A stretch of DNA of 64,000 nucleotides from Escherichia coli (GTDB lineage: Bacteria > Pseudomonadota > Gammaproteobacteria > Enterobacterales > Enterobacteriaceae): assembly GCA_902500125.1 (NCBI GenBank), contig GCA_902500125.1_4132.1; one strand, written 5' to 3'. The position numbers and the translations under genes are program-made. Below, piece by piece: positions 1-64,000 of this stretch (positions are counted from its first letter, which is position 1; the number at the start of each line of letters is the position of its first letter). The notes below the pieces were generated by a model. That model made no database searches. It was not told where the DNA came from and was given only the letters and a program-made list of their open reading frames with translations.

Positions 1-168
1 GGTTATAAGAAAGAAGTACAGAAGATTGATGTATTTGTTCGTGCATTAAGTCCAACACATGCACTATTTAAATTGTTTGATGAAGTAACTAAGTACAACA
101 CACCAAAAACACAACGCTATATTGAAACAGTACATAGTGTAATACTCACTGAATATGATGGAGAATGA
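1..168 (+). CDS. hypothetical protein, C-terminal fragment (gene begins left of window)
   Basis: Frame 1 open from base 1 to TGA 166-168; same strand and packing as following genes. Confidence 0.5.
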   Translation, partial: GYKKEVQKIDVFVRALSPTHALFKLFDEVTKYNTPKTQRYIETVHSVILTEYDGE

Positions 169-171
169 CAA

Positions 172-390
172 ATGAATTTATATCTAGTTGAAGGGTCAGT
201 ACAAGTATCCAAGCAAGACGGAGAAGGGTATCGTTTTTCACATGTAGAATATTTTAAGTACGTAGTAAAGGCCGATGGTCAGTACGACGCAGAAATTCAG
301 GTTGAAGAATCATTCCGTAAGAAGAATGATATTGGTAAATTTGAATACCAAGACTTACAATTCACTGTATGGCCTAGCATTAATGACTAA
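172..390 (+). CDS. hypothetical protein (72 aa)
   Basis: ORF track; GGAG at 160-163 upstream of ATG. Confidence 0.6.
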   Translation: MNLYLVEGSVQVSKQDGEGYRFSHVEYFKYVVKADGQYDAEIQVEESFRKKNDIGKFEYQDLQFTVWPSIND

Positions 391-595
391 GATGTGGTGG
401 TGTCATGGTGTCTACAATGTCTATGAATATGGTAGATTCAAAATGAGCAGCACCTATGCCAGACGTGTTAATGCGAAAAACCAAGTTGATGCTGCTTGTG
501 AGATTGTAGAGTGGTATGCAGAGTTCAATGCAATTGATTTTATGTACGAAATAGTTACAATAAATGTTGTACAAATTGACACGTCTTTGATATAA
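383..595 (+). CDS. hypothetical protein (70 aa)
   Basis: ORF 275..595 trimmed to ATG 383 (MTKMWW...); 8-nt overlap with previous stop; upstream part lies inside 172..390. Confidence 0.45.
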   Translation: MTKMWWCHGVYNVYEYGRFKMSSTYARRVNAKNQVDAACEIVEWYAEFNAIDFMYEIVTINVVQIDTSLI

Positions 596-629
596 TAACT
601 GTATCAAAACAACCGCAACTGAGGATACT

Positions 630-1292
630 ATGTTAGTTAATCTTAATTTCATCACTTCTCCTGATTGGGCATTGCGTGGTGTTTCTTTGAACTTTAAAGA
701 AACTAATTTCGACTACATTGGTGATTGTACTTTAGTTAATGCTACATTTGATCCTCATCATCCTTTTTGGGCTGAAATTCATGATCCTAATGTAAACAAT
801 AGTACATCTGTTATGACTATTGTACAGACGAAACATACAGGTATCCTCGCAGGTTACAGACCAGGACATGCGATTGAACACTTCACTGATTATGATGTAG
901 TAGATGAGTATCCAATGATCCATGAAGATGGAAGTTTATACACGTCAGAAGACTTCCGTGCTATCTTTAATAGTACTGATGACATTCTACCAAGTGGTCG
1001 TCCACGCCCTGAGTCTTATCTTATGCACTCGTCTTATGGTGTAGCAGATACGCTTGAACAGATTTTGACGAAGTACAAGAACCTTATTGAAGGTCCTGAA
1101 GAAATTGTCATGTGCTATCATCCAGTACTGAAGTCTGACCAACCAGAGAGTGGTGGGTGGCGTTGGCATAAGAATGGTGAGTACATCGGTACTAAGCGTA
1201 GTAAAGAACGCTTTGAGTACTTGTATGATGAGCCAGATGTTGAGGTTGTTTTATGTTATAATTTTCTTAAGGTGAAAAAGAAATGTATCTAG
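630..1292 (+). CDS. hypothetical protein (220 aa)
   Basis: ORF track; GAGGA 621-625 before ATG. Confidence 0.7.
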   Translation: MLVNLNFITSPDWALRGVSLNFKETNFDYIGDCTLVNATFDPHHPFWAEIHDPNVNNSTSVMTIVQTKHTGILAGYRPGHAIEHFTDYDVVDEYPMIHEDGSLYTSEDFRAIFNSTDDILPSGRPRPESYLMHSSYGVADTLEQILTKYKNLIEGPEEIVMCYHPVLKSDQPESGGWRWHKNGEYIGTKRSKERFEYLYDEPDVEVVLCYNFLKVKKKCI

Positions 1293-1525
1293 TATTGAGT
1301 TTTGTAGTTGCATTATTGTTTATGTTCTACCCTACACTAGTAGCAGTAGCCACTAAACGAAAGCTGGTGGATATCACTACTGTATTCTTGCTAAACGTGG
1401 CACTCGTTCTAGTGTCTATTATCATTCCCGTGAGCTTTACGGTTATTGATATTATTTCGGTATTACTCTTCGTGTTAAGTTATCTTATGCTTATTGAAGA
1501 AACAAATGTTGACAAACGTTCGTAG
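1283..1525 (+). CDS. small membrane protein (80 aa)
   Basis: ORF track; almost entirely hydrophobic (2-3 TM); AAGGTG upstream. Confidence 0.6.
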   Translation: MYLVLSFVVALLFMFYPTLVAVATKRKLVDITTVFLLNVALVLVSIIIPVSFTVIDIISVLLFVLSYLMLIEETNVDKRS

Positions 1526-1536
1526 TACTGTATAAT
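1509..1536 (+). promoter_or_regulatory. sigma70-like promoter
   Basis: TTGACA 1509-1514, 16-nt spacer containing AGTACTG, TATAAT 1531-1536; feeds 1583. Confidence 0.55.
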
Positions 1537-1582
1537 GGTTCCTGTAGTCTGAAACTTAACACTTAAACTTGAGGTAAAAAAT

Positions 1583-1909
1583 ATGCTATCAGTACTAATT
1601 TCAATTCCGTCTTTAATTCTGATTTGGCTTCTGGTTTACGAATGCTTTATTACTGATGATAATGATAAAAAAGAGTTCTCTGAGTTGTTTATGCTTGATT
1701 CACCGATTGTGCGTATTTTCTATACAGTCGTTGTGGTTTCAGTAATTGTATGGGTTTTGAGTTTTATCTTCCCACTCGGTGCAGTAGTTAAAACTTTGGA
1801 TTTAGTTGAGAACTTTGTTGCAATTATGTGGCTAATCAAAGCACTATTTGCAGGAAATGTTAAAATTTGGATTGATATTATCAAATTCAAGTTCACGAAT
1901 AAGATGTAA
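1583..1909 (+). CDS. membrane protein (108 aa)
   Basis: ORF track; GAGGT upstream; hydrophobic segments. Confidence 0.65.
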   Translation: MLSVLISIPSLILIWLLVYECFITDDNDKKEFSELFMLDSPIVRIFYTVVVVSVIVWVLSFIFPLGAVVKTLDLVENFVAIMWLIKALFAGNVKIWIDIIKFKFTNKM

Positions 1910-1933
1910 CAGTGAAAATATCTCTATAGTATT

Positions 1934-1970
1934 AAATACTTCTGTACATATATATAGTACAGAAGTATTT
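1934..1970 (+). terminator. 14-bp perfect hairpin, probable terminator
   Basis: AAATACTTCTGTAC / loop atatatata / GTACAGAAGTATTT directly after stop of 1583..1909; weak T tract. Confidence 0.5.
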
Positions 1971-1987
1971 CTCGTTAGAGGTTTGTT

Positions 1988-2347
1988 ATGAAGAGTTATA
2001 TAAAATTAATAGCACTTGTGTGTGCATTATTTTCATGTTTTAGTTATGGTGCAGCAGCAGAAACATATTGTCGTAGTACTAAGGGAACGTGGCATGTATT
2101 GACTAACGACCCTAGAAATGGTAAAAATATAGTTGTTGATGGTGTGATTTATCGTTTTAAAGTAGCAAGTATTATCGGTAATAAAAAAATCTCGACTTAT
2201 AGAGATGATTCTGGTACATTAGCAAACGTAATATTAATTGTAGACCCAAGAACTGGTAATGGTGATATCTATATAGTAATTTACTTGGACTCATCGGTAC
2301 GCCGTGACCTAGATATAGATAAATTGAACTTACACTGTGAAATATAG
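1988..2347 (+). CDS. small secreted protein, signal-peptide/Cys-pair family
   Basis: N-terminal signal peptide MKSYIKLIALVCALFSCFSYGAAA; Cys near mature N-terminus (ETYC) and C-terminus (LHCEI). Confidence 0.7.
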   Translation: MKSYIKLIALVCALFSCFSYGAAAETYCRSTKGTWHVLTNDPRNGKNIVVDGVIYRFKVASIIGNKKISTYRDDSGTLANVILIVDPRTGNGDIYIVIYLDSSVRRDLDIDKLNLHCEI

Positions 2348-2358
2348 GACTTAAAAAA

Positions 2359-2736
2359 ATGGTAAACACTATTTTACTTTTGTTGTTGAATATTCCAATT
2401 ATTCTGTCTTTTTTAATTTCTATTTTTATGGCAGGATATTGTTTAGTTGCAGTAATTCATTTCATTTTAACAAACAAATATGTCCTAATTTCTAAGCTTG
2501 ATTCTATTTTTGCTTGCGATTCGATTGCTTATAACTTGTGGTTAATTTGTTCTTGCATTATGGGAGTAACTTTCCTTCTGTATGTATTTGATGTCCTTGA
2601 CCAAAAGTTCGTATATATCAGTACTGGATTGGCTCTTTATCCTGCTACGTGGTACTTGATTTACGTTGGTGATATATGGTATAGTACTTATAAAGAATAT
2701 CAGTACAAGAAATCACTTAACGTTGGAGGAAAATAA
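2359..2736 (+). CDS. membrane protein (125 aa)
   Basis: ORF track; 3-4 hydrophobic segments. Confidence 0.65.
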   Translation: MVNTILLLLLNIPIILSFLISIFMAGYCLVAVIHFILTNKYVLISKLDSIFACDSIAYNLWLICSCIMGVTFLLYVFDVLDQKFVYISTGLALYPATWYLIYVGDIWYSTYKEYQYKKSLNVGGK

Positions 2737-2738
2737 TC

Positions 2739-3089
2739 ATGAAAATTATTTTATTTTTTGTATGTATGTTAATGTGTGGATTGTCATATGCTGAACCATT
2801 GGAAGGTTTAGTTTGTACAGATGGTAATATTAAACATATCTATCAAGGTGATAGTGACGATCGAGATATTGTATATATTGATGGACAATCATATACGTTT
2901 GTTAAAGAGCATACAGTAGGCGACATTAGCTTCACTGAGTTTTCTAACGACACAGACCCTAACTTCTTAGCGTTTATTGAAGTAGATGTATATGAAGATA
3001 GTAATGGTACACAATATGCTAAATTAGTTATGATGCGTCGTGGTGCTAAAGAAACTAGTTTTGGTGGCTTGTGTAAATATAAGGATTGA
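2739..3089 (+). CDS. small secreted protein, signal-peptide/Cys-pair family
   Basis: Signal peptide MKIILFFVCMLMCGLSYA; Cys pair LVCTDG ... GLCKYKD; paralog of 1988, 6964. Confidence 0.7.
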   Translation: MKIILFFVCMLMCGLSYAEPLEGLVCTDGNIKHIYQGDSDDRDIVYIDGQSYTFVKEHTVGDISFTEFSNDTDPNFLAFIEVDVYEDSNGTQYAKLVMMRRGAKETSFGGLCKYKD

Positions 3090-3093
3090 TATT

Positions 3094-3285
3094 ATGTTGA
3101 TTTATCAAAGTGATAATATTCGTGTTATGCAGCATCCCTACTTACAAATCTTTGATGTGCAGCAGTATATGGAAGGTGATGACCCAAGAACCTATGGTCG
3201 TAAGTATGATTACTTCACTGTAAAGCAGTGTAATAATATTAACGAAGTACGACAATTAGTTCAAGAACTTCAAAACAAAGGTTGA
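3094..3285 (+). CDS. hypothetical protein (63 aa)
   Basis: ORF 3040..3285 trimmed to ATG 3094 just after previous stop (3089); AAGGA upstream. Confidence 0.55.
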   Translation: MLIYQSDNIRVMQHPYLQIFDVQQYMEGDDPRTYGRKYDYFTVKQCNNINEVRQLVQELQNKG

Positions 3286-3311
3286 CTTCGGTCAGCCTTT
3301 TTTGTTATAAT
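3280..3311 (+). terminator. TTCG-loop terminator hairpin whose stem carries a -35 (terminator/promoter cassette)
   Basis: GGTTGAC-ttcg-GTCAGCC + T6; TTGACT 3282-3287 and TATAAT 3306-3311; stop TGA 3283-3285 lies inside the stem. Confidence 0.6.
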
Positions 3312-3339
3312 TCTCTTAATAAATTAGAGGATTTTAATT

Positions 3340-3780
3340 ATGTATGTATATCGTTTTGAACTTAAATTTAGTTACATTGAACCTAACTTAGATCCTGCAC
3401 GAACTGTAGGTCCGTTTGCACGGTATTCAACCAGATACAGTACTAAAAATGGATTTGACCGTTTGCTTATGACTACACCTTCTCAATTCCAACCTGAACC
3501 AACTGAGGATGGGATCTATTCAATCAAAAGTGGATGGGTATTTGGCTGTCAAAGTTTGAAAGATTTGTTCAGATTCTTCACTATGGACTTAGGTAAATTG
3601 CATCGTGCTGGGTTTGCTATATCTGTATATGAAGTTCCAGACCACCATGTAGACATTGGTCGTAATCAGGTTCAGTACTATTGCGGTAGTGCTAAATTAG
3701 TTCGTATCATGTCAGTTAAGGAAGCAAAGGATGAGTTCCGACAAAGTAAAAGAGAAACACATGAGGTAATATATGGATAA
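3340..3780 (+). CDS. hypothetical protein (146 aa)
   Basis: ORF track; GAGGA upstream. Confidence 0.65.
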   Translation: MYVYRFELKFSYIEPNLDPARTVGPFARYSTRYSTKNGFDRLLMTTPSQFQPEPTEDGIYSIKSGWVFGCQSLKDLFRFFTMDLGKLHRAGFAISVYEVPDHHVDIGRNQVQYYCGSAKLVRIMSVKEAKDEFRQSKRETHEVIYG

Positions 3781-4117
3781 AACTCAAATAGAATTAAAGA
3801 AATTTGTTTCATTCTATCTTCCTGATGACCCACGTAATTCACAAAAAGATATTGAATATTATAATATCCTATCTAAACAGTTAATGAGAAAGTTTCAACA
3901 GTGTTTAACTATATTCAATACAGATGGAAGACGTAGATACCGAATCGTTTCAATGAATGATGAAAACGCAAATTTCTTTGATTACGATGTAGTTTTTAGA
4001 GCATATAATGATGATCGTATAAAATTAAATTATGATCAAATTATACTTGACCTGAATGTTATATGTGTTATAATCACTCACGTAGCCGAACTTAATGGTT
4101 TTAAAGAATGGTATTGA
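3773..4117 (+). CDS. hypothetical protein (114 aa)
   Basis: ORF track; 8-nt overlap with previous gene. Confidence 0.6.
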   Translation: MDKTQIELKKFVSFYLPDDPRNSQKDIEYYNILSKQLMRKFQQCLTIFNTDGRRRYRIVSMNDENANFFDYDVVFRAYNDDRIKLNYDQIILDLNVICVIITHVAELNGFKEWY

Positions 4118-4131
4118 ATAGAGGATAACAT

Positions 4132-4398
4132 ATGAAGCTTAAATTACAATATAATGGATTTACTTTACGTAATGATACTGAATTTATTAATCGTTCTCCT
4201 GGTGCTGAACTGTTTTTACGAGAGATGAACATTCCTTTCATCATTACTACAGTGGGCGACCGTGAAGTTCTACAATATGCAGAGCATCCGATTATTGATG
4301 TTCCTTGGTACTCTGAGCATATGTACATGGATATGGCACGTCGCTACAACTGTAAGTTCGTAGTTGAAGGTGATAAAATTACAGTCGAATTTAAATAA
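4132..4398 (+). CDS. hypothetical protein (88 aa)
   Basis: ORF track; GAGGA upstream. Confidence 0.6.
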   Translation: MKLKLQYNGFTLRNDTEFINRSPGAELFLREMNIPFIITTVGDREVLQYAEHPIIDVPWYSEHMYMDMARRYNCKFVVEGDKITVEFK

Positions 4399-4409
4399 GG
4401 TAAATTAAA

Positions 4410-4703
4410 ATGATCAGTACTTCAGTTAATGAAAGCATCGTCGCTGACGTAGAAATGGTTAAAGAATGTGCAGATGAAACTCTTCGTGATATGTACATTA
4501 ATGATTTAATTACTGAATACGGTAGTCGTGGTGTACACGAATTTATTCGTTTAAGTGGAGAGTTGATGAAAAATCGAATTCGTATGAAGCTTAACGTACA
4601 TCCAAAAGCATGGGCATTTACATTAAAATACGCAGAAGATATTGTGAATTTGCGTCGAACTGAAGTATATGAACGTTTACACAATGGTATGTTAGATAAA
4701 TGA
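4410..4703 (+). CDS. hypothetical protein (97 aa)
   Basis: ORF track; close packing. Confidence 0.6.
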   Translation: MISTSVNESIVADVEMVKECADETLRDMYINDLITEYGSRGVHEFIRLSGELMKNRIRMKLNVHPKAWAFTLKYAEDIVNLRRTEVYERLHNGMLDK

Positions 4704-4712
4704 TTGTAAAAT

Positions 4713-4739
4713 AGGAATTCTTAAATGAATTCCTTTTTG
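4713..4739 (+). terminator. rho-independent terminator
   Basis: AGGAATTC-ttaaat-GAATTCCT followed by TTTT. Confidence 0.65.
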
Positions 4740-4755
4740 TTTATAAGGTATAGTA

Positions 4756-4977
4756 ATGAAATATATAGTACTTGTACTGATATTATTCAGTACTGTTGTA
4801 AGTGCTAAACAAAAAGAATATATTAAATGTATAAATTATGAAGAGAAATATGTTGAAACATATAAAAAAAGTATAATTAAAAACGTTTCGATTACTAACA
4901 GAGCAACAATCATTGTACTTAAAAATGGGTTAATTATGCTATATAAACCACACGTTAAATGTGAAATTATTAATTGA
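4756..4977 (+). CDS. small secreted protein, signal-peptide/Cys-pair family
   Basis: Signal peptide MKYIVLVLILFSTVVSA; Cys pair IKCINY ... VKCEIIN. Confidence 0.6.
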   Translation: MKYIVLVLILFSTVVSAKQKEYIKCINYEEKYVETYKKSIIKNVSITNRATIIVLKNGLIMLYKPHVKCEIIN

Positions 4978-4984
4978 GGAAATT

Positions 4985-5557
4985 ATGAATCGTAAAGGTC
5001 GTTTTAAAGTATCAAAAAAGAACAAAAGTTCTAGGTTTAAACCTATTGTTTTAACAGTTAAATCTAACAAAGATTTAACTGCACTTAGTAAAAAGATAAT
5101 TTCATCTAAGATTGAAGTATCATACGTAAATTCATTAAAATATATGAATGTCAAACCACTGGACCAACTCATTTCACTTATATTTGAACGTAATGATTTT
5201 GAGATATCAGTAGATGATTATAGAGCCTATAATGCTGGTTTCATTAATGTTACTTGTAATAAAAAACTAACTGAGTTGGAAAATTTGTCATGTATAATAA
5301 ATCTAGATAAAGGTGTTGTGAAGTACCATTTTGTACATTTCACTAATATCAATAATGGAATGGGTGTACAATCCAGACCTATAGTGCCTACGTGTGATGT
5401 TACTAAATTAGCAAAGCTCAATGATGAAGAATATTTTCAAGAAAGCATTGTAACTGAGCATTTAGATGATATAATAGCTACTTACAAAGAATGCATATGG
5501 GTGTTGAATGCTATAAAACCTAAATTGTGTTTAATGAATATTGTTCGTGATTTATGA
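4985..5557 (+). CDS. family C protein, long form with basic N-terminus (190 aa)
   Basis: ORF 4961 trimmed to ATG 4985 (GAGGA upstream); motif NDEEYFQESIVTEH shared with 59065-63737 genes. Confidence 0.65.
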   Translation: MNRKGRFKVSKKNKSSRFKPIVLTVKSNKDLTALSKKIISSKIEVSYVNSLKYMNVKPLDQLISLIFERNDFEISVDDYRAYNAGFINVTCNKKLTELENLSCIINLDKGVVKYHFVHFTNINNGMGVQSRPIVPTCDVTKLAKLNDEEYFQESIVTEHLDDIIATYKECIWVLNAIKPKLCLMNIVRDL

Positions 5558-5570
5558 ATGGGGAATCGTA

Positions 5571-6014
5571 ATGAGTTGGGTAAATGTTAATAGTATTGAA
5601 CTTAACGAACAAGATATTTTTGCATTTGTAAATTTAACTAATAACACAGTACTAAAAGGGCGTTTGTTCAGTGCGAGTGATGGATATAAATGGATCTCTT
5701 TGATGGATGATAGTGGTGTGATTTATAATGTAATGCAATTACCCCAATGGGTATATAGTAACACTGCCGACGATGTTCTTGCCGCAGTTATGCGTGAGTT
5801 TGAAAAACTCCCAGGTGGTGATATCAAAAACAAAGTTTTTAATGCAGAACGGAAAAATTATACAGCACAGCAGTTGGAATCCCTTGCCATTGCTGCTTAT
5901 CAAGCTGCTATTAAGAAGCCAGAGTGCGTTATTCTTAAGTATGTACCAGACTTAAAACTTACGTTGGAAGACATGGATGCATTCATTTTTACATCTGAAC
6001 TTGATCAGTACTAA
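5571..6014 (+). CDS. hypothetical protein (147 aa)
   Basis: ORF 5541 trimmed to ATG 5571 after previous stop; GGGGA upstream. Confidence 0.6.
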   Translation: MSWVNVNSIELNEQDIFAFVNLTNNTVLKGRLFSASDGYKWISLMDDSGVIYNVMQLPQWVYSNTADDVLAAVMREFEKLPGGDIKNKVFNAERKNYTAQQLESLAIAAYQAAIKKPECVILKYVPDLKLTLEDMDAFIFTSELDQY

Positions 6015-6021
6015 TTTAACT

Positions 6022-6051
6022 TTGGGACAACCATTCTTATTATGATATAAT
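6022..6051 (+). promoter_or_regulatory. sigma70-like promoter (weak -35)
   Basis: TTGGGA 6022-6027, 18-nt spacer, TATAAT 6046-6051 followed by GTTTTATGTC, the downstream box seen in the 34-52 kb promoters. Confidence 0.45.
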
Positions 6052-6129
6052 GTTTTATGTCATTCGATATAAATGACAACGGAACTATAAATATTATAGT
6101 AAAATTTATCTCTTATAGGAGTTATAAAA

Positions 6130-6513
6130 ATGGTTGGTAAATGGAATAAGAAAGATCCATCACATGATGTTGATATTTCTGGTCTAGACAATGCACATAA
6201 GCACAAGTATCTAGATTCACTAGGTCTTCTAAAACCAGACCAAAGTCTTGCACATGATCGTCCATCCCGTGAAAAAGCATTTAGCCTAGAATCACTAGGC
6301 CATGAGCTTAATCGTGTGTTTGAGGATCACCCAATCTATGTACGTGATATTATCGAGAAACTTAAAGTAACTCCTAAAGAGCACTTTAAAGCAACTGTAC
6401 ACTCTGCATTCCGTGCATTACATGAATCTCTAAAGAAAACTCACAATCTTCGTAAAATTCATGATGAAATCGTGAATGCAATCGAAAGTGAAAAACATAA
6501 GTTCAAGAAGTAA
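6130..6513 (+). CDS. hypothetical protein (127 aa)
   Basis: ORF track; AGGAG upstream; module YLDSLGLL...EKLKVTPKEHFKA resembles part of 7859..9118. Confidence 0.65.
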   Translation: MVGKWNKKDPSHDVDISGLDNAHKHKYLDSLGLLKPDQSLAHDRPSREKAFSLESLGHELNRVFEDHPIYVRDIIEKLKVTPKEHFKATVHSAFRALHESLKKTHNLRKIHDEIVNAIESEKHKFKK

Positions 6514-6520
6514 TAAAAAT

Positions 6521-6552
6521 GGTTGACTAAGGTCAGCCCTTTGTTGTATCAT
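6521..6552 (+). terminator. terminator/promoter cassette (variant)
   Basis: GGTTGAC-taag-GTCAGCC then CTTTG; TTGACT 6523-6528, TATCAT 6547-6552. Confidence 0.5.
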
Positions 6553-6581
6553 AACTTCTCAATATAACTGAGGTATCATAT

Positions 6582-6695
6582 ATGCAAGGTTTGAAATTTG
6601 TAGTTGCTGCCCTAATCGCTGCTGTTGTAGTGGGTACAGTATGTTATTCAATTGACACCTATATCAATACACCTAGTGTTGAACAAACCAAATAA
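6582..6695 (+). CDS. small membrane peptide (37 aa)
   Basis: Not in ORF track (<60 aa); ATG 6582 after GAGGT; MQGLKFVVAALIAAVVVGTVCY hydrophobic; fills the gap. Confidence 0.4.
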   Translation: MQGLKFVVAALIAAVVVGTVCYSIDTYINTPSVEQTK

Positions 6696-6703
6696 GGGAT
6701 ATC

Positions 6704-6967
6704 ATGGCTGAAACATTATCACTATATGCGTTAGTACTGTTATTTGTCGGATTTCTTCCCGCACTCATTACAGCCATTCGTGTTGTTAAACATGAAGCTG
6801 CATTGATTGTATGTAGTATTGGGTCGAACATTCTATTGTATTTCTTTTTGACAAATACTATTGTACTGTTTGCTTTCTTTATCATGATTCTGTGGGTACT
6901 TGTAATTCTCGGATTCTTCATTTGGTCATTGGTTGATCCTAAGAAAAAATCAGGAGAAGTGAAATGA
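6704..6967 (+). CDS. membrane protein (87 aa)
   Basis: ORF track; 2-3 TM segments. Confidence 0.6.
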   Translation: MAETLSLYALVLLFVGFLPALITAIRVVKHEAALIVCSIGSNILLYFFLTNTIVLFAFFIMILWVLVILGFFIWSLVDPKKKSGEVK

Positions 6968-7260
6968 AATTAATTATAGCAATGATAATGTGTTTGGCTT
7001 TCCCTGTACTGGCTACTCCTAATCTGGACTGCACACTGTTGCGTTCAGATGGTGACACACTTGAAATCAACACATATGAACTCTTTGGTCCAAGTGTAGT
7101 GGAGAATGAAACCACCTACAATTTCAAAGCTATTGACTTTGAAGGTAATGTTCCAGTACTAACTACAATGACTATTGACAAAACTACTTTACTCGGACGA
7201 ATCACCACACAACGCGGAGAAAGTAAAACATTCACAGCGAAAGCTGACTGTAACTACTAA
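6964..7260 (+). CDS. small secreted protein, signal-peptide/Cys-pair family
   Basis: ATGA overlap with previous gene; signal peptide MKLIIAMIMCLAFPVLA; Cys pair LDCTLL ... KADCNY. Confidence 0.65.
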   Translation: MKLIIAMIMCLAFPVLATPNLDCTLLRSDGDTLEINTYELFGPSVVENETTYNFKAIDFEGNVPVLTTMTIDKTTLLGRITTQRGESKTFTAKADCNY

Positions 7261-7282
7261 TGGTATAGTACAGTGAAAATAG

Positions 7283-7312
7283 GGTTGACTTCGGTCAACC
7301 TTTATATATAAT
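7283..7312 (+). terminator. terminator/promoter cassette
   Basis: GGTTGAC-ttcg-GTCAACC + TTT; TTGACT 7285-7290; TATAAT 7307-7312 overlaps ATG 7311. Confidence 0.5.
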
Positions 7313-7883
7313 GGAAGAAATAAACATGGAACGTTGGAAATTAATTCCTGATTATGACTATTCAATTTCTGATCATGGAAGAGTAAGAAACGAACAAACT
7401 GGATATATAAGTTGTGGATTTAAAAATAAAGATGGGTATGTGAAGGTCGATTTGTATCGCAATTCTGTGAAAAATAGAAAGGCGATTCATCGACTAGTAG
7501 CTGAAGCATTTTTACCACCACCCACACAGAAACAGTTACAGTGGGCGAGTAGAACAAAGAAAAAAGTTGTTCACATAAACCATAAAGATTGTAATAGAAG
7601 TAACAATCACTATTTGAATTTGGAATGGAACACAGCATCTGAAAACGTACTATATTCTTATTCACATGGTAACGCAACAACTAATCGTGGTGCTGCTGTG
7701 TTGACATGGGAAATTGTAAGAGAAATAAGAAAAGATTATAATGATAATTATAATGATGTGATAGAATATGCACGAGAAAATTGTAATAAATACCGTGTAT
7801 GTAAAAAAAACAATACGTCGTATTTTATACAATCAAACATGGATAGAGGATTAAAAATATGCCACAAGATAATGGGGATATGA
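7311..7883 (+). CDS. HNH homing endonuclease (NUMOD4 + HNH_3 type)
   Basis: ERWKLIPDYDYSISDHGRVRN (NUMOD4-like) and HINHKDCNRSNNHYLNLEWNTASEN (HNH); start could be ATG 7326. Confidence 0.85.
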   Translation: MEEINMERWKLIPDYDYSISDHGRVRNEQTGYISCGFKNKDGYVKVDLYRNSVKNRKAIHRLVAEAFLPPPTQKQLQWASRTKKKVVHINHKDCNRSNNHYLNLEWNTASENVLYSYSHGNATTNRGAAVLTWEIVREIRKDYNDNYNDVIEYARENCNKYRVCKKNNTSYFIQSNMDRGLKICHKIMGI

Positions 7884-9118
7884 AACATCGTAATGGTGGA
7901 CTAGTACAACACTCGGATAAATGGGCCGACCGAAATCGTCGCAAAAATAGTTATCAAGCAGGACAAGGTTCACGTGGTTCCAGAAACCAAGGAACGGGAC
8001 TTGCTGGTAAGGCAAACGCAGAAGCAGGTGAAGTTAAGAGTACTGAGAACATGACTGAGCTAGAAAAGCTACGTTATGTTAATTCATTGGGACTTCTTAA
8101 TGCTACACAAAAACAACGTCTAGCTGATATGGAACGTGAAGAAAAAGAAAAGTCTGCTCCTGCGAAAGAAGAACCAAAACAAGAAGCACCAAAGGCGGTT
8201 AACCCTGTCAAAGAACTGTCTGATAAGTTAGGTAAGATTTTTGCTAATAAACCACAACTTATCCAAGGTATTGTGAAAGAATTGCAATCTGTACCTAAAG
8301 AAGAATTAAAAGTCAAAGCACAAGCTGTACTTGATGCAATGAGTGGAAATACCAGTACTGAACCAACTGAAGTATTCAGTACTATAATGCGTGCACTTGA
8401 AGGTACGCAACAAGGTGATGTGCCTGCACAAGAGGAAGTAAGTCTTGAAAGCGTACTTAAAACATTTGATAGTATTGGTAAAGAAGACCGTGCTAATGCT
8501 CAACAAGTTAAGAATGTACTAGCTAAGTTAGAAAACCGTCTGGAAGGTAAAGACGATAAGATTAAATTAGTATCTGATGCAGTTAACGATGCACTTAAAT
8601 CTTATGTACAAGGTGAAAAGAGTCGTTTTGTAACTGCAATGGATGCTGCATTCAATACTATGAAAAAGTATGAAGCTGATCATGGTGAGAAGGTTACACG
8701 AGATGGTTATCTGATGCGTGATGATGAAGAAGGTGCAGTAGAACAGAATGATGTTCATTCAGACGAAGAAATTGATGACATGGAAGCTGAACTGTCACAA
8801 GACCGCCAAATGACTGAAAAATCCCATAACGAACTACAGAAATTAATGCAATGGGTTGCAGATGTTGGTGAAAAAGCTGGTGCTGATAAGAAGAGTATAA
8901 ACCGAAATCTTAGTTGGATTAAAGATAAAGTTGGTAACAACGCTCGTAAACTACAAAAAGCGTGGACTGATGTAGTGAATGGTGCTGTTGACATTGATGT
9001 TGAATCCGGTGAGGCATATGATTATGCATTGACTACACTTGATGACTCTTTCCGTGATTACGAAAATGGAAATGTAACTCCTTGGGAAAAGGATATCATG
9101 AGCAAATACGGTAAATGA
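7859..9118 (+). CDS. hypothetical protein (419 aa), basic Gly-rich N-terminus and acidic helical body
   Basis: ORF track; AGAGGA 8 nt upstream; overlaps end of HNH gene by 25 nt (alternative ATG 7880). Confidence 0.7.
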   Translation: MPQDNGDMKHRNGGLVQHSDKWADRNRRKNSYQAGQGSRGSRNQGTGLAGKANAEAGEVKSTENMTELEKLRYVNSLGLLNATQKQRLADMEREEKEKSAPAKEEPKQEAPKAVNPVKELSDKLGKIFANKPQLIQGIVKELQSVPKEELKVKAQAVLDAMSGNTSTEPTEVFSTIMRALEGTQQGDVPAQEEVSLESVLKTFDSIGKEDRANAQQVKNVLAKLENRLEGKDDKIKLVSDAVNDALKSYVQGEKSRFVTAMDAAFNTMKKYEADHGEKVTRDGYLMRDDEEGAVEQNDVHSDEEIDDMEAELSQDRQMTEKSHNELQKLMQWVADVGEKAGADKKSINRNLSWIKDKVGNNARKLQKAWTDVVNGAVDIDVESGEAYDYALTTLDDSFRDYENGNVTPWEKDIMSKYGK

Positions 9119-9128
9119 TAAAACAAAA

Positions 9129-9160
9129 GGTTGACTTCGGTCAGCCTTTTTTGTTATGAT
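9129..9160 (+). terminator. terminator/promoter cassette
   Basis: GGTTGAC-ttcg-GTCAGCC + T6; TTGACT 9131-9136, TATGAT 9155-9160. Confidence 0.6.
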
Positions 9161-9188
9161 GTTGGTATTAACTACAGAGGATAAAGTA

Positions 9189-9830
9189 ATGACTAAGCAA
9201 GACATATTCAAAACTTTAATTGACATTTTGCGTCCATCAAAAACTCGTTGTGCGATGGAGTTTGATATTCCTTATGCTGAACGCGTAATCTTTCCACAAG
9301 TTAAAGCTGCTGGACTTACTTTGCTTGGAATGGGGATGTACTCTGTAGTAGTTGAACATAAAAACTATCCTGGACGTGCATTTAAAGTAACCACTTCACG
9401 CTGGGATGGTTTTCGTGCTTATGCAAAGTACTGCATTGAAAACGCAGGAACCAAGTTTCTTCCAGTGATCTACAGTGCCAACGAACAAGGAAACTTTGGA
9501 TGGTATGAGATGGACAAGTACTATCCTATAATTAAACAAAAAAATAATTATGATGACTTTGTTAGTACTAAAATTGGAGATTTATATTCTTATGCACATG
9601 CTGGTCAGTACGCTACTTCAGTGAATGATATGCGTGGAAATTCTGAAGAGATTGCTATTGCAACGGTCGCTGCTAACATCATGAAAGAGTTTCACGGGCG
9701 TTTTGTACCAGACATTCATTCAAGTAATGTGATGATGGATAAAGATGGCAATGTATTCATTACTGATCCTCTTTCGTGTGATGTACGTAGAGAAATACCA
9801 GTTACTGAAGAAGATCCAGTTTTTTATTGA
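9189..9830 (+). CDS. protein kinase-like fold protein (213 aa)
   Basis: ORF 9156 trimmed to ATG 9189 (GAGGA); G-loop-like LLGMGMYSVV, RAFKV lysine, catalytic-loop-like DIHSSNVMM, then ITDP. Confidence 0.55.
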   Translation: MTKQDIFKTLIDILRPSKTRCAMEFDIPYAERVIFPQVKAAGLTLLGMGMYSVVVEHKNYPGRAFKVTTSRWDGFRAYAKYCIENAGTKFLPVIYSANEQGNFGWYEMDKYYPIIKQKNNYDDFVSTKIGDLYSYAHAGQYATSVNDMRGNSEEIAIATVAANIMKEFHGRFVPDIHSSNVMMDKDGNVFITDPLSCDVRREIPVTEEDPVFY

Positions 9831-9891
9831 CAGAACTGATGTTCTGGTGTATTCTTAATAAACCATAAAAATTGCGGTAAAGGATAAAATC

Positions 9892-10173
9892 ATGCGTTCA
9901 TTTGAAAACTTAATAGGTAAGCATCTTTTATCTGAAATTGATGCAGACGTTAAAGAATTATCCAAATCAAAAAGTTACATTCATTTGGATGAACTGTTTA
10001 TTAAGTACGGTGAGATTGGTTTTAAGTCATTATTTGTTTTTACTATGAAAGTACATAGTTTAAAGTACTTCGATTTGAGTTCTAAAGATGGTGAACCGAA
10101 TCTATATTACATGTATTACCTTAAGAACAAAGATGAAGCTAATACATTACTCTCTGAATATATATTGGGGTAA
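9892..10173 (+). CDS. hypothetical protein (93 aa)
   Basis: ORF track; AAGGA upstream. Confidence 0.6.
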   Translation: MRSFENLIGKHLLSEIDADVKELSKSKSYIHLDELFIKYGEIGFKSLFVFTMKVHSLKYFDLSSKDGEPNLYYMYYLKNKDEANTLLSEYILG

Positions 10174-10175
10174 AA

Positions 10176-10514
10176 ATGGAACAATATTTTGAATTAATAA
10201 ACAAAGTATCATTTTATGTAGTATCTTTGGTTTGGGTGTATTATATGTTTTGCTATATTATTGCATTCTTCCGATATACTACTTTATATGAACGTATCTA
10301 CTATGATGCCCCAATTTCATTCTTGATGTTTTGTGCATGTACGTGGGGAATATTAGAAGTACTGATATGTGGGTATAGTACTGATGAATTAAATCTGGTA
10401 TCGGTGTTGACTGGGTTTTCATTTGTTGTTATGATAGCTGCCGTTCCAGTATGGTTGTTCTTTGGACTAGTTCATCGCATTGATATATGGCGTTCTAATA
10501 TCCCTGAAAAGTAA
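10176..10514 (+). CDS. multi-TM family protein (112 aa)
   Basis: 3-4 hydrophobic segments; C-terminal tail RSNIPEK shared by the family. Confidence 0.65.
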   Translation: MEQYFELINKVSFYVVSLVWVYYMFCYIIAFFRYTTLYERIYYDAPISFLMFCACTWGILEVLICGYSTDELNLVSVLTGFSFVVMIAAVPVWLFFGLVHRIDIWRSNIPEK

Positions 10515-10523
10515 GGATTGGAA

Positions 10524-10865
10524 ATGATTTATTACACTAACATGTTTGCCTATGCTGTTGCTTGCATTTACATTGTTTACTTCTTATTCGGTGGAGTACT
10601 GTGCTTCTTTAAGTACAAAACGTTGTTCAACCGAATGTACCCAAATCATCCAATTGTAGTTGTACTTTTGATTCTTTCAGTTTCTCAAATAATCGTTGAA
10701 ACTACAATGGGTATCAGTAGTGTACATTATAGTTTTGGCACTATAGTAATTATTACTATGCTTATTGCATACATTTTAGTACTTGGATATGGTATCTTTG
10801 GTAATATTGGTATGAAAATGTATCATCGAATTAAAACATTACGTGATAATCTACCGGAGCGTTGA
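10524..10865 (+). CDS. multi-TM family protein (113 aa)
   Basis: ORF-track TTG 10518 trimmed to ATG 10524 (AAGGA 6 nt upstream); tail RDNLPER. Confidence 0.65.
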   Translation: MIYYTNMFAYAVACIYIVYFLFGGVLCFFKYKTLFNRMYPNHPIVVVLLILSVSQIIVETTMGISSVHYSFGTIVIITMLIAYILVLGYGIFGNIGMKMYHRIKTLRDNLPER

Positions 10866-10866
10866 T

Positions 10867-11211
10867 ATGTATAATTTGAACCTAATCTCATATATTATAA
10901 CAACACTGTTTACATTCTATGCCTTTGTTGGTATAATCCTACTGTACTTTAAATTTTATAAAGTGTTTAACCGTTTCTATCCTTCAATGGAGAATGAGTT
11001 TTTCTTTGTGTTGTACGTAGGTTACACATTAATGGCTACATGTTTCACTGTAGCCGATGGTGTCATCGGCATTAAAACTGATTCCCCAAATGGTAGTACG
11101 CTGGTTGCATTTATTCTTACTGGATTCCTTGCAACTTATATTGCCTTCATTACAACATGGTCAGTGGTTGAATTTCTCTTGCGACTACGAAAGAATATGC
11201 CGAATCGATAG
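10867..11211 (+). CDS. multi-TM family protein (114 aa)
   Basis: ORF 10843 trimmed to ATG 10867 right after previous stop; tail RKNMPNR. Confidence 0.65.
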   Translation: MYNLNLISYIITTLFTFYAFVGIILLYFKFYKVFNRFYPSMENEFFFVLYVGYTLMATCFTVADGVIGIKTDSPNGSTLVAFILTGFLATYIAFITTWSVVEFLLRLRKNMPNR

Positions 11212-11220
11212 GAGACATAT

Positions 11221-11475
11221 ATGTTTGCGTTGCGTAATAAAAACACTAAAGAATTATTATGTATTGATACCGTATGGGATTGTGCGGGATCAACTACAGT
11301 TCTTGAAGAAGGAACTGGATATTGCGTGTTTGTTGTTCATGATAGGAATGAACTCGAATTATTACTTGCTGAGTTCAATGCTGGTGGTAATCCTAACAGT
11401 ACTGAATACCCTGAGATTATCAATCCAGCACCACCAGGCTCTTATGAAATTCTACAACTGTGGGAGTTGAAGTAA
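11221..11475 (+). CDS. hypothetical protein (84 aa)
   Basis: ORF track; AGGAG upstream. Confidence 0.6.
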   Translation: MFALRNKNTKELLCIDTVWDCAGSTTVLEEGTGYCVFVVHDRNELELLLAEFNAGGNPNSTEYPEIINPAPPGSYEILQLWELK

Positions 11476-11855
11476 TGCGTCAAATGCACAAAGTAACCGA
11501 GCTAAACAAGCGTCTGGTTAAACAATCAATGTTCGAGGATAAAGAGTCTTATTATAACTTTAAACGTGCTGTAGAGGCTGCTATCCACATTCAGAAGCTT
11601 AAAGAACGTGGTTGTATTATTCTGGAAAATGGGTCGGAAGTTGTAACGGATGACTTTAGTGTAGCGTTTGATGTTTCACCTGACGGGACGCTATCAATGC
11701 CCCGCTTAGGAACTGGAAACATGACTGTTTGGGTTGGCTTCACTATGGGGAATGTACCTGGTACTGTGTACGTAGATGATGCGGAATTGAAAGACAGTTT
11801 CAAAAACTTATCTTATCTTGAACCACAATACGCACATGAAATGAATTTATTTTGA
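11475..11855 (+). CDS. hypothetical protein (126 aa)
   Basis: ORF 11460 trimmed to ATG 11475 (TAATG overlap with previous stop). Confidence 0.6.
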   Translation: MRQMHKVTELNKRLVKQSMFEDKESYYNFKRAVEAAIHIQKLKERGCIILENGSEVVTDDFSVAFDVSPDGTLSMPRLGTGNMTVWVGFTMGNVPGTVYVDDAELKDSFKNLSYLEPQYAHEMNLF

Positions 11856-11856
11856 G

Positions 11857-11913
11857 TTGACAAACACATTCAGTACTGTATAATGCTTATCAAGGGGATG
11901 AACTTCTCATCCC
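11857..11913 (+). promoter_or_regulatory. promoter + 5' stem-loop cassette (PeSL-like)
   Basis: TTGACA 11857, TATAAT 11879, hairpin GGGATGA-acttc-TCATCCC 11895-11913, SD GAGGA, ATG 11932. Confidence 0.6.
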
Positions 11914-11931
11914 TACAATCGAGGAACTACC

Positions 11932-12486
11932 ATGATTACTTTTAAGAAAACTGCTAACCACATCCATGAAATCTACATTAACGGTCACAAAGCTGGCCTT
12001 CTTCGTTTACTCGCCCATCATCCTGATGTTACCGTATCTGATAATGAACCTAAAGATTGGCGTGTATTTTTCTTTGGAAAGTACAGTGATTTTCAAGTAT
12101 CAAACCTGAAGAACATTCGTTCAGTATGCACGTTAACTGAAATTAAAGAAAAGTTAGAAAAAGCATTGAAAACTAATCCAGATGGTGTTCTTCCACCTGA
12201 TAACTTTGTAGAGAAAGGTTATGCATTAGCTCATTTCAAAGATGGTACTATTCAATCTATCAGTACTGAATATGAATATCAATGGACTGAGTACTTCACT
12301 TATGGATCGCGTAATACATTGATGGCTTCACGTAGTAAATTGGAAGAAGTACTGACTCGTATGAATGAACGCGAACGTCAATTTTATGACAAACCAGAAA
12401 TGTGGAGTTCAACTTACATTGACCGTATTGACTATGTTATTATGACTCCAATCTTTGACACTGCTTACTATGATTCTTTGAAATAA
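11932..12486 (+). CDS. hypothetical protein (184 aa)
   Basis: ORF track; own promoter/hairpin/SD. Confidence 0.7.
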   Translation: MITFKKTANHIHEIYINGHKAGLLRLLAHHPDVTVSDNEPKDWRVFFFGKYSDFQVSNLKNIRSVCTLTEIKEKLEKALKTNPDGVLPPDNFVEKGYALAHFKDGTIQSISTEYEYQWTEYFTYGSRNTLMASRSKLEEVLTRMNERERQFYDKPEMWSSTYIDRIDYVIMTPIFDTAYYDSLK

Positions 12487-12497
12487 GGATAACTTAT

Positions 12498-12674
12498 ATG
12501 AAACTACGTACTCGTAATCGACTGATGGATGCACTGTACCATGAACAGCTTTCACTGAATGAAGTGAAGCGACAGTTAATGTACACATATCTGTTACCCG
12601 ATCGCATTGCAAAACAACGTGCTAAAGAATTGCTGAAAGAAGCAATCGAGTACTGGGAATCTGATTCGTACTAA
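12498..12674 (+). CDS. hypothetical protein (58 aa)
   Basis: Not in ORF track; ATG 12498 after AAGGA; MKLRTRNRLMDALYHEQ...; fills gap. Confidence 0.45.
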   Translation: MKLRTRNRLMDALYHEQLSLNEVKRQLMYTYLLPDRIAKQRAKELLKEAIEYWESDSY

Positions 12675-12702
12675 TTGTCACGTTAATTAAGTGAGGCGAT
12701 AA

Positions 12703-12954
12703 ATGAAAATTTTATTAGTTCTAATACTACTAATTGTTTTACCATTTACGTTAGTATCCCCTGAACTTGCATGGAATGTGTTTGTGTACTTAGTATGTAC
12801 TATTGTAGTAAATGGTATCTTGTTCTTAGTTCTATTCATAAATGGAATAGGACACGGTGGAGGATGGACCAGTACTGCTGATATTGTACATAAAACCACT
12901 ATGTCTTTATTTGTAATGTGGAATTTATTCTGGACTTGGTTTGTGTTCTTCTAA
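12703..12954 (+). CDS. membrane protein (83 aa)
   Basis: ORF track; GAGG upstream; hydrophobic. Confidence 0.6.
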   Translation: MKILLVLILLIVLPFTLVSPELAWNVFVYLVCTIVVNGILFLVLFINGIGHGGGWTSTADIVHKTTMSLFVMWNLFWTWFVFF

Positions 12955-12962
12955 TTAAAAAT

Positions 12963-13334
12963 ATGAATATAGATTTGAAAGGTGCAACCCGAACTGTCAT
13001 ACTCATTGGGGAATATGCTATCAAGATTCCAACCTTTAAAAGTTGGAAGCTATTCTTAACAGGGATGATAGCTAACCTCAATGAACGTTCGTGGATGCAG
13101 TACTCCAATCGTAGTGATAGTAGTATCTGTCCTACGTTGTGGTCATCATGTACTGGACTAGTAACTGTACAGAAACGTTGTAAGCCAGTGCAACATAGGG
13201 GTTTATTTTGGGTGGAGTTGTGTGCTTTAGCATTGAATTCAGAGTTAAGTACTGACTTCTTCTATTCAGATGCGAAGCCAGAAAACTTTGGGTATCTGTG
13301 TGGTAAGTTGGTTAAACTTGATTATGGAGATTAA
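12963..13334 (+). CDS. minimal protein kinase-like protein (123 aa)
   Basis: ORF 12918 trimmed to ATG 12963; GEYAIKIP (VAIK-like), DAKPENF (DxKPxN catalytic loop), KLDYGD (DFG-like); very short for a kinase. Confidence 0.5.
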   Translation: MNIDLKGATRTVILIGEYAIKIPTFKSWKLFLTGMIANLNERSWMQYSNRSDSSICPTLWSSCTGLVTVQKRCKPVQHRGLFWVELCALALNSELSTDFFYSDAKPENFGYLCGKLVKLDYGD

Positions 13335-13335
13335 T

Positions 13336-13605
13336 ATGTACGCATTGTATAATAAAGAAAAGAAACGATTTGCTAAGGTTGAAATTTCGATTGATACATT
13401 TGACATGTTGGAGTACTGTATTGTAACGGACTTATATGCTAACTTGTATTACGTTCTTGATGACGTATCAGTACTGCAACGATTGCTTGAGAATTCCAAA
13501 AGTCAATGCCAGGACATCCATGATGGTTCATCTTATGAAACACCTGAGTGTCCCCACGGGCAACTCGATGGGTATGAGATTGTTAAGTTGGGAATTGTTG
13601 AGTAA
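13336..13605 (+). CDS. hypothetical protein (89 aa)
   Basis: ORF 13270 trimmed to ATG 13336 (GGAG upstream), 1 nt after previous stop. Confidence 0.55.
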   Translation: MYALYNKEKKRFAKVEISIDTFDMLEYCIVTDLYANLYYVLDDVSVLQRLLENSKSQCQDIHDGSSYETPECPHGQLDGYEIVKLGIVE

Positions 13606-13611
13606 AAGGTA

Positions 13612-13640
13612 TTGACACCGTACTCATTTAACTGTATTAT
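13612..13640 (+). promoter_or_regulatory. sigma70-like promoter
   Basis: TTGACA 13612-13617, 17-nt spacer, TATTAT 13635-13640. Confidence 0.55.
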
Positions 13641-13670
13641 GTATGTACACCAACTAATGAGGAATCGGAA

Positions 13671-14030
13671 ATGGCATCTTTATCTGAAATCACTGAACTG
13701 AATCCACTGGTAATTAGTACTGTTCAACGCACCAAGACGTTTTACTTCCGTCCTGCTGATGGATGGAAACGTGGAATGAATGGTGACTATCGAGTACTGG
13801 AAGATTCGCTCATCGAGCGTATCAACTCTGAACTACAGAAGTATGAAGGTGTTAAAGTTGTCCGTTCAACTTCTCGTTATTTTGAGTACTACATTGAGTC
13901 TTCAACTGTAAATGAAAACTCATCATTCTCGGTGGATAACACTGATATTCTTCGCAATGCAGTTGGTTTGCTATGCAACATTGCAGAAGAAATGGGATTA
14001 ACTATCACCACAATGAGTGAGTTAGAATAG
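13671..14030 (+). CDS. hypothetical protein (119 aa)
   Basis: ORF track; GAGGA upstream. Confidence 0.65.
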   Translation: MASLSEITELNPLVISTVQRTKTFYFRPADGWKRGMNGDYRVLEDSLIERINSELQKYEGVKVVRSTSRYFEYYIESSTVNENSSFSVDNTDILRNAVGLLCNIAEEMGLTITTMSELE

Positions 14031-14040
14031 AATAAAAAAA

Positions 14041-14072
14041 GGGTTGACTTAGGTCGGCCCTTTTGCTATTAT
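14041..14072 (+). terminator. terminator/promoter cassette
   Basis: GGGTTGAC-ttag-GTCGGCCC + TTTT; TTGACT 14044-14049, 17 nt, TATTAT 14067-14072. Confidence 0.6.
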
Positions 14073-14100
14073 ATCTATATCGAAACGAAGGAGACAAACC

Positions 14101-14874
14101 ATGACCCGTCAAGAGAAAGCAATCCAAATCGAAAAAAACTTCAATAGCATGATGGCTGCACTGGAATGCCTTCTTGATACACAAGCTAACTCTATCAACT
14201 CTCTGATCGTATCAGGTAAAGGTGGTGTTGGTAAAACTTATAACGTTGACCAACGGTTGCAGAAAGCTGATGATAACTTTGAAATCGACTACAAGAAAAT
14301 CAGTGGTAAAGTAACTACTTTGGGTCTGTACGAAGCACTGTATCGTTCACGTCATGCCGCATCAGTACTGTTACTTGATGACGTTGATATCTTCTCTGAC
14401 GAGACTAATATTGATTTGCTTAAAGCTGTGTTGGATACGTCAGAGAAGCGTGTAGTTTCTTACGCGACTTCTGCTAAGTACCTGGAACAGCAGGGTATCC
14501 CTAAGCAGTTTGAATTCCGTGGTAAAGTAATCTTTCTGACTAACAAAAACCTGTCACAGATTGCTAAAGGTAAAAGCAGCTTAGCACCACACATCGATGC
14601 ACTGATCACTCGTAGTATCTTTGTTGACCTGCAACTGTTCACCAACGAAGAAGTGATGATTCACATTGAGAACATCATGAACAAAACTAACATCCTTGAA
14701 AACAATGGTGTTAACAAAAATGGTTGTAAAGCAATCCTGAATTGGATGCTGAACAACGAAGAACGTTTGCGTAGTCCATCACTGCGTATGCCAGTACTGA
14801 TCGCTGGTTTGTATAATAAATTCCCATACGATTGGGAATCAATGGCAGAGAATATGTTCCTTGAGAAAATTTAA
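14101..14874 (+). CDS. P-loop NTPase, AAA-type ATPase (257 aa)
   Basis: Walker A SGKGGVGKT; Walker B VLLLDDVD; AGGAG upstream. Confidence 0.8.
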   Translation: MTRQEKAIQIEKNFNSMMAALECLLDTQANSINSLIVSGKGGVGKTYNVDQRLQKADDNFEIDYKKISGKVTTLGLYEALYRSRHAASVLLLDDVDIFSDETNIDLLKAVLDTSEKRVVSYATSAKYLEQQGIPKQFEFRGKVIFLTNKNLSQIAKGKSSLAPHIDALITRSIFVDLQLFTNEEVMIHIENIMNKTNILENNGVNKNGCKAILNWMLNNEERLRSPSLRMPVLIAGLYNKFPYDWESMAENMFLEKI

Positions 14875-14882
14875 TTACATGT

Positions 14883-14911
14883 ATTGACAGTACTACACTA
14901 TGGTAGTACTA
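14883..14911 (+). promoter_or_regulatory. sigma70-like promoter
   Basis: TTGACA 14883-14888, 17 nt, TACTAT 14906-14911. Confidence 0.5.
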
Positions 14912-14941
14912 TAACTTAATATTCACCACCGGAGATACGAT

Positions 14942-15280
14942 ATGCTTGAGTTTTTTAATTCAGATACAATGATTAGTATTACTTTGATTTATCTGTTTGG
15001 TTTTTTCTTTTATCATGCACTGGTTGTAGTACTGTGGTATTTTAAAAAGAAAATTGTTTTTAAACTGTATCCAGTAAGGAATTCATCACTAGTTCTTTAC
15101 ACACTAGTTCAAGGTTTGTTTGCAATTGTTGGTCTTATGGCACACTTAATTTATTGTGCCAATCCTCACTTGAACTCAATCTCACAATATATTGTATTCT
15201 TTGGGTTGTTCATTTGGTTAGTTGTATACTTAATCCATCTCATTATTCATGGTAGAGATAAAATTCGCGGAGACTTCTAA
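14942..15280 (+). CDS. multi-TM family protein (112 aa)
   Basis: Hydrophobic segments; tail RDKIRGDF; first of 7 tandem coupled paralogs. Confidence 0.65.
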   Translation: MLEFFNSDTMISITLIYLFGFFFYHALVVVLWYFKKKIVFKLYPVRNSSLVLYTLVQGLFAIVGLMAHLIYCANPHLNSISQYIVFFGLFIWLVVYLIHLIIHGRDKIRGDF

Positions 15281-15627
15281 TGTTTGAAGCTTATCTTGAG
15301 TTTTTAAGGAGTAGTTCAGTTGCACATTCACTTGCAGGGATTATTCTAACAACTTATGTATCATTTTGGGTAGTTATGTTTCTAGGATGGTATTTTAAAC
15401 GACAATTCTATAAACGTAATGGTGAAGATTTTATGAATTCTGCCATTAATCAATCGTTGTTTGCATCAACATTGATTGCATGTATTGTAGCAACACTCAC
15501 AGGAAAGGTACTACCAGCTTTTTCCGCAGTTTACGGCACACTTGGGATGATATGTTTAACTTTTATATTGACCATTAAAATTTGTTGTGTTATGATTGAA
15601 CTTCGAAATAAGATACCGGAGGAATGA
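15280..15627 (+). CDS. multi-TM family protein (115 aa)
   Basis: TAATG overlap; tail RNKIPEE. Confidence 0.65.
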   Translation: MFEAYLEFLRSSSVAHSLAGIILTTYVSFWVVMFLGWYFKRQFYKRNGEDFMNSAINQSLFASTLIACIVATLTGKVLPAFSAVYGTLGMICLTFILTIKICCVMIELRNKIPEE

Positions 15628-15962
15628 TGGAGTACTTTATTGATTTACTGCCGTGGTATATGAAAGTTAGTACCATGTACTATATTATTAGTGCTGGATT
15701 CTACTTTCTGATGTGGTTCTTTAAACGACCAATTTCAGTATTCATCGCTGATAACATGCTGCAATTAAAATTACACGCATGGTTTGGTATGGCGATGATT
15801 ATGCCTATTATTCACTACTCAATGATTAGTAGAGGTTTCCGTTCTAATGGTGAACCAATTGTATTAGTATTCTATTGGGGTTCAACTATTGCATATGTAA
15901 GTTTGTTGTTGTTCCCAGTCGTTCATAAGTTACGTGCTAAAGTTCCTGATGCGAGGTACTAA
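15624..15962 (+). CDS. multi-TM family protein (112 aa)
   Basis: ATGA overlap; tail RAKVPDARY. Confidence 0.65.
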   Translation: MMEYFIDLLPWYMKVSTMYYIISAGFYFLMWFFKRPISVFIADNMLQLKLHAWFGMAMIMPIIHYSMISRGFRSNGEPIVLVFYWGSTIAYVSLLLFPVVHKLRAKVPDARY

Positions 15963-16276
15963 TGGATATAGTAACATTGATTTACACGTTGTATTCATTC
16001 TATTTCATTATGTGTTGGGTTGGATTTTTATTTGTACTCAAGATGTTTGATTATGTTGAAAAACAGATAAAAGAATTTTGTATTCCTTTTATCGGTTCAA
16101 CCATTATTAGTGTTTCTTGTGTGTATTTTTTGGTTTTTGATCCACCAGATAACACTGCAATGATTGACTTGATGTTACTACCAACAACTGTTACTTTTTT
16201 ATGTAGTCTGATGCCGCCGATTAGCCGTGGACTAACAGAATTTAGACGCAATCAAAAGCGTAAACGAGGGATGTAA
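15962..16276 (+). CDS. multi-TM family protein (104 aa)
   Basis: TAATG overlap; basic tail RRNQKRKRGM. Confidence 0.65.
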   Translation: MDIVTLIYTLYSFYFIMCWVGFLFVLKMFDYVEKQIKEFCIPFIGSTIISVSCVYFLVFDPPDNTAMIDLMLLPTTVTFLCSLMPPISRGLTEFRRNQKRKRGM

Positions 16277-16644
16277 TGGAAATTGCTCTTATTATCTTAA
16301 CTGCTATGCTGTTTATTAGTACTGTGGTTATAATTGGTAAATTCTTTTGTGTATCATTTTTAGAAACGGTATACGATGAAATTGCTGATGATTATGAATT
16401 ACAAGCCGGATTTTTCATTACGTATTGGCTTAGTTTATTTTGTCTAGTCATTGCTTGGATTTTACATATCTTTAAATGGGGTATGGTAGACGGTGATCCT
16501 ATTATGGCAATTATTGTTCTAGTGTTTGGTATCCTTGGTGGTGCAGTGCATAATCTAATGGTTATCTGGCAAACTGTTCAATATGTTTTGGTTCCCTATT
16601 TCGAAAAGATGCACAGTACAATTAAAAAACGTAAACGAGGTTAG
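16276..16644 (+). CDS. multi-TM family protein (122 aa)
   Basis: TAATG overlap; basic tail IKKRKRG. Confidence 0.65.
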   Translation: MEIALIILTAMLFISTVVIIGKFFCVSFLETVYDEIADDYELQAGFFITYWLSLFCLVIAWILHIFKWGMVDGDPIMAIIVLVFGILGGAVHNLMVIWQTVQYVLVPYFEKMHSTIKKRKRG

Positions 16645-16645
16645 T

Positions 16646-17008
16646 ATGAACGGGATAGAATTATCTTTCGTTGGTCAATTACTAGTAATGGCGTATACAT
16701 TTATCTTCTCACTGAATGCATTCGTGTGCATTGGGAAGTACTTCCATAAGCGACCATTATCAAATATATATGATGTAATCCAAAAGAGATATAGTCCAGC
16801 ATATACTGTGTTGGGTACAGTATTCAATTTTGGTTTTATTGTATTAATAATTGGACTGTTCACATCCTCTTTGAATACAATAACCTTCGGTCTTATGATA
16901 TGTTCATTGGTATTAGCCGTAATTATATGTTGTTTAGTACTGCACCTTGTGGTACTATTGTATATAAAGATCTCTGAAATCCACCAACGTTTGGGTATGA
17001 GGAAATAA
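16646..17008 (+). CDS. multi-TM family protein (120 aa)
   Basis: ORF 16583 trimmed to ATG 16646, 1 nt after previous stop; tail HQRLGMRK. Confidence 0.65.
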   Translation: MNGIELSFVGQLLVMAYTFIFSLNAFVCIGKYFHKRPLSNIYDVIQKRYSPAYTVLGTVFNFGFIVLIIGLFTSSLNTITFGLMICSLVLAVIICCLVLHLVVLLYIKISEIHQRLGMRK

Positions 17009-17009
17009 T

Positions 17010-17381
17010 ATGAGTTACCGTGAGATATTTTCCATTATTTCAATTATTATGTTCAGTACTGGAACACTGGTATGGTTATTATACTTCTTCTGTATTAATC
17101 CAGTGTATAATATGTTATGTAATATTAAATCAAGTGCCGGATATATCACTTTTATGGTCTTTATGGGATATTATTGTCTAAGCATTTTAGGTGTTGTTTT
17201 GGTTGTTATATTTGATGTGGGACCAAATAGTGATGGTATGGAAATACATGAATTAATAACCATGTTTGGATGTATGATACCAACAGCACTACTGTTTGTA
17301 GCTACTGGTAGTGGATTGATAAAATTATATAATTATTTAAAATCCATTCATAATTCCATTCATAATAAGCGTATGTCATAA
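17010..17381 (+). CDS. multi-TM family protein (123 aa)
   Basis: 1 nt after previous stop; tail HNSIHNKRMS. Confidence 0.65.
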   Translation: MSYREIFSIISIIMFSTGTLVWLLYFFCINPVYNMLCNIKSSAGYITFMVFMGYYCLSILGVVLVVIFDVGPNSDGMEIHELITMFGCMIPTALLFVATGSGLIKLYNYLKSIHNSIHNKRMS

Positions 17382-17388
17382 TAAAAAA

Positions 17389-17410
17389 TCCAGTACTATT
17401 AAGTACTGGA
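17389..17410 (+). terminator. hairpin built from AGTACT half-sites (weak terminator)
   Basis: TCCAGTACT-atta-AGTACTGGA; A-run before, no T-run after. Confidence 0.35.
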
Positions 17411-17423
17411 TGTATAAGGAGTT

Positions 17424-18086
17424 ATGATGAAATCAAAATTAGGTTTGTTTTATAAAAACTATTTTGTTAAACAACGTAAATTTATAAAAAAATATTTCTC
17501 TGGCGAGAAGTCTAGTCCTATAATCTTTAAAAGACCAAGTTATAATACTTACTTAGCTGGTGCTAAACAGTCTAAGAAATTTATTACTCTTTTACATAAA
17601 AACAAAATTAAAGCTTCTTATGTTGAAACGAGAAGAAACTCATCAATAACTCCTGGTGATTTTATTGAGTACGGATGTTTCAATATTAAGTACAATGATA
17701 ATACATACTTTATGGATATTGATTGTAATACATCCAATCTTTTTAACATTGTAGTAAATCCATTAAAACAATATAATGTTTATGGTGATTCTATTATCAA
17801 ATTAATCAAAAACAAAGATAGCTTTGATTTTGAAATAAATGTTTTAGATGATAATTTTGACGAAGTACCAGTAAACCCTGAAATCTGTGATATTTTAAAC
17901 AGTTTAAAAGGTAGTACCTACACTATATCATCTGATTTAATGTTTCAGTACTCATTAATCCATAAAGATATTGAAAAGTATATTGAATGCTCCAAAATTT
18001 TGAATTATCTTTACGATGAATTTAAAAAGAGTTCTAAAATAACCGCATACACTTTGTACAATATTCCTAAAATGGTGAATCTTTGA
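17424..18086 (+). CDS. family C protein, long form with basic N-terminus (220 aa)
   Basis: AAGGAG upstream; motif SDLMFQYSLIHKD; 3' end overlaps convergent minus-strand ORF by 20 nt. Confidence 0.65.
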   Translation: MMKSKLGLFYKNYFVKQRKFIKKYFSGEKSSPIIFKRPSYNTYLAGAKQSKKFITLLHKNKIKASYVETRRNSSITPGDFIEYGCFNIKYNDNTYFMDIDCNTSNLFNIVVNPLKQYNVYGDSIIKLIKNKDSFDFEINVLDDNFDEVPVNPEICDILNSLKGSTYTISSDLMFQYSLIHKDIEKYIECSKILNYLYDEFKKSSKITAYTLYNIPKMVNL

Positions 18087-18490
18087 CAAATACAGTACTG
18101 GCAACTCCACCGTCTGTAACATATTGTCCAGTACTGTAAATTTGTATACCATCGGTTAAGTAAGTTCTGTATAAAGTTGCTGTAACATATACGTTATTCA
18201 TATTCATCTCTATTGGTAGTACACATTTGGTATAGGCTGAGACATCTGTTTGTGTACCTATACCTAATTGACCTGCGTTATCGCCTGTGTTATAACCAGT
18301 TGCGTAAACACCTAATGAAGTTATAATATGATTAGAAAAATATGAATAACCCAAACTCTTGAGATTCTCTACTGTACAACGTACCATCTGACATAAGGGC
18401 AAAAACTGTTGTATCAGATGAAGCTATTTTTGTTACAGAAGGTTGTATGTTCTGTTTTGATGATGTGATAATTCTTCGAAAGGGTAGCAT
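18067..18490 (-). pseudogene. decayed/frameshifted mini-member of the MLPF-propeller family
   Basis: ATG 18490 after GGAGG gives MLPFRRIITSS...DGTLYS, then stops. ORF 18402..18067 in another frame matches the C-terminus of 26650..27816 (GQLGIGTQTDVS...TDG..YSTG). Total about 140 aa versus 370-410. Confidence 0.55.
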
Positions 18491-18555
18491 TGTATCCTCC
18501 AAATGTAAATCGTTATTATATTTAGGACAAAAAAATGCCAGTACAAAATACTGGC
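18491..18555 (-). promoter_or_regulatory. terminator + late-type promoter/SD cassette (variant)
   Basis: Minus strand: GCCAGTAttttGTACTGGC + T7, then AAATATAATAA...GGAGG before ATG 18490. Confidence 0.5.
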
Positions 18556-18561
18556 TTTATT

Positions 18562-19767
18562 TTATATACCACGACTGGGTATTTTATATAATTGAAATTT
18601 AGTGTAATAATCAGAAACTGTTGTACCTGTCGCTTGTGGGATATAGCCACTCAAATACACATCCCCTTGATTATCCATATACACATTTGTACATTCACTT
18701 GGACAGAATAACTCGATGCTGCCAACTTTAGGTGCATCAACTGGAACTACAAATGTAGTACTTGATGTTGTATTACCGCGACCGAGCCTACCATATGTGT
18801 TTATACCACACATATAAAGTGAATTGTTAGTTTTAACCGTAAGACCACCATATGTTAATGAATTTGATTTCATTATCATATCATCTGATATTGGTAGAGT
18901 GGAGATTGTAGATAATACTGTCCCTGATGAAGCGGCTGAACCATTACCCAAGTTACCTTCCGATTGAATCCCACTTGCACGAACTGTATATGTATTATTC
19001 GTGTTGTGTTTAGATACAACCCATGATGCACTCCCACCAAGTTCATAATGTATAACAGTATTGTTGGCTAATGCACCCATTTGTGTCCATACTCTAATGT
19101 TAGTTTCACCATTACTTATACCAAGTGAACCCCATGTGTTTTGACCAGTTACCCAAAGTGTTTTATCAATTTTCTGCACAATCACTGCACTTGAACCTGT
19201 TTTTACACTATCCACATTCGTATTAATTGAAGTAAATGTTGATAATCTTGTGGTTGTGTTATTACCAAAATATCCCTGTGTATTTGCCCCCATTCCATAT
19301 AGCGTACCATTTTGAAGTAAAACAAAAATACCCTCCCCTACAATTTGAATGTCCTTAATTTGCGACAATTGTGTTGCATTGAATACTGATGTAAAATATG
19401 AAGTACAATCAGTATAAGTACTGACAGTACTTAATCCTGCACCAATAGCTCTACCTACGCCACTGTAATAAAATTTATTATCTTCGGTTTGGATTAAATT
19501 AAAAGAACCTTGGGCTGTTCTAAAACGTTTTACATTTTGGTATATTAAAGTCCACTCTTTTACTTTCGCATTAGGTACACCATTTCCGAATCCATAGTTT
19601 TGTGAACTAGTTCCACCTATACCCATTAAGTCTCCATTTTTATATAATAGTAAGAGTGCTGTTGCTGGAATAACTGACGCACTATAACCATTGTAAATAA
19701 AGATTTCTTTCACTTCAGGAACTTTCATTTTATTTGCGTATTTTATCATCCTTGGAAAAGGTAACAT
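18562..19767 (-). CDS. MLPF-tagged RCC1-like beta-propeller repeat protein (401 aa)
   Basis: Starts MLPFPRMIKYAN; repeats such as GANTQGYFGNNTTT, GQNTWGSLGISNGE, GINTYGRLGRGNTT. Confidence 0.75.
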   Translation of the reverse strand: MLPFPRMIKYANKMKVPEVKEIFIYNGYSASVIPATALLLLYKNGDLMGIGGTSSQNYGFGNGVPNAKVKEWTLIYQNVKRFRTAQGSFNLIQTEDNKFYYSGVGRAIGAGLSTVSTYTDCTSYFTSVFNATQLSQIKDIQIVGEGIFVLLQNGTLYGMGANTQGYFGNNTTTRLSTFTSINTNVDSVKTGSSAVIVQKIDKTLWVTGQNTWGSLGISNGETNIRVWTQMGALANNTVIHYELGGSASWVVSKHNTNNTYTVRASGIQSEGNLGNGSAASSGTVLSTISTLPISDDMIMKSNSLTYGGLTVKTNNSLYMCGINTYGRLGRGNTTSSTTFVVPVDAPKVGSIELFCPSECTNVYMDNQGDVYLSGYIPQATGTTVSDYYTKFQLYKIPSRGI

Positions 19768-19831
19768 AAAATCCTCCTTTATTCATTATACTATATTTAA
19801 TCAAAAAGAAAAGCCAGTGTTAAGTACTGGC
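19768..19831 (-). promoter_or_regulatory. terminator + late-type promoter/SD cassette
   Basis: Minus strand: hairpin 19831-19813 + T-run, TTAAATATAGTATAATGAATAAAGGAGG, ATG 19767. Confidence 0.6.
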
Positions 19832-19838
19832 ATAAAAT

Positions 19839-21008
19839 CTAAGCAGAAGGCATATTCTTCATCTTAATAAATGAAAATTGTGTACCAGTATTTGTGGTTT
19901 GATCAGTAAAATATGAATTACTCCCAGCCCAGTACAATTCATTATTGACTATACAATATATAACAGAACTCGAACTCTGTGAATACACACGACTTATATT
20001 TGATTGTTCTACTCCAGTACTGAACTGAACTACCCCCAACTGTGAACTTGGTATTACATTAGTTGGTCTACCTAAACCGTTAACACCCGCTCCACCACCA
20101 CATGTATATACTCCAGTACTATCAGTTGATATATTAACATAACCATTTCCGGCATTTTCAAATAGTATTTCACTGGGAACAACACCAAATCCTGTAAGAT
20201 CTATTTTCCTGAATGTAGTGTAAACAGTAGAACCACCAACACCTCTTCCACCATAATCATTAGAACCAGCCATATAGATACTATATCCAGAACTTCCTAA
20301 ACATAATAACTGTACGTTGTCATATAAAATTTGCATAGATATAACGTTATCAGGAATACTCAATACCGTAAAAGTAGTTAAAGAAGAACTTCCAATATTA
20401 CTACCAACCGATGTTCCACATCTGTAGTACTTACCGCCTTTTATATAATGGAACGATGAACCGCCTAACTTATGTGCTCCTATTTCACTTACCCCAGTAT
20501 CTATAAGAATGGGAGATACAACTTTGTTATTAACACCTAACTCAGATCTACTGTTCATACCGAACCCATATAAACGACCATCTAACATCAATATTAGTGT
20601 ACTACCTGACGTACCTGCTGACGTAAATTCTATATTCTTTATTTGCGACACGTCAATACCTACAAATAATGAAGTTACTTCAGTCCAGTTAACATATGAA
20701 CCACTAGCCCCAAAATATCCACCCATGTATAGTCCGGCACAATATAACTTATTATCAACCGTCTTTATTAATGTACCGGATACACACGCCCAAAAATCAT
20801 CAACTTCATAGGGTACATGTACCCAACCACCTAATACATCACTATCATTCCCTGTTCCTAATTTGTAGTTCGATCCAGAACCACGCATATACATATTCCC
20901 TGTACTATAAAGTAATCCGACATGTAATTGACTACCATCCAATTTCTTTATTTCGGGAAGAGTTGGTTTAATATTTCCGTACTTTAACATTCTTCCAAAA
21001 GGTAACAT
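19839..21008 (-). CDS. MLPF-tagged RCC1-like beta-propeller repeat protein (389 aa)
   Basis: ORF 21074 trimmed to ATG 21008 (MLPFGRMLKYGNI) after AAAGGAGG; GMNSRSELGVNNKV, GAGVNGLGRPTN. Confidence 0.75.
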   Translation of the reverse strand: MLPFGRMLKYGNIKPTLPEIKKLDGSQLHVGLLYSTGNMYMRGSGSNYKLGTGNDSDVLGGWVHVPYEVDDFWACVSGTLIKTVDNKLYCAGLYMGGYFGASGSYVNWTEVTSLFVGIDVSQIKNIEFTSAGTSGSTLILMLDGRLYGFGMNSRSELGVNNKVVSPILIDTGVSEIGAHKLGGSSFHYIKGGKYYRCGTSVGSNIGSSSLTTFTVLSIPDNVISMQILYDNVQLLCLGSSGYSIYMAGSNDYGGRGVGGSTVYTTFRKIDLTGFGVVPSEILFENAGNGYVNISTDSTGVYTCGGGAGVNGLGRPTNVIPSSQLGVVQFSTGVEQSNISRVYSQSSSSVIYCIVNNELYWAGSNSYFTDQTTNTGTQFSFIKMKNMPSA

Positions 21009-21072
21009 AATTCCTCCTTTATTCATTATACTATATTTAATACAAATAAGAAAGCCAGTACAAAGTACTGGC
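21009..21072 (-). promoter_or_regulatory. terminator + late-type promoter/SD cassette
   Basis: Hairpin GCCAGTACtttGTACTGGC (21072-21054) + T-run, TTAAATATAGTATAATGAATAAAGGAGG. Confidence 0.6.
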
Positions 21073-21086
21073 ATAGTTTTATAGTA

Positions 21087-22196
21087 TTATTTCGGCATTG
21101 TAATTGCAGACCATGAGTTCGTGGTAATAGGACCTGGCACATACAAAAAAGAACCACAAGCATAAATTTGATTATTACCATCAAATACTATACTAAAATG
21201 TGCACATGTGTATAATGCTGATTTTTCTGGGTTGTAATTATCTAAAGTTAGTGTATTGGTGAATCTACTCAAACCACCACCAGAACCATTTCTACCAAAT
21301 TCACCAGTACTGTATATCTTTCCTTCGGTTGTTGCGTACATATTAACATATGAAGTCGCACTTGATTTTGATATTTTATGTATCTTACTATCAATAGTAG
21401 TGGAGTTAAATGCAAATGGATATACTTGTGTGTTCGTTGTAATACCGTTACCAAGTTGACCAATATACTGCCAACCTGCGTTGTATATATTGCTGGCTGA
21501 ATAAGCAAGAGTACCAGTACTGTTACCACCAAATAGTTTAACACTTGTTAACCTGCTTACTAGTGTAGTATACTGTCCGGGACTTACGCCAAGTGAACCA
21601 TATCCACTGCTCCCGCAACCGAGAAGTTCATTATTTGATGTTAATATTAATGTGTTATTCTGTGTACCCAATATATCAAGGACTGTATTAGCTCCGGTAT
21701 TAACAACTGAAACAAAAGTACTCTGAACCGTGGAATACCCACCACCGAGTGAATAGTTACCATTCATGCCTCTACCATAAACAATCGAACCACTAGCATC
21801 AACGTAGTGCATTGTATCTGCACCAATTGATATCATTTTAATATTAGATATATGTGGAAATGAAGAAGTAACATTCAAACCACCCAACGGAATCATAGTA
21901 TTTCCTGTGCCTAATTGTGTGGTAACTCCATGCATTATGAATTCTTCACCCTTGAGATAAAGAATATTGTACGCACCAGCCCATGCATCAGTAACACCTT
22001 CTGAAATTAATATCCAAGTATTTCTTGTTGCTGTATTTTCAACGTTTAACTGCAAATACGTATTAACCCCACAACCATAAAGTGAGCCATCGCCATAGAG
22101 GACGTACAAATTATCAAGACCGCACAGAACTTTCTTTATCTTTGGAGCTTCAGGTGCAATATTTCCGTACTTAACCATTCTAGCAAAAGGTAACAT
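21087..22196 (-). CDS. MLPF-tagged RCC1-like beta-propeller repeat protein (369 aa)
   Basis: MLPFARMVKYGNI; GWQYIGQLGNGITTNTQ, GSSGYGSLGVSPG, GMNGNYSLGGGYS; SD overlaps stop of upstream gene. Confidence 0.75.
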   Translation of the reverse strand: MLPFARMVKYGNIAPEAPKIKKVLCGLDNLYVLYGDGSLYGCGVNTYLQLNVENTATRNTWILISEGVTDAWAGAYNILYLKGEEFIMHGVTTQLGTGNTMIPLGGLNVTSSFPHISNIKMISIGADTMHYVDASGSIVYGRGMNGNYSLGGGYSTVQSTFVSVVNTGANTVLDILGTQNNTLILTSNNELLGCGSSGYGSLGVSPGQYTTLVSRLTSVKLFGGNSTGTLAYSASNIYNAGWQYIGQLGNGITTNTQVYPFAFNSTTIDSKIHKISKSSATSYVNMYATTEGKIYSTGEFGRNGSGGGLSRFTNTLTLDNYNPEKSALYTCAHFSIVFDGNNQIYACGSFLYVPGPITTNSWSAITMPK

Positions 22197-22206
22197 AAAT
22201 TCCTCC

Positions 22207-23386
22207 TTAAATTTGTGGCAATTGGTATTCAGTTAAAGTCCATGTACCAACAACTGTCCCTACTGGAGACATACCAGTGTAGTATAATTTCCCACTCACA
22301 TATGCAAATAATGCATTGTCATTCGCAGCAACCAACGATGTTGACGGATCATAAACTACAGAATTTGGAAATTGTGCTTGGACGAAAATTGAAGCATTAT
22401 TAGATGAATTGTTACCAAGCTGTCCATAATTATTATACCCTGTTCCAAAAATACGACTTCCATTTCTATATAATAATCCCCTAGGGTTTTGTGAATATGT
22501 TTGTATAAATTCAAAATCGGAAACATTAGTTAATTGTAAATAAGTACTTTGTGGCGTTAAAGATATCTTATTAGTATTAGATAGAACACCATTTCCTAAT
22601 TGTCCGTGAATTTTGTGACCCTACACCATATAGCGGATAAGTATTATCTACATTAAGAACTATACCCAACATATTGTTATATGAAATTATATCAACTGGG
22701 TACTGGCCTGTAGGAAAACTATACTTTGTCCAACTCGTCAAAGTATCAGTAGCAGAACCAGTTAACAATGTACCAGTACTAGTTTTACCACATCTCCATG
22801 CTGAATTATCATTTTTAATTATCCAAGTTGGACTATTGAAAAATGAACTAACCTTTTTAACATTAATATTAACCTGTGTAAATGATGTAAGTGTAGATGA
22901 ACTACTACCCAACTCATAGGTTGAATTATCACCTATTGCGTAAAGAACACTATCATTTGTTAGTAAAAACATATTACGAACATTTGGATATATCTCCTTG
23001 ATATTATCCACATTAAAACCTAAAAAATAAGACGTACAATCAACAAATGTAGTACTTTGAACTGCCCTAGATGTACCAGTCCAAAAGTTCCAACCTGCAT
23101 AATAAAATTTATTATCATTGGTCTGAACTAAGCTATATGAAGCATTCCTTGTGCACCAAAAATTTTTCACATTTTGCATTAAGCGAACCCATTTGGTCTG
23201 TGTCGTTGTATTTCCAAGACCGAATATACCAGCATTGTTACCGCCAATACCCCACAAATCACCGTTCTTATACAGAATCATCAATGTGTTGTTGGTAAAA
23301 GCCGATGGTGCTTGCATTTTAATTACATTAGATTCATATACAGGTGCTATATTCCCGTACTTTAACATTCTCCCAAAAGGTAACAT
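22207..23386 (-). pseudogene. MLPF-tagged propeller paralog interrupted by a frameshift near 22620-22632
   Basis: ORF 23386..22577 (MLPFGRMLKYGNI, 269 aa) hits TAA. Shifted frame continues ..GHKIHGQLGNGVLSNTN..NYGQLGNNSS.. to TAA 22207-22209. Summed length about 392 aa equals the paralogs. Confidence 0.6.
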
Positions 23387-23394
23387 ATTCCCTC

Positions 23395-24570
23395 CTATTC
23401 CGGTAAAATCATTTTCTTCATTTTAACTTGTTGTGTACCTGGACTCTGTTCCTGAAACATAGACCCGTTACCACACCAGTACACCTCATTAGTACCCACT
23501 AACGCGTATAACACACCAGAACCACCTTGTACTGAAAATGCATTAACATCTGGTGCAACATCCATATCCTCATATTGTACCTGGTGGTAATAAGATCTTT
23601 CTGATGCAGTAGTAACAGGCCAACCAAGAGGAACACCACTACCACATGTATAAAGTTTACCATTCTGTGTCATTGCCATTATAAAATAATTCAAACTGTG
23701 ATTGTTCATCGACCCAGCATCTGGTATAATACCACTAATTGCAGGAGTGGTACTAAATGGACTCATGATAATAGTAGTGTCGCCATACCCTATTCCTAAA
23801 CAATAATCAGTGTTTTTTCCAGCAGTATATACATTAATCTTATTTCTATTGGATGTAAGTACTGAAGTGGTTTCAGGAGTACATGAAATACCAATAACTG
23901 TTCCAGATATATCAGTACTTACTGTAAATGTGGATAGTTTAGATGAACTTGAACCTAGGTTATAACTTGCATTATTACCACATCTGTAATATTGTCCATT
24001 TTTTACAAAATGGAAAGCACCACCCGACTGTGTTCCTGCGATTAAAGTAACACCCGTGTTAATCAAAATAGGTGTTGATTTTATTCCAGTAACACCCAAT
24101 TCACCCCCAGCATTACGGCCTATCCCATATAAGTTACCATCACTTAACAGAATTAACAAAGAACCATTGGATGCGGTAGTTTCGGTAGAAGCTATATCTT
24201 GAACTGTAGTAAGGCTTGGAATTGTAGACAATATAGATGTAATATTAGTCCATCCGGGAACAGGTGATGCAGATACACCGACATAGTTCATTTGCCCTGC
24301 TAAGTAAAATTCTCCGTCAGTCGTAAGTATAATTGTCCCTGCGAATAAACACCAAACATTAGAAACTTTATATGGACACTGTACCCACCCATTTTGTACA
24401 TACTCCGTACTATTATTTCCTAGCCTATAATGTGCACCACTTCCACGTAGATATAAGTTACCACTATCAAATAACATACCCATATGTGATGACGATGTAC
24501 TAATCTTTAATACACCAGAAGGTGCAGGTTTAATATTTCCATACTTAACCATTCTTGCAAAAGGTAACAT
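23395..24570 (-). CDS. MLPF-tagged RCC1-like beta-propeller repeat protein (391 aa)
   Basis: ORF 24588 trimmed to ATG 24570 (MLPFARMVKYGNI); GRNAGGELGVTGIKS; stop TAG overlaps SD of next gene. Confidence 0.75.
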   Translation of the reverse strand: MLPFARMVKYGNIKPAPSGVLKISTSSSHMGMLFDSGNLYLRGSGAHYRLGNNSTEYVQNGWVQCPYKVSNVWCLFAGTIILTTDGEFYLAGQMNYVGVSASPVPGWTNITSILSTIPSLTTVQDIASTETTASNGSLLILLSDGNLYGIGRNAGGELGVTGIKSTPILINTGVTLIAGTQSGGAFHFVKNGQYYRCGNNASYNLGSSSSKLSTFTVSTDISGTVIGISCTPETTSVLTSNRNKINVYTAGKNTDYCLGIGYGDTTIIMSPFSTTPAISGIIPDAGSMNNHSLNYFIMAMTQNGKLYTCGSGVPLGWPVTTASERSYYHQVQYEDMDVAPDVNAFSVQGGSGVLYALVGTNEVYWCGNGSMFQEQSPGTQQVKMKKMILPE

Positions 24571-24634
24571 ATTTCCTCCTTTATTCATTATACTATATTT
24601 AATACAAAAAGAAAAGCCAGTACTCTGTACTGGC
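24571..24634 (-). promoter_or_regulatory. terminator + late-type promoter/SD cassette
   Basis: Hairpin 24634-24616 + T-run, TTAAATATAGTATAATGAATAAAGGAGG. Confidence 0.6.
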
Positions 24635-24641
24635 CTATATT

Positions 24642-25379
24642 TTAGACTGAATTGTTAGGATAATATCTCCCACGTCCCCATATTATTCGCACAGCACCAC
24701 CACCAGCAGCCGTATAAGAAAAATTATCCCATATACTACCACCACCACCATACATCTTACCAGCACCACCACTACCAGCACCACCATTATATGAACCATC
24801 GTATCTACCGCCAATACCATTAGCACCTTGAACAATGATACCAGTACCACCACCCGTACCAATGAACGAGGTATTATAGAATGCACCACCACCACCGCCG
24901 CCGCCAGCACCATTTTCACCAGTGATTGCATCTCCGTTACCACCTTTACCAGTGTAGCCACCAGCACCACCACCAATGACTGCACCACCACTTACACCAG
25001 CGTTGCCCCCATTACCACCACCATCATTAATAGCGTTAGCAGCTTTCCCACCTAGTCCACCAACCCTATATTCACCAGTGAAGCTAACACATAGTTTTTC
25101 AGTTCCACGATATAAACCGTTTTCAACTGCTGTAGTAGTGTTGGGATGTGTAAGAGAAACACTTAAGTACTCACCACTAGTAACCGGAATATTATTACGC
25201 CACGATAAGCCGCCGCCAGCACCACGTTGACCACCCGGCGAAATAACACATACTGATATTTCGGTAACGCTAGCAGGAACTGTAAATTGTGTTGTTCCTA
25301 TTGTCGTGATTAATTGTTCACCATGTGGCTTATATTCAATTTCATTCCCGTACTTAATCATTCTTCCAAAAGGTAACAT
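24642..25379 (-). CDS. MLPF-tagged glycine-rich protein (245 aa), tail-fibre-like Gly-rich domain
   Basis: MLPFGRMIKYGNE, then QFTVPASVTEISVCVISPGGQ and long GGxGG runs (GAGGGGGGGAFYNTSFIGTGGGTG); no propeller repeats. Confidence 0.7.
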   Translation of the reverse strand: MLPFGRMIKYGNEIEYKPHGEQLITTIGTTQFTVPASVTEISVCVISPGGQRGAGGGLSWRNNIPVTSGEYLSVSLTHPNTTTAVENGLYRGTEKLCVSFTGEYRVGGLGGKAANAINDGGGNGGNAGVSGGAVIGGGAGGYTGKGGNGDAITGENGAGGGGGGGAFYNTSFIGTGGGTGIIVQGANGIGGRYDGSYNGGAGSGGAGKMYGGGGSIWDNFSYTAAGGGAVRIIWGRGRYYPNNSV

Positions 25380-25445
25380 AATTCCCTCCTTTATTCATTA
25401 TAATATATTTAATACAAAAAAGAAAAGCCAGTACAAAGTACTGGC
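25380..25445 (-). promoter_or_regulatory. terminator + late-type promoter/SD cassette
   Basis: Hairpin 25445-25427 + T-run, TTAAATATATTATAATGAATAAAGGAGGG. Confidence 0.6.
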
Positions 25446-25452
25446 ATAGTAT

Positions 25453-26580
25453 TCAAAAAGGTAAATCAATTTGCTTAGTAATAATAGTATCTAACGGTAT
25501 TGAACACAATGAGAAATTCTTTCCACCCGTATTTTTAGGATTATATCCATTCATCCATACATTATTACCTTCGTAAAATGTATTCCAGTATAAAGACCCA
25601 CTATATCGTGTATTCGAATTGAACGATGTAAAATTGAATTCTTGAAATGCTGTAAAATATGGAAGGGAACTTGAACTACTTCCCGTAAATGGGGTATGCC
25701 CAGTTGCTATTAGTTTGTTTGTATCTGCATTAATTAAAAATACAACACTAGTCGAATAGTCCAACGAATCAGGATGATATATATTACTCATATCACCTAT
25801 AGTAAAACCAACATCAAAAACTTTACTATGTGCACCACTACCAGCAAAAGTAGTTCCAGTTGCATATATTTTATTATCAGATGTTATCATTACAAAACCA
25901 ACACCAGAAACAAAACTGCATTTTATATCATAAGATATATCATCAAACAACGGAACAAATGTGGTTGCATCACCCGATGTTGCTTTAACTTGAAAGCTGT
26001 TATTTGAACCTGAACCATATACAGTTCCATCGTTTTTAATCTTAAACAATGTATCGCCAAGGTAACCGCCAAATATATTATCCACATTAGTGTCAAGTAC
26101 AGTCCACGCTGAAACATAATTTTTATGTCCTAAACCTAATGAACCACTTCGATTCCATCCTCTTCCATAAAGTGTTCCGTCTTTCATTAATATAAATGCT
26201 GTATAACCACATAACATTTTTTTAATTTGGGTAACATCTATACCAGTGAAATACACAGCCCAGTCAGTATATCCTTGTTGGAAAGTATTAGAATTCGTGA
26301 ATGCATATGTTGAACCTGAACCATATATTTTATCACCTTTAATAACAACGGAAAACGATCCTAACCATAAGTCATCAACTTCAGTTGTGATTTGTTGAAC
26401 TGCTCCTAACGATACAAACTGTGTACTTAAACCCGCATTATAGTTTGAATCTTCACCGTGTGCATATACAGTGCCATCTTGCATTAGAAACATTTCAAGA
26501 GTGTAACTAACAACACTTTTCTTTATATTATTAACTTCGATTATATTCCCATAATCAAACATTCTAACAAAAGGTAACAT
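25453..26580 (-). CDS. MLPF-tagged RCC1-like beta-propeller repeat protein (375 aa)
   Basis: MLPFVRMFDYGNI; GWNRSGSLGLGHKNYVS, GSGSNNSFQV. Confidence 0.7.
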   Translation of the reverse strand: MLPFVRMFDYGNIIEVNNIKKSVVSYTLEMFLMQDGTVYAHGEDSNYNAGLSTQFVSLGAVQQITTEVDDLWLGSFSVVIKGDKIYGSGSTYAFTNSNTFQQGYTDWAVYFTGIDVTQIKKMLCGYTAFILMKDGTLYGRGWNRSGSLGLGHKNYVSAWTVLDTNVDNIFGGYLGDTLFKIKNDGTVYGSGSNNSFQVKATSGDATTFVPLFDDISYDIKCSFVSGVGFVMITSDNKIYATGTTFAGSGAHSKVFDVGFTIGDMSNIYHPDSLDYSTSVVFLINADTNKLIATGHTPFTGSSSSSLPYFTAFQEFNFTSFNSNTRYSGSLYWNTFYEGNNVWMNGYNPKNTGGKNFSLCSIPLDTIITKQIDLPF

Positions 26581-26642
26581 ATTTCCCTCCTTTATTCAAT
26601 ATACTATATTTAATCAAAAAAAGCCAGTACTCAAGTACTGGC
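26581..26642 (-). promoter_or_regulatory. terminator + late-type promoter/SD cassette
   Basis: Hairpin 26642-26623 + T7, TTAAATATAGTATATTGAATAAAGGAGGG. Confidence 0.6.
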
Positions 26643-26649
26643 ATATCAA

Positions 26650-27816
26650 TTACGAAAAACGTGGATCATCAAGAACAAACACGGTACTACTTGGACCACC
26701 TTGTGTGGTGACAGCACTAGTACTGTAAAGAAAGTTACCATCTGTCATATAAGTTCTACGATTCGTACAAATAACTCTTACTTTATTCATATCGATATCA
26801 GGATTAGGTAATGGACATGAAGTATACACTGATACATCAGTACTTGTTCCTATTCCCAGCGTACCTTCATTTGTGGTTGAACCGCTATTCAACCCACTAG
26901 CATATATACCACTGCTTGTAATAACAAAAGTGGCGTAGAATGGAGAACCTTCACCTATATTTAATTTAGTTCCAGGTGGTTGTCTTGCCGCAGCAACCGC
27001 ACCATATGCTTTCCCACCAGATGTGGCAAGATTACCAAGAGCACCATACTGTTGTTGTCCACCATTATACACTGTGTTAGTGCCATCACTGTTAGTGTGG
27101 ATACCAATAGAATTATAGTTACTGTTGCTATATACTAAAGCGGCATTAGAAGTAACTGTATTTCGTGTATATACTTTATATTGTTGGGTAAAATTACCAC
27201 TAGTGGACGTACCCTGTACAGTTCCAGTGTAGTATATATATCCGTCTGTACCAATGAATGAGTGCATAACACTACCTGCAAAAATTTTTTCTGGAGTAAC
27301 ACCTGACGGTATTGTTGATTGTACAAATCTACCCACTACATTTGTTGTTGTATTATTTCCCAATTGACCGGAGTCACCATAACCACTTGACCATATGGTA
27401 TTGTTCTCAAGAAGAACACTAATTGATAATCTTGATAAAGCTATTTCTTTAACATCACTTTCTAATGTATCAAAAAATGAAGTACAATTTGTCCAAGTGT
27501 TCACTACGCTAGAACTAACACCAATTTGTTTATTATCACCAGAACTATAATAATTCCCATCATATGTTTGTATAAGTATAACAGAACCACCAACCCATAC
27601 TTTATCAACTGAACCAAACGTTCTTGTCCATGTGGTAACTATATCCCCGCTATTATTACCCAATCCAAAGCAACCACTACTATCTACGCCTCGTACATAT
27701 AAATCTCCTGAAGTCATCAGAACTGCACAGAATGATTGTGCACCTTTAACATCTTTAATTGGCTCTGGTTCAGGTGCAACATTTCCATAATCAAACATTC
27801 TTACAAAAGGTAACAT
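26650..27816 (-). CDS. MLPF-tagged RCC1-like beta-propeller repeat protein (388 aa)
   Basis: MLPFVRMFDYGNV; GYGDSGQLGNNTTTNV, NEGTLGIGTSTDVS, QQYGALGNLATSG. Confidence 0.75.
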   Translation of the reverse strand: MLPFVRMFDYGNVAPEPEPIKDVKGAQSFCAVLMTSGDLYVRGVDSSGCFGLGNNSGDIVTTWTRTFGSVDKVWVGGSVILIQTYDGNYYSSGDNKQIGVSSSVVNTWTNCTSFFDTLESDVKEIALSRLSISVLLENNTIWSSGYGDSGQLGNNTTTNVVGRFVQSTIPSGVTPEKIFAGSVMHSFIGTDGYIYYTGTVQGTSTSGNFTQQYKVYTRNTVTSNAALVYSNSNYNSIGIHTNSDGTNTVYNGGQQQYGALGNLATSGGKAYGAVAAARQPPGTKLNIGEGSPFYATFVITSSGIYASGLNSGSTTNEGTLGIGTSTDVSVYTSCPLPNPDIDMNKVRVICTNRRTYMTDGNFLYSTSAVTTQGGPSSTVFVLDDPRFS

Positions 27817-27850
27817 AAATCCCTCCTTTATTCATTATATCATATTTACC
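27817..27850 (-). promoter_or_regulatory. late-type promoter/SD (first cassette of the minus-strand block)
   Basis: Minus strand AAATATGATATAATGAATAAAGGAGGG before ATG 27816. Confidence 0.5.
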
Positions 27851-27865
27851 CCATAAACAAAACCC

Positions 27866-27894
27866 TTGACATCCTTTCAGTACTGATGTACTAT
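27866..27894 (+). promoter_or_regulatory. sigma70-like promoter for the family A array
   Basis: TTGACA 27866-27871, 17 nt (contains CAGTACTG), TACTAT 27889-27894; divergent from the minus-strand block. Confidence 0.55.
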
Positions 27895-27919
27895 AGAATG
27901 AATATAAGGAGAACTGCAC

Positions 27920-28147
27920 ATGACAAATACTTTTAAGTACTACCTCAATACTCTAAATGAACTAGAGTACGCGAAGTTTCTCGCGGATTGTTCGTGGCTA
28001 ATTGAGCTAAAAAAATATAACAGTACTGGATGTAACCTTATGCTGAACAATGCACTTGATACCCTTGTAGTGAGCATTTTACACAACAACATCTGCGGGG
28101 ATAGAAACAAACAATTATCAAAAATCTTAGTACTGCTATCTATATGA
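27920..28147 (+). CDS. family A small protein (75 aa, divergent first member)
   Basis: AAGGAG upstream; MTNTFKYYLNTL... Confidence 0.6.
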   Translation: MTNTFKYYLNTLNELEYAKFLADCSWLIELKKYNSTGCNLMLNNALDTLVVSILHNNICGDRNKQLSKILVLLSI

Positions 28148-28347
28148 ATATCGAACAGTACTACATCGATGCACTACCAACAAAAGGTCTACGTGAAAGC
28201 CTACTGCATACACAAACTAATTTCAAACACCTCAAACGTAGCCCTAAACTCCTGAACTCGTACAGGAATAATAACATAAGAAATGCTTTACAAGGGGTAG
28301 AATGTATGCAATACTATTACATCCTTACCCTATTAATCGAGTACTAA
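28144..28347 (+). CDS. family A small protein (67 aa)
   Basis: ATGA overlap; MNIEQYYIDALP...LTLLIEY. Confidence 0.65.
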   Translation: MNIEQYYIDALPTKGLRESLLHTQTNFKHLKRSPKLLNSYRNNNIRNALQGVECMQYYYILTLLIEY

Positions 28348-28348
28348 T

Positions 28349-28558
28349 ATGAATACTGAACATAAAGAATTCTACACCAAATACCTTAGCAACGAAGAAC
28401 AATTGTTTCTAAGGAGTGTATCACCTGTAAGTACCAATACTCAATTCGGTAGAGATTGCTTTAATAATTGTATACGTAGTACTCTAGAAGCAATCGAATG
28501 CAATAACAAAAATATTATGTACTCAGGTTTAATAGGACTAATATATTTCTATGAATAA
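28349..28558 (+). CDS. family A small protein (69 aa)
   Basis: TAAtATG junction; MNTEHKEFYTKYLS...IGLIYFYE; close paralog of 31333. Confidence 0.65.
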   Translation: MNTEHKEFYTKYLSNEEQLFLRSVSPVSTNTQFGRDCFNNCIRSTLEAIECNNKNIMYSGLIGLIYFYE

Positions 28559-28745
28559 TCATAAAGATTTCTATTGTAGTAAACTACCCAAACAAGAACA
28601 GCTATCATTCTCTTTAGCACCACCTATGAGAAAGGATAATCTGTATTATAATTACGATTTCAGGATGGTGACACGTTATGCAATAGAACATCAATTTCCT
28701 GAAACTAAGTACTTATCTATCATGAACATCATCTTTAAGTTCTAA
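28551..28745 (+). CDS. family A small protein (64 aa)
   Basis: 8-nt overlap; MNNHKDFYCSKLP...; close paralog of 31535. Confidence 0.65.
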   Translation: MNNHKDFYCSKLPKQEQLSFSLAPPMRKDNLYYNYDFRMVTRYAIEHQFPETKYLSIMNIIFKF

Positions 28746-28756
28746 AAGAGTACTAT

Positions 28757-28969
28757 ATGAAAACTATGAACATTCATCAGTACTACTTGGATATTCTCCC
28801 TAAAGATGTACAGTTCATCCTTAAACAAGAATACAGTACTTTAAAAAACCTTAAAAGAACCGCACCGAATGTATTAATCCTGCACCAAGAAAATGTAGTT
28901 GATAATATTCTACAAGGTGTACCAGGAACCGAGTACTTTAACATAATAAGGCTAATTACATTACCATGA
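28757..28969 (+). CDS. family A small protein (70 aa)
   Basis: M(KTM)NIHQYYLDILP...; family alignment would favour ATG 28766. Confidence 0.6.
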   Translation: MKTMNIHQYYLDILPKDVQFILKQEYSTLKNLKRTAPNVLILHQENVVDNILQGVPGTEYFNIIRLITLP

Positions 28970-29151
28970 ATCATATATTATACTATTACCAAAATCTATC
29001 CGACAGGGACAAGTACACCCACAACTCCCATGTATGGTACTACAAACGCGGTAGTATAAGGGACAAACAACATTACTTCAGTACTGCTATAAAAGAAACA
29101 CTAACAACTAAGTACACGTACAGAGCAGTACTGAAACTTATTGATATGTAA
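28966..29151 (+). CDS. family A small protein (61 aa)
   Basis: ATGA overlap; MNHILYYYQNLS...AVLKLIDM. Confidence 0.6.
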   Translation: MNHILYYYQNLSDRDKYTHNSHVWYYKRGSIRDKQHYFSTAIKETLTTKYTYRAVLKLIDM

Positions 29152-29161
29152 AGAGAATACT

Positions 29162-29347
29162 ATGAATACATTTGAGTACTATACAAATAAACTATCTATG
29201 CCAGAAAGATCTCATCTCTATGTGTGGAGAAATGCGTATAAAAGCGGCAATAAACTTATACAAAGAAATTCCCTTACAGTGTGTACAAATTTAATTAAAG
29301 CAGAGTACCGCACATATATTGAAGTACTGAAACTAATCTCTATCTAA
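29162..29347 (+). CDS. family A small protein (61 aa)
   Basis: ORF-track TTG 29141 trimmed to ATG 29162 (AAGAGA upstream); MNTFEYYTNKLS...EVLKLISI. Confidence 0.6.
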   Translation: MNTFEYYTNKLSMPERSHLYVWRNAYKSGNKLIQRNSLTVCTNLIKAEYRTYIEVLKLISI

Positions 29348-29355
29348 GGTACTCT

Positions 29356-29535
29356 ATGCAAGAATTCTATATCTATAAACTTCAGCACAAAGATAGATAC
29401 AACTATAATAAATTCCAAAGGTACTACACAGTCGGGAACAAAAGAGATAAAAAACGATACTTTCTATCATGTACAGTAGAAGCACAAAACGAAAAGTACA
29501 CGTACAGAGAAGTACTGAAACTCATCTCTATGTAA
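29356..29535 (+). CDS. family A small protein (59 aa)
   Basis: Not in ORF track (<60 aa); MQEFYIYKLQ...EVLKLISM. Confidence 0.55.
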   Translation: MQEFYIYKLQHKDRYNYNKFQRYYTVGNKRDKKRYFLSCTVEAQNEKYTYREVLKLISM

Positions 29536-29543
29536 GGAATAAT

Positions 29544-29723
29544 ATGCAAGAATACTATATAGAACACATAAACATTAAAGACCGTTTCATGTACGACACC
29601 TTCGTGAAGTACTACAACCTGGCAACTAACAGTACTAAAAATATTAATCTCAATAGCTGCATTCATCACGCACTAACAAAAGATAATCCCTTCAGGGAAA
29701 TCCTCGCACTAGCATCTGTATAA
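29544..29723 (+). CDS. family A small protein (59 aa)
   Basis: ORF 29469 trimmed to ATG 29544 (AAGGA upstream); MQEYYIEHIN...EILALASV. Confidence 0.55.
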   Translation: MQEYYIEHINIKDRFMYDTFVKYYNLATNSTKNINLNSCIHHALTKDNPFREILALASV

Positions 29724-29733
29724 AGGAAACCAA

Positions 29734-30393
29734 ATGAAACTTAATGCACACAGCAAACAATACCTTAAGCACTTTAAGTACCTCAACAGTATTCAAGCAG
29801 AATCTATTACATCTGCATATACGTATCACCCTAATGTACTAAAGAAACGAAATAAAAAGAAAAAATCCAGAAATGTTCTCGTATCTAAGAACCTCAAATC
29901 GTACTTGAAGAAAAATAATATAGCTCTTGCTTTTATTAATATCTATCATACTGATTTAAAAGTATTGAGTACTAATACCAGCACAAAAGCACTAAAGAAT
30001 GCATCTATCTATATACACATGGATAATATCCCGTGCACTATAATTCTATCTTTCGGGAATGTATACTTCTTCGGGAATTGTAATAGCACCCATGATATCA
30101 GTACTGCACAATTCCAAATCGGCGATATGTACTGCATGGGTTCAGAAAAAATACACGATAACATGCACTTCTTCCAAAAGCAACGTACTAACGAAACTGA
30201 TACAGTACTGCAATTCCTCAAAGAACTACAAAACAAAGAATTAACACCAGAAGAAGAATTCATGTACAGTACTGTAATCGATAATCCAGAACTCTATAAA
30301 AACGCGTACAAACTAACAAAACATGTACAGGAACTTATCAGTACTGATAAGAAATTTCATAACCTCATTACGTATATTACAAACTATGTATAA
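29734..30393 (+). CDS. family C-related protein, long form with basic N-terminus (219 aa)
   Basis: AAGGA upstream; KKRNKKKKSRN N-region; TPEEEFMYSTVID resembles the EEYFQxSL motif; interrupts the family A array. Confidence 0.6.
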   Translation: MKLNAHSKQYLKHFKYLNSIQAESITSAYTYHPNVLKKRNKKKKSRNVLVSKNLKSYLKKNNIALAFINIYHTDLKVLSTNTSTKALKNASIYIHMDNIPCTIILSFGNVYFFGNCNSTHDISTAQFQIGDMYCMGSEKIHDNMHFFQKQRTNETDTVLQFLKELQNKELTPEEEFMYSTVIDNPELYKNAYKLTKHVQELISTDKKFHNLITYITNYV

Positions 30394-30571
30394 AGAATAC
30401 TACATAGAGAAACTCCCAATGTATCTCCAACACCTTCTACCAACAGAACCATTGGGTATAGAAAAAAACTACGAAAAAGACTACTTCATTCAGTGCACTA
30501 AATCCTCGATATATATTGAAGACTATAATCGAGTACTGTATCACATCCTTTTACTAATATATAGGTACTAA
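30386..30571 (+). CDS. family A small protein (61 aa)
   Basis: ORF 30323 trimmed to ATG 30386; MYKEYYIEKLP...ILLLIYRY. Confidence 0.6.
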   Translation: MYKEYYIEKLPMYLQHLLPTEPLGIEKNYEKDYFIQCTKSSIYIEDYNRVLYHILLLIYRY

Positions 30572-30572
30572 T

Positions 30573-30755
30573 ATGCACAAAGAATACTACACACAATTTC
30601 TCCCCAGCATTTTTGAACACTACGCCAGATACAAAGTCCCTATGGATAACGATTTGGCAGTACTGGGATTCAATAACTGCATAGAACGAAGTATAGAAAA
30701 TAGTAGTAGTTATGACCAGCTATATAACACTATCCTACTTATATTCAGGTACTAA
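30573..30755 (+). CDS. family A small protein (60 aa)
   Basis: TAAtATG junction; MHKEYYTQFLP...TILLIFRY. Confidence 0.65.
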   Translation: MHKEYYTQFLPSIFEHYARYKVPMDNDLAVLGFNNCIERSIENSSSYDQLYNTILLIFRY

Positions 30756-30756
30756 T

Positions 30757-30945
30757 ATGCATAAAGAATACTACACAAAATATTTCCCAATGTACCTCAG
30801 TACTAATCTATTAGATAAACCTCGCGGTATCAATGCACAAAACGATAAAGTGTACTTTACTATGTGCACTAAAGCATGTATACTAGATTTTGACAGCTAT
30901 CATCGAGTACTGTATCATACCCTGTACCTAGCTTTCGTATTCTAA
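30757..30945 (+). CDS. family A small protein (62 aa)
   Basis: ORF 30712 trimmed to ATG 30757 (TAAtATG); MHKEYYTKYFP... Confidence 0.65.
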   Translation: MHKEYYTKYFPMYLSTNLLDKPRGINAQNDKVYFTMCTKACILDFDSYHRVLYHTLYLAFVF

Positions 30946-30954
30946 AAGAACAAT

Positions 30955-31140
30955 ATGCATAAAGAATTCTACTTAAGCCATCTCGATCTAAACTCCCAAA
31001 TGCTTATACCACTAATCCCAATAGATATCAAGGATAAGAAAAATACCGAACAATTCATTTACCATACACAGTGTGCGATCACCCCAAATTACATTCCATA
31101 TGAATTGTACTACATTATCGCCCTAATATATAGGTACTAA
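30955..31140 (+). CDS. family A small protein (61 aa)
   Basis: MHKEFYLSHLD...IIALIYRY. Confidence 0.65.
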   Translation: MHKEFYLSHLDLNSQMLIPLIPIDIKDKKNTEQFIYHTQCAITPNYIPYELYYIIALIYRY

Positions 31141-31141
31141 T

Positions 31142-31327
31142 ATGCATAGAGAATACTACACACAATTTGTTAAAGGGAACTACAAACATGCCGTACCCAG
31201 AACCCCTTTAAATTCTCATGACCCAAGTACTATATTCTTGTTTAATGACGCAATACGTACAGTACTCAATACTAAAGATGAACAAGTGCAGTACGTATTC
31301 TTACTATTACTTATATACAGACACTAA
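31142..31327 (+). CDS. family A small protein (61 aa)
   Basis: TAAtATG; MHREYYTQFVK...LLLLIYRH. Confidence 0.65.
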   Translation: MHREYYTQFVKGNYKHAVPRTPLNSHDPSTIFLFNDAIRTVLNTKDEQVQYVFLLLLIYRH

Positions 31328-31332
31328 CTAAT

Positions 31333-31542
31333 ATGAATAAAGAACATAAAGAATACTACTCCAAACACCTCAGCCCCTCAGAACAAATGTTTCTAAGGAC
31401 TACTCCACCTTTAAGTACTAATACATTTTTCGGCAGAGTATGCTACAATAATTGTATTCAAATGACTTTAAACGCAAACGAAGATGGTAACAGTACTAAC
31501 CTGTACTCAGGTATCATAGGTATACTATTCCTGTATGAATAA
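31333..31542 (+). CDS. family A small protein (69 aa)
   Basis: MNKEHKEYYSKHLS...IGILFLYE. Confidence 0.65.
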   Translation: MNKEHKEYYSKHLSPSEQMFLRTTPPLSTNTFFGRVCYNNCIQMTLNANEDGNSTNLYSGIIGILFLYE

Positions 31543-31723
31543 TTACAAAGACTTCTATTTGAATACACTACCTACTGTACTTTCTCTAAGTGCTCAATGT
31601 AAAATCCCGCTGGATAATGCTTACGCCAGATATAGCTATTCCATAACTGTTAATCGATGTATAGAGAATCATTGCAGTACTAACCAGTACTATAACATAA
31701 TCCTACTTATATTCAGGTACTAA
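31535..31723 (+). CDS. family A small protein (62 aa)
   Basis: 8-nt overlap; MNNYKDFYLNTLP...IILLIFRY. Confidence 0.65.
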   Translation: MNNYKDFYLNTLPTVLSLSAQCKIPLDNAYARYSYSITVNRCIENHCSTNQYYNIILLIFRY

Positions 31724-31724
31724 T

Positions 31725-31907
31725 ATGAATAAAGAACATAAAGAATTCTATATACGAAAACTAACATTCGTCCCCGTAAGAATATATAAAGAATGCGACC
31801 CAAGATTATACCTATGGCACTTCAATGAGTGCATAAAAGATTCTATATACCATAAGAACTATAAAGAACAATTGTGCTCAGTACTAACACTAGTACTATC
31901 ATATTAA
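31725..31907 (+). CDS. family A small protein (60 aa)
   Basis: TAAtATG; MNKEHKEFYIRKLT...VLTLVLSY. Confidence 0.65.
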   Translation: MNKEHKEFYIRKLTFVPVRIYKECDPRLYLWHFNECIKDSIYHKNYKEQLCSVLTLVLSY

Positions 31908-31922
31908 TTAATAGAGAATACT

Positions 31923-32114
31923 ATGTATAAAAACTTCTATATAAGTAAACTAAAAGAAAATGAACAAGTATGGATTAGATCTATAATTCCACTGGCATTT
32001 AATAGATATGCATTTAACAGATGTACCGAGATTGCTATAGACCCTTATAATATTAAAGAGAATGTACAGTATAATCAGTACTACTATATCTTAATGCTTA
32101 TATATAGAAAGTAA
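31923..32114 (+). CDS. family A small protein (63 aa)
   Basis: AGAGAA upstream; MYKNFYISKLK...ILMLIYRK; last member. Confidence 0.65.
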   Translation: MYKNFYISKLKENEQVWIRSIIPLAFNRYAFNRCTEIAIDPYNIKENVQYNQYYYILMLIYRK

Positions 32115-32130
32115 TTAAACACATAGAGAC

Positions 32131-32222
32131 AGGGGAAGCTCCTAGTGAACAACCTTTATGTACAGGCGAATTGTTAAAATTCAGCCTGGACAAATGCGAT
32201 CACTAGGATTCTCCCCAGGCTA
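32131..32222. repeat. interleaved inverted repeats (A-B-A'-B')
   Basis: A GGGGAAGCTCCTAGTGA 32132-32148 / A' TCACTAGGATTCTCCCC 32200-32216; B AGCCTGG 32183-32189 / B' CCAGGCT 32215-32221. Confidence 0.45.
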
Positions 32223-32290
32223 AACCCCGTAATCATAGGTAGTCATAAGTAATCATATATAAACATTTATATGAGCACCGTAGAATCACA

Positions 32291-32388
32291 GAATGATTAT
32301 ATATGATTCAGTACTGATTAGTATAGACAAGATTGCTCAAGAATGCACGGAAATGTGTGTGAATGATTATATATGATTCAGTACTGAT
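32291..32388. repeat. 28-bp direct repeat pair
   Basis: GAATGATTATATATGATTCAGTACTGAT at 32291-32318 and 32361-32388. Confidence 0.8.
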
Positions 32389-32674
32389 ATGCCACTAAGT
32401 AGGCAGAGGAAGTCTGCCGTACTTTGTAGTTTCCAAGCTCCTTTTCCATTTTGCAAATTACATCAAATGTAATCAAAAGTAATCACACAATGATTAGTAC
32501 TGAATTATTACTTTCACCTTAATTACAATTACCCTTTTACCCTTCGGGGTAAAATTCCATTACCCCTTGAGGCTCCAGCAAAAAGTTGGTTAGTACTCCA
32601 TCCTAAATCTCGATCCTAAAAATTTTGGAGTACCTATGAAATAAAAGTTGGATCTTCGAAAGTTGAAATTTACG

Positions 32675-32704
32675 TTGGGACGTTTATGATTTGTGGGATA
32701 TAAT
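32675..32704 (+). promoter_or_regulatory. possible promoter (weak -35)
   Basis: TTGGGA 32675, 18 nt, TATAAT 32699; same layout as 6022-6051. Confidence 0.35.
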
Positions 32705-32762
32705 GATGTTTGTAGTCGGGTAGTTCTCAAGAATATCAGTACTGAATAATGAAAGAAAGCTA

Positions 32763-32790
32763 TTGACATTATGATTCAGTACTGTATAAT
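32763..32790 (+). promoter_or_regulatory. sigma70-like promoter with no downstream ORF
   Basis: TTGACA 32763-32768, 16 nt (CAGTACTG), TATAAT 32785-32790, GTTCTACATAGAGAG start region; no SD or ORF follows. Confidence 0.55.
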
Positions 32791-32976
32791 GTTCTACATA
32801 GAGAGATGAGTTGCCGCAAACAATTCATTCACTCTACCTCCTGTCGTGAGACAGTACTGAAAGGATAGTTCCTCCTATGGGTGGTACATCTTTTTATAAC
32901 CTCTTTTTTCGTAATATAAACAGTACTGATATTAACAGAATGGTGTCAGTACTGATTTTAATCTAAAGCATTATGC

Positions 32977-32995
32977 CACCAGCTTGTGCTGGTGG
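32977..32995. other. hairpin made of Chi and its complement
   Basis: CCACCAGC-ttgt-GCTGGTGG; + strand Chi at 32988-32995. Confidence 0.8.
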
Positions 32996-33192
32996 ATTCC
33001 CTCTAACAGTATTCAGTACTACATGATGGTCTTCATCCTCCTAGGGTAACATAGTGAGGGCTATGATGGCAGTACTGAATACTCCCTTTCAAAAGATAGA
33101 TCTATGGTATAGTACTGACGGATTTTGGGTGTAGTTACCCTGGGTGGATTTTGGACGTAGATATGTCTAGCCCTCCAGAAGTCTGGAAGTAA

Positions 33193-33328
33193 AGATGGCT
33201 ATCCATCTAGACGGCTAAACGGCTAGATTTCTGGATGGCTGGATGGCTAGATTTCTGGATGGCTGGATGGCTAGACGTTTGGACGGCTAAACGGCTAGAT
33301 GGTTACACGTCTGGAAGTATAGACGGCT
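33193..33328. repeat. iteron-like array of the octamer RRAYGGCT (10-11 copies), with 24-bp tandem unit x2
   Basis: AGATGGCT 33193, AGACGGCT 33209, AAACGGCT 33217, GGATGGCT 33233/33241/33257/33265, GGACGGCT 33281, AAACGGCT 33289, AGACGGCT 33321; flanked by GTCTGGAAGTA 33181 and 33309. Confidence 0.8.
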
Positions 33329-33489
33329 AAATCAAAATTTTATTTTGTTTTTTCCAATAGTTCCCCTACCGCGTGGGGATAGTTTCCCCGCAGTATCTGG
33401 AGTTAGATTTTTCTGAATCTGGAATCATTATCTTATAAACTGGGGGCAATGTCAACGGCCTGGACGGATATTTTTAAAAATTTTTTCAG

Positions 33490-33580
33490 TACTGAATTTT
33501 GGGCGTAACTATGCACCCGGTGGGCTTGAGTCTTTCTCGACTTGATGGAACTATTATACAGTACTGAAAAAATAAAGCAA
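33490..33580 (-). promoter_or_regulatory. U element: promoter + conserved transcribed core
   Basis: Minus strand TTGCTT (33580-33575), 16 nt, TATAAT (33558-33553), then ...ATCAAGTCGAGAAAGACTCAAGCCCACCGGGTGC (core 33525-33513). Confidence 0.45.
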
Positions 33581-33639
33581 TACCCTGGAAGCAAAAAAAT
33601 TTTAATTAATTTGCTTGCTATCCTGGGCCGGACTATGGT

Positions 33640-33702
33640 ACTATATTTCAGTACTGAGAAAGTGCGTTTGCCTGCTAGGGTGCGGGAGTGTATCCTTTTT
33701 TT
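33640..33702 (+). promoter_or_regulatory. U element, degenerate copy (core + T7)
   Basis: CTAGGGTGCGGGAGTGTATCC 33675-33695 followed by T7; no good promoter; converges on next element. Confidence 0.3.
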
Positions 33703-33711
33703 ATATCTTGA

Positions 33712-33796
33712 ATTTTGGGCGTAATTCCGCACCCCCTGGGGTTTCCGCTTTCTCGCGTCTATGTAGTAATTATACGCTTTTTCAGGATCAAGTCAA
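33712..33796 (-). promoter_or_regulatory. U element: promoter + conserved transcribed core
   Basis: Minus strand TTGACT (33796-33791), 16 nt, TATAAT (33774-33769), TACTACATAGACGCGAGAAAGCGGAAACCCCAGGGGGTGC. Confidence 0.45.
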
Positions 33797-33949
33797 TACC
33801 TAAAAACAAAATAATTGAAAATAATTTAACGCGTTTAAACGGCCCGTAAAGCCCTGGAATGATTAGAATGGTGCAAATGTATAGCTTAGGTGTATTAATG
33901 CGTTAGAATGCGTCTGAGGCCGTTTTACGGGGTATAGGGATGATTTAGT

Positions 33950-34115
33950 GGATTGATTCAGTACTGAATAATAGTACTCCTATATAGAAAGATAGTTCCC
34001 CTGGATTGATTCAGTACTGAATAATAGTACTCCTATATAGAAAGATAGTTCCCCTGGATGGTTGCAGTACTGAATGATAGTACTGAATAATAGTTCCCCT
34101 ATATAGAAAGAAAAC
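33950..34115. repeat. 53-bp tandem repeat, 2 exact copies + 1 diverged
   Basis: GGATTGATTCAGTACTGAATAATAGTACTCCTATATAGAAAGATAGTTCCCCT at 33950-34002 and 34003-34055; variant 34056-34115. Confidence 0.85.
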
Positions 34116-34142
34116 TATTTTAAAAGTATTTGTAGAAAGTAC

Positions 34143-34202
34143 TTGCAAACTAAGTTTAACGGCGTATAATGTTTTACATCGAGAGCGGGAACACTTCCCG
34201 CT
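34143..34202 (+). promoter_or_regulatory. PeSL-like cassette (early-type promoter + stem-loop)
   Basis: -35 TTGCAA 34143; -10 TATAAT 34165 + GTTTTACATC; hairpin 34184-34202; ATG 34226. Confidence 0.7.
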
Positions 34203-34225
34203 ACATATTACGAGAGATTAAAACG

Positions 34226-34588
34226 ATGGCGACTCAAATCACTAAAATTATTGCTAACCTGGTTAACTTTCGCGACGAGATGAAAGATCTTCCGGCAGAA
34301 ACGGTAAAAATTCACATTTCAGCTTATCGGGAACTTATTGCAATGTTACCGCTTAAGCGTGAACAATACGCCGCGACCGTGATGCTTGATGCGATGATCC
34401 ATAAGATGATCGCCAGTGATTTAACGATGGTTTATCAGTATATGGGCGAAAATTTCGCGGTGTATAGTAAACCAGTACCAGGAATGGAAAGTACAGAAGT
34501 ATTACACGGTTTAAATTTAAAACAAGATGCATGGGATAATATGCCTCGTTTCCTGGTATGGGCTGACAGTGGCAAGATTTACGAATAA
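34226..34588 (+). CDS. hypothetical protein (120 aa)
   Basis: ORF 34169 trimmed: its first 19 codons read through the -10 and hairpin; ATG 34226 follows GAGAGA. Confidence 0.65.
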   Translation: MATQITKIIANLVNFRDEMKDLPAETVKIHISAYRELIAMLPLKREQYAATVMLDAMIHKMIASDLTMVYQYMGENFAVYSKPVPGMESTEVLHGLNLKQDAWDNMPRFLVWADSGKIYE

Positions 34589-34602
34589 GTTTTAGAAAGT
34601 AC

Positions 34603-34661
34603 TTGCAAACTAAGTTTAAAAGCGTATAATGTTTTACATCAGGTGGGGAATAGTTCCCCAC
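34603..34661 (+). promoter_or_regulatory. PeSL-like cassette
   Basis: TTGCAA 34603; TATAAT 34625; hairpin GTGGGGAA-tag-TTCCCCAC 34643-34661; ATG 34682. Confidence 0.7.
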
Positions 34662-34681
34662 TATATAAGAGGATTAAAAAA

Positions 34682-34921
34682 ATGGCTAAATCAAAAATGT
34701 TCTTAGGTCACAAAAACAAAACTCATTGGAATGTAAGCCTTTGGATTAATAACGATGAGTCATTGTACCGGTTGGCCCAGGACTTTATTAACGATAGCAC
34801 TAATCGCAATGATGCGGCCCGTCATATGATGTTATTTTTAGAACAGACTGGACAAGATAAAACACCGGACGGATTCAAATATAGCACTACTGCGATCCGT
34901 GCGGCTATGGTTGGAATGTAA
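34682..34921 (+). CDS. hypothetical protein (79 aa), paralog of 36724..36963
   Basis: Trimmed from 34643; shared GHKNKTHWNVSLWINN..ESLYRLAQ...TPDGFKYSTTAIRAAMVGM. Confidence 0.7.
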   Translation: MAKSKMFLGHKNKTHWNVSLWINNDESLYRLAQDFINDSTNRNDAARHMMLFLEQTGQDKTPDGFKYSTTAIRAAMVGM

Positions 34922-35009
34922 TAGAATAGAATTTATTTAAAGTACTATTGCACGGGGATAGTACTTTATAATAGTGTTTTATTCATACACCAACGATAAG
35001 GGCAACAGC

Positions 35010-35276
35010 ATGAATATTAAGTATTTTGCGACGCGTGAACAAGCTCGGATCGCCGCTCGCCAGGACGGGGCAACGTTTAAAGATATGGGCGTACAATCGG
35101 AACGTGGTAAACGTTGGGCCATTGTAAAGCGTAGTACAGCCAGATCATTACAGTACTGGTTAGCGGCGTTAAAAAGTCCCGATAGTGTATCGCGTCGAGT
35201 GGTAGAAATAAAGCTCGACCGAAAGGGCAACCGCGTGACCGTGTACCGTACTAAAAAGATTGCAGTACTTGAATAA
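35010..35276 (+). CDS. hypothetical protein (88 aa), paralog of 46942..47337
   Basis: Trimmed from 34974; KYFATREQARIAARQDGATFKDMG...DRKGNRVTVY shared with 46942. Confidence 0.65.
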   Translation: MNIKYFATREQARIAARQDGATFKDMGVQSERGKRWAIVKRSTARSLQYWLAALKSPDSVSRRVVEIKLDRKGNRVTVYRTKKIAVLE

Positions 35277-35283
35277 AAAGTAC

Positions 35284-35342
35284 TTGCACCGTACTGATAA
35301 AAGCGTATAATGTTTTACATCGAGAGCGGGAACTCTTCCCGC
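35284..35342 (+). promoter_or_regulatory. PeSL-like cassette
   Basis: TTGCAC 35284; TATAAT 35306; hairpin 35326-35342; SD GGAG. Confidence 0.7.
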
Positions 35343-35363
35343 CTATAACCTGGAGTAATGAAA

Positions 35364-35594
35364 ATGACTAATATGTATATGACTGAAGTTAAAACCGTAA
35401 AAGATACTACCACGAATAAAACTACTTACTTACAGCGGATCTGTGGTGTATGGCAACGTATCAGCAAATCAAAGTACTTTAAATTAACATCATATGCAAA
35501 CCGTTCGGATTCATTCAGTACTGAAATAAAAGGTAATAAAGTACACCAATACGGCACTTATTATTATTACAGCCTGGACGCGATTGCAGTATAA
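35364..35594 (+). CDS. hypothetical protein (76 aa)
   Basis: ATG 35364 is 8 nt after GGAG (ATG 35358 is too close to the SD). Confidence 0.6.
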   Translation: MTNMYMTEVKTVKDTTTNKTTYLQRICGVWQRISKSKYFKLTSYANRSDSFSTEIKGNKVHQYGTYYYYSLDAIAV

Positions 35595-35624
35595 GCAGTT
35601 TACAAATCTTTACAATTGCCGGTA

Positions 35625-35704
35625 TTGACTTATTTTGTCAGTACTGGCATAATGTATTCATTGGCAGATAAGCCGTAGCCCATAGGGTGCGGGAGTGTAT
35701 CTAT
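35625..35704 (+). promoter_or_regulatory. U element: promoter + conserved transcribed core
   Basis: TTGACT 35625, 17 nt, CATAAT 35648; core GCCCATAGGGTGC 35678-35690; TGTATCTAT 35696-35704. Confidence 0.5.
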
Positions 35705-35734
35705 AGAAAAATTAGTTTAGTATAGTTACAATTG

Positions 35735-35797
35735 TGCACCCGGTGGGTTAGCTGTTGTCATGGGGTATATTATGCCAGTACTTGATAATGCTGTCAA
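35735..35797 (-). promoter_or_regulatory. U element, convergent partner of 35625-35704
   Basis: Minus strand TTGACA (35797-35792), 17 nt, CATAAT (35774-35769), core AACCCACCGGGTGC (35759-35746). Confidence 0.5.
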
Positions 35798-35843
35798 TAC
35801 TTTTTTTTAATATTCAGTACTGAAAACTATTTTTAAAAAGTAC

Positions 35844-35871
35844 TTGTAAACTATGTTTAAAGGCGTATAAT
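35844..35871 (+). promoter_or_regulatory. early-type promoter (upstream of tandem pair)
   Basis: AGTACTTGTAA: TTGTAA 35844; TATAAT 35866 + GTTTTACATC. Confidence 0.6.
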
Positions 35872-35876
35872 GTTTT

Positions 35877-35953
35877 ACATCAGGACGGGGAACGAAATAA
35901 GTAACTTCCCGTTAAGTAGCCCAGGAGTAAGGCACACGAAAAACTCCCCTGAT
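35877..35953 (+). ncRNA. conserved structured leader RNA (copy 1 of 3)
   Basis: Closing helix ATCAGG/CCTGAT; inner hairpin ACGGGGAA..TTCCCGT; motifs TAAGTAG, AGTAAG, ACGAAAAACT; near-identical at 46016-46090. Confidence 0.4.
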
Positions 35954-35961
35954 AAAATAGT

Positions 35962-35989
35962 TTGACAATAGAAAGTAAAAGCGTATAAT
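35962..35989 (+). promoter_or_regulatory. sigma70-like promoter (downstream of tandem pair)
   Basis: TTGACA 35962, 16 nt, TATAAT 35984; ATG 36022. Confidence 0.6.
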
Positions 35990-36021
35990 ACTTACATCAA
36001 CTACTGAATGAGGGTTACAAA

Positions 36022-36633
36022 ATGAAAACTATCACTACTACTACTTTTGTTATGGCTTTTTCTGAACTGAACGCAGAACAAAAAACGGCGGCTATCGAAC
36101 TGGTTCGGGATCGTGAGCGTTCATGTGAGGATAATTTCTTTGCTGAGGGCGTTATCGAGTACTATAAAGAAACAGTACTACCAGAATACGGCATAGATGA
36201 AGCTGAATTGCAATACAGTGGTTTTTGGTCGCAAGGTGACGGTGCATCAATCAGTACTAACCACGTTGACGCTGAGAAGTTTTTACGCAAGGTTAAGGCG
36301 TTAACGAAATATCGTTCAATCCGTCACCTGTTGAACGAGGATGATTTAGAAATGAGTGTAGAACGTTTCCAATCACGCTACGCACACGAAAACACGGTAG
36401 GCGGTTGCGTTGATACTCGCTACACTGATTTAACTGTAAAACAGGCGGCATTGGCTGAGGATCTGGAAAACTTACTGACTGATGCGATCCGTGAATTATC
36501 TCGTAAGTTGTACCGTGATTTAGAGAATGCATATGAGGATCAATTCACTACTGAAAACATTACTGCACTGATTGAGGGTAACGAATATCAATTCAATGTT
36601 ATTGATGGCGTAGTGGAATCAATCGAATATTAA
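36022..36633 (+). CDS. hypothetical protein (203 aa)
   Basis: ORF track; GAGGG upstream; acidic; motif GFWSQGDGAS; function not recognised. Confidence 0.7.
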   Translation: MKTITTTTFVMAFSELNAEQKTAAIELVRDRERSCEDNFFAEGVIEYYKETVLPEYGIDEAELQYSGFWSQGDGASISTNHVDAEKFLRKVKALTKYRSIRHLLNEDDLEMSVERFQSRYAHENTVGGCVDTRYTDLTVKQAALAEDLENLLTDAIRELSRKLYRDLENAYEDQFTTENITALIEGNEYQFNVIDGVVESIEY

Positions 36634-36644
36634 TTTAAAAAGTA

Positions 36645-36705
36645 CTTGTAAACTAAGTTTAAAAGCGTATAATACTTTACATCAAGGCGGGGAGTGGTTC
36701 CCCGC
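36645..36705 (+). promoter_or_regulatory. PeSL-like cassette
   Basis: TTGTAA 36645; TATAAT 36668; hairpin GCGGGGA-gtggt-TCCCCGC 36687-36705. Confidence 0.7.
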
Positions 36706-36723
36706 TCAAACGAGGATTTAAAA

Positions 36724-36963
36724 ATGGCTAGTACTAAAACTTACAACGGACACAAAAACAAAACTCATTGGAATGTAAGCCTTTGGATTAATAACGGTGA
36801 GTCATTGTATCGGCTTGCTCAAAGTTGCATCGCACAAAGTAGAACTAAAGATATTGCTGCGGAATGTATGTACCGCAGATTAAAAGCCAACGGTACTACT
36901 ACAACGCCGGACGGCTTTAAGTATAGCACTACTGCGATCCGTGCTGCAATGGTTGGAATGTAA
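36724..36963 (+). CDS. hypothetical protein (79 aa), paralog of 34682..34921
   Basis: Trimmed from 36694 to ATG 36724 after GAGGA. Confidence 0.7.
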   Translation: MASTKTYNGHKNKTHWNVSLWINNGESLYRLAQSCIAQSRTKDIAAECMYRRLKANGTTTTPDGFKYSTTAIRAAMVGM

Positions 36964-37020
36964 TATTCAGTACTGAGATAATGGCGGGTAATAGTTCCCG
37001 CCTTTACTGAGGGTTATCTA

Positions 37021-37281
37021 ATGAGTAAAGTAATTAGCTATACAGCACTAAGCAAGTCATTATCTATTAGCCAGTGCACCGATGGTTATTGGCTTTATGA
37101 TGAAACGCGTGGAATGAATTTAGCTATGCGTGCAAAAACTGCTGAGGCGGCGTATCTTGAGGCACTGGAATACTACCAGGAACGTTTAACGGAAGTAGAA
37201 GAAGATTATAAAAGCCTCAAAGCGAAAGTAGATCATTTCGTCGGTCAATTCATCGAGGAAGACGACGATAAACAATACTGA
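37021..37281 (+). CDS. hypothetical protein (86 aa)
   Basis: ORF track; GAGGG upstream; preceded by hairpin GGCGGG-taatagtt-CCCGCC. Confidence 0.6.
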   Translation: MSKVISYTALSKSLSISQCTDGYWLYDETRGMNLAMRAKTAEAAYLEALEYYQERLTEVEEDYKSLKAKVDHFVGQFIEEDDDKQY

Positions 37282-37291
37282 AAAAAAGTAC

Positions 37292-37350
37292 TTGCAATTA
37301 GTTTTCAGTACTGTATAATGGTTTACATCAAAGGGAGAAATGGTTCTCCC
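37292..37350 (+). promoter_or_regulatory. PeSL-like cassette
   Basis: TTGCAA 37292; TATAAT 37314; hairpin GGGAGAA-atgg-TTCTCCC 37333-37350. Confidence 0.7.
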
Positions 37351-37369
37351 TGGTAATGAGGAAAATAAA

Positions 37370-37591
37370 ATGGCTAATATCACTACTCTTTCCCAACTGG
37401 AAGCACTGGTGAAATCTATGCGGGAACATGCCGACAAAATCGGCGTACAAGATCCAGCCGTTTGCTTCTGCGACGAATTGAATGATGATACCCTGGTAAT
37501 AGCAGAAGTCCAGGACGTTTCTAACTATTCATCGCGTTACACTGGCGGCGTAGCAAATAAAGGCGACTTCTGTTTATACCTTACAAAATAA
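37370..37591 (+). CDS. hypothetical protein (73 aa)
   Basis: Trimmed from 37340 to ATG 37370 after GAGGAA. Confidence 0.65.
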   Translation: MANITTLSQLEALVKSMREHADKIGVQDPAVCFCDELNDDTLVIAEVQDVSNYSSRYTGGVANKGDFCLYLTK

Positions 37592-37595
37592 CAAC

Positions 37596-37626
37596 GCGGG
37601 GAGATAATAACTCCCCGTTACTTTTT
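37596..37626 (+). terminator. rho-independent terminator
   Basis: CGGGGAG-ataataa-CTCCCCG then TTACTTTTT. Confidence 0.6.
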
Positions 37627-37639
37627 CAGTACTGAATCA

Positions 37640-37726
37640 TTTAATAGACGGATCTCGGCACCCGGTGGGTTAGTGACTGTTTCGTCTTGATGTAGTAATT
37701 ATGCCAGTACTGGATGCACTTGTCAA
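37640..37726 (-). promoter_or_regulatory. U element: promoter + conserved transcribed core
   Basis: Minus strand TTGACA (37726-37721), 17 nt, CATAAT (37703-37698), TACTACATCAAGACGAAACAGTCACTAACCCACCGGGTGC (core 37671-37658). Confidence 0.5.
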
Positions 37727-37759
37727 CAACTATTTTTCAAATACTTTTTATTAAAATAC

Positions 37760-37814
37760 TTGCAATTAGTTTTTAAACGCGTATAATGTTTTGCATAGGG
37801 GGAGCGGTTCCCCC
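37760..37814 (+). promoter_or_regulatory. PeSL-like cassette
   Basis: TTGCAA 37760; TATAAT 37782; hairpin GGGGGA-gcggt-TCCCCC 37798-37814. Confidence 0.7.
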
Positions 37815-37835
37815 TGGTAACTAAGGAATAATAAA

Positions 37836-38072
37836 ATGCTTGAACAAATCAAATCAACGACTTCGAATGTAACGGGAACGGTAGCACACTTTACTAGTGA
37901 TGAATCGCGGGGCGTACCCTATTGTGCTGTACATGTAAACACTGATGGCAACTACTGGTTTACTGTTTACGGATCATATTCCTTTGGACGACCAGGGCAT
38001 CAAAAAATTCTGGATAAAGTACAGCCAACGGGTAAAAATATCACTGCTGAAATGTTTTATAAAAAATCATAA
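37836..38072 (+). CDS. hypothetical protein (78 aa)
   Basis: ORF track; TAAGGAA SD. Confidence 0.65.
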   Translation: MLEQIKSTTSNVTGTVAHFTSDESRGVPYCAVHVNTDGNYWFTVYGSYSFGRPGHQKILDKVQPTGKNITAEMFYKKS

Positions 38073-38077
38073 AGTAC

Positions 38078-38136
38078 TTGATAATAGTTTTTAGTACTGT
38101 ATAATATTTTACATCGCAAGGGGGAGCGGTTCCCCC
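38078..38136 (+). promoter_or_regulatory. PeSL-like cassette
   Basis: TTGATA 38078; TATAAT 38100; hairpin 38120-38136 identical to the one at 37798. Confidence 0.65.
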
Positions 38137-38156
38137 TGGTAACTAAGGATAATCAA

Positions 38157-38456
38157 ATGAAAATTGCAATCATCGCCCTGGCTTTATCTGTTTCCTCTTT
38201 CGCTGTTAATGCGTCATTAGATGTAAGTAGTGAAAAATTCATTCAGTGCACTGTTGCAATGACCGATGAAAGTACTGGCGAGATTGTATTAAAGGATCTG
38301 GAGATTCAGCCGGAAGCATTTAAAAACGGCCCGTTCCATGAAGAAGACGAAAACGGTAGCACGACAATTTATTATGATGCCAGTACTAAACGCGGTTCGG
38401 TCACTGTAATGGATACTGAGAAAGTAACGCATACCGGCGTTATTAATTGCCGTTGA
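38157..38456 (+). CDS. small secreted protein, signal-peptide/Cys-pair family
   Basis: Signal peptide MKIAIIALALSVSSFAVNA; Cys pair IQCTVA ... VINCR. Confidence 0.7.
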   Translation: MKIAIIALALSVSSFAVNASLDVSSEKFIQCTVAMTDESTGEIVLKDLEIQPEAFKNGPFHEEDENGSTTIYYDASTKRGSVTVMDTEKVTHTGVINCR

Positions 38457-38477
38457 TAGATACTACGGGGTAACATC

Positions 38478-38708
38478 ATGACTAAGCGAATTGTTTTACT
38501 TAACGAAAGCAGTACTACACAACTACTTAACGCCGTGCATTATGATATTGAAACGAGCGTTAATCTTATCAGTACTGTAGTACTGTTGGACACTGGAAAG
38601 GTCGCCAATGATAAAGCGATTGCAGGTATATTAACGGATCTTGAGCCTGGTAGCAGTGCACCAATAACGTTAAATGGTAAAGTGTTTAATATTTTACTCA
38701 CTGATTAA
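38478..38708 (+). CDS. hypothetical protein (76 aa)
   Basis: ORF track; GGGG upstream. Confidence 0.6.
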   Translation: MTKRIVLLNESSTTQLLNAVHYDIETSVNLISTVVLLDTGKVANDKAIAGILTDLEPGSSAPITLNGKVFNILLTD

Positions 38709-38714
38709 GTACAT

Positions 38715-38737
38715 AGCCCACCTGGTGGGCTTTTTTG
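38715..38737 (+). terminator. rho-independent terminator
   Basis: AGCCCACCTGGTGGGCT + T6. Confidence 0.75.
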
Positions 38738-38790
38738 TTTTTGTAGTATCGTAGTACTGAGATACTTTGAAAATAGTTTTAAGAAAGTAG

Positions 38791-38818
38791 TTGACATTAC
38801 CGCAGAAAAGCGTAGAAT
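38791..38818 (+). promoter_or_regulatory. sigma70-like promoter
   Basis: TTGACA 38791, 16 nt, TAGAAT 38813. Confidence 0.55.
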
Positions 38819-38823
38819 GTATT

Positions 38824-38898
38824 ACATCAAGACGGGGAGCACTAAGTAGACCGCCAGTAAGTCGAACGAAAAACTGGACACGTCGAGAAAACTTTGAT
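38824..38898 (+). ncRNA. structured leader RNA (diverged copy 3)
   Basis: ACATCAAGACGGGGAG...; closing helix ATCAAG/CTTTGAT; shares TAAGTAG, AGTAAG, ACGAAAAACT with 35877 and 46016. Confidence 0.3.
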
Positions 38899-38941
38899 AC
38901 ACTAATAAACGTAAACTAAACTTTAATTGAGGATTTATAAA

Positions 38942-39424
38942 ATGGCTAATGTAAAATCATTCATCAAAGCACTGGTAGCAAATGAAACTAACGTCGCGGC
39001 TGAGATCCTGGCTGAACTGGATAACGATACCATGAAAGCGGTACGCAATAATTTTAACATCGCGTACAGTACTGCGAAAGAACTACAAGCAAATAAAGCG
39101 GCAGAGATTGAAGCAGCGAAGGCGGCCCGTGAAGCAGAACTACAAGCAACAATTGAAAGTATCCAGGCGGCAGTAGTTGGGCTGGATCTGGAAGTAGTTA
39201 CCGAGATGGCACAAAAAGCCCTGGCGGTTAAGTACGGGGAAGATAAGCCGGAATCTAAGCCTAAAAAATGGATTCAAGAACGTGTAGCGGTAGTACTTGA
39301 TAACGGGGAAGAATATCTGATTCCGGTGCGTGGTAACTGCATTGCGGTAGTACTGGATGCTATCAAAGAAAGCGGATTGACTCGCGAGGAATGGATCGAA
39401 GCTCATCGCAAAGTTGAAGCATAA
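38942..39424 (+). CDS. hypothetical protein (160 aa), Ala/Glu-rich helical centre
   Basis: Trimmed from 38927 to ATG 38942 after GAGGA. Confidence 0.65.
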   Translation: MANVKSFIKALVANETNVAAEILAELDNDTMKAVRNNFNIAYSTAKELQANKAAEIEAAKAAREAELQATIESIQAAVVGLDLEVVTEMAQKALAVKYGEDKPESKPKKWIQERVAVVLDNGEEYLIPVRGNCIAVVLDAIKESGLTREEWIEAHRKVEA

Positions 39425-39445
39425 CAATTAAAGTACTGAATCATT

Positions 39446-39472
39446 AGCCCACTTATACAGTGGGCTTTTTTG
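39446..39472 (+). terminator. rho-independent terminator
   Basis: AGCCCACT-tatac-AGTGGGCT + T6. Confidence 0.75.
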
Positions 39473-39552
39473 TGTTTATCGTTTACCAGGCCACCAGCAC
39501 CGCCTAGAAACGATTCTAACGTATTAAACTGTTTATCTGATGCATTGCCCTA

Positions 39553-39560
39553 GCTGGTGG
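39553..39560 (+). other. intergenic Chi octamer
   Basis: GCTGGTGG; its complement CCACCAGC lies at 39491-39498. Confidence 0.8.
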
Positions 39561-39625
39561 CGTTAAAGTCGTTAGAATGCGATTGAGTGCGTTTAAAGTA
39601 TTTTGCAAAAAGTAATAAAAAGTAC

Positions 39626-39687
39626 TTGCACGATTAAGAGATTAGCGTATAATGTTTTACATCGAGAGGGGGAAACGGTTCTCCTTC
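39626..39687 (+). promoter_or_regulatory. PeSL-like cassette
   Basis: TTGCAC 39626; TATAAT 39648; imperfect hairpin 39666-39687. Confidence 0.65.
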
Positions 39688-39708
39688 CAAATCAAAGGAA
39701 TCAAAACA

Positions 39709-39936
39709 ATGGCTATCGTAATCGCTTATGTAACTGGTACTACTGGCACTTCTTCTACTGTTGCTGTAATTACCAACAAGAAAGGTGCGGAATTACATTC
39801 TGCAATGGATACCTGGGCGGTAAATGAGTTCGGTCAGTGGGCAAGTGTAGCATATGTTGAAACCTATCAAGTGCCAACCATTAGCTTAACGGATCTCGGT
39901 GTAGATCGTATCCTTTGCCTGGATGAATTAAATTAA
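39709..39936 (+). CDS. hypothetical protein (75 aa)
   Basis: Trimmed from 39652 to ATG 39709 after AAGGAA. Confidence 0.65.
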   Translation: MAIVIAYVTGTTGTSSTVAVITNKKGAELHSAMDTWAVNEFGQWASVAYVETYQVPTISLTDLGVDRILCLDELN

Positions 39937-39944
39937 AAAAGTAC

Positions 39945-40005
39945 TTGCAAAGTAAGTTGGATAAAGTATAATACATTACATCAAGGGGAGAAAATGGTTC
40001 TCCCC
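39945..40005 (+). promoter_or_regulatory. PeSL-like cassette
   Basis: TTGCAA 39945; TATAAT 39967; hairpin GGGGAGAA..TTCTCCCC 39985-40005. Confidence 0.7.
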
Positions 40006-40023
40006 ACTAAGAGGAAACTAAAA

Positions 40024-40167
40024 ATGAAAACTTGTCAATGTGGTAAAAAATCTATTACTGGTTTGAAACGGGGCGTTGCTCTTTGTCAGTATCACTATAA
40101 CGCTCAGGTATGGGGTAAAGAGTGGGCCGACCAGGTGGAAGCAGTAAAGAAAGCAAAAAGTAAGTAA
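40024..40167 (+). CDS. small Cys-containing protein (47 aa)
   Basis: Not in ORF track; own cassette + AGAGGAAA SD; MKTCQCGKK...ALCQYHYNAQ (CxC...CxxH). Confidence 0.55.
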   Translation: MKTCQCGKKSITGLKRGVALCQYHYNAQVWGKEWADQVEAVKKAKSK

Positions 40168-40186
40168 AATTATTATCACAGTACTA

Positions 40187-40215
40187 TTGACATAGATTGA
40201 TAGTACTGGCATAAT
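40187..40215 (+). promoter_or_regulatory. class-2 promoter (AGTACT-flanked)
   Basis: AGTACTATTGACA: TTGACA 40187, 17 nt, CATAAT 40210; about 85-bp unit repeated at 40445-40542. Confidence 0.65.
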
Positions 40216-40248
40216 AGATTTTATCAAGACAACTAAGAGGAAACAATA

Positions 40249-40461
40249 ATGGCTATCATCACAAAAATCAAAGTAAACAAATCACTGGTTAAGCTGGAAG
40301 AAGTGAAAGAAGGTTATAAAGTATCGTGGTGCGGCATGTATCGGATTTTTACAGATGTTGACGATGCAATCAATTACTACACTGACACGGTAAAAAACTT
40401 TGTTCGTGCTGATGTGGTTATGGCAGTGGCAACACACAAAGCATCGAAAGAAAGTAAGTAA
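40249..40461 (+). CDS. hypothetical protein (70 aa)
   Basis: ORF track; AGAGGAAA SD. Confidence 0.65.
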   Translation: MAIITKIKVNKSLVKLEEVKEGYKVSWCGMYRIFTDVDDAINYYTDTVKNFVRADVVMAVATHKASKESK

Positions 40462-40480
40462 AAATATTATCACAGTACTA

Positions 40481-40509
40481 TTGACATAGTTTGATAGTAC
40501 TGGCATAAT
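40481..40509 (+). promoter_or_regulatory. class-2 promoter (repeat of 40187)
   Basis: TTGACA 40481, CATAAT 40504. Confidence 0.65.
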
Positions 40510-40542
40510 AGATTTTATCAAGACAACTAAGAGGAAATTAAA

Positions 40543-40887
40543 ATGGCTAATATCAACACTATCGCAAAACAAAATATCAACCTGTCTTCTGTTGAAGTTG
40601 TACATATTGCCGCTCGGCGTTGGTTCCAGGCTTCATATGGTAACACTTATTTCTCTTTAAGTGTAGACGTAGAAATTGATGGTAATTTTATTGAAGTAGT
40701 AAACGTGCCGTTCCAATATGGATACGGGGATCACTTTGACACTGTAGCAATGGAAGAATTTAGCAAGGTTATTAATATGGAAGATAAAGAGTTTTTACGC
40801 GGTTCTTATCTTTCCCGTTTTTGCCGTGACAATAATATCACTGTTTACAGTTCGGTAACTGATGTTAAACGCAAAAAAGATCTTTAA
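40543..40887 (+). CDS. hypothetical protein (114 aa), paralog of 46523..46846
   Basis: Shared NTY..S, F.YGYG and C-terminal DVKRKKD(L/M). Confidence 0.7.
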   Translation: MANINTIAKQNINLSSVEVVHIAARRWFQASYGNTYFSLSVDVEIDGNFIEVVNVPFQYGYGDHFDTVAMEEFSKVINMEDKEFLRGSYLSRFCRDNNITVYSSVTDVKRKKDL

Positions 40888-40967
40888 TTAGCTTTACTTT
40901 ATGCAGATACTTTGATATAGTGTCTGCATAGGGGAAAGAAATTAAATTAACTTAAGAGGATCGTATA

Positions 40968-41237
40968 ATGAAAAATATCAGTACTTTAATCGATGCAGGT
41001 ACACATGTTCGGCGGTCTATGGTTGCAACCAGTACTACAAAACAAGTAGCGAGCGGTTATCTTGTATTTGTGCACGATGGTAAACTCCTGGAACGTTCAA
41101 TCAATTTTGATGTTAAAAACAATTGCCGTTTTATTATCTTTCGCCGTGAACAATATAAGATCGACATTCCAGCGAAGCCCATTAGCGGTGCGTACAATGT
41201 GCAATCATTGTTTGAGCGTCAACCATACACCTATTAA
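40968..41237 (+). CDS. hypothetical protein (89 aa)
   Basis: ORF track; AAGAGGA SD. Confidence 0.6.
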   Translation: MKNISTLIDAGTHVRRSMVATSTTKQVASGYLVFVHDGKLLERSINFDVKNNCRFIIFRREQYKIDIPAKPISGAYNVQSLFERQPYTY

Positions 41238-41288
41238 TCAAAACATCGTTAGCGGTCGATTCAGGCCGCTTATATTGGGGATTATACC

Positions 41289-41561
41289 ATGAACGTTAAT
41301 CAAGTACTGAATGAGATCGAAAGCATCATTAAACCGATGAAGCGTACTGATGCTATGTTAACACCGGAAGAATGCCGCCTTTATGAGCGTTACAGCGTCG
41401 AACAAGTCCAGGCAATGGCTATGGCTACCCCAGCCGTTAAACCGCCTGAGAATGCGTTACAGGACGTTACAGGGGATTATATCATCAATCCAGTACTAGG
41501 GAAGATGGCTGCAATCACCGAAGATCAACAAGACTACTTAAGCCAGTACTTAAAAGGTTAA
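41289..41561 (+). CDS. hypothetical protein (90 aa)
   Basis: ORF track; GGGGA upstream. Confidence 0.6.
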   Translation: MNVNQVLNEIESIIKPMKRTDAMLTPEECRLYERYSVEQVQAMAMATPAVKPPENALQDVTGDYIINPVLGKMAAITEDQQDYLSQYLKG

Positions 41562-41566
41562 TTAAT

Positions 41567-41776
41567 ATGCTTACTGTACAGGATAAGATCGACATCTTAA
41601 AGGTTAATATGTATGTGATTGATGCCGTACCTGGTAAAGTATTTGCATACGATGACACTACTGTAAGCGATTTCTACTATAGCCAGGCCGTGGGGGATCT
41701 TTCTGTACAGTCGGTTATTGAAAACGTAGTTAATGCAGCGTATGAGCATTTACTTTCAAATAGTACTTGCAATTAG
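41567..41776 (+). CDS. hypothetical protein (69 aa)
   Basis: ORF track; last codons ..NSTCN* are encoded by the next cassette's AATAGTACTTGCAATTAG. Confidence 0.6.
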   Translation: MLTVQDKIDILKVNMYVIDAVPGKVFAYDDTTVSDFYYSQAVGDLSVQSVIENVVNAAYEHLLSNSTCN

Positions 41777-41826
41777 TTTTTAAACGCGTATAATGTTTTA
41801 CATGAAGGGGAGAAATGATTCTCCCC
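41767..41826 (+). promoter_or_regulatory. PeSL-like cassette
   Basis: TTGCAA 41767; TATAAT 41789; hairpin GGGGAGAA-atga-TTCTCCCC 41807-41826. Confidence 0.7.
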
Positions 41827-41845
41827 ACTAATTAAGGAATATGAA

Positions 41846-41992
41846 ATGAAAGCATCAAAAAAGAGTAATACTAAGAAAGCACGTTCACCTTTCGCTGGGG
41901 TATTCCCTTTACGTTTCGTTGATGAAGTAGTTTCCTACCCGCCGGGCCTTACTCCTGAGATGGTAGAAAGTTTGCGTAAATCTAAAAAATAG
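41846..41992 (+). CDS. small basic protein (48 aa)
   Basis: Not in ORF track; own cassette + AAGGAA SD; MKASKKSNTKKARSPFAG...; stop TAG lies in next cassette. Confidence 0.5.
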   Translation: MKASKKSNTKKARSPFAGVFPLRFVDEVVSYPPGLTPEMVESLRKSKK

Positions 41993-41995
41993 TAC

Positions 41996-42055
41996 TTGCA
42001 ATTAGTTTTTAGTACTGTATAATAGTTTACATGAAGGGGAGAAATGATTCTCCCC
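41996..42055 (+). promoter_or_regulatory. PeSL-like cassette
   Basis: TTGCAA 41996; TATAAT 42018; hairpin 42036-42055. Confidence 0.7.
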
Positions 42056-42073
42056 AATAACAGGAGAAACAAA

Positions 42074-42226
42074 ATGAAACAATACAACGCTCGGTTTGAT
42101 GTTACTATCGGTAACGGCAAAGGTCAATTCTCTTTCAGTACTCGCAAAAGTTATACAGAAAACTTCCTGCGTAATTGTGCACTGACCGCCGCTCAAATTA
42201 AACATTATTTTCAGGCTAAAAAATGA
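42074..42226 (+). CDS. small protein (50 aa)
   Basis: Trimmed from 42044 to ATG 42074 after AGGAGAAA. Confidence 0.55.
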   Translation: MKQYNARFDVTIGNGKGQFSFSTRKSYTENFLRNCALTAAQIKHYFQAKK

Positions 42227-42312
42227 AATCATTAGCTTATTACAGTTCAGCGGTGATCGGTGCATTGATCGCGGCATTGTTAGTAACCTATCTATTCTTT
42301 ATGGTGATTTAA
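42223..42312 (+). CDS. hydrophobic micro-protein (29 aa)
   Basis: ATGA-coupled to previous gene; MKSLAYYSSAVIGALIAALLVTYLFFMVI (one TM). Confidence 0.4.
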   Translation: MKSLAYYSSAVIGALIAALLVTYLFFMVI

Positions 42313-42453
42313 ATGAATCCTAACGGTTTAATTTACAGTACTCCTAAAACGAAAGCAGATAAAGCGAAAGCACGTAAAGCGAAAGTAAAGGAGTACATTA
42401 AGCAAGGCATGACGCGAAAGGCCGCACTACTCAGAGTAAAGGCTGAAAAATAA
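42313..42453 (+). CDS. small basic protein (46 aa)
   Basis: ATG directly after previous TAA; Lys-rich KADKAKARKAKVKEY. Confidence 0.4.
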   Translation: MNPNGLIYSTPKTKADKAKARKAKVKEYIKQGMTRKAALLRVKAEK

Positions 42454-42460
42454 TTGAAAA

Positions 42461-42548
42461 AAGGGTTGACTCCGGTCAGTCCCTTTGCTATTATATATAC
42501 ATACCAGCGATACACTGGCGGCCCATAGGGTGCACAAATGTATCTATT
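42461..42548 (+). promoter_or_regulatory. composite cassette: terminator hairpin carrying -35, plus U element core
   Basis: GGGTTGAC-tccg-GTCAGTCCC; TTGACT 42466, 17 nt, TATTAT 42489; core GCCCATAGGGTGC 42521-42533; TGTATCTATT 42539-42548. Confidence 0.55.
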
Positions 42549-42588
42549 ATATAAGTATTGAGTACTGAAAACTATTTTTAAAAAGTAC

Positions 42589-42648
42589 TTGCAAACTATC
42601 TCAATAAGCGTATAATGTTTTACATCGAAAGGGGAAACGGTTTCCCCT
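42589..42648 (+). promoter_or_regulatory. PeSL-like cassette
   Basis: TTGCAA 42589; TATAAT 42611; hairpin AGGGGAAA-cgg-TTTCCCCT 42630-42648. Confidence 0.7.
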
Positions 42649-42667
42649 GGTAATAAGGAAACAAATC

Positions 42668-43009
42668 ATGACTATCTCAATTGCTCAATCTAACTTTGAA
42701 AATGAAATCATCGCCCAGGCACTGCGTTTAAATGATGGTCGGGCCGAAATTAATTACGGTTTCAATTCAGGCGGTTGTGAAAAATATCAGTACTTTGTAA
42801 CGGCTGATGGCGGTGTCCTGGGTATCAATACAGTTATTGTAAACATCCAAAAAATTAATTTCAATGATCCAGACGATAGCCAGTTTTACATCACGGGCGT
42901 AGACGTGAACTATGAGGATGACTCACTAACTGATGACTACACTGGTGAAACGTTAGAAAGTGCATACTGTGAAGATGATTATCAGTCCGGTCCAGAAGAT
43001 TTCGAATAA
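42668..43009 (+). CDS. hypothetical acidic protein (113 aa)
   Basis: ORF track; TAAGGAAA SD. Confidence 0.65.
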   Translation: MTISIAQSNFENEIIAQALRLNDGRAEINYGFNSGGCEKYQYFVTADGGVLGINTVIVNIQKINFNDPDDSQFYITGVDVNYEDDSLTDDYTGETLESAYCEDDYQSGPEDFE

Positions 43010-43023
43010 TATAAAAAAATAGT

Positions 43024-43083
43024 TTGACAATAGATTATAGTACTGTATAATAGTTTACATCAAGGGGAGAAAAACTTCTCCCC
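43024..43083 (+). promoter_or_regulatory. PeSL-like cassette
   Basis: TTGACA 43024; TATAAT 43046; hairpin 43064-43083. Confidence 0.7.
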
Positions 43084-43105
43084 ACTAACAGAGAGAGAAA
43101 ACAAA

Positions 43106-43318
43106 ATGGCTAATATCTGCACTGTACTGAAAAATGCAAAACAAGTTTTATTTTCTGATCACGATCATTTAAACAAGGATATTACTGGCGTTCGGAATAT
43201 CAAAGATGTAAAAAGTGTTATGGGTATCTATTGCAATATGAAACGTGTTGGAACGTTCGGCGACAAAGTACTATACCAGGCAGGGGATTACAATTTTACA
43301 CTGACTATCATTAACTAA
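43106..43318 (+). CDS. hypothetical protein (70 aa)
   Basis: ORF track; GAGAGAGAAA SD region. Confidence 0.65.
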   Translation: MANICTVLKNAKQVLFSDHDHLNKDITGVRNIKDVKSVMGIYCNMKRVGTFGDKVLYQAGDYNFTLTIIN

Positions 43319-43337
43319 AAATATATTACCAGTACTA

Positions 43338-43365
43338 TTGACATAGTTTGATAGTACTGTATAAT
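43338..43365 (+). promoter_or_regulatory. class-2 promoter
   Basis: AGTACTATTGACA: TTGACA 43338, 16 nt, TATAAT 43360. Confidence 0.65.
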
Positions 43366-43409
43366 AAGTTTTATAAACAGTAGTTAACTTAACCTAAGAG
43401 AGAAATAAA

Positions 43410-43553
43410 ATGATCGCACTGGATTCATTCATCGACGCAGTACTGGCAAAAACTGGCGAGGATCTGACCGCAGAACAATACGCGATGATCGAGCAATGTC
43501 AGCAAGACGGTAAATCGGTGAAAGATACTGTTAAGATTATCCGCAAGATGTAA
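43410..43553 (+). CDS. small protein (47 aa)
   Basis: Not in ORF track; AAGAGAGAAA SD; MIALDSFIDAVLAKTGEDL... Confidence 0.5.
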   Translation: MIALDSFIDAVLAKTGEDLTAEQYAMIEQCQQDGKSVKDTVKIIRKM

Positions 43554-43560
43554 TATTATA

Positions 43561-43587
43561 GCCCACTGGTCAACGCTGGTGGGCTTT
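43561..43587 (+). terminator. terminator hairpin containing Chi
   Basis: GCCCAC...GTGGGC + TTT; 3' arm includes GCTGGTGG 43575-43582. Confidence 0.5.
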
Positions 43588-43658
43588 AATCCTTTACCCT
43601 ATACAATGCCAGTACTAAACCGTTTATCTCGTTAGAATGCGTTACAGGACGTTTGACA

Positions 43659-43856
43659 ATGATTAGCATGAAATCAGTACAAAAACAAATAGAAACATTA
43701 TCAAAAATTAAACGTAAACAGTACTCGTTAGAATATACAATCAATGGTAACTATCATCTAATGAAAGAGAATAATTTTATTGTCATTGATGAATCATTGC
43801 AAATCATTAGTATAGTACTGAAAGCATTAATCAATGACAGAAAAAAATTAAAATAA
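43659..43856 (+). CDS. hypothetical protein (65 aa)
   Basis: ORF-track TTG 43653 trimmed to ATG 43659; AT-richer than neighbours; weak SD. Confidence 0.45.
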   Translation: MISMKSVQKQIETLSKIKRKQYSLEYTINGNYHLMKENNFIVIDESLQIISIVLKALINDRKKLK

Positions 43857-43860
43857 TCTA

Positions 43861-43944
43861 TTGACAATATCATCCAGTACTGGCATAATACTTACATCAA
43901 GACGAGAACGTCACTAACCCATAGGGTGCACAAATGTAACTATA
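43861..43944 (+). promoter_or_regulatory. U element: promoter + conserved transcribed core
   Basis: TTGACA 43861, 17 nt, CATAAT 43884; ACTTACATCAAGACGAGAACGTCACTAACCCATAGGGTGC (core to 43930). Confidence 0.5.
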
Positions 43945-43951
43945 TAATATC

Positions 43952-44022
43952 GATCAATAAATGATCAAAAAAGTACTGGATCAATTTAACATAAGGAGTA
44001 TAATTCTGATCAATTCTTGATC
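43952..44022. repeat. cluster of five GATCAA(A/T) motifs
   Basis: GATC at 43952, 43963, 43979, 44008, 44019, each followed by AA; non-coding. Confidence 0.8.
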
Positions 44023-44084
44023 AAAGGCAATATACGCAGTTGAATTTATATAGACATTACAAAGGCGTTACTATCCGTGGTAAT

Positions 44085-44092
44085 GCTGGTGG
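44085..44092 (+). other. intergenic Chi octamer
   Basis: GCTGGTGG. Confidence 0.8.
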
Positions 44093-44185
44093 ATATGTAG
44101 TATCATATGGTTTGAATAAGATTAGCACTAGTAGTATTATTGTAGCATTACAGTACTATAGTATTTTTATAATGAGGTTAAAATA

Positions 44186-44443
44186 ATGGCAGTAGGATAC
44201 GCGAAAGACGGGGCCGAACAAGACGAGATTCACGCAGTGATTCAGGCCGCCGTTAACCACGCTAGAAAGCAAATTAACGCACAAAGAGAATCACTGGTAC
44301 ATTGCCTCGACTGCGGCGATAAAATCCCTGAGAATCGACGCCAGGCCGTTATAGGGTGCATGTATTGTATTACTTGCCAGGAGGATCATGATAGTACTTT
44401 TAAAAGAGATCCGCGTAATTGTTGGCATAGATCTATGAGATAA
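44186..44443 (+). CDS. TraR/DksA-family C4 zinc-finger protein (85 aa)
   Basis: CLDCGDKIPENRRQAVIGCMYCITCQ = CxxC-x17-CxxC with the IP..RR signature; GAGG SD. Confidence 0.8.
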   Translation: MAVGYAKDGAEQDEIHAVIQAAVNHARKQINAQRESLVHCLDCGDKIPENRRQAVIGCMYCITCQEDHDSTFKRDPRNCWHRSMR

Positions 44444-44450
44444 AAAGTAA

Positions 44451-44478
44451 TTGACAGTACTGAAAGATAGTGTATAAT
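44451..44478 (+). promoter_or_regulatory. sigma70-like promoter
   Basis: TTGACA 44451, 16 nt, TATAAT 44473 + GTTTTATATC. Confidence 0.65.
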
Positions 44479-44507
44479 GTTTTATATCTTAACTGAGGAT
44501 AGTAATC

Positions 44508-44864
44508 ATGGGAATACAACATATCACGCGTACTACTGACAATGGAGAGATCACTGGTTATCAGGTACAGGGCAAAGTAGCACAATTGCAGTACTGGTTT
44601 GTTAAACGTGGAATCATTGCACCGGATCTTGATTATGACCGTGTAGCGTTTATTGATTCTCTTTATGTTGATCCTGATAGTCGGGGCAATGGTGAAGGTA
44701 ACGAATTAATGAATGCCTTTATCGATGCCGCCGATGATTCAGATTGTATCATCTTAGAATGCGATACGGGAGAAGATAACGCCTTTAATCTTAAAGAATG
44801 GTACGAAGGTTTCGGATTCGAGGTATTGATAGATAGTGAATATCCTATCATGATTTTATCATAG
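44508..44864 (+). CDS. GNAT-family N-acetyltransferase (118 aa)
   Basis: LYVDPDSRGNGEGNELMNAF (motif A-like R-x-x-G-x-G) and WYEGFGFE tail; short for a GNAT. Confidence 0.55.
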   Translation: MGIQHITRTTDNGEITGYQVQGKVAQLQYWFVKRGIIAPDLDYDRVAFIDSLYVDPDSRGNGEGNELMNAFIDAADDSDCIILECDTGEDNAFNLKEWYEGFGFEVLIDSEYPIMILS

Positions 44865-44867
44865 TAC

Positions 44868-44924
44868 TTGCATTTAGTTTTCAGTACTGTTATAGTACTT
44901 GCATCAAGGGGAAACATCTTCCCC
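44868..44924 (+). promoter_or_regulatory. PeSL-like cassette, degenerate -10
   Basis: TTGCAT 44868; TTATAG 44890; hairpin GGGGAA-acatc-TTCCCC 44908-44924. Confidence 0.45.
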
Positions 44925-44942
44925 TACTAAGAGGAAATAAAA

Positions 44943-45131
44943 ATGGAAAACTTATCAAGTATTTTAGTACAAGATGATTTCGGTAATCCTGGAAGTGCTA
45001 TCATTGTTCGGGGCAATAAAGCAACGTTTGTTATTGCTGGTGGACCCGTACAGCGTAGCATTAAAAATAATGCTGTTACCATTAATAATGTACGCTATCG
45101 CTTAGATAAAGAATTAATTCATAAACTGTAA
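44943..45131 (+). CDS. hypothetical protein (62 aa)
   Basis: ORF track; AGAGGAAA SD. Confidence 0.6.
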   Translation: MENLSSILVQDDFGNPGSAIIVRGNKATFVIAGGPVQRSIKNNAVTINNVRYRLDKELIHKL

Positions 45132-45139
45132 AAAAGTAC

Positions 45140-45199
45140 TGGATAATAGATTATAGTACTGTATAATAGTTTACATGAAGGGGAGAAATGATTCTCCCC
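45140..45199 (+). promoter_or_regulatory. PeSL-like cassette (degenerate -35)
   Basis: TGGATA 45140; TATAAT 45162; hairpin 45180-45199. Confidence 0.55.
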
Positions 45200-45216
45200 A
45201 CTAAGAGGAAAGAAAA

Positions 45217-45429
45217 ATGCAAGGTCAACTAATCGTTCGTAAATGGTCTGATACTAACGAAAAACCGTGGGATGTACAATACATCGCCCCCAATGGTGAA
45301 TCCAGATATCAACCAGGTGTAACGCATAGTACTGAGCAATTCGCCGCCGCTCATCGCGAACGTCTGTTACAATCAATGCAGCAAGGTTTCGGTGAAAAAT
45401 TCATTCAGGATCATTGGCTGAAAGATTAA
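45217..45429 (+). CDS. hypothetical protein (70 aa)
   Basis: ORF track; AGAGGAAA SD. Confidence 0.65.
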   Translation: MQGQLIVRKWSDTNEKPWDVQYIAPNGESRYQPGVTHSTEQFAAAHRERLLQSMQQGFGEKFIQDHWLKD

Positions 45430-45436
45430 AAAGTAC

Positions 45437-45494
45437 TTGCACTGTACTGAATAAAGTGTATAATGTTTTATATCGGAAGGGGAATAGTTCCCCT
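45437..45494 (+). promoter_or_regulatory. PeSL-like cassette
   Basis: TTGCAC 45437; TATAAT 45459; hairpin AGGGGAA-tag-TTCCCCT 45478-45494. Confidence 0.7.
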
Positions 45495-45515
45495 CCTAAC
45501 AAAGAGGAAAGTATA

Positions 45516-45689
45516 ATGGTCCAGGTAGAATTAACAGTACTGAAAGATCTGTTTTATCGGATTGGTACTACTGGCGAATATCCGAAGGGTGATAATGCAA
45601 AACTTTACGTATCACTCGACTTATGGCAACGCGAACAATTAGCAACGGCCTGGCGTAAAGGCAAAGCAGATAGCGAGGTGAAAGCATGA
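45516..45689 (+). CDS. small protein (57 aa)
   Basis: Trimmed from 45414 to ATG 45516 after AGAGGAAA. Confidence 0.55.
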   Translation: MVQVELTVLKDLFYRIGTTGEYPKGDNAKLYVSLDLWQREQLATAWRKGKADSEVKA

Positions 45690-45835
45690 AAGAATTCTTA
45701 TTTGAAGTAGTGTTTCAAGGTGTCGGTAGTAACCAACTGATTCGCTCAAGTGGTTATAATGTTAACCAGGCATGGAATAACATTAAACAAATGTACCCGA
45801 ACGCTATCACCTATCGCAACCCGAAAGAAGTTTAA
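45686..45835 (+). CDS. small protein (49 aa)
   Basis: Not in ORF track; ATGA-coupled; MKEFLFEVVFQGVGSNQ... Confidence 0.45.
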   Translation: MKEFLFEVVFQGVGSNQLIRSSGYNVNQAWNNIKQMYPNAITYRNPKEV

Positions 45836-45848
45836 AAATAATTGAAAA

Positions 45849-45930
45849 AGGGATTGACTCCGGTCAGTCCCTTTGCTATTATATACGCATAGAAACAAAT
45901 TAGCCCACCGGGTGCATAAATGTATCTATT
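45849..45930 (+). promoter_or_regulatory. composite cassette: terminator hairpin carrying -35, plus U element core
   Basis: AGGGATTGAC-tccg-GTCAGTCCCT; TTGACT 45854, TATTAT 45877; core GCCCACCGGGTGC 45903-45915; TGTATCTATT 45921-45930; Chi 45935-45942 follows. Confidence 0.55.
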
Positions 45931-45982
45931 GTTTGCTGGTGGCTAGTACTATCAAGTACTGAAAACTATTTTTAAAAAGTAC

Positions 45983-46010
45983 TTGCATTGTAATTAGAAT
46001 CAAGTATAAT
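45983..46010 (+). promoter_or_regulatory. early-type promoter (upstream of tandem pair)
   Basis: TTGCAT 45983; TATAAT 46005. Confidence 0.6.
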
Positions 46011-46015
46011 GTTTT

Positions 46016-46090
46016 ACATCAGGACGGGGAACGAAACAAGTAACCCCGTTAAGTAGTCCAGGAGTAAGACATACGAAAAACTCCCCTGAT
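46016..46090 (+). ncRNA. conserved structured leader RNA (copy 2 of 3)
   Basis: Near-identical to 35877-35953; inner stem ACGGGG/CCCCGT. Confidence 0.4.
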
Positions 46091-46098
46091 AAAATAGT

Positions 46099-46126
46099 TT
46101 GACAATAGAAAGTAAACGAGTATAAT
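46099..46126 (+). promoter_or_regulatory. sigma70-like promoter (downstream of tandem pair)
   Basis: TTGACA 46099, 16 nt, TATAAT 46121. Confidence 0.6.
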
Positions 46127-46159
46127 ACTTACATCAACCACTGATAAGGAAACATTAAA

Positions 46160-46435
46160 ATGCGGATTCTACTGACAGCTAACGAAATCGAACAAGTACT
46201 GACTACTAACCTGGAACAATGGAAACGTGATGCAGATATCCAGGCGGTTCAATGGCTTAACGATAAGTTAACGCCGGATGACTTAAGCAAGATTGTAGAT
46301 CCTCAATTCTACGAAGATATTCACGACACGGCTTTAAGCGTCGAGGATGTACTTGATAAGCATTACATTAATACCGATTTACAGGTTTACGGGCGTAAAA
46401 ACTTTATCACTATTCACGACATTTACAATACTTAA
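46160..46435 (+). CDS. hypothetical protein (91 aa)
   Basis: ORF track; AAGGAAA SD. Confidence 0.65.
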   Translation: MRILLTANEIEQVLTTNLEQWKRDADIQAVQWLNDKLTPDDLSKIVDPQFYEDIHDTALSVEDVLDKHYINTDLQVYGRKNFITIHDIYNT

Positions 46436-46438
46436 GTA

Positions 46439-46500
46439 TTGACAAAGTATCTTAGTACTGTATAATAGTTTACATCAAGGCGGGGAAATGGTTCCCCTCC
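46439..46500 (+). promoter_or_regulatory. PeSL-like cassette
   Basis: TTGACA 46439; TATAAT 46461; hairpin 46479-46500. Confidence 0.7.
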
Positions 46501-46522
46501 TAACAAAGAGAGAGAAATAAAA

Positions 46523-46846
46523 ATGGCTATGATCCTTACCCAGAAAGTGGAATTGAAAATTGTAACCTCCTTTGACATTAAAGTTAATCGCTGGACTGAT
46601 CGGAACGGCAATACTTACCACTCTTGCTACGTGTCTGCGTTAATTGGCGACCGCTGGGAAGACCTGGGACACGAAACCTTTACATACGGTTACGGTACGC
46701 AAGGCGAATACACTGGTTTGGAGATCATTAAAGAAACCGTTATAGGTTTCAACCCGAAAGAAAAAGTTATGCACCGCATCGAAAAAGAGATTAACAAAGA
46801 AATAACAGTTCGCTACTACGATGTAAAACGTAAGAAAGACATGTAA
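46523..46846 (+). CDS. hypothetical protein (107 aa), paralog of 40543..40887
   Basis: ORF track; shared motifs (see 40543). Confidence 0.7.
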   Translation: MAMILTQKVELKIVTSFDIKVNRWTDRNGNTYHSCYVSALIGDRWEDLGHETFTYGYGTQGEYTGLEIIKETVIGFNPKEKVMHRIEKEINKEITVRYYDVKRKKDM

Positions 46847-46868
46847 TAGAATCCATTTAAAGTACTAT

Positions 46869-46897
46869 TTGACATTGCCCAGATAGTACTTTATAAT
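46869..46897 (+). promoter_or_regulatory. sigma70-like promoter
   Basis: TTGACA 46869, 17 nt, TATAAT 46892; a decayed copy lies upstream of 35010. Confidence 0.6.
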
Positions 46898-46941
46898 AGA
46901 CTCTAACTTGTAGTACTAACTCAACTAATAGGATGTATACC

Positions 46942-47337
46942 ATGATTACTAAATTCTACGCTACCCGTGAAGCTGCCCGTATTGTTGCACGCGAGGAAGG
47001 AGCAGCATTTAAAGACATGGGAACGACAGCACCGAAAGGTCAACGCTGGGCCGTACAGTTCAAAGAAATCTCTGATATTGTGAATTCACCTGAGCCAGTA
47101 CTAACAGCAGCAGAACTAAAACGAGCGGATATGCTGGCGGCAATACTTGACGCACAAGATGAGTTTATCGCTGATTCTGATATCAAAGTACAGGTAAACC
47201 ACACCGCATGGACTCACGCGGATCACCTGGCAAACCTTAAGCGTCCAAGTGAACTGATTCGCAACCAGAAAGAGATCCGACATGATCGTAAGGGTAATCG
47301 TGTAACAGTATACAGTAAACGCCGCCAGGTTATCTAA
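46942..47337 (+). CDS. hypothetical protein (131 aa), paralog of 35010..35276
   Basis: ATG 46942 is 9 nt after AGGA (ATG 46933 overlaps the SD). Confidence 0.65.
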   Translation: MITKFYATREAARIVAREEGAAFKDMGTTAPKGQRWAVQFKEISDIVNSPEPVLTAAELKRADMLAAILDAQDEFIADSDIKVQVNHTAWTHADHLANLKRPSELIRNQKEIRHDRKGNRVTVYSKRRQVI

Positions 47338-47359
47338 TAACTTGCAGTACTAACAACAC

Positions 47360-47384
47360 GGCGGGATCAGTTCCCGCCTTTTTT
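47360..47384 (+). terminator. rho-independent terminator
   Basis: GGCGGGA-tcagt-TCCCGCC + T6. Confidence 0.75.
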
Positions 47385-47398
47385 ATAGGACAAACAAA

Positions 47399-47653
47399 AT
47401 GATTAAGGTTCAACTATATAAAGATAACATCTTACGGGTACACTATAAAGCACCGAAGAGAATCATCACAAAGGCCGTACAGCTTGCTAATGAGTTTATT
47501 AATGGTAACCTATTACCAAGGAAGTTAAGCAACGGGAAACTGCGTGTAATCGACGTGGACACTAACAACAGGATAGTAATCGAGAACACAGGAAAAATAA
47601 ACCTTTATGAGCATCAACAATACAATAAGAAAATAAAACTAATATCACGTTGA
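47399..47653 (+). CDS. hypothetical protein (84 aa)
   Basis: ORF track; AGGA upstream. Confidence 0.6.
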   Translation: MIKVQLYKDNILRVHYKAPKRIITKAVQLANEFINGNLLPRKLSNGKLRVIDVDTNNRIVIENTGKINLYEHQQYNKKIKLISR

Positions 47654-47678
47654 CAGTACTCAAATGTTTTAGTATTAT
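47650..47678 (+). promoter_or_regulatory. sigma70-like promoter (about 60-bp unit repeated at 47924)
   Basis: TTGACA 47650, 17 nt, TATTAT 47673. Confidence 0.6.
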
Positions 47679-47706
47679 GTACACATACCAACACGGGAGA
47701 AACAAA

Positions 47707-47925
47707 ATGAAATTATCTAAAATCGAAAAGAAAACTATTGATGAAGCAGTTAAGCACGGTTATACCTTTCGTAATGATTCACATTTTACCAATTTTCAAC
47801 AGGGGTATCGTACTATTAAAAAACTAATTGACAAAGGTTTATTAGTTGAAGTCAATAATGGGAACGGTATCGAGTATCAGCCAACCCAAGACGCATTATC
47901 TTTAAAGAAATATAATATTATCTAA
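47707..47925 (+). CDS. hypothetical protein (72 aa)
   Basis: ORF-track TTG 47650 trimmed to ATG 47707 after GGGAGAAA. Confidence 0.6.
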   Translation: MKLSKIEKKTIDEAVKHGYTFRNDSHFTNFQQGYRTIKKLIDKGLLVEVNNGNGIEYQPTQDALSLKKYNII

Positions 47926-47954
47926 TTGACAGTACTCAAATGTTTTAGTACTAT
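47926..47954 (+). promoter_or_regulatory. sigma70-like promoter (repeat of 47650)
   Basis: TTGACA 47926, 17 nt, TACTAT 47949. Confidence 0.55.
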
Positions 47955-47983
47955 ATGTACATACCAACACGGGGAAAAACAAA

Positions 47984-48226
47984 ATGATTACTTTAGAAAA
48001 ACGTATCAAAGAAACTACATCGCTGGTGGAATTGTTAACAGTACTCAAATGTAAAACAACACCATTCAGCACGCCGGACTTTATTAATATGGTTGATGTT
48101 AATGGTCGCTATCGTATCACGGTCGAACAAGGAGCGGCGAAAGTATTCAGTACTAAAAACACGAAGGAAGTGATCCACGCCGTTAATGTTAAAAAAGTAG
48201 TTGCCATTGATAGTAAAGTACTGTAA
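47984..48226 (+). CDS. hypothetical protein (80 aa)
   Basis: ORF track; GGGGAAAA upstream; contains Chi at 48022. Confidence 0.6.
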   Translation: MITLEKRIKETTSLVELLTVLKCKTTPFSTPDFINMVDVNGRYRITVEQGAAKVFSTKNTKEVIHAVNVKKVVAIDSKVL

Positions 48227-48257
48227 TATAGTTTCATTAACTCAAGGAGAACATGCA

Positions 48258-48842
48258 ATGCGTAATTATACTAAATTCATCCGTACACTGTCAGAAATGG
48301 AAACCAACAAAGAGATCCTTTCAGCTTGTCGGTTAGCTGGCCTGGAGATCATCGGTGCTGGTTCTTCCCGTATAGTTTTCGCTTTAAATGATCGGTTAGT
48401 GATTAAGGTCGCGAATTGTGATGCGGGTGTAGAACAAAATGAAACTGAATGTAAGGTATGGAATTTTTTAGACTATGACCGCCCTCAGTTGAAACAGTAC
48501 TTTGCAAAGGTGCATATGCATTTATGCGATCCTGATAATATGTTTATCGTTATGGATCGGTTGAGTACTGCAAGCAAAGGTAGTGTGAAGCACGTAAACG
48601 CGTGCAATGAATTAAAGTACAATATTAAACGTAATGCAATCGAACGCCAGCACCGCTTTGCTGATGCACTACAACACGTCGATGATACATTATCAACACT
48701 AACGATAAGAGATATCAGAAAACAGAATATCGGCCAGGATCGTAATGGCCTTATTAAAGTACTTGATTACGGTTTAACCTGCAATATCTGGAATCAGTAC
48801 TATAAAAAGCGTGATGTGGCAGCAAGTAAGGTAACACGATAA
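48258..48842 (+). CDS. protein kinase-like fold protein (194 aa)
   Basis: Trimmed to ATG 48258 after AAGGAG; G-loop IIGAGSSRIVF, LVIKVA lysine, IRDIRKQNIG catalytic-loop-like, VLDYGL (DFG-like). Confidence 0.55.
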   Translation: MRNYTKFIRTLSEMETNKEILSACRLAGLEIIGAGSSRIVFALNDRLVIKVANCDAGVEQNETECKVWNFLDYDRPQLKQYFAKVHMHLCDPDNMFIVMDRLSTASKGSVKHVNACNELKYNIKRNAIERQHRFADALQHVDDTLSTLTIRDIRKQNIGQDRNGLIKVLDYGLTCNIWNQYYKKRDVAASKVTR

Positions 48843-48855
48843 AAAAGATTAAAAA

Positions 48856-48942
48856 AGGGATTGACTCCGGTCAGTCCCTTTGCTATTATATATCCATTGA
48901 GAGATAACTCACTGACCCATAGGGTGCGGAAGTGTATCTATT
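48856..48942 (+). promoter_or_regulatory. composite cassette: terminator hairpin carrying -35, plus U element core
   Basis: TTGACT 48861, TATTAT 48884; core CCCATAGGGTGC 48916-48927; TGTATCTATT 48933-48942. Confidence 0.55.
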
Positions 48943-48983
48943 ATATAAGTATTCAGTACTGAAAACTATTTTTTAAAAAGTAC

Positions 48984-49044
48984 TTGCATTGTACTTAGAA
49001 TCAAGTATAATGTTTTATATCGAGAGGGGGAAATGGTTCTCCCT
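48984..49044 (+). promoter_or_regulatory. PeSL-like cassette
   Basis: TTGCAT 48984; TATAAT 49006; hairpin 49025-49044. Confidence 0.7.
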
Positions 49045-49065
49045 GGTATATTAAGGAATAAAATC

Positions 49066-49287
49066 ATGACTACAATGACTTGCATTTACGCTTCCAATCG
49101 TCTGAATGATGCGGCCTTTAATGTTGATTCAGAATATCAATGTTATCGGGATGAAAATAAAAAAGTTTTTGTAGTTGATAATAATGGTTTCCATATTGAA
49201 TTACAATCCGGCTTCACTGGTGTTGATGGTAAATCAGTATGGGGCGTACAGGATGATAAAGGTACATATCATTTTAAACGTAATTAA
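49066..49287 (+). CDS. hypothetical protein (73 aa)
   Basis: Trimmed from 49033 to ATG 49066 after AAGGAA. Confidence 0.65.
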   Translation: MTTMTCIYASNRLNDAAFNVDSEYQCYRDENKKVFVVDNNGFHIELQSGFTGVDGKSVWGVQDDKGTYHFKRN

Positions 49288-49291
49288 GTAT

Positions 49292-49350
49292 TTGACAAAG
49301 TATCTTAGTACTGTATAATAGTTTACATCAAGGGGAGAATAGTTCTCCCC
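49292..49350 (+). promoter_or_regulatory. PeSL-like cassette
   Basis: TTGACA 49292; TATAAT 49314; hairpin GGGGAGAA-tag-TTCTCCCC 49332-49350. Confidence 0.7.
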
Positions 49351-49371
49351 GATACTAAAAGGAATAAAATC

Positions 49372-49776
49372 ATGACTACTACTAATCTTGCTCGGAATAT
49401 CGCCAACGATAAAAATCATGCTGCAATGGTCGCTGGTTACATTGAAGCTATGCAATTCAGTACTGTACATAATGATAACGGCGATTACCTGGAAGATTAT
49501 GAGTTATCTGATGAAGCACGTCAAGCGGCGGTGATTGCATGTTCTCGCTTCATTGAGAAACACGGTAATGATCTGGAAGTAGTTCGCGGTATGTTTATTG
49601 ATTACGGTTATGAGCAAGCTGGTCATGATCTGTTCCTTACCCGCGAAGGTCACGGAACTGGTTTTTGGGATCGTGGTTTAGGTCACTATGGCGATGTATT
49701 CACGAAGTACTGCGAAGAAATCAACGTTTGCGATCCCTATGTAGGCGATGATAACTTAATCTATATGGGCGAATAA
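49372..49776 (+). CDS. hypothetical protein (134 aa)
   Basis: ORF track; AAGGAA SD; motif GHDLFLTREGHGTGFWDRG; function not recognised. Confidence 0.7.
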   Translation: MTTTNLARNIANDKNHAAMVAGYIEAMQFSTVHNDNGDYLEDYELSDEARQAAVIACSRFIEKHGNDLEVVRGMFIDYGYEQAGHDLFLTREGHGTGFWDRGLGHYGDVFTKYCEEINVCDPYVGDDNLIYMGE

Positions 49777-49782
49777 AAGTAT

Positions 49783-49841
49783 TTGACAAAGTATATCAGT
49801 ACTGTATAATAGTTTACATCAAGGGGAGAATAGTTCTCCCC
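49783..49841 (+). promoter_or_regulatory. PeSL-like cassette
   Basis: TTGACA 49783; TATAAT 49805; hairpin 49823-49841 (same as 49332). Confidence 0.7.
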
Positions 49842-49863
49842 AATACTAAAAGGAAACAAAATT

Positions 49864-50136
49864 ATGTCCAGCTACTCCGCTACTATGATCATTAAAGATA
49901 TGAACGGTAATCCTACTTCTGCTGGTGGATCATTTGGAAATATTAACTTAGATGGGCGGTTATCCATGCAATCAGCCATCGATGCAGCGAAAGAAGTTTT
50001 TAAGAATGAATGTACTGTTAGTAAGCTGGATTATATGGGTTTCGCTATCGAGAAAACTACTCGTTTTGTGAACTACAAAAATCCACTGATGATTGATACT
50101 AACCTGAAAGCTAACGAAGTGGGGTACTTATTATGA
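49864..50136 (+). CDS. hypothetical protein (90 aa)
   Basis: ORF track; AAGGAAA SD; contains Chi at 49921. Confidence 0.65.
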   Translation: MSSYSATMIIKDMNGNPTSAGGSFGNINLDGRLSMQSAIDAAKEVFKNECTVSKLDYMGFAIEKTTRFVNYKNPLMIDTNLKANEVGYLL

Positions 50137-50324
50137 CAGTAGAAGAAGTAAAAAAAGTACTGGCAGTACTACGATATCATAATCATTGCAAGGTGAAGAA
50201 TGATCCTGATTATCTTGATTCATCCCTGGAGGAAGACACCTTGAACGCTATAAGCCATATGCAGACATTAGCAAAGCGTATGACTGAAAAGAACATGCCG
50301 GACTATATCGGAAATAAAATTTAA
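50133..50324 (+). CDS. hypothetical protein (63 aa)
   Basis: ATGA-coupled to previous gene. Confidence 0.6.
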   Translation: MTVEEVKKVLAVLRYHNHCKVKNDPDYLDSSLEEDTLNAISHMQTLAKRMTEKNMPDYIGNKI

Positions 50325-50331
50325 AAAGTAC

Positions 50332-50393
50332 TTGCATTGTAGTTAGATTAACGTATAATGTTTTATATCGAGAGGGGGAAATGGTTTCCCCTC
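50332..50393 (+). promoter_or_regulatory. PeSL-like cassette
   Basis: TTGCAT 50332; TATAAT 50354; hairpin 50372-50393. Confidence 0.7.
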
Positions 50394-50411
50394 AAGTCCA
50401 GGAGATACACA

Positions 50412-50675
50412 ATGAACACTATCGAAATCACTATCAATGCACACGTATACGACAACGTAGTACTGCAAACTACTATGACCGCTAATGATACCAGTACTTT
50501 GCGGAATACTGTTATTAGTGCCGTATGTGCTGCAATCGGTGATGTATCCCTGGAAAATGCAGAACATATCAACAACGGTTTCACTATGTGCAAGCGTGAT
50601 AACGCAAAACATATCATCGTGGAAGGTTACGGCGGTGTAGAATTTAATGTTTATATGAAAAAAGTACTTGCATAA
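50412..50675 (+). CDS. hypothetical protein (87 aa)
   Basis: Trimmed from 50358 to ATG 50412 after AGGAGA; C-terminus KKVLA* is encoded by the next cassette's AAAAAAGTACTTGCATAA. Confidence 0.65.
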   Translation: MNTIEITINAHVYDNVVLQTTMTANDTSTLRNTVISAVCAAIGDVSLENAEHINNGFTMCKRDNAKHIIVEGYGGVEFNVYMKKVLA

Positions 50676-50724
50676 TAACTAAAACAAAGTATAATGTTTT
50701 GCATAGGGGGAGATATCCTCCCCC
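50668..50724 (+). promoter_or_regulatory. PeSL-like cassette
   Basis: TTGCAT 50668; TATAAT 50690; hairpin GGGGGAG-atatc-CTCCCCC 50706-50724. Confidence 0.7.
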
Positions 50725-50742
50725 ACTAAAAGGAGTAATAAA

Positions 50743-50967
50743 ATGGCTAACTTTGATGAACTGATGCGGGAAGTAGCTAACCTGGCAGAAGAGAAGAAAT
50801 CATTCGATTCTATCTATAACACCGCTCACCGTGATTCAGTACTGGCATGTAACCAGGATCAAAAAGATGAACTAATCGCCACCTATCATGAAGCATGGAA
50901 GTACTACCGACAATGGGAGAAAGAAGAAAGTGAGTCTACCATTGACGGCCTCAATAATCTAATCTAA
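50743..50967 (+). CDS. hypothetical protein (74 aa)
   Basis: ORF track; AAGGAG SD. Confidence 0.65.
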   Translation: MANFDELMREVANLAEEKKSFDSIYNTAHRDSVLACNQDQKDELIATYHEAWKYYRQWEKEESESTIDGLNNLI

Positions 50968-50986
50968 AAGTTTTATTTCAGTACTA

Positions 50987-51015
50987 TTGACATAGCTTGA
51001 TAGTACTGATGTAAT
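50987..51015 (+). promoter_or_regulatory. class-2 promoter
   Basis: AGTACTATTGACA: TTGACA 50987, 17 nt, TGTAAT 51010. Confidence 0.55.
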
Positions 51016-51043
51016 AACTTTACTAACTACAAGGGGAAACATA

Positions 51044-51301
51044 ATGGATCAGTTCACACAATATCGGGTAAATCCTCAAGCTATGGCCTACGTAGAAGAC
51101 CATAAAACGTTACCAGTACTGCAACCAGTTAAAGGCCATATCTATCGTGCAATGTCGTGGTGTGCGGCCCAGGATGGCTATAAAACCGTAGCCGTTGGTA
51201 TGTACTGCGGTAATGGTGAATGGTTTGATCCAAATAATCCGGTATCCATTGACAGTACTGAAAAAATGAAATGGGCCGACTACATCGAAGATATTTCATA
51301 A
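51044..51301 (+). CDS. hypothetical protein (85 aa)
   Basis: ORF track; AGGGGAAA upstream. Confidence 0.65.
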   Translation: MDQFTQYRVNPQAMAYVEDHKTLPVLQPVKGHIYRAMSWCAAQDGYKTVAVGMYCGNGEWFDPNNPVSIDSTEKMKWADYIEDIS

Positions 51302-51308
51302 AAACTAT

Positions 51309-51369
51309 TTGACAGTACTAACCAGTAATGTATAATGTTTTACATAGAGCGGGGGAATAGTTCTCCCGC
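51309..51369 (+). promoter_or_regulatory. PeSL-like cassette
   Basis: TTGACA 51309; TATAAT 51331; hairpin 51349-51369. Confidence 0.7.
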
Positions 51370-51391
51370 CAATAGTTTGGAGTAAAACATT

Positions 51392-51592
51392 ATGTCTATC
51401 GCTATCGCCCTGGTTGAAGTACTGAAAGAAGCTAAAGCCAACCAGATCGACGTAAAGATCCAGGAACTACAAAACGGCTTAATCGGCTGTACTTGTACCG
51501 CTGGTGGAGCGGCAGACTATCGAGAACACGAATCACTCGAATCACTGGTTCGGTATCTTACCATGATCGTTGATGATTGGAGAATCATCTAA
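51392..51592 (+). CDS. hypothetical protein (66 aa)
   Basis: ORF track; GGAG SD; contains Chi at 51500. Confidence 0.65.
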   Translation: MSIAIALVEVLKEAKANQIDVKIQELQNGLIGCTCTAGGAADYREHESLESLVRYLTMIVDDWRII

Positions 51593-51608
51593 CAAAAAAG
51601 AATAAAAA

Positions 51609-51687
51609 AGGGATTGACTCCGGTCAGTCCCTTTGCTATTATATACGCATAGACAAAAACTAGCCCACAGGGTGCATAGGTGTATCC
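51609..51687 (+). promoter_or_regulatory. composite cassette: terminator hairpin carrying -35, plus U element core
   Basis: TTGACT 51614, TATTAT 51637; core GCCCACAGGGTGC 51663-51675; TGTATCC 51681; Chi 51722-51729 follows. Confidence 0.55.
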
Positions 51688-51754
51688 AAAATATATAGTT
51701 AATAACGGTGAGTAACTATCTGCTGGTGGAACTAAAACTATTAATAAAAAAGTA

Positions 51755-51816
51755 TTGACAAAGTATATCAGTACTGCAATAATGTATCTCGTAGGGCGGC
51801 AATGGTGCGACGGCCC
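51755..51816 (+). promoter_or_regulatory. promoter + weak stem-loop (degenerate PeSL)
   Basis: TTGACA 51755; -10 CAATAAT near 51777; GC-rich imperfect hairpin 51794-51816. Confidence 0.45.
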
Positions 51817-51836
51817 ACAAAGTTAGGAGATTCAAA

Positions 51837-52169
51837 ATGACTACTTCAATCGCTATCGTTAAAGCTTTCATCCGTACTAATGTTTCCTCTGTATTCATCG
51901 ACGGCCTCGACCGTAACGTAGAATACTCAATCATTATCGCACAAACGGCAAACGGTTCTCGGTACATCCTGAATGATAGTGAAGCAAATCACTACTACTT
52001 CACTAAAGCCACTGGCTTTAAACGCATCGATGCTGATGTAGTATACGCTAAGATGAATAAGCTGGTAGACAAGATTAACGCGAAAGGTACTATCGATTTA
52101 CAGTACTGGACCGAAACCGATCCAGAATATGGATCTCACCGCTACCTGAATCCAGGTATTAAAATGTAA
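51837..52169 (+). CDS. hypothetical protein (110 aa)
   Basis: ORF track; AGGAGA SD. Confidence 0.65.
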   Translation: MTTSIAIVKAFIRTNVSSVFIDGLDRNVEYSIIIAQTANGSRYILNDSEANHYYFTKATGFKRIDADVVYAKMNKLVDKINAKGTIDLQYWTETDPEYGSHRYLNPGIKM

Positions 52170-52176
52170 AAAGTAC

Positions 52177-52238
52177 TTGCATAGTACTTAGAATCAAGTA
52201 TAATGTTTTACATAGAGAGGGGGAAATGGTTCTCCCTC
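52177..52238 (+). promoter_or_regulatory. PeSL-like cassette
   Basis: TTGCAT 52177; TATAAT 52199; hairpin 52217-52238. Confidence 0.7.
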
Positions 52239-52258
52239 CTAAATTAAGGAGTTTTATC

Positions 52259-52660
52259 ATGACCTTCTCAATCAATTCCTTCGCTGACGTTTTAGTACTG
52301 GCCCGGACTTTTGGTAAAGCTGGCCTTGAACACGCTGTAAGTAATGGTCATATGCACCCTGAATATTGCCGCATCATTGGAAGCTGTAAACGTTGGGCCG
52401 TGTCCCGTAACATTGAGATTGAAAACTTCAATGACGGTAACAACGAATATACAGTTGATGCAGTATTCGAATCCGTTGATCTCGGCGGTATCTATAACAC
52501 TAACCTGAATGATGTGCGTATCGTTCGCACGGGGTTCGGTGCTTATGATGTATCTATCCGTGAAGCTATGGACAAGGGATACATTAGCAAGGACCAGTTA
52601 GCTTACATCATGCAGCAAACTAAGGAACGTAACGAAGCACGTACTATCTTAGGGCTGTAA
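52259..52660 (+). CDS. hypothetical protein (133 aa)
   Basis: Trimmed from 52226 to ATG 52259 after AAGGAG. Confidence 0.65.
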   Translation: MTFSINSFADVLVLARTFGKAGLEHAVSNGHMHPEYCRIIGSCKRWAVSRNIEIENFNDGNNEYTVDAVFESVDLGGIYNTNLNDVRIVRTGFGAYDVSIREAMDKGYISKDQLAYIMQQTKERNEARTILGL

Positions 52661-52684
52661 GCAATACACATCACCAAACATCAT

Positions 52685-52704
52685 AGGCCGCTCTCTAGCG
52701 GCCT
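52685..52704 (+). terminator. GC hairpin, possible terminator
   Basis: AGGCCGCT-ctct-AGCGGCCT; no T tract. Confidence 0.4.
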
Positions 52705-52728
52705 TAACTATATCAGGAGGGCATACAT

Positions 52729-52938
52729 ATGTTCTATACAGTATACAGCGTTCTAGGCACTATTGCAGGCGTACATGATAACGTCGATAGTGCTATGCGT
52801 ACAGTACTGCAACAGGTTCCACTAAAGCCTAAGACCATTAAGCAGATGACAGCACGACTAACCAGGGCGACGGCTGGCGTGGAAGTATGGCAGGACTATG
52901 GGGATACACAGATAATCGTAAGCGTAACGAAGGATTAA
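52729..52938 (+). CDS. hypothetical protein (69 aa)
   Basis: ORF track; AGGAGG SD; last gene of the GC-richer block. Confidence 0.65.
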   Translation: MFYTVYSVLGTIAGVHDNVDSAMRTVLQQVPLKPKTIKQMTARLTRATAGVEVWQDYGDTQIIVSVTKD

Positions 52939-52967
52939 TGCGTAAAAGGATTTAGTACTGAATCATA

Positions 52968-53030
52968 AAAAAGTCAAGGCATTTTTAAAAATCAGCGTTA
53001 AAAAAATGCATAGGTAATCCCTTGACTTTT
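52968..53030. repeat. 11-bp inverted repeat pair
   Basis: AAAAGTCAAGG ... CCTTGACTTTT separated by about 40 nt in a non-coding gap. Confidence 0.6.
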
Positions 53031-53129
53031 ATGAATAAAAAGGGATTGGACTATGGCAAAATGCGTAGGGGGCTTAACTGCGGGTAACCTTAGCGACTTC
53101 GATAAAGGGGTATTACTAATAAAATGTTA

Positions 53130-53157
53130 TTGACTTTTTATACGAATCGTATATTAT
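53130..53157 (+). promoter_or_regulatory. sigma70-like promoter for the family B array
   Basis: TTGACT 53130-53135, 16 nt, TATTAT 53152-53157. Confidence 0.5.
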
Positions 53158-53187
53158 AGGATTGATATTATTTTTAATGGAGTCCCT

Positions 53188-53385
53188 ATGCGTATTTTAA
53201 CTCAAGCAGAACATCACGAAAGACTTATCAATAACATGGCATATATCCTACATATGTCACATATCCGTGGTATTGCATATAAGCGTGAATTGGTTATGGC
53301 ACTATTCATTGGAACTAACTTTCAGGAAAGGTATGTCAAGGATTGGATTTCATATTTAATTGAAGATATAACGGGTAAACTATGA
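53188..53385 (+). CDS. family B small protein (65 aa)
   Basis: GGAG SD; motif FIGTNFQERYVKDWISYLIEDI. Confidence 0.65.
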   Translation: MRILTQAEHHERLINNMAYILHMSHIRGIAYKRELVMALFIGTNFQERYVKDWISYLIEDITGKL

Positions 53386-53590
53386 AAATTATCACACAAT
53401 TTCAACTATATAATCTTATGATCGAATATAGAAAGAATATATATATATACCAGATGAGTTATCTAGGGATGAAAAAAAGTTTATTCTATCGGAGTGGTGG
53501 ATGATGGCTGGACTGGGAACCAACTTCCAAGAAAGTTTTGTTAATGATTGGATTTTACATTTAATAAAAGATATAAAGAGTAAACAATGA
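53382..53590 (+). pseudogene. family B member disrupted at an (AT)7 run
   Basis: ATG 53382 (ATGA-coupled) gives MKIITQFQLYNLMIEYRKNIYIY. The conserved C-half (..SEWWMMAGLGTNFQESFVNDWILHLIKDI) is in another frame. The switch lies in ATATATATATATAT 53436-53449. Confidence 0.55.
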
Positions 53591-53796
53591 AAACTATAAC
53601 ACGAACCCAATCATTAGGTCTTATCTTGAAATACATGGACTTAATGTTGGATATCAGCAAAGACCTTCCTAAAACTGAAATCCAAGTTGCAAGAGCAGAG
53701 ATCCGCATGTTGGCTGTACTGAACACAAACCATCAGGAAGATTATGTTGAAGAATGGATTCGATTTTTAATAGAAGATATAAAGAGTAAATTATGA
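53587..53796 (+). CDS. family B small protein (69 aa)
   Basis: ATGA overlap; VLNTNHQEDYVEEWIRFLIEDI. Confidence 0.65.
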   Translation: MKTITRTQSLGLILKYMDLMLDISKDLPKTEIQVARAEIRMLAVLNTNHQEDYVEEWIRFLIEDIKSKL

Positions 53797-54008
53797 TTAT
53801 TATAGAAAACTCATATCAATATACTGAACGCATCGCTGCCAGACAACTTGAAATCCTCATAATATACGAAGAGACTTCTGATTTAAACTTAGCCGAGGTA
53901 TTGGAAAATGATATACTATTGGGTGCATTCTTAGGAACAGACTATCAGAAGTATTATGAGGAAAAGTATTTGTCATCTCTTGAGAAATATATCAGGAGCA
54001 AATTATGA
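53793..54008 (+). CDS. family B small protein (71 aa)
   Basis: ATGA overlap; FLGTDYQKYYEEKYL. Confidence 0.65.
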   Translation: MIIIENSYQYTERIAARQLEILIIYEETSDLNLAEVLENDILLGAFLGTDYQKYYEEKYLSSLEKYIRSKL

Positions 54009-54217
54009 TTTTTTTAACACCAGAAGAATATAAGAAACGTTTCAATTCCGCACAGGGTGAAATCTTACTTATATACCTTTCAAATGCAGACCTTAACTTA
54101 TCAAGGGTATTAGAAAAAGATTTACTTATGGGTGCATTCCTTGATACAGACTTTCAGGTGTATTATGTAGGGGAATACTTAATTGCACTTCAGAATTATA
54201 TCAGGAGTAAACTATGA
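54005..54217 (+). CDS. family B small protein (70 aa)
   Basis: ATGA overlap; FLDTDFQVYYVGEYL. Confidence 0.65.
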   Translation: MIFLTPEEYKKRFNSAQGEILLIYLSNADLNLSRVLEKDLLMGAFLDTDFQVYYVGEYLIALQNYIRSKL

Positions 54218-54441
54218 AACATTTAAGTAATTCCGAGAAGAATAAAATTATCATTGCTGCAATAAACAAATATTTTACACTTCCTCACAAAGAAGGTTTA
54301 TGTATAAGAGAACACAGGATAAACACCACCGATATACGCATGATGGCTGTACTGGGGACGAACTTCCAGGAAGAGTATGTTATTGCACACATAGTTGCAC
54401 TCAAGAATTACATTATGGACAAATGTAATGAACATCATTAA
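54214..54441 (+). CDS. family B small protein (75 aa)
   Basis: ATGA overlap; VLGTNFQEEYVIAHI. Confidence 0.65.
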   Translation: MKHLSNSEKNKIIIAAINKYFTLPHKEGLCIREHRINTTDIRMMAVLGTNFQEEYVIAHIVALKNYIMDKCNEHH

Positions 54442-54652
54442 TAACTTTGAATACGAGGCCCGTGCTAAGAGTGCCAGAAAAAAAGAGAACACCATTTACT
54501 TCACTATGATGTACTTACAATGGACTGAAATTGAAGAAAAGGTTGCTGAAGTATGGATGTTGGAATTCATGGGGACGCAGTATCAGAATAGGTTTGCGGG
54601 TGAGTATATCAATGTTCTTATGAAACAAATAGAAAGAAAGGAAAAGAACTAA
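54428..54652 (+). CDS. family B small protein (74 aa)
   Basis: ORF 54395 trimmed to ATG 54428; FMGTQYQNRFAGEYI. Confidence 0.6.
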   Translation: MNIINNFEYEARAKSARKKENTIYFTMMYLQWTEIEEKVAEVWMLEFMGTQYQNRFAGEYINVLMKQIERKEKN

Positions 54653-54810
54653 TGGTTTTCATTAACATATCTGACCAACTCGATACTAAACTAGAAGTCG
54701 AGCAGAGTGAGGGATGGATGTTGTACTTTCTTGGAACTTCTCATCAGAATTTTTATATCCATGAACACATAGTTGCACTCACAAATCTAATAAGGGATAA
54801 ATGTAAATGA
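54652..54810 (+). CDS. family B small protein, short (52 aa)
   Basis: Not in ORF track; TAATG junction; FLGTSHQNFYIHEHI. Confidence 0.55.
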   Translation: MVFINISDQLDTKLEVEQSEGWMLYFLGTSHQNFYIHEHIVALTNLIRDKCK

Positions 54811-55064
54811 AACACTTGACGAACGATGAATATTCACTTAGAATTCGAAAGCTCACCCCAGAAGCAAGAGTAATCTACGATGACGATGCACTTTCATGGA
54901 ACGAGATGAAAGTTAAAGTTCATGAGCTATGGTTGCTGTACTTTGTGGGAACCCAATATCAAGAGAAATATTGTACCGATTATCTTGAACAACTAATGGA
55001 TCTTATACAGATAAAACTAAATGAACGAATTGTGGAAAAATATGAAAACTTTATCAAGCACTGA
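54807..55064 (+). CDS. family B small protein (85 aa)
   Basis: ATGA overlap; FVGTQYQEKYCTDYL. Confidence 0.65.
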   Translation: MKHLTNDEYSLRIRKLTPEARVIYDDDALSWNEMKVKVHELWLLYFVGTQYQEKYCTDYLEQLMDLIQIKLNERIVEKYENFIKH

Positions 55065-55293
55065 GTATCAAACTGCCCTCTTCTCCCTTCTAAACACCCT
55101 CCGCACGAACAATAAACTTTATAATTCCCGTGAAGCTGATATCGTCAACGCTGATGTATATCTTAATAAATTCATAGGGACTAACTATCAAGAACTGTTC
55201 ACTCTACGATATATCGCTGCATTGAGAAACGAAATATCAGATAAAACCCGTCAAGCCAGAAGAGAATGGAATAAACAATGCGACAAAGACTAA
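55042..55293 (+). CDS. family B small protein (83 aa)
   Basis: ORF 55021 trimmed to ATG 55042 (either is possible); FIGTNYQELFTLRYI. Confidence 0.55.
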   Translation: MKTLSSTEYQTALFSLLNTLRTNNKLYNSREADIVNADVYLNKFIGTNYQELFTLRYIAALRNEISDKTRQARREWNKQCDKD

Positions 55294-55514
55294 ATCACAA
55301 AATGTATTGTAAACTATTGCAGACACTGGCACAGAAACACTATGACACTGTATCTGAAATATTACCCTATGATATCATGCGTTTAATTCATAGTGAGGCA
55401 GAGATGCTTGTACTGATGACAGGCACTGATAAAAAAGCAATTGCCAAATCAATAGATATGTTCATCGAAGCACAATGTCAACACATTAGAACCGAGATAT
55501 GGAGACGAGAATGA
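55278..55514 (+). CDS. family B-related small protein, divergent (78 aa)
   Basis: Position and size fit the array; motif degraded (LMTGTDKKAIAKSI). Confidence 0.55.
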   Translation: MRQRLNHKMYCKLLQTLAQKHYDTVSEILPYDIMRLIHSEAEMLVLMTGTDKKAIAKSIDMFIEAQCQHIRTEIWRRE

Positions 55515-55726
55515 TAACACTAAATGAGTTTCAGTATCATTGGAGGTTACAAACTATCAAATCAAAAGTGTATAGTATTGTGTTAAACAAATCTATTGCA
55601 CAAGAGGACAAATGTGTTATAATAGCTGAAATGAAGTTGGGTGCTTTCGTAGGGACAAACTATCAAAACATCTACACTGACGTATTGTTAAGTGCCTTAC
55701 GTAACAAGGTGGTATCCAAAATATGA
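55511..55726 (+). CDS. family B small protein (71 aa)
   Basis: ATG 55511 is 6 nt after GGAG and ATGA-coupled (ORF track 55499); FVGTNYQNIYTDVLL. Confidence 0.6.
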   Translation: MITLNEFQYHWRLQTIKSKVYSIVLNKSIAQEDKCVIIAEMKLGAFVGTNYQNIYTDVLLSALRNKVVSKI

Positions 55727-55941
55727 GAAATTTACAAGGCTTTGAATACATCAGACTCCTGAAAACATGCACCAGCAGAAGGAAAATCTTATCAAGCGAT
55801 AAGAGCATCCAAGCTAACCTTAAGCACGCACTAGTAACTGAACTCTATGTAGGTGCACTCTTAGGCACAAACTATCAACAAATGTATGTGGATCTATGGA
55901 TTGACGCTCTACAGAAAGAGGTTAAAAGTAAATGCAAATGA
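55723..55941 (+). CDS. family B small protein (72 aa)
   Basis: ATGA overlap; LLGTNYQQMYVDLWI. Confidence 0.65.
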   Translation: MRNLQGFEYIRLLKTCTSRRKILSSDKSIQANLKHALVTELYVGALLGTNYQQMYVDLWIDALQKEVKSKCK

Positions 55942-56150
55942 TTAATTTAAGTAAAGATGAATATTATGAACGTCTTGCAAAAACTTATCCAGCACGTAAG
56001 GCCGTTTATGATAGTCACATTATTGAACGCTCAAAGAAGTTGATTGTAGTAAATGAGATTAAGATGCTTTCAGTCTTAGGAACAAACTATCAAGAGAATG
56101 CTGTACTGTTGTTAATTGATGCCCTCCAGAGAGAGATACAAAGTAAATGA
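55932..56150 (+). CDS. family B small protein (72 aa)
   Basis: ATGCAAATGA junction (alternative ATG 55938); VLGTNYQENAVLLLI. Confidence 0.6.
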   Translation: MQMINLSKDEYYERLAKTYPARKAVYDSHIIERSKKLIVVNEIKMLSVLGTNYQENAVLLLIDALQREIQSK

Positions 56151-56395
56151 TTCATTTATCTTACCATGATTATCAAAAACGTTTAAATGCATCAAGGGAT
56201 ATAAGGATTCAAATCTTCAATAACAAAAAATTGAAACCTGACACCAGAAGAATCAAAATGATAGAAGCAGAGTTATGCAACTTCCTGGGGACGAACTATC
56301 AGGCAGGTAAGGTAAAAAACTATCTTAGAGAACTAATGATTTGTATCGAAAATAAATGTGAGGTTGATGAACATGCAAATGATCAATTTAAGTAA
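56147..56395 (+). CDS. family B small protein (82 aa)
   Basis: ATGA overlap; FLGTNYQAGKVKNYL. Confidence 0.65.
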   Translation: MIHLSYHDYQKRLNASRDIRIQIFNNKKLKPDTRRIKMIEAELCNFLGTNYQAGKVKNYLRELMICIENKCEVDEHANDQFK

Positions 56396-56636
56396 AGATG
56401 AATATACCGAGCGTATGACAAAAATTACGCACAAACGTAATACAATCTATCACAACCCAGAAATTCAACACAGTAAGAAAATGATTATGATGCGTGAGTT
56501 AAAGATGGGTGTATTCTTGGGAACAAACTATCAAGAGCCAGAAGTAAATCGATTAATTGCTGAGTTACTATTGGAAATCAAAGGTAAGCTGTACTTTCAT
56601 CAAATGACCCAGCCACTGAGGTGTACTGATCGATGA
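56373..56636 (+). CDS. family B small protein (87 aa)
   Basis: ORF 56358 trimmed to ATG 56373 (MQMINLSKDEY, as in 55932); FLGTNYQEPEVNRLI. Confidence 0.6.
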   Translation: MQMINLSKDEYTERMTKITHKRNTIYHNPEIQHSKKMIMMRELKMGVFLGTNYQEPEVNRLIAELLLEIKGKLYFHQMTQPLRCTDR

Positions 56637-56884
56637 ATGCGATGAATATTGTGAATAACATCAGATTAGCAGAAAGATTTGATAGAATTGGGGAAGCACT
56701 GAGAAGATACGATAAAGAATATGGTCATTTGAGCTTTTCTATAGAAAAGAGATATGAACTTGAAGCAGAGTTTAAAATGCAGAGTCTCTTAGGCACACAG
56801 TATCAAAACCAATATATTCAAACTTGGATTGATTGTTTAATCCAGACAATTTACGTAAGAAACATTAAATGCAAAATGAAATGA
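56633..56884 (+). CDS. family B small protein (83 aa)
   Basis: ATGA overlap; LLGTQYQNQYIQTWI. Confidence 0.65.
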   Translation: MNAMNIVNNIRLAERFDRIGEALRRYDKEYGHLSFSIEKRYELEAEFKMQSLLGTQYQNQYIQTWIDCLIQTIYVRNIKCKMK

Positions 56885-57129
56885 TATACTTAACCTATAA
56901 TGAATACGTCGAGAGATTAGTTCGTGCCAAGAGATATACCAATAAACGTCCAATTGACCTAAACCAAACCCCAGCAGAAAGGAGTGCAGAAGTATTATTC
57001 CAATCACTACCATATCTTCTGGGAACTGATAGACAAGAGGAATATGTTGCACGTATGATTAGATATCTTAAAATCACTATTAAGGAAAAAGTAAATGCAA
57101 ATGCAAATGAAATACTTAACAGACGATGA
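56869..57129 (+). CDS. family B small protein (86 aa)
   Basis: LLGTDRQEEYVARMI; alternative ATG 56881. Confidence 0.6.
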   Translation: MQNEMIYLTYNEYVERLVRAKRYTNKRPIDLNQTPAERSAEVLFQSLPYLLGTDRQEEYVARMIRYLKITIKEKVNANANEILNRR

Positions 57130-57352
57130 GTTAAAAGAACGACTAATTAAATCCAGAAAACTTACAAATCAACTTCCAAACGACACAAACAAGTCACATG
57201 CCGAAAGGAGTGCAGAAGTTTTATACATTCAACTCATGTACTTTCTTGGTACTGACAGACAAGAGTATTACATTGAAAGTATGCTTCGATATCTTAAATT
57301 CTCTATAAAGGAAAAGATACATGCTCAAGAATTTAAAAATCCTAACAGTTAA
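57095..57352 (+). CDS. family B small protein (85 aa)
   Basis: FLGTDRQEYYIESML; close paralog of 56869. Confidence 0.6.
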   Translation: MQMQMKYLTDDELKERLIKSRKLTNQLPNDTNKSHAERSAEVLYIQLMYFLGTDRQEYYIESMLRYLKFSIKEKIHAQEFKNPNS

Positions 57353-57563
57353 TGAATATCATAAGATTGTAATGAAAACTAATAGTGAAATTTCTAAAAA
57401 ATCAAACCCAAAGTACATACTGGAACACACATTCGAAGAACGTCAATTAGCTCTAGTTGAAGCAAAACTTCTTGCACTCCTAGGGACTAACTATCAAGAA
57501 GAATACATCAGAAAACTAATATACCTTTTAACTAAACATATAAGAAAAAGAAAAAATGCATGA
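57321..57563 (+). CDS. family B small protein (80 aa)
   Basis: AAGGA SD; LLGTNYQEEYIRKLI. Confidence 0.65.
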   Translation: MLKNLKILTVNEYHKIVMKTNSEISKKSNPKYILEHTFEERQLALVEAKLLALLGTNYQEEYIRKLIYLLTKHIRKRKNA

Positions 57564-57790
57564 AACACTTGACAGATGATGAACATGGGCTTATAGTAAT
57601 GGATGTAATCAACATCGAATACAAAAAGTTGATACGCTACCGTTGTTATGAAGATAAGCAACTCGTTCTAGCAGAACAGAAGTTGTTTCGACTCTTAAAC
57701 ACAAACTTCCAAGCACAATACGAAGAATCGTATATGTACCTTTTGGCGAGGAAAGCAAAAAGAGATTATGAAAATTTTAAGCAAAGGTGA
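57560..57790 (+). CDS. family B small protein (76 aa)
   Basis: ATGA overlap; LLNTNFQAQYEESYM. Confidence 0.65.
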   Translation: MKHLTDDEHGLIVMDVINIEYKKLIRYRCYEDKQLVLAEQKLFRLLNTNFQAQYEESYMYLLARKAKRDYENFKQR

Positions 57791-57983
57791 TTCAGTAATA
57801 TTACTTATAGAGAGTTCAAGTAAATTCTTAAACATAACACTGTCTGATATAGATGAAGATGACAAAGAAGTACTGAGAGCAGATTTAAGAGTACTGTTAC
57901 ATATCGGAACAAACCTACAAGAAGAATATGTAGAGTGCTACATCAATGAACTTAAAGAATTAGTACTGAGAAAATGCAAATGA
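57768..57983 (+). CDS. family B small protein (71 aa)
   Basis: HIGTNLQEEYVECYI. Confidence 0.6.
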   Translation: MKILSKGDSVILLIESSSKFLNITLSDIDEDDKEVLRADLRVLLHIGTNLQEEYVECYINELKELVLRKCK

Positions 57984-58201
57984 AAATCATTACCGATGCA
58001 GAATACCTAACAATCATAAATGGACTGTTTTTGAAGCTCTTCGTCATTAACACATCAGATATACCAGATATGGATAAAATTATTAAGAGAAATGAAGTCT
58101 ATGTTCTAGCTACCCTTGGAACGAACTATCAAGAACACGACATTAAAGATTATATTAATACACTTAAACGAGCGATTGAACTAAAATGCCAAAACCACTA
58201 G
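57974..58201 (+). CDS. family B small protein (75 aa)
   Basis: ATGCAAATGA junction; TLGTNYQEHDIKDYI. Confidence 0.6.
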   Translation: MQMKIITDAEYLTIINGLFLKLFVINTSDIPDMDKIIKRNEVYVLATLGTNYQEHDIKDYINTLKRAIELKCQNH

Positions 58202-58401
58202 GAACAGCAGAATACATTGAACTAATGGGATTACACTTCTCATCCTTTCAGAAACTTATGCGAGAATCAAAGAATGATTTAGAATATACCATCAGAGGTT
58301 CCGATTTAAGAATGCTTCTCACCCTAGACACAGATTCCCAAGAGCGATTTGTCAATGAGCATATTAGAGCACTTTTAATGGAAATTCAAAGTAAACTATG
58401 A
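58186..58401 (+). CDS. family B small protein (71 aa)
   Basis: TLDTDSQERFVNEHI. Confidence 0.6.
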   Translation: MPKPLGTAEYIELMGLHFSSFQKLMRESKNDLEYTIRGSDLRMLLTLDTDSQERFVNEHIRALLMEIQSKL

Positions 58402-58613
58402 AGGTAATATCAAATCAAGAGTACTTGGCACTATTCAGGAAGAATAATCACAAATATATGGCACTTGATTCAAGAACTGATATAAGTGAACTTGAAAAAA
58501 ATCTTTTGCGTTCAGATATGATAGTACTGACACTCTTAGGAACACAGCATCAAGAGAGAACTGTTAATTCACACATAGGGATTCTAATGCAGATAGTACA
58601 GGAAAAGATATGA
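58398..58613 (+). CDS. family B small protein (71 aa)
   Basis: ATGA overlap; LLGTQHQERTVNSHI. Confidence 0.65.
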   Translation: MKVISNQEYLALFRKNNHKYMALDSRTDISELEKNLLRSDMIVLTLLGTQHQERTVNSHIGILMQIVQEKI

Positions 58614-58831
58614 GAATCATAACACAACAAGATATTCTTAAGTTCACAAGGGTTCATGCATCTGAATTTGATGCTATATTATCAAAAAGTTACAACAACC
58701 CTTATACAGAAGATGTACACTACAATGAATTATGGGTGTATATACTTTTAGGTACAGATCATCAAGAGCAAGCAGTACAGAAGTATTTGTTAGCTTTACG
58801 TGATGCTACTGCTAATGGAGTACGTGTTTAA
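58610..58831 (+). CDS. family B small protein (73 aa)
   Basis: ATGA overlap; LLGTDHQEQAVQKYL. Confidence 0.65.
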   Translation: MRIITQQDILKFTRVHASEFDAILSKSYNNPYTEDVHYNELWVYILLGTDHQEQAVQKYLLALRDATANGVRV

Positions 58832-58832
58832 T

Positions 58833-59075
58833 ATGAAAGTACTGACAGAACTAGAAATGTATCATAGATTTAATAAGTACTATCATTTACTTAAGCCTAT
58901 ACAGAGGATTAAATGTCCATTTGAAGAGAAACAGGTATTAATTTATGAGCATAAGTTATTTGTATCATTAGGTACAGATCAACAAGAGTACTATTTGACG
59001 TTGTACTTGATTACATTAATAGATTTAATTTACTATAAAACCAAACAAGCTAATAAAGAGAAATATGAAAACTAA
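58833..59075 (+). CDS. family B small protein (80 aa)
   Basis: ORF 58800 trimmed to ATG 58833, 1 nt after previous stop; SLGTDQQEYYLTLYL. Confidence 0.6.
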   Translation: MKVLTELEMYHRFNKYYHLLKPIQRIKCPFEEKQVLIYEHKLFVSLGTDQQEYYLTLYLITLIDLIYYKTKQANKEKYEN

Positions 59076-59409
59076 TATACAACTCAAGGTATATAAATCA
59101 TTTGAACATACATATATCAAAAGTAGTCTATGTAGAGATGTAATGGATTACAAGGGTAAGCCATTCACAATTACTTATGATTCTTATGTTGATGATTTAT
59201 ATATATCATTTGTTAATTACGAAAATAAAATATACAAGCACGTTGATATTAAAGATTTAAGTACTTTATCACCAGAGGAATACTTCCAGGAATCATTAGT
59301 ATGGGATTTAGAGTTCCCTATGCCATTAGTACATAAGATGATAGTACTAATGAAAGAATCTAAACAGGAGCCTAATAGTGCTTATGAAGAACACATTATT
59401 GAGTATTAA
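59065..59409 (+). CDS. family C protein, short form (114 aa)
   Basis: Motif LSPEEYFQESLVWDLEFPMPLVHKM. Confidence 0.65.
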   Translation: MKTNIQLKVYKSFEHTYIKSSLCRDVMDYKGKPFTITYDSYVDDLYISFVNYENKIYKHVDIKDLSTLSPEEYFQESLVWDLEFPMPLVHKMIVLMKESKQEPNSAYEEHIIEY

Positions 59410-59779
59410 GAGTACTGATAATATTAAGAGTTATACAAGCTCAAGTACTGTGACAATCGAAGTGAATTCTATTAATGCTGGTAATGCAGTAGATAAGTTC
59501 TTTATTGCTCAAGGGTACAGGAAAGATATTCATCAATATTGTTCAGTATATGGGGAGTACAATAGTACTGAAGATATAATTTATTGGTCAACACATCAAG
59601 ATTATCTAACTAAAATTGGAGTCCCAGATGTTAGTACTTTATCTGAAGAAGAATACTTTCAGTACAGCTTAATATGTGATGTACCTATACCTTTAGGGTT
59701 AATCAAGGGTATACAGGAAGAGGTTCATAAGCTTAAATCCATGAGTAAAGGTACTTTCATTAGAACAGTGCAATACTAG
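59378..59779 (+). CDS. family C protein (133 aa)
   Basis: GTG 59378 is 9 nt after AGGAG (alternative ATG 59384); LSEEEYFQYSLICDVPIPLGLIKG. Confidence 0.6.
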   Translation: MLMKNTLLSIKSTDNIKSYTSSSTVTIEVNSINAGNAVDKFFIAQGYRKDIHQYCSVYGEYNSTEDIIYWSTHQDYLTKIGVPDVSTLSEEEYFQYSLICDVPIPLGLIKGIQEEVHKLKSMSKGTFIRTVQY

Positions 59780-59780
59780 C

Positions 59781-59809
59781 TTGACAGTACTTTTCATTAC
59801 TGATATAGT
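59781..59809 (+). promoter_or_regulatory. sigma70-like promoter
   Basis: TTGACA 59781, 17 nt, TATAGT 59804. Confidence 0.5.
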
Positions 59810-59838
59810 ACACTAACGTTAATCATAGGGTAAAAATT

Positions 59839-60084
59839 ATGTTAAATTTTTTAAATTTCCTTATCGTTTTGTGTATTGTTCTTGGGATTGCACCATTTGT
59901 ATTGTATTTCATGGATTCAGATGAAATGCAGAAGATGAATTGTACAAGGACAGGACAGAGTAGAGAAGAGACGATTCTTATGCCTGTTACGGTTATTGTT
60001 AACAACATGCCCATTACAAACATGGTCCCTACCCTAACGACAACGTACCAGTACTCTTGTGCTGACGGAGAGAGGTGGAGATGA
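59839..60084 (+). CDS. membrane protein (81 aa)
   Basis: ORF track; N-terminal TM MLNFLNFLIVLCIVLGIAPFVLYF. Confidence 0.6.
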   Translation: MLNFLNFLIVLCIVLGIAPFVLYFMDSDEMQKMNCTRTGQSREETILMPVTVIVNNMPITNMVPTLTTTYQYSCADGERWR

Positions 60085-60401
60085 AATTTAATATAGCAAA
60101 AACATCGAGTATATGTATTTTTGGTTATGCAGAAGAGTTAGGTGATATTGACATTCTTTTGTACAAAAAGGATGGTGTTATGCATTTCAAGTACCAGGAT
60201 GAAGAGGCAGACAATTATCTTTTACCTAATTTAGTACAAATGCAGGAAGAGGAATTATTCCAGTACAGCTTAGTATACGACATTGATATTTGCACGATGC
60301 CAGTACTAATTAGTATTCAAAAAGTGATGCTCGATATGTATGATAAGCTAATACAAGGTACATCAGGGAGAATCATTGAAATCGATATACAAGACAATTA
60401 A
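60075..60401 (+). CDS. family C protein, short form (108 aa)
   Basis: GGTGGAG SD; QEEELFQYSLVYDIDICTMPVLISIQK. Confidence 0.65.
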   Translation: MEMKFNIAKTSSICIFGYAEELGDIDILLYKKDGVMHFKYQDEEADNYLLPNLVQMQEEELFQYSLVYDIDICTMPVLISIQKVMLDMYDKLIQGTSGRIIEIDIQDN

Positions 60402-60594
60402 TCAAGAATGGAAGACCCAAAAGTACAGGGAATTCAACAGGAATTTTACAAAAGATGCATTGAATTTAAAAACAACAGAGTTTGATATGTTTATTTTTCT
60501 TGGAACACGTTCACAAGAACAATTTGTTCATTATTATATAAATTCGTTGCGAACGGAGATAGTATGCAAAACACAGGGTATTATAAAAAGGTAA
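60376..60594 (+). CDS. family B-like small protein (72 aa)
   Basis: TTG start 5 nt after GGGAG (no in-frame ATG until codon 46); FLGTRSQEQFVHYYINSL. Confidence 0.5.
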   Translation: MKSIYKTINQEWKTQKYREFNRNFTKDALNLKTTEFDMFIFLGTRSQEQFVHYYINSLRTEIVCKTQGIIKR

Positions 60595-60830
60595 ACCAAT
60601 ATTTGTACGCTACAAAGTACAGGGATTTTTGTTTAAAGGGTGGTGATGAAGATTTTTCTTTGCGATTATCAGAATTTAATCTGTTATTTTATCTTGGTAC
60701 AAAAGAACAAGAAGAAATGGCACAGAAATTTATCAAGCACCTTTTACAAAAAATTAATATGCAAATTTTGATGCTTAAGTTACAGAATGAGATAAATGAA
60801 TATGAATCCAGAAATAGTACAGGATCTTAA
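60564..60830 (+). CDS. family B-like small protein (88 aa)
   Basis: GGAGAT SD; YLGTKEQEEMAQKFIKHL. Confidence 0.6.
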   Translation: MQNTGYYKKVNQYLYATKYRDFCLKGGDEDFSLRLSEFNLLFYLGTKEQEEMAQKFIKHLLQKINMQILMLKLQNEINEYESRNSTGS

Positions 60831-61188
60831 ACAAGTAATATTCCTTTTGAATACCAGAAGTGAATTGTATACAGAGTTAAAAGAGATTAATGCATTTTAT
60901 CAGAATTTTGTAATCCAAGAGTTCAGTGATTTAATTACAGATGCATTATTTGAATTCTCGGAGAAATACAAAGGAACAGAGTTCAGTGTTAAGAATGTTA
61001 TTCGTCCAAGTACAAGGAAAATTATATTATCACATTTTACATTTGACAATAAAGATTTATTCAGTCATAATCCAAGTACAGCTTTATATTTTATTCCTGA
61101 TTCAGACAAAAATCATCCTATTCATTACGGATGGATTTTGTCATATATAGTACAAGGAAAGGAGTATCCTATTAAATGGAAAGATTAG
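60796..61188 (+). CDS. hypothetical protein (130 aa)
   Basis: ORF track. Confidence 0.6.
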   Translation: MNMNPEIVQDLKQVIFLLNTRSELYTELKEINAFYQNFVIQEFSDLITDALFEFSEKYKGTEFSVKNVIRPSTRKIILSHFTFDNKDLFSHNPSTALYFIPDSDKNHPIHYGWILSYIVQGKEYPIKWKD

Positions 61189-61337
61189 GGCGATTAGATT
61201 ATTACACAATTAATACAAATTATTTGTTGAGTAATATAAAATCCGATTACAAAATATGGATAAAGAACAGAGATAGCATGTGTTATGAATTTTATTTAGA
61301 TTATGCTATCAAACGATTTTTAAGAGAAGAACATTAA
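61176..61337 (+). CDS. small protein (53 aa)
   Basis: Not in ORF track; ATG 61176 after GGAG; ends TAATG into next gene; fills gap. Confidence 0.4.
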   Translation: MERLGRLDYYTINTNYLLSNIKSDYKIWIKNRDSMCYEFYLDYAIKRFLREEH

Positions 61338-61540
61338 TGCAAAAGATTAATACGATAACATTAAATGCATTACAGGATTCATTATTAGATAGTATTAAGA
61401 TGTATTACAATATACATTTGAAGGGTGGTATTGATAATTACGATTATTATTTGAGTTTAATTACATTTGAGCACCTTTCAGTACAGGACAGGATTATACA
61501 TCCTACAAATCCTAGGTATCCATCGATAGGTAAATTATGA
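61337..61540 (+). CDS. hypothetical protein (67 aa)
   Basis: ORF track; TAATG junction. Confidence 0.55.
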   Translation: MQKINTITLNALQDSLLDSIKMYYNIHLKGGIDNYDYYLSLITFEHLSVQDRIIHPTNPRYPSIGKL

Positions 61541-62085
61541 ATGAGATAGATTTATTAGCACACAAGATAAGTACAATAATGCTTATCCTCAATAACAACC
61601 ATCCTATATCGCAGATAGATGGAATCCTGAGTCAGAGGACAGGTGGTAGTTTATATTTGTCCATAAACGCAGATATCGCAAGGAAATACATTGATATTGA
61701 TGTTGAAATCGAATATGATACAACGGGGATTGTTGATGTAGGAGCATTAATCAGTTCAAATCCAGTATCAGCATCCCCATTGACCAAAGATGTTAGTACA
61801 GGATTCGAAGGATATTTGTGGTACAATACCAATGATGATTATTTTATATATCAGCATTCCAATACAAATTATGATGAAGACAAATTTCAGTTCATAGACC
61901 CTTATGATGAAGCTGAAGTATTTCAAAAATCATTAATCACAAAACCGCATGAGATGATGTATCTAATGTTATTCAGTACAATGCATTTGAATCCATTAAT
62001 TAAAGGTTTAAAATTTTATATTCAATTAAATTTAGTCCATGTAGTTTATGATTTATTAATGCAAGGATATAGTTATGAAGTATAA
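61537..62085 (+). CDS. family C protein, long form (182 aa)
   Basis: ATGA overlap; DEAEVFQKSLITKPHEMMYLMLFSTMHLNPL. Confidence 0.65.
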   Translation: MNEIDLLAHKISTIMLILNNNHPISQIDGILSQRTGGSLYLSINADIARKYIDIDVEIEYDTTGIVDVGALISSNPVSASPLTKDVSTGFEGYLWYNTNDDYFIYQHSNTNYDEDKFQFIDPYDEAEVFQKSLITKPHEMMYLMLFSTMHLNPLIKGLKFYIQLNLVHVVYDLLMQGYSYEV

Positions 62086-62386
62086 AATGATGTATACCCC
62101 AGATATGATTTATGTTGAATTAGAAGATGATGACGATGGGTGGAATTTGATTTATTCAAGAAGTTCAGGTTGGTACATGGCACATTTAAATGATTCGATA
62201 GTTACAGATTATTTTGTAGATTTCAATACATTATCCGATGAAGAATTGTTCCAACAGCAATTAGTGATTGACACGGGTGGTTATGATGTCTTATTATTAA
62301 AAAAGATACAAAAAGCTGTTATTGATTTTAAGCCCATGATATGGCAAAGGAAATATTATGACCTCGAAGTACCATACCAGCAATGA
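62075..62386 (+). CDS. family C protein, short form (103 aa)
   Basis: AAGGA SD; LSDEELFQQQLVIDTGGYDVLLLKKIQK. Confidence 0.65.
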   Translation: MKYKMMYTPDMIYVELEDDDDGWNLIYSRSSGWYMAHLNDSIVTDYFVDFNTLSDEELFQQQLVIDTGGYDVLLLKKIQKAVIDFKPMIWQRKYYDLEVPYQQ

Positions 62387-62924
62387 AATTCAGTACACCT
62401 ACGCTAATGCAATCCTTATGGGACAAAAGTTAGCTTGTATTGTTGCAGCCTTATATAATGCCCAGAAATATCACAAGCGTCATTTCCACAAATGTATTGG
62501 TATTATTCCATCGAAGTACAATACATATATTGCGTGCACGAGTCATTTTGATAAACGATTCAATACACCTGATACCCCAAATGCCAGTAGTGTTATTGGT
62601 CTTTTGGATTTCGCACCTGGTGCTGTTATTGGAAAGAATGATTTAGAGTACACATGGTATAATAAAAATGCCCCGTTAGTAATGGGAAAATATGATACAG
62701 AAACGAATAAAACAATAGAGTACAATACATATAAATCAGAGGAAGAATTTTTCCAAGGTTCATTGCTTGTACCAGTGCGTTTGTTGTTTTATAATGTCCT
62801 TATTAGTACAGTACACAATAGTCCATTACACAAGAATCACAAAATTAATTTCAATTTTTGTGCTTATGCGATTGATGGTGTGTATGAGTGTTTAATGGAG
62901 GTATTGAGTTATGAAGCTGAATAA
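62358..62924 (+). CDS. family C protein, long form (188 aa)
   Basis: AAGGA SD; SEEEFFQGSLLVPVRLLFYNVLISTVHNSPL. Confidence 0.65.
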   Translation: MTSKYHTSNEIQYTYANAILMGQKLACIVAALYNAQKYHKRHFHKCIGIIPSKYNTYIACTSHFDKRFNTPDTPNASSVIGLLDFAPGAVIGKNDLEYTWYNKNAPLVMGKYDTETNKTIEYNTYKSEEEFFQGSLLVPVRLLFYNVLISTVHNSPLHKNHKINFNFCAYAIDGVYECLMEVLSYEAE

Positions 62925-63252
62925 TACATTTGATATTAATAAGTTAAGAGAATGGTTTTATAGTATTGAAATTGAAGCCATCCCGTATCATAGATATGAA
63001 CAATATAATTTAACCAGTATTGATATCCGTGAGTTGTACGCGTATTATCAAAGTGCATTAGAGATGCATAAGTTATTTTTGAGTACAGATTTTGTTATAA
63101 ATTACAATTTTGAGGAATTTAATAATTATAATTTAGTACAGAAATATGTAGTAGCAAAGTACATGTACCTTCAAGGAATTACAAGTAATTTGGAATTCAA
63201 TACAGTCCTGGCTTTAGTTGAGGTAATTTTATGCAGTACATGTATGATTTAG
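62911..63252 (+). CDS. hypothetical protein (113 aa)
   Basis: GGAGG SD. Confidence 0.6.
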   Translation: MKLNNTFDINKLREWFYSIEIEAIPYHRYEQYNLTSIDIRELYAYYQSALEMHKLFLSTDFVINYNFEEFNNYNLVQKYVVAKYMYLQGITSNLEFNTVLALVEVILCSTCMI

Positions 63253-63737
63253 AGTTTAGTTTAGATGCTGCCTTTAAATTTGTTCACAAGATAGAAACAA
63301 TATACAGTACATTATGTGCAATACAATCAGTATCATCTGAGTTTGATGTTGGTGAAAAATATCAGGTATGGAATAATACATTTCTAAACAAAGAACGTTG
63401 CTCTACGGGGTTTAATATTTTAACATTTAATCCCAGCAATTGTTACCCAGAGAAGCATGAACGTTATCCGAATGACGACATGTGGTTTGATTACACAAAA
63501 GATGGTGATATGTCATCCCTTGTAGTTCCTGATGATTTTAATGCCGAAGATTTAACGAAAGAGTGGTGGTTTCAACAGAATTTAGTACACGATGATATTG
63601 ATTTATTTTTTTATGTAGTATTTAAAATGCTTTACCACAACAATATATTAAAAGATAGTGTGTTTTTTTCATGTCTATATATTGATGATTTGTACAATGA
63701 AATCCAAATCAACATGCCCAGAACGCCTGTATCGTAA
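63231..63737 (+). CDS. family C protein, long form (168 aa)
   Basis: GAGG SD; LTKEWWFQQNLVHDDIDLFFYVVFKMLYHNNIL. Confidence 0.65.
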   Translation: MQYMYDLEFSLDAAFKFVHKIETIYSTLCAIQSVSSEFDVGEKYQVWNNTFLNKERCSTGFNILTFNPSNCYPEKHERYPNDDMWFDYTKDGDMSSLVVPDDFNAEDLTKEWWFQQNLVHDDIDLFFYVVFKMLYHNNILKDSVFFSCLYIDDLYNEIQINMPRTPVS

Positions 63738-63762
63738 GATATGGGCTTTTTTCGTTTTGGTA

Positions 63763-63791
63763 TTGACAAAGAAGTGCAAAGCTGTTATCAT
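63763..63791 (+). promoter_or_regulatory. sigma70-like promoter
   Basis: TTGACA 63763, 17 nt, TATCAT 63786; preceded by GGGC + T6. Confidence 0.5.
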
Positions 63792-63819
63792 GTGTAATCA
63801 TTTTAAAGGAGAACATATA

Positions 63820-64000
63820 GTGAGTTTCATAATCCCAAGTACATACGAAGATGCATCAAGTGCAGTGTATAAGGTTCATTATATTTTTAATTTAATTATT
63901 AGTGCATCAAAAAATAAAATGTATGCACCTCTTGTGAAATATGATAAAAATGAGGAAATTTTTGTTAGCACAGAACAAACGATTTTTCCATATTTCAAAG
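63820..64000 (+). CDS. hypothetical protein, N-terminal fragment (runs off window)
   Basis: GTG 63820 is 7 nt after AAGGAG; frame open to the window end. Confidence 0.5.
   Translation, partial: MSFIIPSTYEDASSAVYKVHYIFNLIISASKNKMYAPLVKYDKNEEIFVSTEQTIFPYFK

Follow-up and report, generated by a model that had tools for sequence, protein, structure and literature searches.

The analysed window, 64 kb of an Asteriusvirus genome (a jumbo coliphage like PBECO4, 121Q and G17), contains at positions 32115 to 34140 what is very probably the boundary between the unique genome and a direct terminal repeat (DTR) of about 20.7 kb, including a cis-acting leader. The layout is 283 bp of unique DNA, followed by the physical genome end and an untranslated DTR leader of 1.8 kb. 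The initial annotation had proposed a replication origin, a packaging or terminus region, or a regulatory and small-RNA hub. The second of these was strongly supported, since position 32398 is where both the virion DNA end and the DTR start map. The terminus position has already been published for relatives; the anatomy of the leader and the Chi-rich DTR appear to be undescribed. The alignment set comprised eight Asteriusviruses (the window phage and seven relatives), and promoters were identified as sigma-70 consensus matches. The features are:

32115–32397, no strand: final 283 bp of unique sequence ahead of the DTR ('overrun'), alignment of the eight Asteriusviruses
32380–32400, plus strand: end-forming (cut-site) motif AGTACTGATATGCCACTA^AGT, seven record ends and cross-genus junctions
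32398–53090, plus strand: direct terminal repeat, 20,693 bp here, relatives' record ends and exact repeat of G17
32402–32418, plus strand: hairpin-capable GGCAGAGGAAGTCTGCC, 4 nt from the DNA end, identical in six of six relatives covering the stretch
32592–32633, plus strand: best-conserved leader element AGTACTCCATCCTAAATCTCGATCCTAAAAATTTTGGAGTAC with inverted arms GTACTCCA/TGGAGTAC, alignment
32763–32790, plus strand: inward promoter TTGACA-16-TATAAT, 12/12 consensus positions, sigma-70 consensus match
32976–32995, no strand: Chi palindrome CCACCAGC-ttgt-GCTGGTGG, exact Chi octamers
33177–33328, plus strand: octamer array of 19 tandem RGAYGGCT units, repeat analysis
33329–33353, plus strand: AT-rich tract, 25 bp, about 90 % A+T
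33350–33391, plus strand: conserved box TTTTCCAATAGTTCCCCTACCGCGTGGGGATAGTTTCCCCGC after the AT-rich tract, sequence comparison
33427–33455, minus strand: outward promoter TTGACA-17-GATAAT, sigma-70 consensus match
33553–33580, minus strand: outward promoter TTGCTT-16-TATAAT, sigma-70 consensus match
33769–33796, minus strand: outward promoter TTGACT-16-TATAAT, sigma-70 consensus match
33901–33927, plus strand: box CGTTAGAATGCGTCTGAGGCCGTTTTA, agreeing in 28 of 32 positions with T5 9346–9376, where the iss region starts
33949–34084, plus strand: 53-bp tandem repeat, 2.6 copies, 95 % matches, repeat analysis
34143–34588, plus strand: first early promoter-hairpin-RBS cassette and first repeat-region gene, promoter and ORF scans

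The interval 32115–34225 is bounded by the last family-A ORF (31923–32114) and by the first repeat-region gene (ATG at 34226). It had been called the longest ORF-free stretch of a genome with gaps of less than 100 bp elsewhere. In the 60-kb G17 annotation the corresponding gap of 1893 bp was indeed 4.4 times longer than the next one (426 bp), but the stated gap size did not hold for the cassette region, in which the curated gaps of G17 range from about 55 to 430 bp. Between 32114 and 34226 only four ORFs of 59–99 aa were present, all without codon-position bias and broken by a frameshift or stop in at least two of the seven aligned relatives. A conserved ORF was not found in the 2-kb stretch among these relatives, nor was a tRNA, and a search of Rfam 15 was negative both for the window at gathering score and for 31900–34400 at E ≤ 1. 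Automatic annotations place three to eight spurious proteins here. The region was present in all 42 of 42 matching records and its architecture recurs in other genera, thus it is not freely deleted. The cassette region was GC-richer than the family-A array, as noted before (0.388 versus 0.329). The first repeat-region gene (34226–34588, 120 aa) had no Pfam family.

One record end in seven independent full-length relatives coincides with window position 32398. The first bases of CRJP21, E9.1, fEgEco12, vB_Ec-M-J, BF17 and ELP-22 map there together with the last base of G17; the first base of G17 and the last base of fEgEco12 map to 53090. G17 carries an exact repeat of 20,668 bp (positions 1–20668 equal 350150–370817 with 100 % identity), and repeat features are annotated in the records of vB_Ec-M-J, CBB, Kae01 and Muenster. 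Because the relatives' record ends map to 32398 and 53090, this interval was assigned as the DTR of about 20.7 kb. By comparison with these records, the virion DNA has the repeat at either end, and the window contains a single, collapsed copy. We infer the terminus of the window phage from relatives that are 88–96 % identical. For fEgEco12, terminus and DTR were determined with PhageTerm and restriction digests (PMC13070987), for Sharanji with PhageTerm (PMC11895373), and the G17 repeat has coverage evidence (PMC6563267).

The cut lies between 32397 and 32398. A comparison of the ends yielded the motif AGTACT-N5-20-CCRCTA^WRT in Asteriusvirus, RaK2/Muenster, CBB and fENko-Kae01, and it is conserved among genera with independently determined ends. 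The junction AGTACTgatatGCCACTA^AGT is identical in RaK2/Muenster, and CBB and fENko-Kae01 have CCGCTA^TAT. The right DTR boundary (AACCT^TAG, 53090) does not share the left cut motif. Among the relatives, EJP2 is not aligned across the hairpin-capable sequence at 32402–32418. The overrun is variable and indel-rich among relatives and contains AGTACT palindromes. It also holds a direct repeat of 28 bp (copies at 32291–32318 and 32361–32388). Direct repeats had been noted for the stretch and are present, but the 28-bp unit is not conserved: in six of seven relatives a deletion of 20 bp interrupts the second copy, and according to the alignment it is absent from EJP2.

The leader inside the DTR showed a conservation of 0.8–0.98 in the alignment of the eight Asteriusviruses, above that of the flanking genes. 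Leaders of 1.1–1.8 kb with the same order of elements are present in Muenster/RaK2, CBB, Yen9-04 and Kae01. The AGTACTCCATCCTAAATCTCGATCCTAAAAATTTTGGAGTAC element also occurs 86–130 bp from the fENko-Kae01 terminus, and a blast search matched it to Kae01/Munch. The octamer array described initially was recovered with 19 units in perfect 8-bp register; its units are near-palindromes of AGACGTCT. The copy number differs among relatives by indels that are multiples of 8 bp, and the single-stranded array folds with z = -5.4. A 241-bp search with the array matched almost exclusively Rak2-like jumbo phages or T5-like phages of Vibrio and Aeromonas. In terminus-oriented records of several Rak2-like genera the array lies about 650–810 bp from the left end. 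A few matches were in other phages, phiKT and vB_VorS-PVo5. The TTTTCCAATAGTTCCCCTACCGCGTGGGGATAGTTTCCCCGC box is at the equivalent place in CBB, Yen9-04, Muenster, RaK2 and Kae01, and the CGTTAGAATGCGTCTGAGGCCGTTTTA box has further direct copies at about 39566 and 43626. The 53-bp tandem repeats, likewise reported before, vary in copy number among relatives, carry two AGTACT sites per unit and lie directly upstream of the first early promoter (TTGCAA-16-TATAAT, 34143–34170). The estimate of about 22 AGTACT sites in 32115–34140 was exact. Over the whole window, 278 sites were counted where 20.8 were expected, with densities per kb of 10.9 in the leader, 6.9 in the whole repeat, 8.1 in the family-A array and 1.6–3.1 elsewhere. 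The enrichment is not special to the 2-kb stretch. Because it extends over the whole repeat and not only over the end, AGTACT may have a transcriptional role.

Promoters in both directions without genes behind them had been proposed, and one on the plus strand and three on the minus strand, all of sigma-70 type, were found. In all four, hexamers and spacing are kept in relatives even with diverged spacers. The plus-strand promoter, 365 bp away from the DNA end, has no ORF downstream; its hexamers and the CAGTACTG spacer are retained in JNE01/EJP2 despite diverged flanks. The predicted transcript (about 32797–32960) forms four hairpins (fold z = -4.3), of which the 5' hairpin is kept via compensatory changes (9 pairs), but the consensus fold has a covariation term of about zero. 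In Muenster, Kae01, CBB and Yen9-04, similar matches to inward promoters, found by visual inspection of the sequences rather than by a scan, lie 250–390 bp from the end. On the minus strand, the -10 hexamer of the promoter 33455→33427 lies within a GGAATCATTATC motif similar to one of the repeats in T5 Repeat Region 3; in 121Q its spacer is fully diverged with hexamers and spacing kept. The promoter 33580→33553 belongs to a repeated unit spaced by 216 bp (33504–33557 and 33720–33773), and 33796→33769 has a conserved ATAGACGCGAGAAAGCGG... segment downstream. RaK2, K64-1 and Muenster contain a block 71–75 % similar to that of about 33553–33775, and reading of the Kae01 sequence showed a comparable unit there.

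The Chi hairpin of the initial annotation was confirmed as CCACCAGCttgtGCTGGTGG, 579 bp from the left DNA end. Its minus-strand copy (32976–32983) faces the end at 32398, the right orientation for RecBCD entering there. The hairpin is intact in six of eight Asteriusviruses, lost in EJP2 and damaged in CMSTMSU. The same hairpin lies 484–503 bp from the fENko-Kae01 terminus, so that two genera have it roughly 0.5 kb from the end; the leaders of RaK2, CBB and Yen9-04 lack it. Chi sites number 16 in the window against 0.63 expected. The DTR contains 12 of them, ten on the plus strand and oriented against RecBCD entering at 53090, and the enrichment of about 50–100-fold is limited to the DTR. G17 and Kae01 show the same pattern with no Chi in the flanking unique DNA. 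Chi regulates RecBCD, and Chi-mediated protection of linear or rolling-circle DNA is known and was reportedly described by Dabert et al. (1992); the Chi content of phages was reportedly treated by Bobay et al. (2013). The sites here share with known Chi the exact octamer GCTGGTGG, the correct orientation to the nearest end and a strong over-representation, but the enrichment is confined to the DTR and combined with a two-way palindrome about 0.5 kb from the end. No earlier description of a two-way Chi palindrome with a Chi-rich terminal repeat was found in a literature search. Since the DTR is about 50–100-fold enriched in correctly oriented Chi in two genera, the sequences suggest that these phages exploit RecBCD rather than only block it.

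Parts of this organization are present in other phage ends. The left end of T7 reportedly has a terminal repeat of 160 bp and arrays of short repeats (Dunn and Studier 1983; genome-entry work of Molineux), and its host RNA polymerase promoters A1–A3 are located at about 500–750 bp. Both phages have a fixed DNA end and, adjoining the terminal repeat, arrays of short direct repeats. In both, strong sigma-70 promoters point inward at a distance of a few hundred bp from the end, and the genes downstream are all co-oriented with entry from it. In contrast to the 160 bp of T7 the repeat here spans 20.7 kb, and three promoters also point outward; phage lineage and terminase are unrelated. Transcription-driven entry would be conjectural for the phage analysed here. 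The cos region of lambda, composed of the nicking site cosN and the binding sites cosB/cosQ, likewise combines a sequence-specific cut with a one-sided cluster of repeated motifs of the protein-binding type, but forms cohesive ends of 12 nt instead of long direct repeats. The cosB sites are closer to cosN than the array is to the cut here, and this distance of 780 bp was counted against the packaging-platform view of the leader given below. SPO1 has a terminal redundancy of 13 kb with a host-takeover module. It resembles the DTR in being long and packed with many small early genes that each have strong promoters of host type and terminators, but has a Gram-positive host and unrelated sequences; to our knowledge no comparable leader has been described for SPO1.

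Among described systems, the untranslated Repeat Region 3, or injection-stop region, which straddles the inner boundary of the T5 terminal repeat, comes closest. Both are large untranslated regions rich in repeats and palindromes that straddle one boundary of a long DTR, and both DTRs are rich in early or pre-early genes. The untranslated region here extends over 283 bp outside and 1828 bp inside the DTR; the overrun of T5 into unique DNA is 270 bp. Local alignment of the Asteriusvirus leader with T5 Repeat Region 3 scored 36, compared to 25.1 ± 2.1 for shuffled sequences (0 of 200 reached 36). Scores were 51 versus 25.4 ± 2.3 for the Muenster leader and 34 versus 24.6 ± 2.0 for that of Kae01 (0 of 100 shuffles each). 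The common blocks are short, 22–35 nt. T5-like phages of Vibrio and Aeromonas carry the same 8-bp array in a syntenic place, whereas T5 itself has neither octamer array nor Chi hairpin. T5 repeats GTGCAAATCCGACA nine times where CAGTACTG palindromes stand here.

These likenesses allow a different view of the region, an injection stop of the T5 type. The 53090-end DTR would enter first and transfer would pause when the leader reaches the envelope, so that expression of about 60 small repeat-region genes would precede the entry of the remainder of the 350-kb genome in a second step. Consistent with this are the leader straddling the inner DTR boundary with an overrun close to that of T5, the box held in common with the T5 Repeat Region 3 iss region, T5 Repeat Region 3 repeats of the GAGAATCATTATCATT type in Muenster and Kae01, and the ten Chi sites against RecBCD entering at 53090. 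The array common to Vibrio and Aeromonas T5-like phages also fits; in Pontus it lies beside GTGCAAATCCGACA-type repeats and in AhSzq-1 about 3 kb from the A1/A2 genes. However, the T5 iss has about eight paired DnaA boxes in IRD'/IRC', and DnaA boxes (TTWTNCACA) are absent from 32115–34225 and at chance level in the window (12 versus 12.5 expected). The T5 boxes are inverted copies, the three copies here (33901, about 39566 and about 43626) are direct and all on the plus strand, and an IRD'spacerIRC' with an inverted partner several kb away was not found. Pfam detected nothing like A1/A2 among the ten largest repeat-region ORFs, and no DTR ORF exceeds 213 aa. The octamer array is missing from T5 itself, for whose Repeat Region 3 an iss function is hypothetical too. 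Seen from the end at 32398, every repeat-region gene points inward, as does the consensus promoter 365 bp away; a T7-like entry from the opposite end fits this better. We know of no two-step injection in jumbo phages and regard an injection stop as unlikely. A wider proposal, which we consider speculative and rather doubtful, is a cross-family end module of T5-like siphoviruses and Rak2-like jumbo myoviruses with long terminal repeats, serving two-step delivery and recruitment of RecBCD and Chi. The 8-bp AGACGTCT-type array, the GAGAATCATTATCATT-type repeats and the box matching the T5 iss start may be its parts.

Alternatively, the main role of the stretch could be the production of non-coding RNAs from the four promoters for the regulation of early genes or host functions, with promoters convergent across Chi hairpin and array and with CAGTACTG palindromes as putative operators of a phage repressor. 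Four promoter-like sites conserved in hexamers and spacing without ORFs argue for it, as do the predicted structured plus transcript with its compensatory changes, the minus-strand unit kept in RaK2, K64-1 and Muenster, and the overlap of AGTACT with the -35 or spacer of early promoters. Of the regulatory and small-RNA hub, the promoters and the structured leader thus stood, but an Rfam match was lacking, the covariation term is about zero and 32800–32950 is one of the less well conserved segments of the leader. The terminus model, too, would predict promoters near DNA ends, compare the left end of T7, and the RNA reading would leave fixed DNA end, array and Chi unexplained. As the main role it is a tentative possibility, compatible with a terminus and not exclusive of it. 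A replication origin, with the array as iterons, the AT-rich tract as unwinding element and minus-strand transcription from the 33455 promoter priming by an R-loop like T4 oriF/oriG, is very unlikely. The 19 direct repeats adjoin the AT-rich tract, the promoter points into both, the GC skew flips its sign at about 32 kb of the window with plus-strand genes on both sides, and Rak2-like phages have a T4-type replisome (PMC5259590). But of the proposed origin only the tract beside the array and the local skew change speak for it. With a period of exactly 8 bp over 19 units, successive sites face different sides of the helix, unlike known iterons; helix-phased direct repeats (about 10–11 or 21–22 bp) were not found in the array. 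DnaA boxes are lacking as stated, and no initiator gene is nearby. The skew flip coincides with the junction of unique and repeat DNA and with the compositionally odd family-A array. The same array lies near the ends of many long-repeat phages, unrelated T5-like ones included, and the origins of T5 are located in the genome centre, according to work cited by bioRxiv 10.1101/866236. Decayed genes or a neutral spacer, i.e., a remnant of lost cassettes with chance motifs, would agree with the variable copy numbers of 53-bp and octamer repeats and the indel-rich unique side. This explanation is already contradicted and extremely improbable: the leader is better conserved than neighbouring genes, the order of its elements is kept in genera with about 29 % ANI (PMC13070987), and AGTACT and Chi counts are far above shuffles.

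As the chromosome end with its leader, the region would act at several stages. During packaging, terminase would cut concatemers at the conserved motif AGTACT-N5-20-CCRCTA^, and the leader just inside the cut is a probable cis-acting platform for end formation and packaging, with CAGTACTG palindromes, the GTACTCCA...TGGAGTAC element and the 19-unit array as putative parts; we know of no protein that binds the octamer array or the palindromes. After DNA entry, sigma-70 RNA polymerase of the host would use the one inward and three outward leader promoters alongside about 24 early promoter cassettes of the DTR. The Chi palindrome would stop RecBCD before any gene and load RecA, the ten plus-strand Chi sites of the DTR would do likewise for the opposite end, and the two DTR copies could then recombine, circularising the genome or forming concatemers.

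With this assignment, what was an unexplained "hub" can be defined as a jumbo-phage chromosome end with its probable cis-acting leader. In practice, it tells where the genome starts and how far the repeat extends in the many relatives whose deposited records are collapsed or opened at an arbitrary point, and it marks sequence best left intact in the engineering of these therapy-candidate phages. If the end module proposed above existed, it would control cutting, holding and release of the repeat-bearing end, phages of 350 kb would deliver a 20-kb DTR in a separate first step like T5, and the host RecBCD-Chi system would be recruited, not inhibited, with RecBCD protecting and recombining the phage ends. 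The cross-genus cut-site motif is a testable handle on how terminase makes direct repeats of 20 kb, the DTR enriched in correctly oriented Chi is a second, and the array and blocks shared with the still-unproven T5 injection-stop region offer another for long-repeat phages.

Forty-two phage records matched the gene-free stretch at 32115-34140, 33 of them with at least 80 % query cover at 88-96 % identity (megablast). Nearly all were Asteriusvirus jumbo coliphages of about 350 kb (PBECO4, 121Q, G17, phAPEC6, fEgEco12 and others); IMG/VR scans with a DNA 23-mer and with the first repeat-region protein returned the 121Q contig alone, besides irrelevant weak matches. The curated G17 record shows an annotated gap of 1893 bp at the homologous place, flanked by an array of ~60-aa genes and by a small-gene block with predicted terminators. 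In records above ~360 kb the region lies 18-20 kb from one end. G17 carries an exact direct repeat of 20,668 bp at both ends; window position 32398 corresponds to the last base of the G17 record and 53090 to the first. The first base of six further full-length records (CRJP21, E9.1, fEgEco12, vB_Ec-M-J, BF17, ELP-22) corresponds to 32398, all six start with AGTAGGCAGAGGAAGTCTGCC, and the last base of fEgEco12 falls on 53090. The ends have an experimental basis: repeats of 20,993 bp in fEgEco12 (PhageTerm and restriction digests, PMC13070987) and of 20,668 bp in Sharanji (PhageTerm, PMC11895373) have been reported, and that of G17 is backed by read coverage (PMC6563267). Because the record ends of relatives map to 32398 and 53090, the window is a collapsed representation of a genome with a direct terminal repeat (DTR); the DNA end was placed through these relatives. 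On this placement the unique genome ends at 32397, the DTR spans 32398-53090 and the unique genome starts at 53091. The presumed hub is made up of 283 bp of unique sequence, followed by the physical DNA end and an untranslated leader of 1.8 kb. The stretch that the initial annotation had called a GC-richer cassette region corresponds to the DTR (GC content 0.388 versus 0.32-0.35 in the flanks). For relatives, the terminus and the length of the repeat had been published before, and on that point the region is explained and ordinary.

The absence of genes was upheld: four open reading frames (59-99 aa) each carry a frameshift or stop in two or more of the seven relatives aligned, and their variable sites lack a third-position excess. 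The 99-aa frame annotated as g614 in fEgEco12 and all other frames of the region were rejected as genes, being broken in relatives and free of codon-position bias. Public records (OR699182, OR699282, PQ330092, PP886230, PV611058 and others) place three to eight automatic 'hypothetical proteins' within the non-coding leader, the fEgEco12 annotation places g614 there, and the public entries of many relatives omit the second copy of the repeat or start at an arbitrary point. Rfam gave no match at gathering score in the window and none at E ≤ 1 in the region; tRNA and tmRNA genes were not detected. The region is indeed the longest gap, 4.4 times the next largest, but the claim that gaps elsewhere stay below 100 bp failed, those in the cassette region being typically 55-430 bp. 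The Chi palindrome, the octamer array (19 units in perfect 8-bp register), the 53-bp tandem repeat and promoter-like sites on both strands were all recovered, and AGTACT occurs exactly 22 times, where about 22 had been noted.

Order of the leader elements, starting at the DNA end (window coordinates)
32402-32418: hairpin-capable GGCAGAGGAAGTCTGCC
32592-32633: most conserved block, AGTACTCCATCC...TGGAGTAC, also 86-130 bp from the end of phage fENko-Kae01 (Kae01)
32763-32790: predicted inward sigma-70 promoter, 12 of 12 consensus bases
32976-32995: Chi palindrome
33177-33328: octamer array
after the octamer array: AT-rich tract and box TTTTCCAATAGTTCCCCTACCGCG...
33455, 33580, 33796: three predicted outward promoters
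33901-33927: box similar to the beginning of the T5 injection-stop (iss) region
33949-34084: 53-bp tandem repeat
34143: first early promoter-hairpin-RBS cassette
34226: first gene

Across seven relatives, identity to the window at 33300-33950 was 0.87-0.98, that of the first gene 0.84-0.87 and that of the unique side much lower; left of ~32600 the values are lowered by two sequences that do not cover this part. Promoter hexamers and their spacing are kept despite diverged spacers, e.g., in 121Q at 33455 and in JNE01 and EJP2 at 32763, and indels in the octamer array (16, 24 or 40 bp) comprise whole units. The predicted plus-strand transcript folds with z = -4.3 against shuffles; its 5' hairpin is held by compensatory changes, with an overall covariation term of about zero. 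The left ends of Muenster/RaK2, CBB, Yen9-04 and Kae01 carry gene-free leaders of 1.1-1.8 kb with elements in matching order.

The unique/repeat junctions were aligned for phages with independently determined ends, and the cut-site sequence is kept beyond Asteriusvirus.

Junctions at the left repeat boundary (^, cut) and source of the end
This window: AGTACTgatatGCCACTA^AGTAGG
RaK2: AGTACTgatatGCCACTA^AGTCCG; cut position transferred from the related phage Muenster, whose end was determined by PhageTerm
CBB: AGTACTgttgaccccttCCGCTA^TATCCG; read depth and PFGE (PMC5259590)
fENko-Kae01: AGTACTtacccccttCCGCTA^TATCTT; PhageTerm

Within Asteriusvirus the bases just inside the cut are identical in all six aligned relatives covering that stretch, and the unique side is variable with many indels. 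Immediately beyond the cut, on the unique side, a 28-bp direct repeat was dismissed as a conserved signal, because in six of seven aligned relatives a 20-bp deletion breaks the second copy. Comparison of the left with the right boundary (AACCT^TAG) revealed no common motif. The right boundary at 53090 falls within a 250-bp gap (52939-53187), with a promoter-like TTGACT-16-TATTAT at 53130-53157 just beyond the boundary. A second array of overlapping 65-90-aa reading frames follows at 53188-55726, where AGTACT is entirely missing for ~4 kb.

Sensitive blastn searches of 50,697 records with the region, and again with an Aeromonas phage array, found the octamer array in two groups only, besides a few matches such as phiKT and vB_VorS-PVo5. 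The first group comprises Rak2-like jumbo phages, in which the array lies 650-810 bp from position 1 of terminus-oriented records (CBB, Serratia BF, pEa_SNUABM_19/44, Xanthomonas XbC2 and several Asteriusviruses). The second is formed by T5-like Demerecviridae of Vibrio and Aeromonas. AhSzq-1 carries the array in a 950-bp gap ~3 kb from the A1/A2 genes, and in Pontus it directly adjoins GTGCAAATCCGACA repeats. T5 itself yielded no octamer array; nine copies of the 14-mer GTGCAAATCCGACA straddle the point where the T5 left terminal repeat ends, as many as the "DRD" repeats known from that phage. In these T5-like phages a position near the repeat end is suggested by synteny; the records of the Vibrio members are flagged circular and start at differing positions relative to the array. 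The units are near-palindromes of AGACGTCT, and a single strand folds with z = -5.4 against shuffles. Together with the CAGTACTG palindromes, the array may provide a platform for the terminase. In leaders lacking the array, GAGAATGATTCTCATT-type repeats occupy its position (Muenster 780-900 and 1060-1100; RaK2 1820-1950; Kae01 700-800); they closely match repeats of T5 Repeat Region 3, with 33 of 35 bases identical in Muenster.

The clustering of AGTACT was confirmed, but as a property of the hub it was downgraded: the window holds 278 copies versus 21 expected, and the motif is dense in the whole repeat (32398-53090, 6.9/kb) and in the family-A array, the plus-strand ~60-aa paralogues to the left (8.1/kb), as well as in the leader (10.9/kb). 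It is equally dense (8-10/kb) in the Muenster, CBB and Kae01 leaders and absent from the T5 left terminal repeat. One recurrent context is AAAGTACTTGCAA, which overlaps the -35 element of ~24 early promoters; the other is the palindrome (T)TCAGTACTGA(A). Examples of the motif lie at 34138, 34598 and 37287, and 53000-57000 has none. The Aeromonas phage AhSzq-1 has AGTACTaATTCGAca repeats in place of the GTGCAAATCCGACA of T5. Between 34131 and 40023, a 61-91-nt early cassette occurs eleven times, each time ahead of a small gene and in the order AAAGTACTTGCAA-N-GCGTATAATgttTTACATC, GGGGAA..TTCCCC hairpin and RBS.

The window holds 16 copies of Chi (GCTGGTGG) versus 0.63 expected, at sites in mutually unrelated contexts, coding and non-coding. 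The DTR holds 12 copies, ten of them on the plus strand, where ~0.1 per strand is expected, and Chi is its commonest GC-rich octamer. This amounts to a ~50-100-fold over-representation, confined to the terminal repeat. G17 has ten copies in the DTR and none in the 9.3-kb flank on each side (18.6 kb of unique DNA). Kae01, at ~29 % ANI to fEgEco12 (PMC13070987), has 14 in its DTR (12 on the plus strand) and none in the next 20 kb. The same Chi palindrome lies 484-503 bp from the Kae01 end; it is missing from the RaK2, CBB and Yen9-04 leaders. Among eight Asteriusviruses the hairpin is intact in six, damaged in CMSTMSU and lost from EJP2; EJP2 and JNE01 have one extra plus-strand Chi ~100 bp upstream. 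In PBECO4 the 4-nt loop (equivalent to 32984-32987) is flipped from TTGT to ACAA, as expected of a cruciform or hairpin-mediated flip. RecBCD recognizes Chi when arriving from its 3' side. Therefore, the plus-strand copies would act on RecBCD entering at 53090, and the minus-strand arm of the palindrome, 579 bp from the 32398 end and ahead of any gene, on RecBCD entering there. Chi would thereby arrest RecBCD and load RecA for recombination between the repeat copies.

T5 Repeat Region 3, the annotated injection stop signal of that phage, is likewise untranslated, 1.2 kb long and rich in repeats and palindromes; the overrun past the terminal repeat is 270 bp in T5 (left repeat end) and 283 bp here. 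The best local alignment with the leader scored 36 on AAYGCGTTAGAATGCG..GG.CGTTTTA, against 25.1 ± 2.1 for shuffles, none of 200 reaching 36. The Muenster leader scored 51 (25.4 ± 2.3) on a GAGAATCATTATCATT-type repeat and that of Kae01 34, a value reached by none of 100 shuffles in either case; the similarities are short. The region contains no DnaA box, and across the window their number is that expected by chance. The iss-like boxes here (33901, ~39566, ~43626) are direct repeats, not inverted as in T5, and A1/A2-like proteins were not found by Pfam among the ten largest repeat-region proteins, which gave one GNAT acetyltransferase and one sub-threshold kinase match only. These are encoded at 44508-44864 (E = 4e-9) and 48201-48842, respectively; a putative protein kinase is annotated in the Kae01 repeat. 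Of the iss-like boxes (CGTTAGAATGCG...CGTTT), the second lies within 39491-39600, flanked by Chi in both orientations (39491, minus strand; 39553, plus strand), and the third within 43575-43654, 55 bp past a plus-strand Chi. As blocks are shared while the defining T5 features fail, the leader is treated as a probable functional analogue and distant relative of Repeat Region 3, but not taken as a demonstrated injection stop signal. That DNA entry halts here as in T5 would fit the position, the common sequences and the polarity of Chi; the orientation of genes and promoters conflicts with it and suits a T7-like entry from the 32398 end. A T5-type stop seems unlikely.

Of the functions initially proposed, the terminus was borne out. 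A replication origin has an AT-rich tract and a local skew change in its favour, nothing else, and is quite improbable. The family-A array (28966-32114), whose GC skew is strongly negative (-0.16 to -0.22) with a positive AT skew, opposite to the plus-strand repeat genes, contributes to the skew switch seen at 32 kb. An RNA or regulatory role is plausible as a tentative suggestion, compatible with a function at the repeat boundary, and a neutral spacer is contradicted by the conservation. The literature consulted gave no description of the conserved leader architecture, the cut-site motif common to several genera, the Chi-saturated repeat or the links with T5-like phages at their iss region. 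Most probably, the region is the DTR boundary, with the fixed DNA end, shown by relatives, and a cis-acting leader that would serve the formation of the end and the first minutes of infection.

Follow-up and report, generated by a model that had tools for sequence, protein, structure and literature searches.

Tandem 8-bp metbox-like units inside the terminal repeat of a jumbo coliphage: a candidate track for a ribbon-helix-helix protein

Results

The left end of the terminal repeat

The analysed window, a stretch of 64,000 nucleotides, derives from a jumbo coliphage of the PBECO4/121Q/phAPEC6 type (Asteriusvirus), and the interval from 32.1 to 34.2 kb is 92–95% identical to many records. The array described here lies within a 2-kb ORF-free stretch (32115–34168), which is flanked by co-directional small genes. 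The sequences of vB_Ec-M-J and fEgEco12, both of which have determined ends, start at AGTAGGCAGAGG, corresponding to window position 32398. Direct terminal repeats are annotated at 1–21,525 in the vB_Ec-M-J record; the fEgEco12 repeat, 20,993 bp according to PhageTerm, is confirmed by restriction digests. In all records deposited with both repeats, an array homolog is found about 0.76 kb from the left end and is present twice. Because of the determined ends and the doubled array homologs in relatives, position 32398 can be regarded as the left repeat boundary, and the array starts 763 bp inside it. This location just inside the left boundary of a repeat of ~21 kb was overlooked in the original prediction, as was the metbox frame of the units. 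Restriction enzymes digest the virion DNA of a close relative normally, so this DNA is not heavily modified.

From the end inwards, the leader comprises a terminal hairpin, a sigma-70 promoter, a Chi hairpin, two copies of GGATTTTGGRYGTAG, the array and an A/T tract. The features are as follows.

32398–53090: direct terminal repeat, ~20.7 kb; right boundary placed by collinearity with position 20,993 of fEgEco12
32398–32418: left boundary of the direct terminal repeat and physical left end of virion DNA (AGTAGGCAGAGG...), where the two records with determined termini start
32402–32418: hairpin GGCAGAGGAAGTCTGCC with a 6-bp stem, 4 nt inside the left end, seen in the sequence
32763–32790, + strand: perfect consensus sigma-70 promoter (TTGACA-16-TATAAT), 365 bp from the left end, directed rightward through the array
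32976–32995: Chi/Chi hairpin with arms CCACCAGC-TTGT-GCTGGTGG, 578 bp from the left end
33120–33163, + strand: two GGATTTTGGRYGTAG repeats directly upstream of the array, also found before the array in CBB, GAP32 and Serratia BF
~33161–33328, + strand: 8-bp tandem array of 21 head-to-tail units (ATATGTCT ... AGACGGCT), delimited by repeat scan and MetJ matrix
33193–33328, + strand: array core, 17 contiguous boxes passing the MetJ matrix, 121.8 bits in total
33233–33280, + strand: two 24-bp super-units (GGATGGCT GGATGGCT AGAYNTYT), the section of the array that varies in copy number according to length differences among relatives
33329–33355: 27-bp A/T-rich tract (AAATCAAAATTTTATTTTGTTTTTTCC) closing the array, seen in the sequence

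The array ends with ...TAGACGGCTAAAT(C/G)A and a run of T residues, an arrangement conserved in other genera and in the T7-like phage PGT2.

Other repeated motifs are dispersed in the region. Chi (GCTGGTGG) occurs 16 times in the window (0.63 copies expected), at positions ranging from 32976 to 51729 and at 1363, 11380, 24700 and 24958. Ten copies inside the terminal repeat are on the + strand, an orientation that, on our reading of RecBCD polarity, acts on RecBCD that has entered at the right physical end; the - strand carries one copy, 578 bp inside the left end. The loop of the Chi/Chi hairpin at 32976–32995 is inverted (TTGT to ACAA) in vB_Ec-M-J. The motif GAATTTTGGGYGTA is found four times in the leader (33120, 33146, 33494 and 33710), and other genera also keep it right in front of their array; it bears a loose resemblance to the T5 DRD repeat (GTGCAAATCCGAC) read as its reverse complement. 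The palindrome CAGTACTG is present in 65 copies (0.7 expected), mainly between 28000 and 53000 (for instance at 32777, 33487 and 33959), and AGTACT in 278 copies (22 expected). CAGTACTG sits in the spacer of the 32763–32790 promoter, fills the leaders of CBB, GAP32, BF and XaC1, and, in Aeromonas phage AhSzq-1, adjoins the array; it resembles a motif of early promoters or of operators. The first gene of the terminal repeat is closely preceded by a 53-bp tandem repeat at 33949–34084 (2.6 copies, two of which are identical), in which every copy carries TTCAGTACTGAA and TATATAGAAAG. Just outside the left end, a perfect 28-nt direct repeat with 70-bp spacing is found at 32291–32388; together with the hairpin at 32402–32418, it is a candidate part of the terminase cut-site context.

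GC skew changes sign at ~18 kb and ~32 kb, the second change coinciding with the terminal-repeat boundary. The + strand ORFs of ~60 aa at 28–32 kb show negative GC skew, unlike the + strand genes located after 34 kb. Small genes of the terminal repeat match the Pfam families of ParE-like toxin, DksA/TraR zinc finger, GNAT acetyltransferase and endonuclease VII domains, and DUF7249 is found in two ORFs of the 27800–64000 interval, one of them at 34643–34918.

Structure of the array

The motif RRAYGGCT has ten exact + strand matches in the array, at 33193, 33209, 33217, 33233, 33241, 33257, 33265, 33281, 33289 and 33321, in agreement with the 10–11 copies originally noticed; about 0.02 would be expected by chance in 136 bp. 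Within 33193–33328, no match is found on the - strand. In the whole 64-kb window, both strands together contain 27 matches, compared with 8.8 ± 3.0 in shuffled sequences. The spacing of "about 8–16 bp" given in the original prediction had to be revised, as the array is a strict 8-bp tandem on a single strand and in a single register, with no spacers between units. Tandem Repeats Finder reports periods of 8, 16, 24 and 32, and lag-8 self-identity peaks at position 33198 with 0.66; the window averages 0.27 (sd 0.047), and the runner-up is 0.47. The twice-repeated units are present as described (GACGGCTAAACGGCTAG at 33210 and 33282, GGATGGCTGGATGGCTAGA at 33233 and 33257). The two GTCTGGAAGTA copies, thought to bracket the array, do occur at 33181 and 33309, but are simply units in register with all others, being separated by 128 bp (16 x 8). 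Likewise, the interval 33193–33328 corresponds to the 17-box core, while the array as a whole continues upstream to ~33161 and consists of 21 units.

The array is neither a coding region nor an RNA gene. ORFs crossing it do not exceed 31 aa, no Rfam match with E ≤ 1 is found between 31.5 and 35 kb, and no tRNA is found at the array. The + strand RNA of the 33150–33345 interval folds at -76.7 kcal/mol (z = -6.5 relative to shuffles) and the - strand RNA at -45 kcal/mol (z = -3.3). The strong + strand fold results from the quasi-palindromic nature of the units and from G-U pairing, and was not counted as RNA evidence for this reason. It implies that the array has hairpin or cruciform potential whenever the DNA is single-stranded.

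The units match the MetJ operator box

When shifted by 2 nt, RRAYGGCT corresponds to the 8-bp metbox, the consensus of which is AGACGTCT. MetJ is a ribbon-helix-helix repressor that binds tandem metboxes, one dimer per box. Sequences were scored with the published MetJ half-metbox bit matrix and its thresholds, requiring at least one quarter of the consensus score for a box (3.145 bits) and at least the consensus score for the total of a site (12.58). Of the 21 units in register, 19 score at least 3.145 bits, 17 of them contiguously, and the total is 139 bits versus 12.58 for the consensus. A random 8-mer passes the box threshold with a probability of 0.0147, and scoring boxes in the array are confined to one of the eight phases. 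No other run of more than two boxes is found in the 64 kb with this matrix. As a positive control, the real metJ/metB and metF operators of E. coli K-12 were scanned with this code and recovered as four boxes each, at 6.2–7.8 bits per box; boxes of phage arrays score 6.1–9.8 bits.

The base frequencies of 61 distinct units, taken from 10 phages, follow the MetJ matrix even in the second choices. Preferences along the unit are A>G, G>A/T, A>C, C>T, G, T>G, C>T/A and T>C. CTAG in the array is the junction between consecutive boxes. Position 6 of the box is G in about a third to half of the phage units, versus 10% of chromosomal metboxes.

The array has the adjacent spacerless boxes, at least two in 8-bp register, that define a MetJ operator, and metJ is present in E. 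coli K-12. It does not overlap the promoter of a methionine or SAM gene, the nearest promoter being 370 bp upstream, and no met genes are found. The array is thus not an ordinary member of the MetJ regulon.

Conservation among jumbo phages

Asteriusvirus arrays consist of 18–24 units, and their length differences correspond to whole units. The array is 24 bp shorter in vB_Ec-M-J and 16 bp shorter in fEgEco12 than in the window, in both cases within 33233–33280, and 18 units are found in phAPEC6. In EJP2, which is ~70% identical over the surrounding stretch of ~0.3 kb, 21 of 24 boxes are good. A positionally homologous array of 12–17 units is carried by Mimasvirus (CBB, GAP32 and XbC2) and Eneladusvirus (Serratia BF, pEa_SNUABM_12 and fHe-Yen9-04); in records of these genera that start at the genome end, it begins ~670–690 bp in. 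Across the three genera, the array therefore starts at a similar distance, ~670–770 bp, from the reported left end. The absence or lack of conservation in close relatives that had been named as a possible argument against the array was not observed.

Mimasvirus and Eneladusvirus arrays differ at 23–27 of 120 nt, yet retain 92–106 bits, whereas only 11–24 bits remain after random substitutions (P<0.0002). Box quality in the array is under purifying selection. XbC2, a phage propagated on Xanthomonas, whose order lacks MetJ, has an intact array in which 14 of 16 boxes pass. The array is absent from XaC1 (Xanthomonas) and PA5oct (Pseudomonas), more distant members of the clade with MetJ-less hosts.

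Arrays in other phages

Arrays of this class were found in three unrelated groups of phages with terminal repeats, namely Rak2-like jumbo myoviruses, Demerecviridae other than T5, and the T7-like Ermolevavirus. In all three groups, it is the terminal repeat that contains the array. Only five orders, all gammaproteobacterial, have MetJ; the Enterobacterales, Vibrio and Aeromonas hosts of array-carrying phages belong to MetJ-bearing orders, with XbC2 as the one exception.

Among Demerecviridae, the array consists of 28 units in Aeromonas phage AhSzq-1, 17 units in Vibrio phage Pontus and 9 units in Providencia phage PR1, where it spans 9,620–9,695 of the 10,461-bp repeat. In these three phages, the array has clustered DnaA boxes on one side and, on the other, a CCCTC(C)TGCGC motif that is identical to the T5 7.9% nick site. 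The interval between boxes and motif is within what Davison calls Repeat Region 3, the presumed injection-stop region. The array is near the right boundary of the repeat in these T5-like phages and near the left one in jumbo phages. T5 and its E. coli relatives lack the 8-bp array, although their host has MetJ. The matching T5 interval features Fur-box-like repeats (GAGAATCATTATC) with five matches of at least 13/19, a weak match in A/T-rich DNA. The comparison suggests that the injection-stop region is a cassette of host-repressor sites.

In PGT2 (Ermolevavirus), the array is located ~38–109 bp from the left end in both copies of the terminal repeat, the length of which (~260 bp) was estimated from where the two matches fall. 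In metagenomic viral contigs, too, arrays are found at the ends, including one of ~37 units of AGATGTCY. Overall, phage arrays range from 9 to at least 37 units.

Similar arrays in bacteria

A total of 185,579 bacterial genomes were scanned for four tandem RGAYGKYT boxes, which were expected only in MetJ-bearing orders. The scan, for which the chance estimate ignored slippage, returned at least 120 loci, mostly from MetJ-less taxa; many of them are perfect microsatellites or multi-copy head-to-head pairs. MetJ specificity of the array is not supported by these results, and our confidence in MetJ was lowered. Arrays of RGAYGGYT units are common in MetJ-less bacteria, including Bacteroidota, Gemmatimonadota and Anaerolineae. 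In Gemmatimonadales, Anaerolineae and Saprospiraceae, they often form head-to-head pairs, with many copies per genome. The GG type is ~5 times as frequent as the GT type among the at least 120 loci listed. One bacterial array that was checked has an MFS transporter gene on one side and a DUF6494 gene on the other. The bacterial RGAYGGYT arrays may be an unrecognised family of repeated extragenic elements. No similar long arrays were found by blastn in E. coli genomes or PLSDB plasmids.

Search for a phage-encoded binding protein

A tblastn search of 50,697 phage records with E. coli MetJ returned host contamination only, and a phage-encoded MetJ was rejected. None of the 113 ORFs located between 27.8 and 64 kb, an interval of 36 kb of a ~350-kb genome that covers the whole terminal repeat and its flanks, matches the RHH, Arc, MetJ or ParA families of Pfam. 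The ten ORFs nearest to the array and the suspected toxin-antitoxin pairs are uninformative as to the binder, as are the early ORFs of PGT2. Readings of the array as TrpR sites (8-bp-spaced CTAG), DnaA sites, Chi-like (GCTGGATGG) or SlmA-like motifs were dropped for poor match to the site sequences.

Discussion

A ribbon-helix-helix filament as the favoured reading

Judged from unit sequence and register, the proposal that some protein of the ribbon-helix-helix type would bind the array is well supported, and MetJ is the most economical guess for its identity. Beyond the matrix match, MetJ is favoured by the MetJ-bearing orders to which most hosts belong, by the lack of a MetJ homolog in the phage records and of RHH or ParA families among the 113 ORFs, and by the array-less XaC1 and PA5oct on MetJ-less hosts. 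Our leading interpretation, to which we give slightly less than an even chance, is that the array serves as a track for a ribbon-helix-helix repressor, most likely host MetJ together with SAM, and acts both as a fixed protein-DNA landmark and as a MetJ sink. A repressor of this type would place one dimer on every 8 bp and, by cooperative polymerisation, form a continuous filament of ~150 bp. Since E. coli MetJ bound to S-adenosylmethionine recognises this sequence and spacing, the array is predicted to be coated by the host protein. With 17 boxes of a per-box quality matching that of real operators, it would be occupied wherever holo-MetJ fills those operators.

The array belongs to DNA that probably enters and is expressed early, downstream of a host promoter and the Chi hairpin. 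Comparable positions are seen elsewhere, as the array is within the first-transferred DNA in T5-like phages and within the first 110 bp in PGT2. A role of the coated segment in cis is suggested by the constant location of the array in the terminal leader and by its occurrence within the repeat of three phage groups. The filament might act as a landmark or roadblock in genome entry, in end protection or processing, or in leader transcription, all of which are speculative. As the phage replicates, the filament would titrate MetJ, and such a sink would be unavoidable at hundreds of genome copies. The phage encodes two DNA methyltransferases, and a MetJ sink could be significant for it. T5- and T7-like phages destroy host DNA, which makes a sink harder to reconcile with these groups.

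A more elaborate version holds that unrelated virulent phages each recruited host MetJ onto their terminal repeat, where a SAM-dependent filament would work in genome-end biology, as a component of first-step transfer and injection stop in T5-like phages and as a roadblock or landmark in the first-entering DNA of jumbo phages. Entry or end processing would then be coupled to host SAM, and methionine and SAM synthesis would be de-repressed as phage DNA accumulates. We consider this scenario unlikely.

MetJ is not the sole fit, because the matrix cannot separate it from other ribbon-helix-helix proteins. Arrays in MetJ-less bacteria, XbC2, the array-less T5, the G at box position 6 and the lack of promoter overlap all stand against it.

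Alternative explanations

Several of these observations would suit a phage-encoded or other small ribbon-helix-helix protein that is not MetJ, of the type Ib kind exemplified by ParG, omega and the ParB of plasmid pMF1, for which the array would be a centromere-like or autoregulatory site. The metbox resemblance would then reflect a shared mode of reading DNA, and the role of the array would be to position or organise phage DNA. The closest precedent is pMF1 ParB, a protein of 86 aa with a C-terminal strand-helix-helix, which binds tandem 8-bp arrays of the AGATGTCT type in EMSA and DNase footprinting (PMC3235114). By hand calculation, the pMF1 units AGATGTCT and GGAAGTCT would pass the MetJ matrix, and Myxococcus, the host of the plasmid, has no MetJ. 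The similar arrays of MetJ-less bacteria, the retention of the XbC2 array on Xanthomonas and the over-representation of G at position 6 relative to chromosomal metboxes all fit such a protein. The short contiguous repeats are of the kind bound by ribbon-helix-helix proteins, namely the pMF1 unit class. The adjacent parA and small binder genes of a type Ib centromere are not seen, as neither ParA/CbiA nor RHH families occur among the 113 ORFs of 27.8–64 kb; this is weak evidence, given that Pfam misses pMF1 ParB too. Genes next to the array offer no lead, a cognate protein would be needed in each of three unrelated phage groups, with no shared candidate seen near the arrays, and virulent phages have no obvious need for partition. 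On balance, we regard a non-MetJ protein of this kind as possible but doubtful.

The original prediction likened the architecture to that of initiator, terminase or partition-protein sites. The notion of an array for a cooperative protein holds, with pMF1 ParB as a precedent for partition, whereas initiator and terminase fit poorly, both reading worse than a ribbon-helix-helix filament. As a small-terminase recognition site, the array would direct the cut at the left end of the terminal repeat. Direct-repeat arrays are typical of such sites, as in lambda cosB and SPP1 pac. In keeping with this proposal, the array is about equally far from the reported left end in three genera and falls inside the repeat in all three phage groups. 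The conserved distance is, however, as large as 763 bp from the cut, the same 8-bp unit is common to siphovirus, podovirus and jumbo myovirus groups, whose terminases are presumably unrelated, copy number varies freely, and T5-like arrays are near the opposite boundary of the repeat; a terminase site is thus quite improbable. Very improbable too is an array with no specific binder, that is, a minisatellite made by slippage or structural DNA tolerated in the non-coding leader, the units of which may form hairpins or cruciforms. Perfect homogeneous arrays in metagenomic phage contigs and many bacteria, shifts in copy number by whole units and a + strand fold far better than that of shuffled sequences speak for it; heterogeneous units are nevertheless kept position by position across genera under strong selection on unit quality, the location is kept in three genera, and the array class recurs in three phage groups. 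Least probable of all is a replication origin, in which the units would be iterons for a phage initiator and the A/T tract that follows them the unwinding element. The cumulative GC skew has its minimum at ~32 kb, and the T5-like arrays lie beside clustered DnaA boxes. The units, however, are contiguous, 8 bp long and out of helical phase, rather than iterons of ~17–22 bp in phase; of initiator gene, DnaA boxes and unwinding element, only the 27-bp A/T tract is seen; the DnaA box consensus is missing from the 28–42 kb interval, and neighbouring ORFs include no initiator-like gene. T5 origins are mid-genome according to Davison. An origin deduced from GC skew was rejected, as the skew switch falls on the physical end of the genome and on a boundary between gene blocks.

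Significance

We found no literature linking MetJ or the array sequences to phage terminal repeats, nor is the array mentioned in publications on these jumbo phages. Its interest lies mainly in its recurrence across unrelated phages and in the fact that binding is directly testable. Should MetJ or any ribbon-helix-helix protein coat a fixed segment of the terminal repeat in the three groups, the array would represent an undescribed class of cis-elements at phage ends. In the T5 relatives that carry it, it is a candidate for the sequence-specific component of an injection-stop region of the T5 type. It may also offer large DNA-methylating phages a route to raise host SAM supply in proportion to genome copy number. 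On the practical side, the array, which in the examined Rak2-like jumbo phages is ~0.7–0.8 kb from the left boundary of the repeat and inside it, could flag the true ends in the many Rak2-like assemblies deposited with arbitrary starts.

Comparison with known systems

The injection-stop block of T5, like the array, consists of conserved non-coding repeats inside the terminal repeat near its boundary; unlike this block, the jumbo phage array is near the left boundary and has no accompanying DnaA boxes. The SRL and SRR elements of T7 are also arrays of short direct repeats just inside the genome end, upstream of the first host promoters, but their unit is a different 7-mer with variable spacing. 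Ribbon-helix-helix dimers form filaments on the contiguous 7–8 bp repeats of parH (ParG of TP228) and on the heptad arrays bound by omega (pSM19035); these differ from the phage array in unit sequence, in their partition or autoregulation contexts and in having adjacent par genes.

The metJ/metB and metF operators share with the array contiguous 8-bp units, the AGACGTCT consensus, the CTAG junction, per-box scores and tolerated variants. MetJ operators contain 2–5 boxes, in contrast to the 17–21 found here and the 28 to ~37 of other phages. Judging by its sequence, the array also departs from them in lying away from methionine promoters, within a phage terminal repeat, and in being G-rich at box position 6. 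The centromere-like iterons of pMF1 (PMC3235114) are tandem 8-bp units of the same class (AGATGTCT, GGAAGTCT and GGATGTCT) bound by a small ParB. They occur as dispersed sites of 3–7 units beside the parCAB operon, whereas the phage is virulent and no parA or parB was detected near its array. Set beside these systems, the array would appear to be a tandem operator or centromere array of the ribbon-helix-helix type, unusual in scale and set in a new context.
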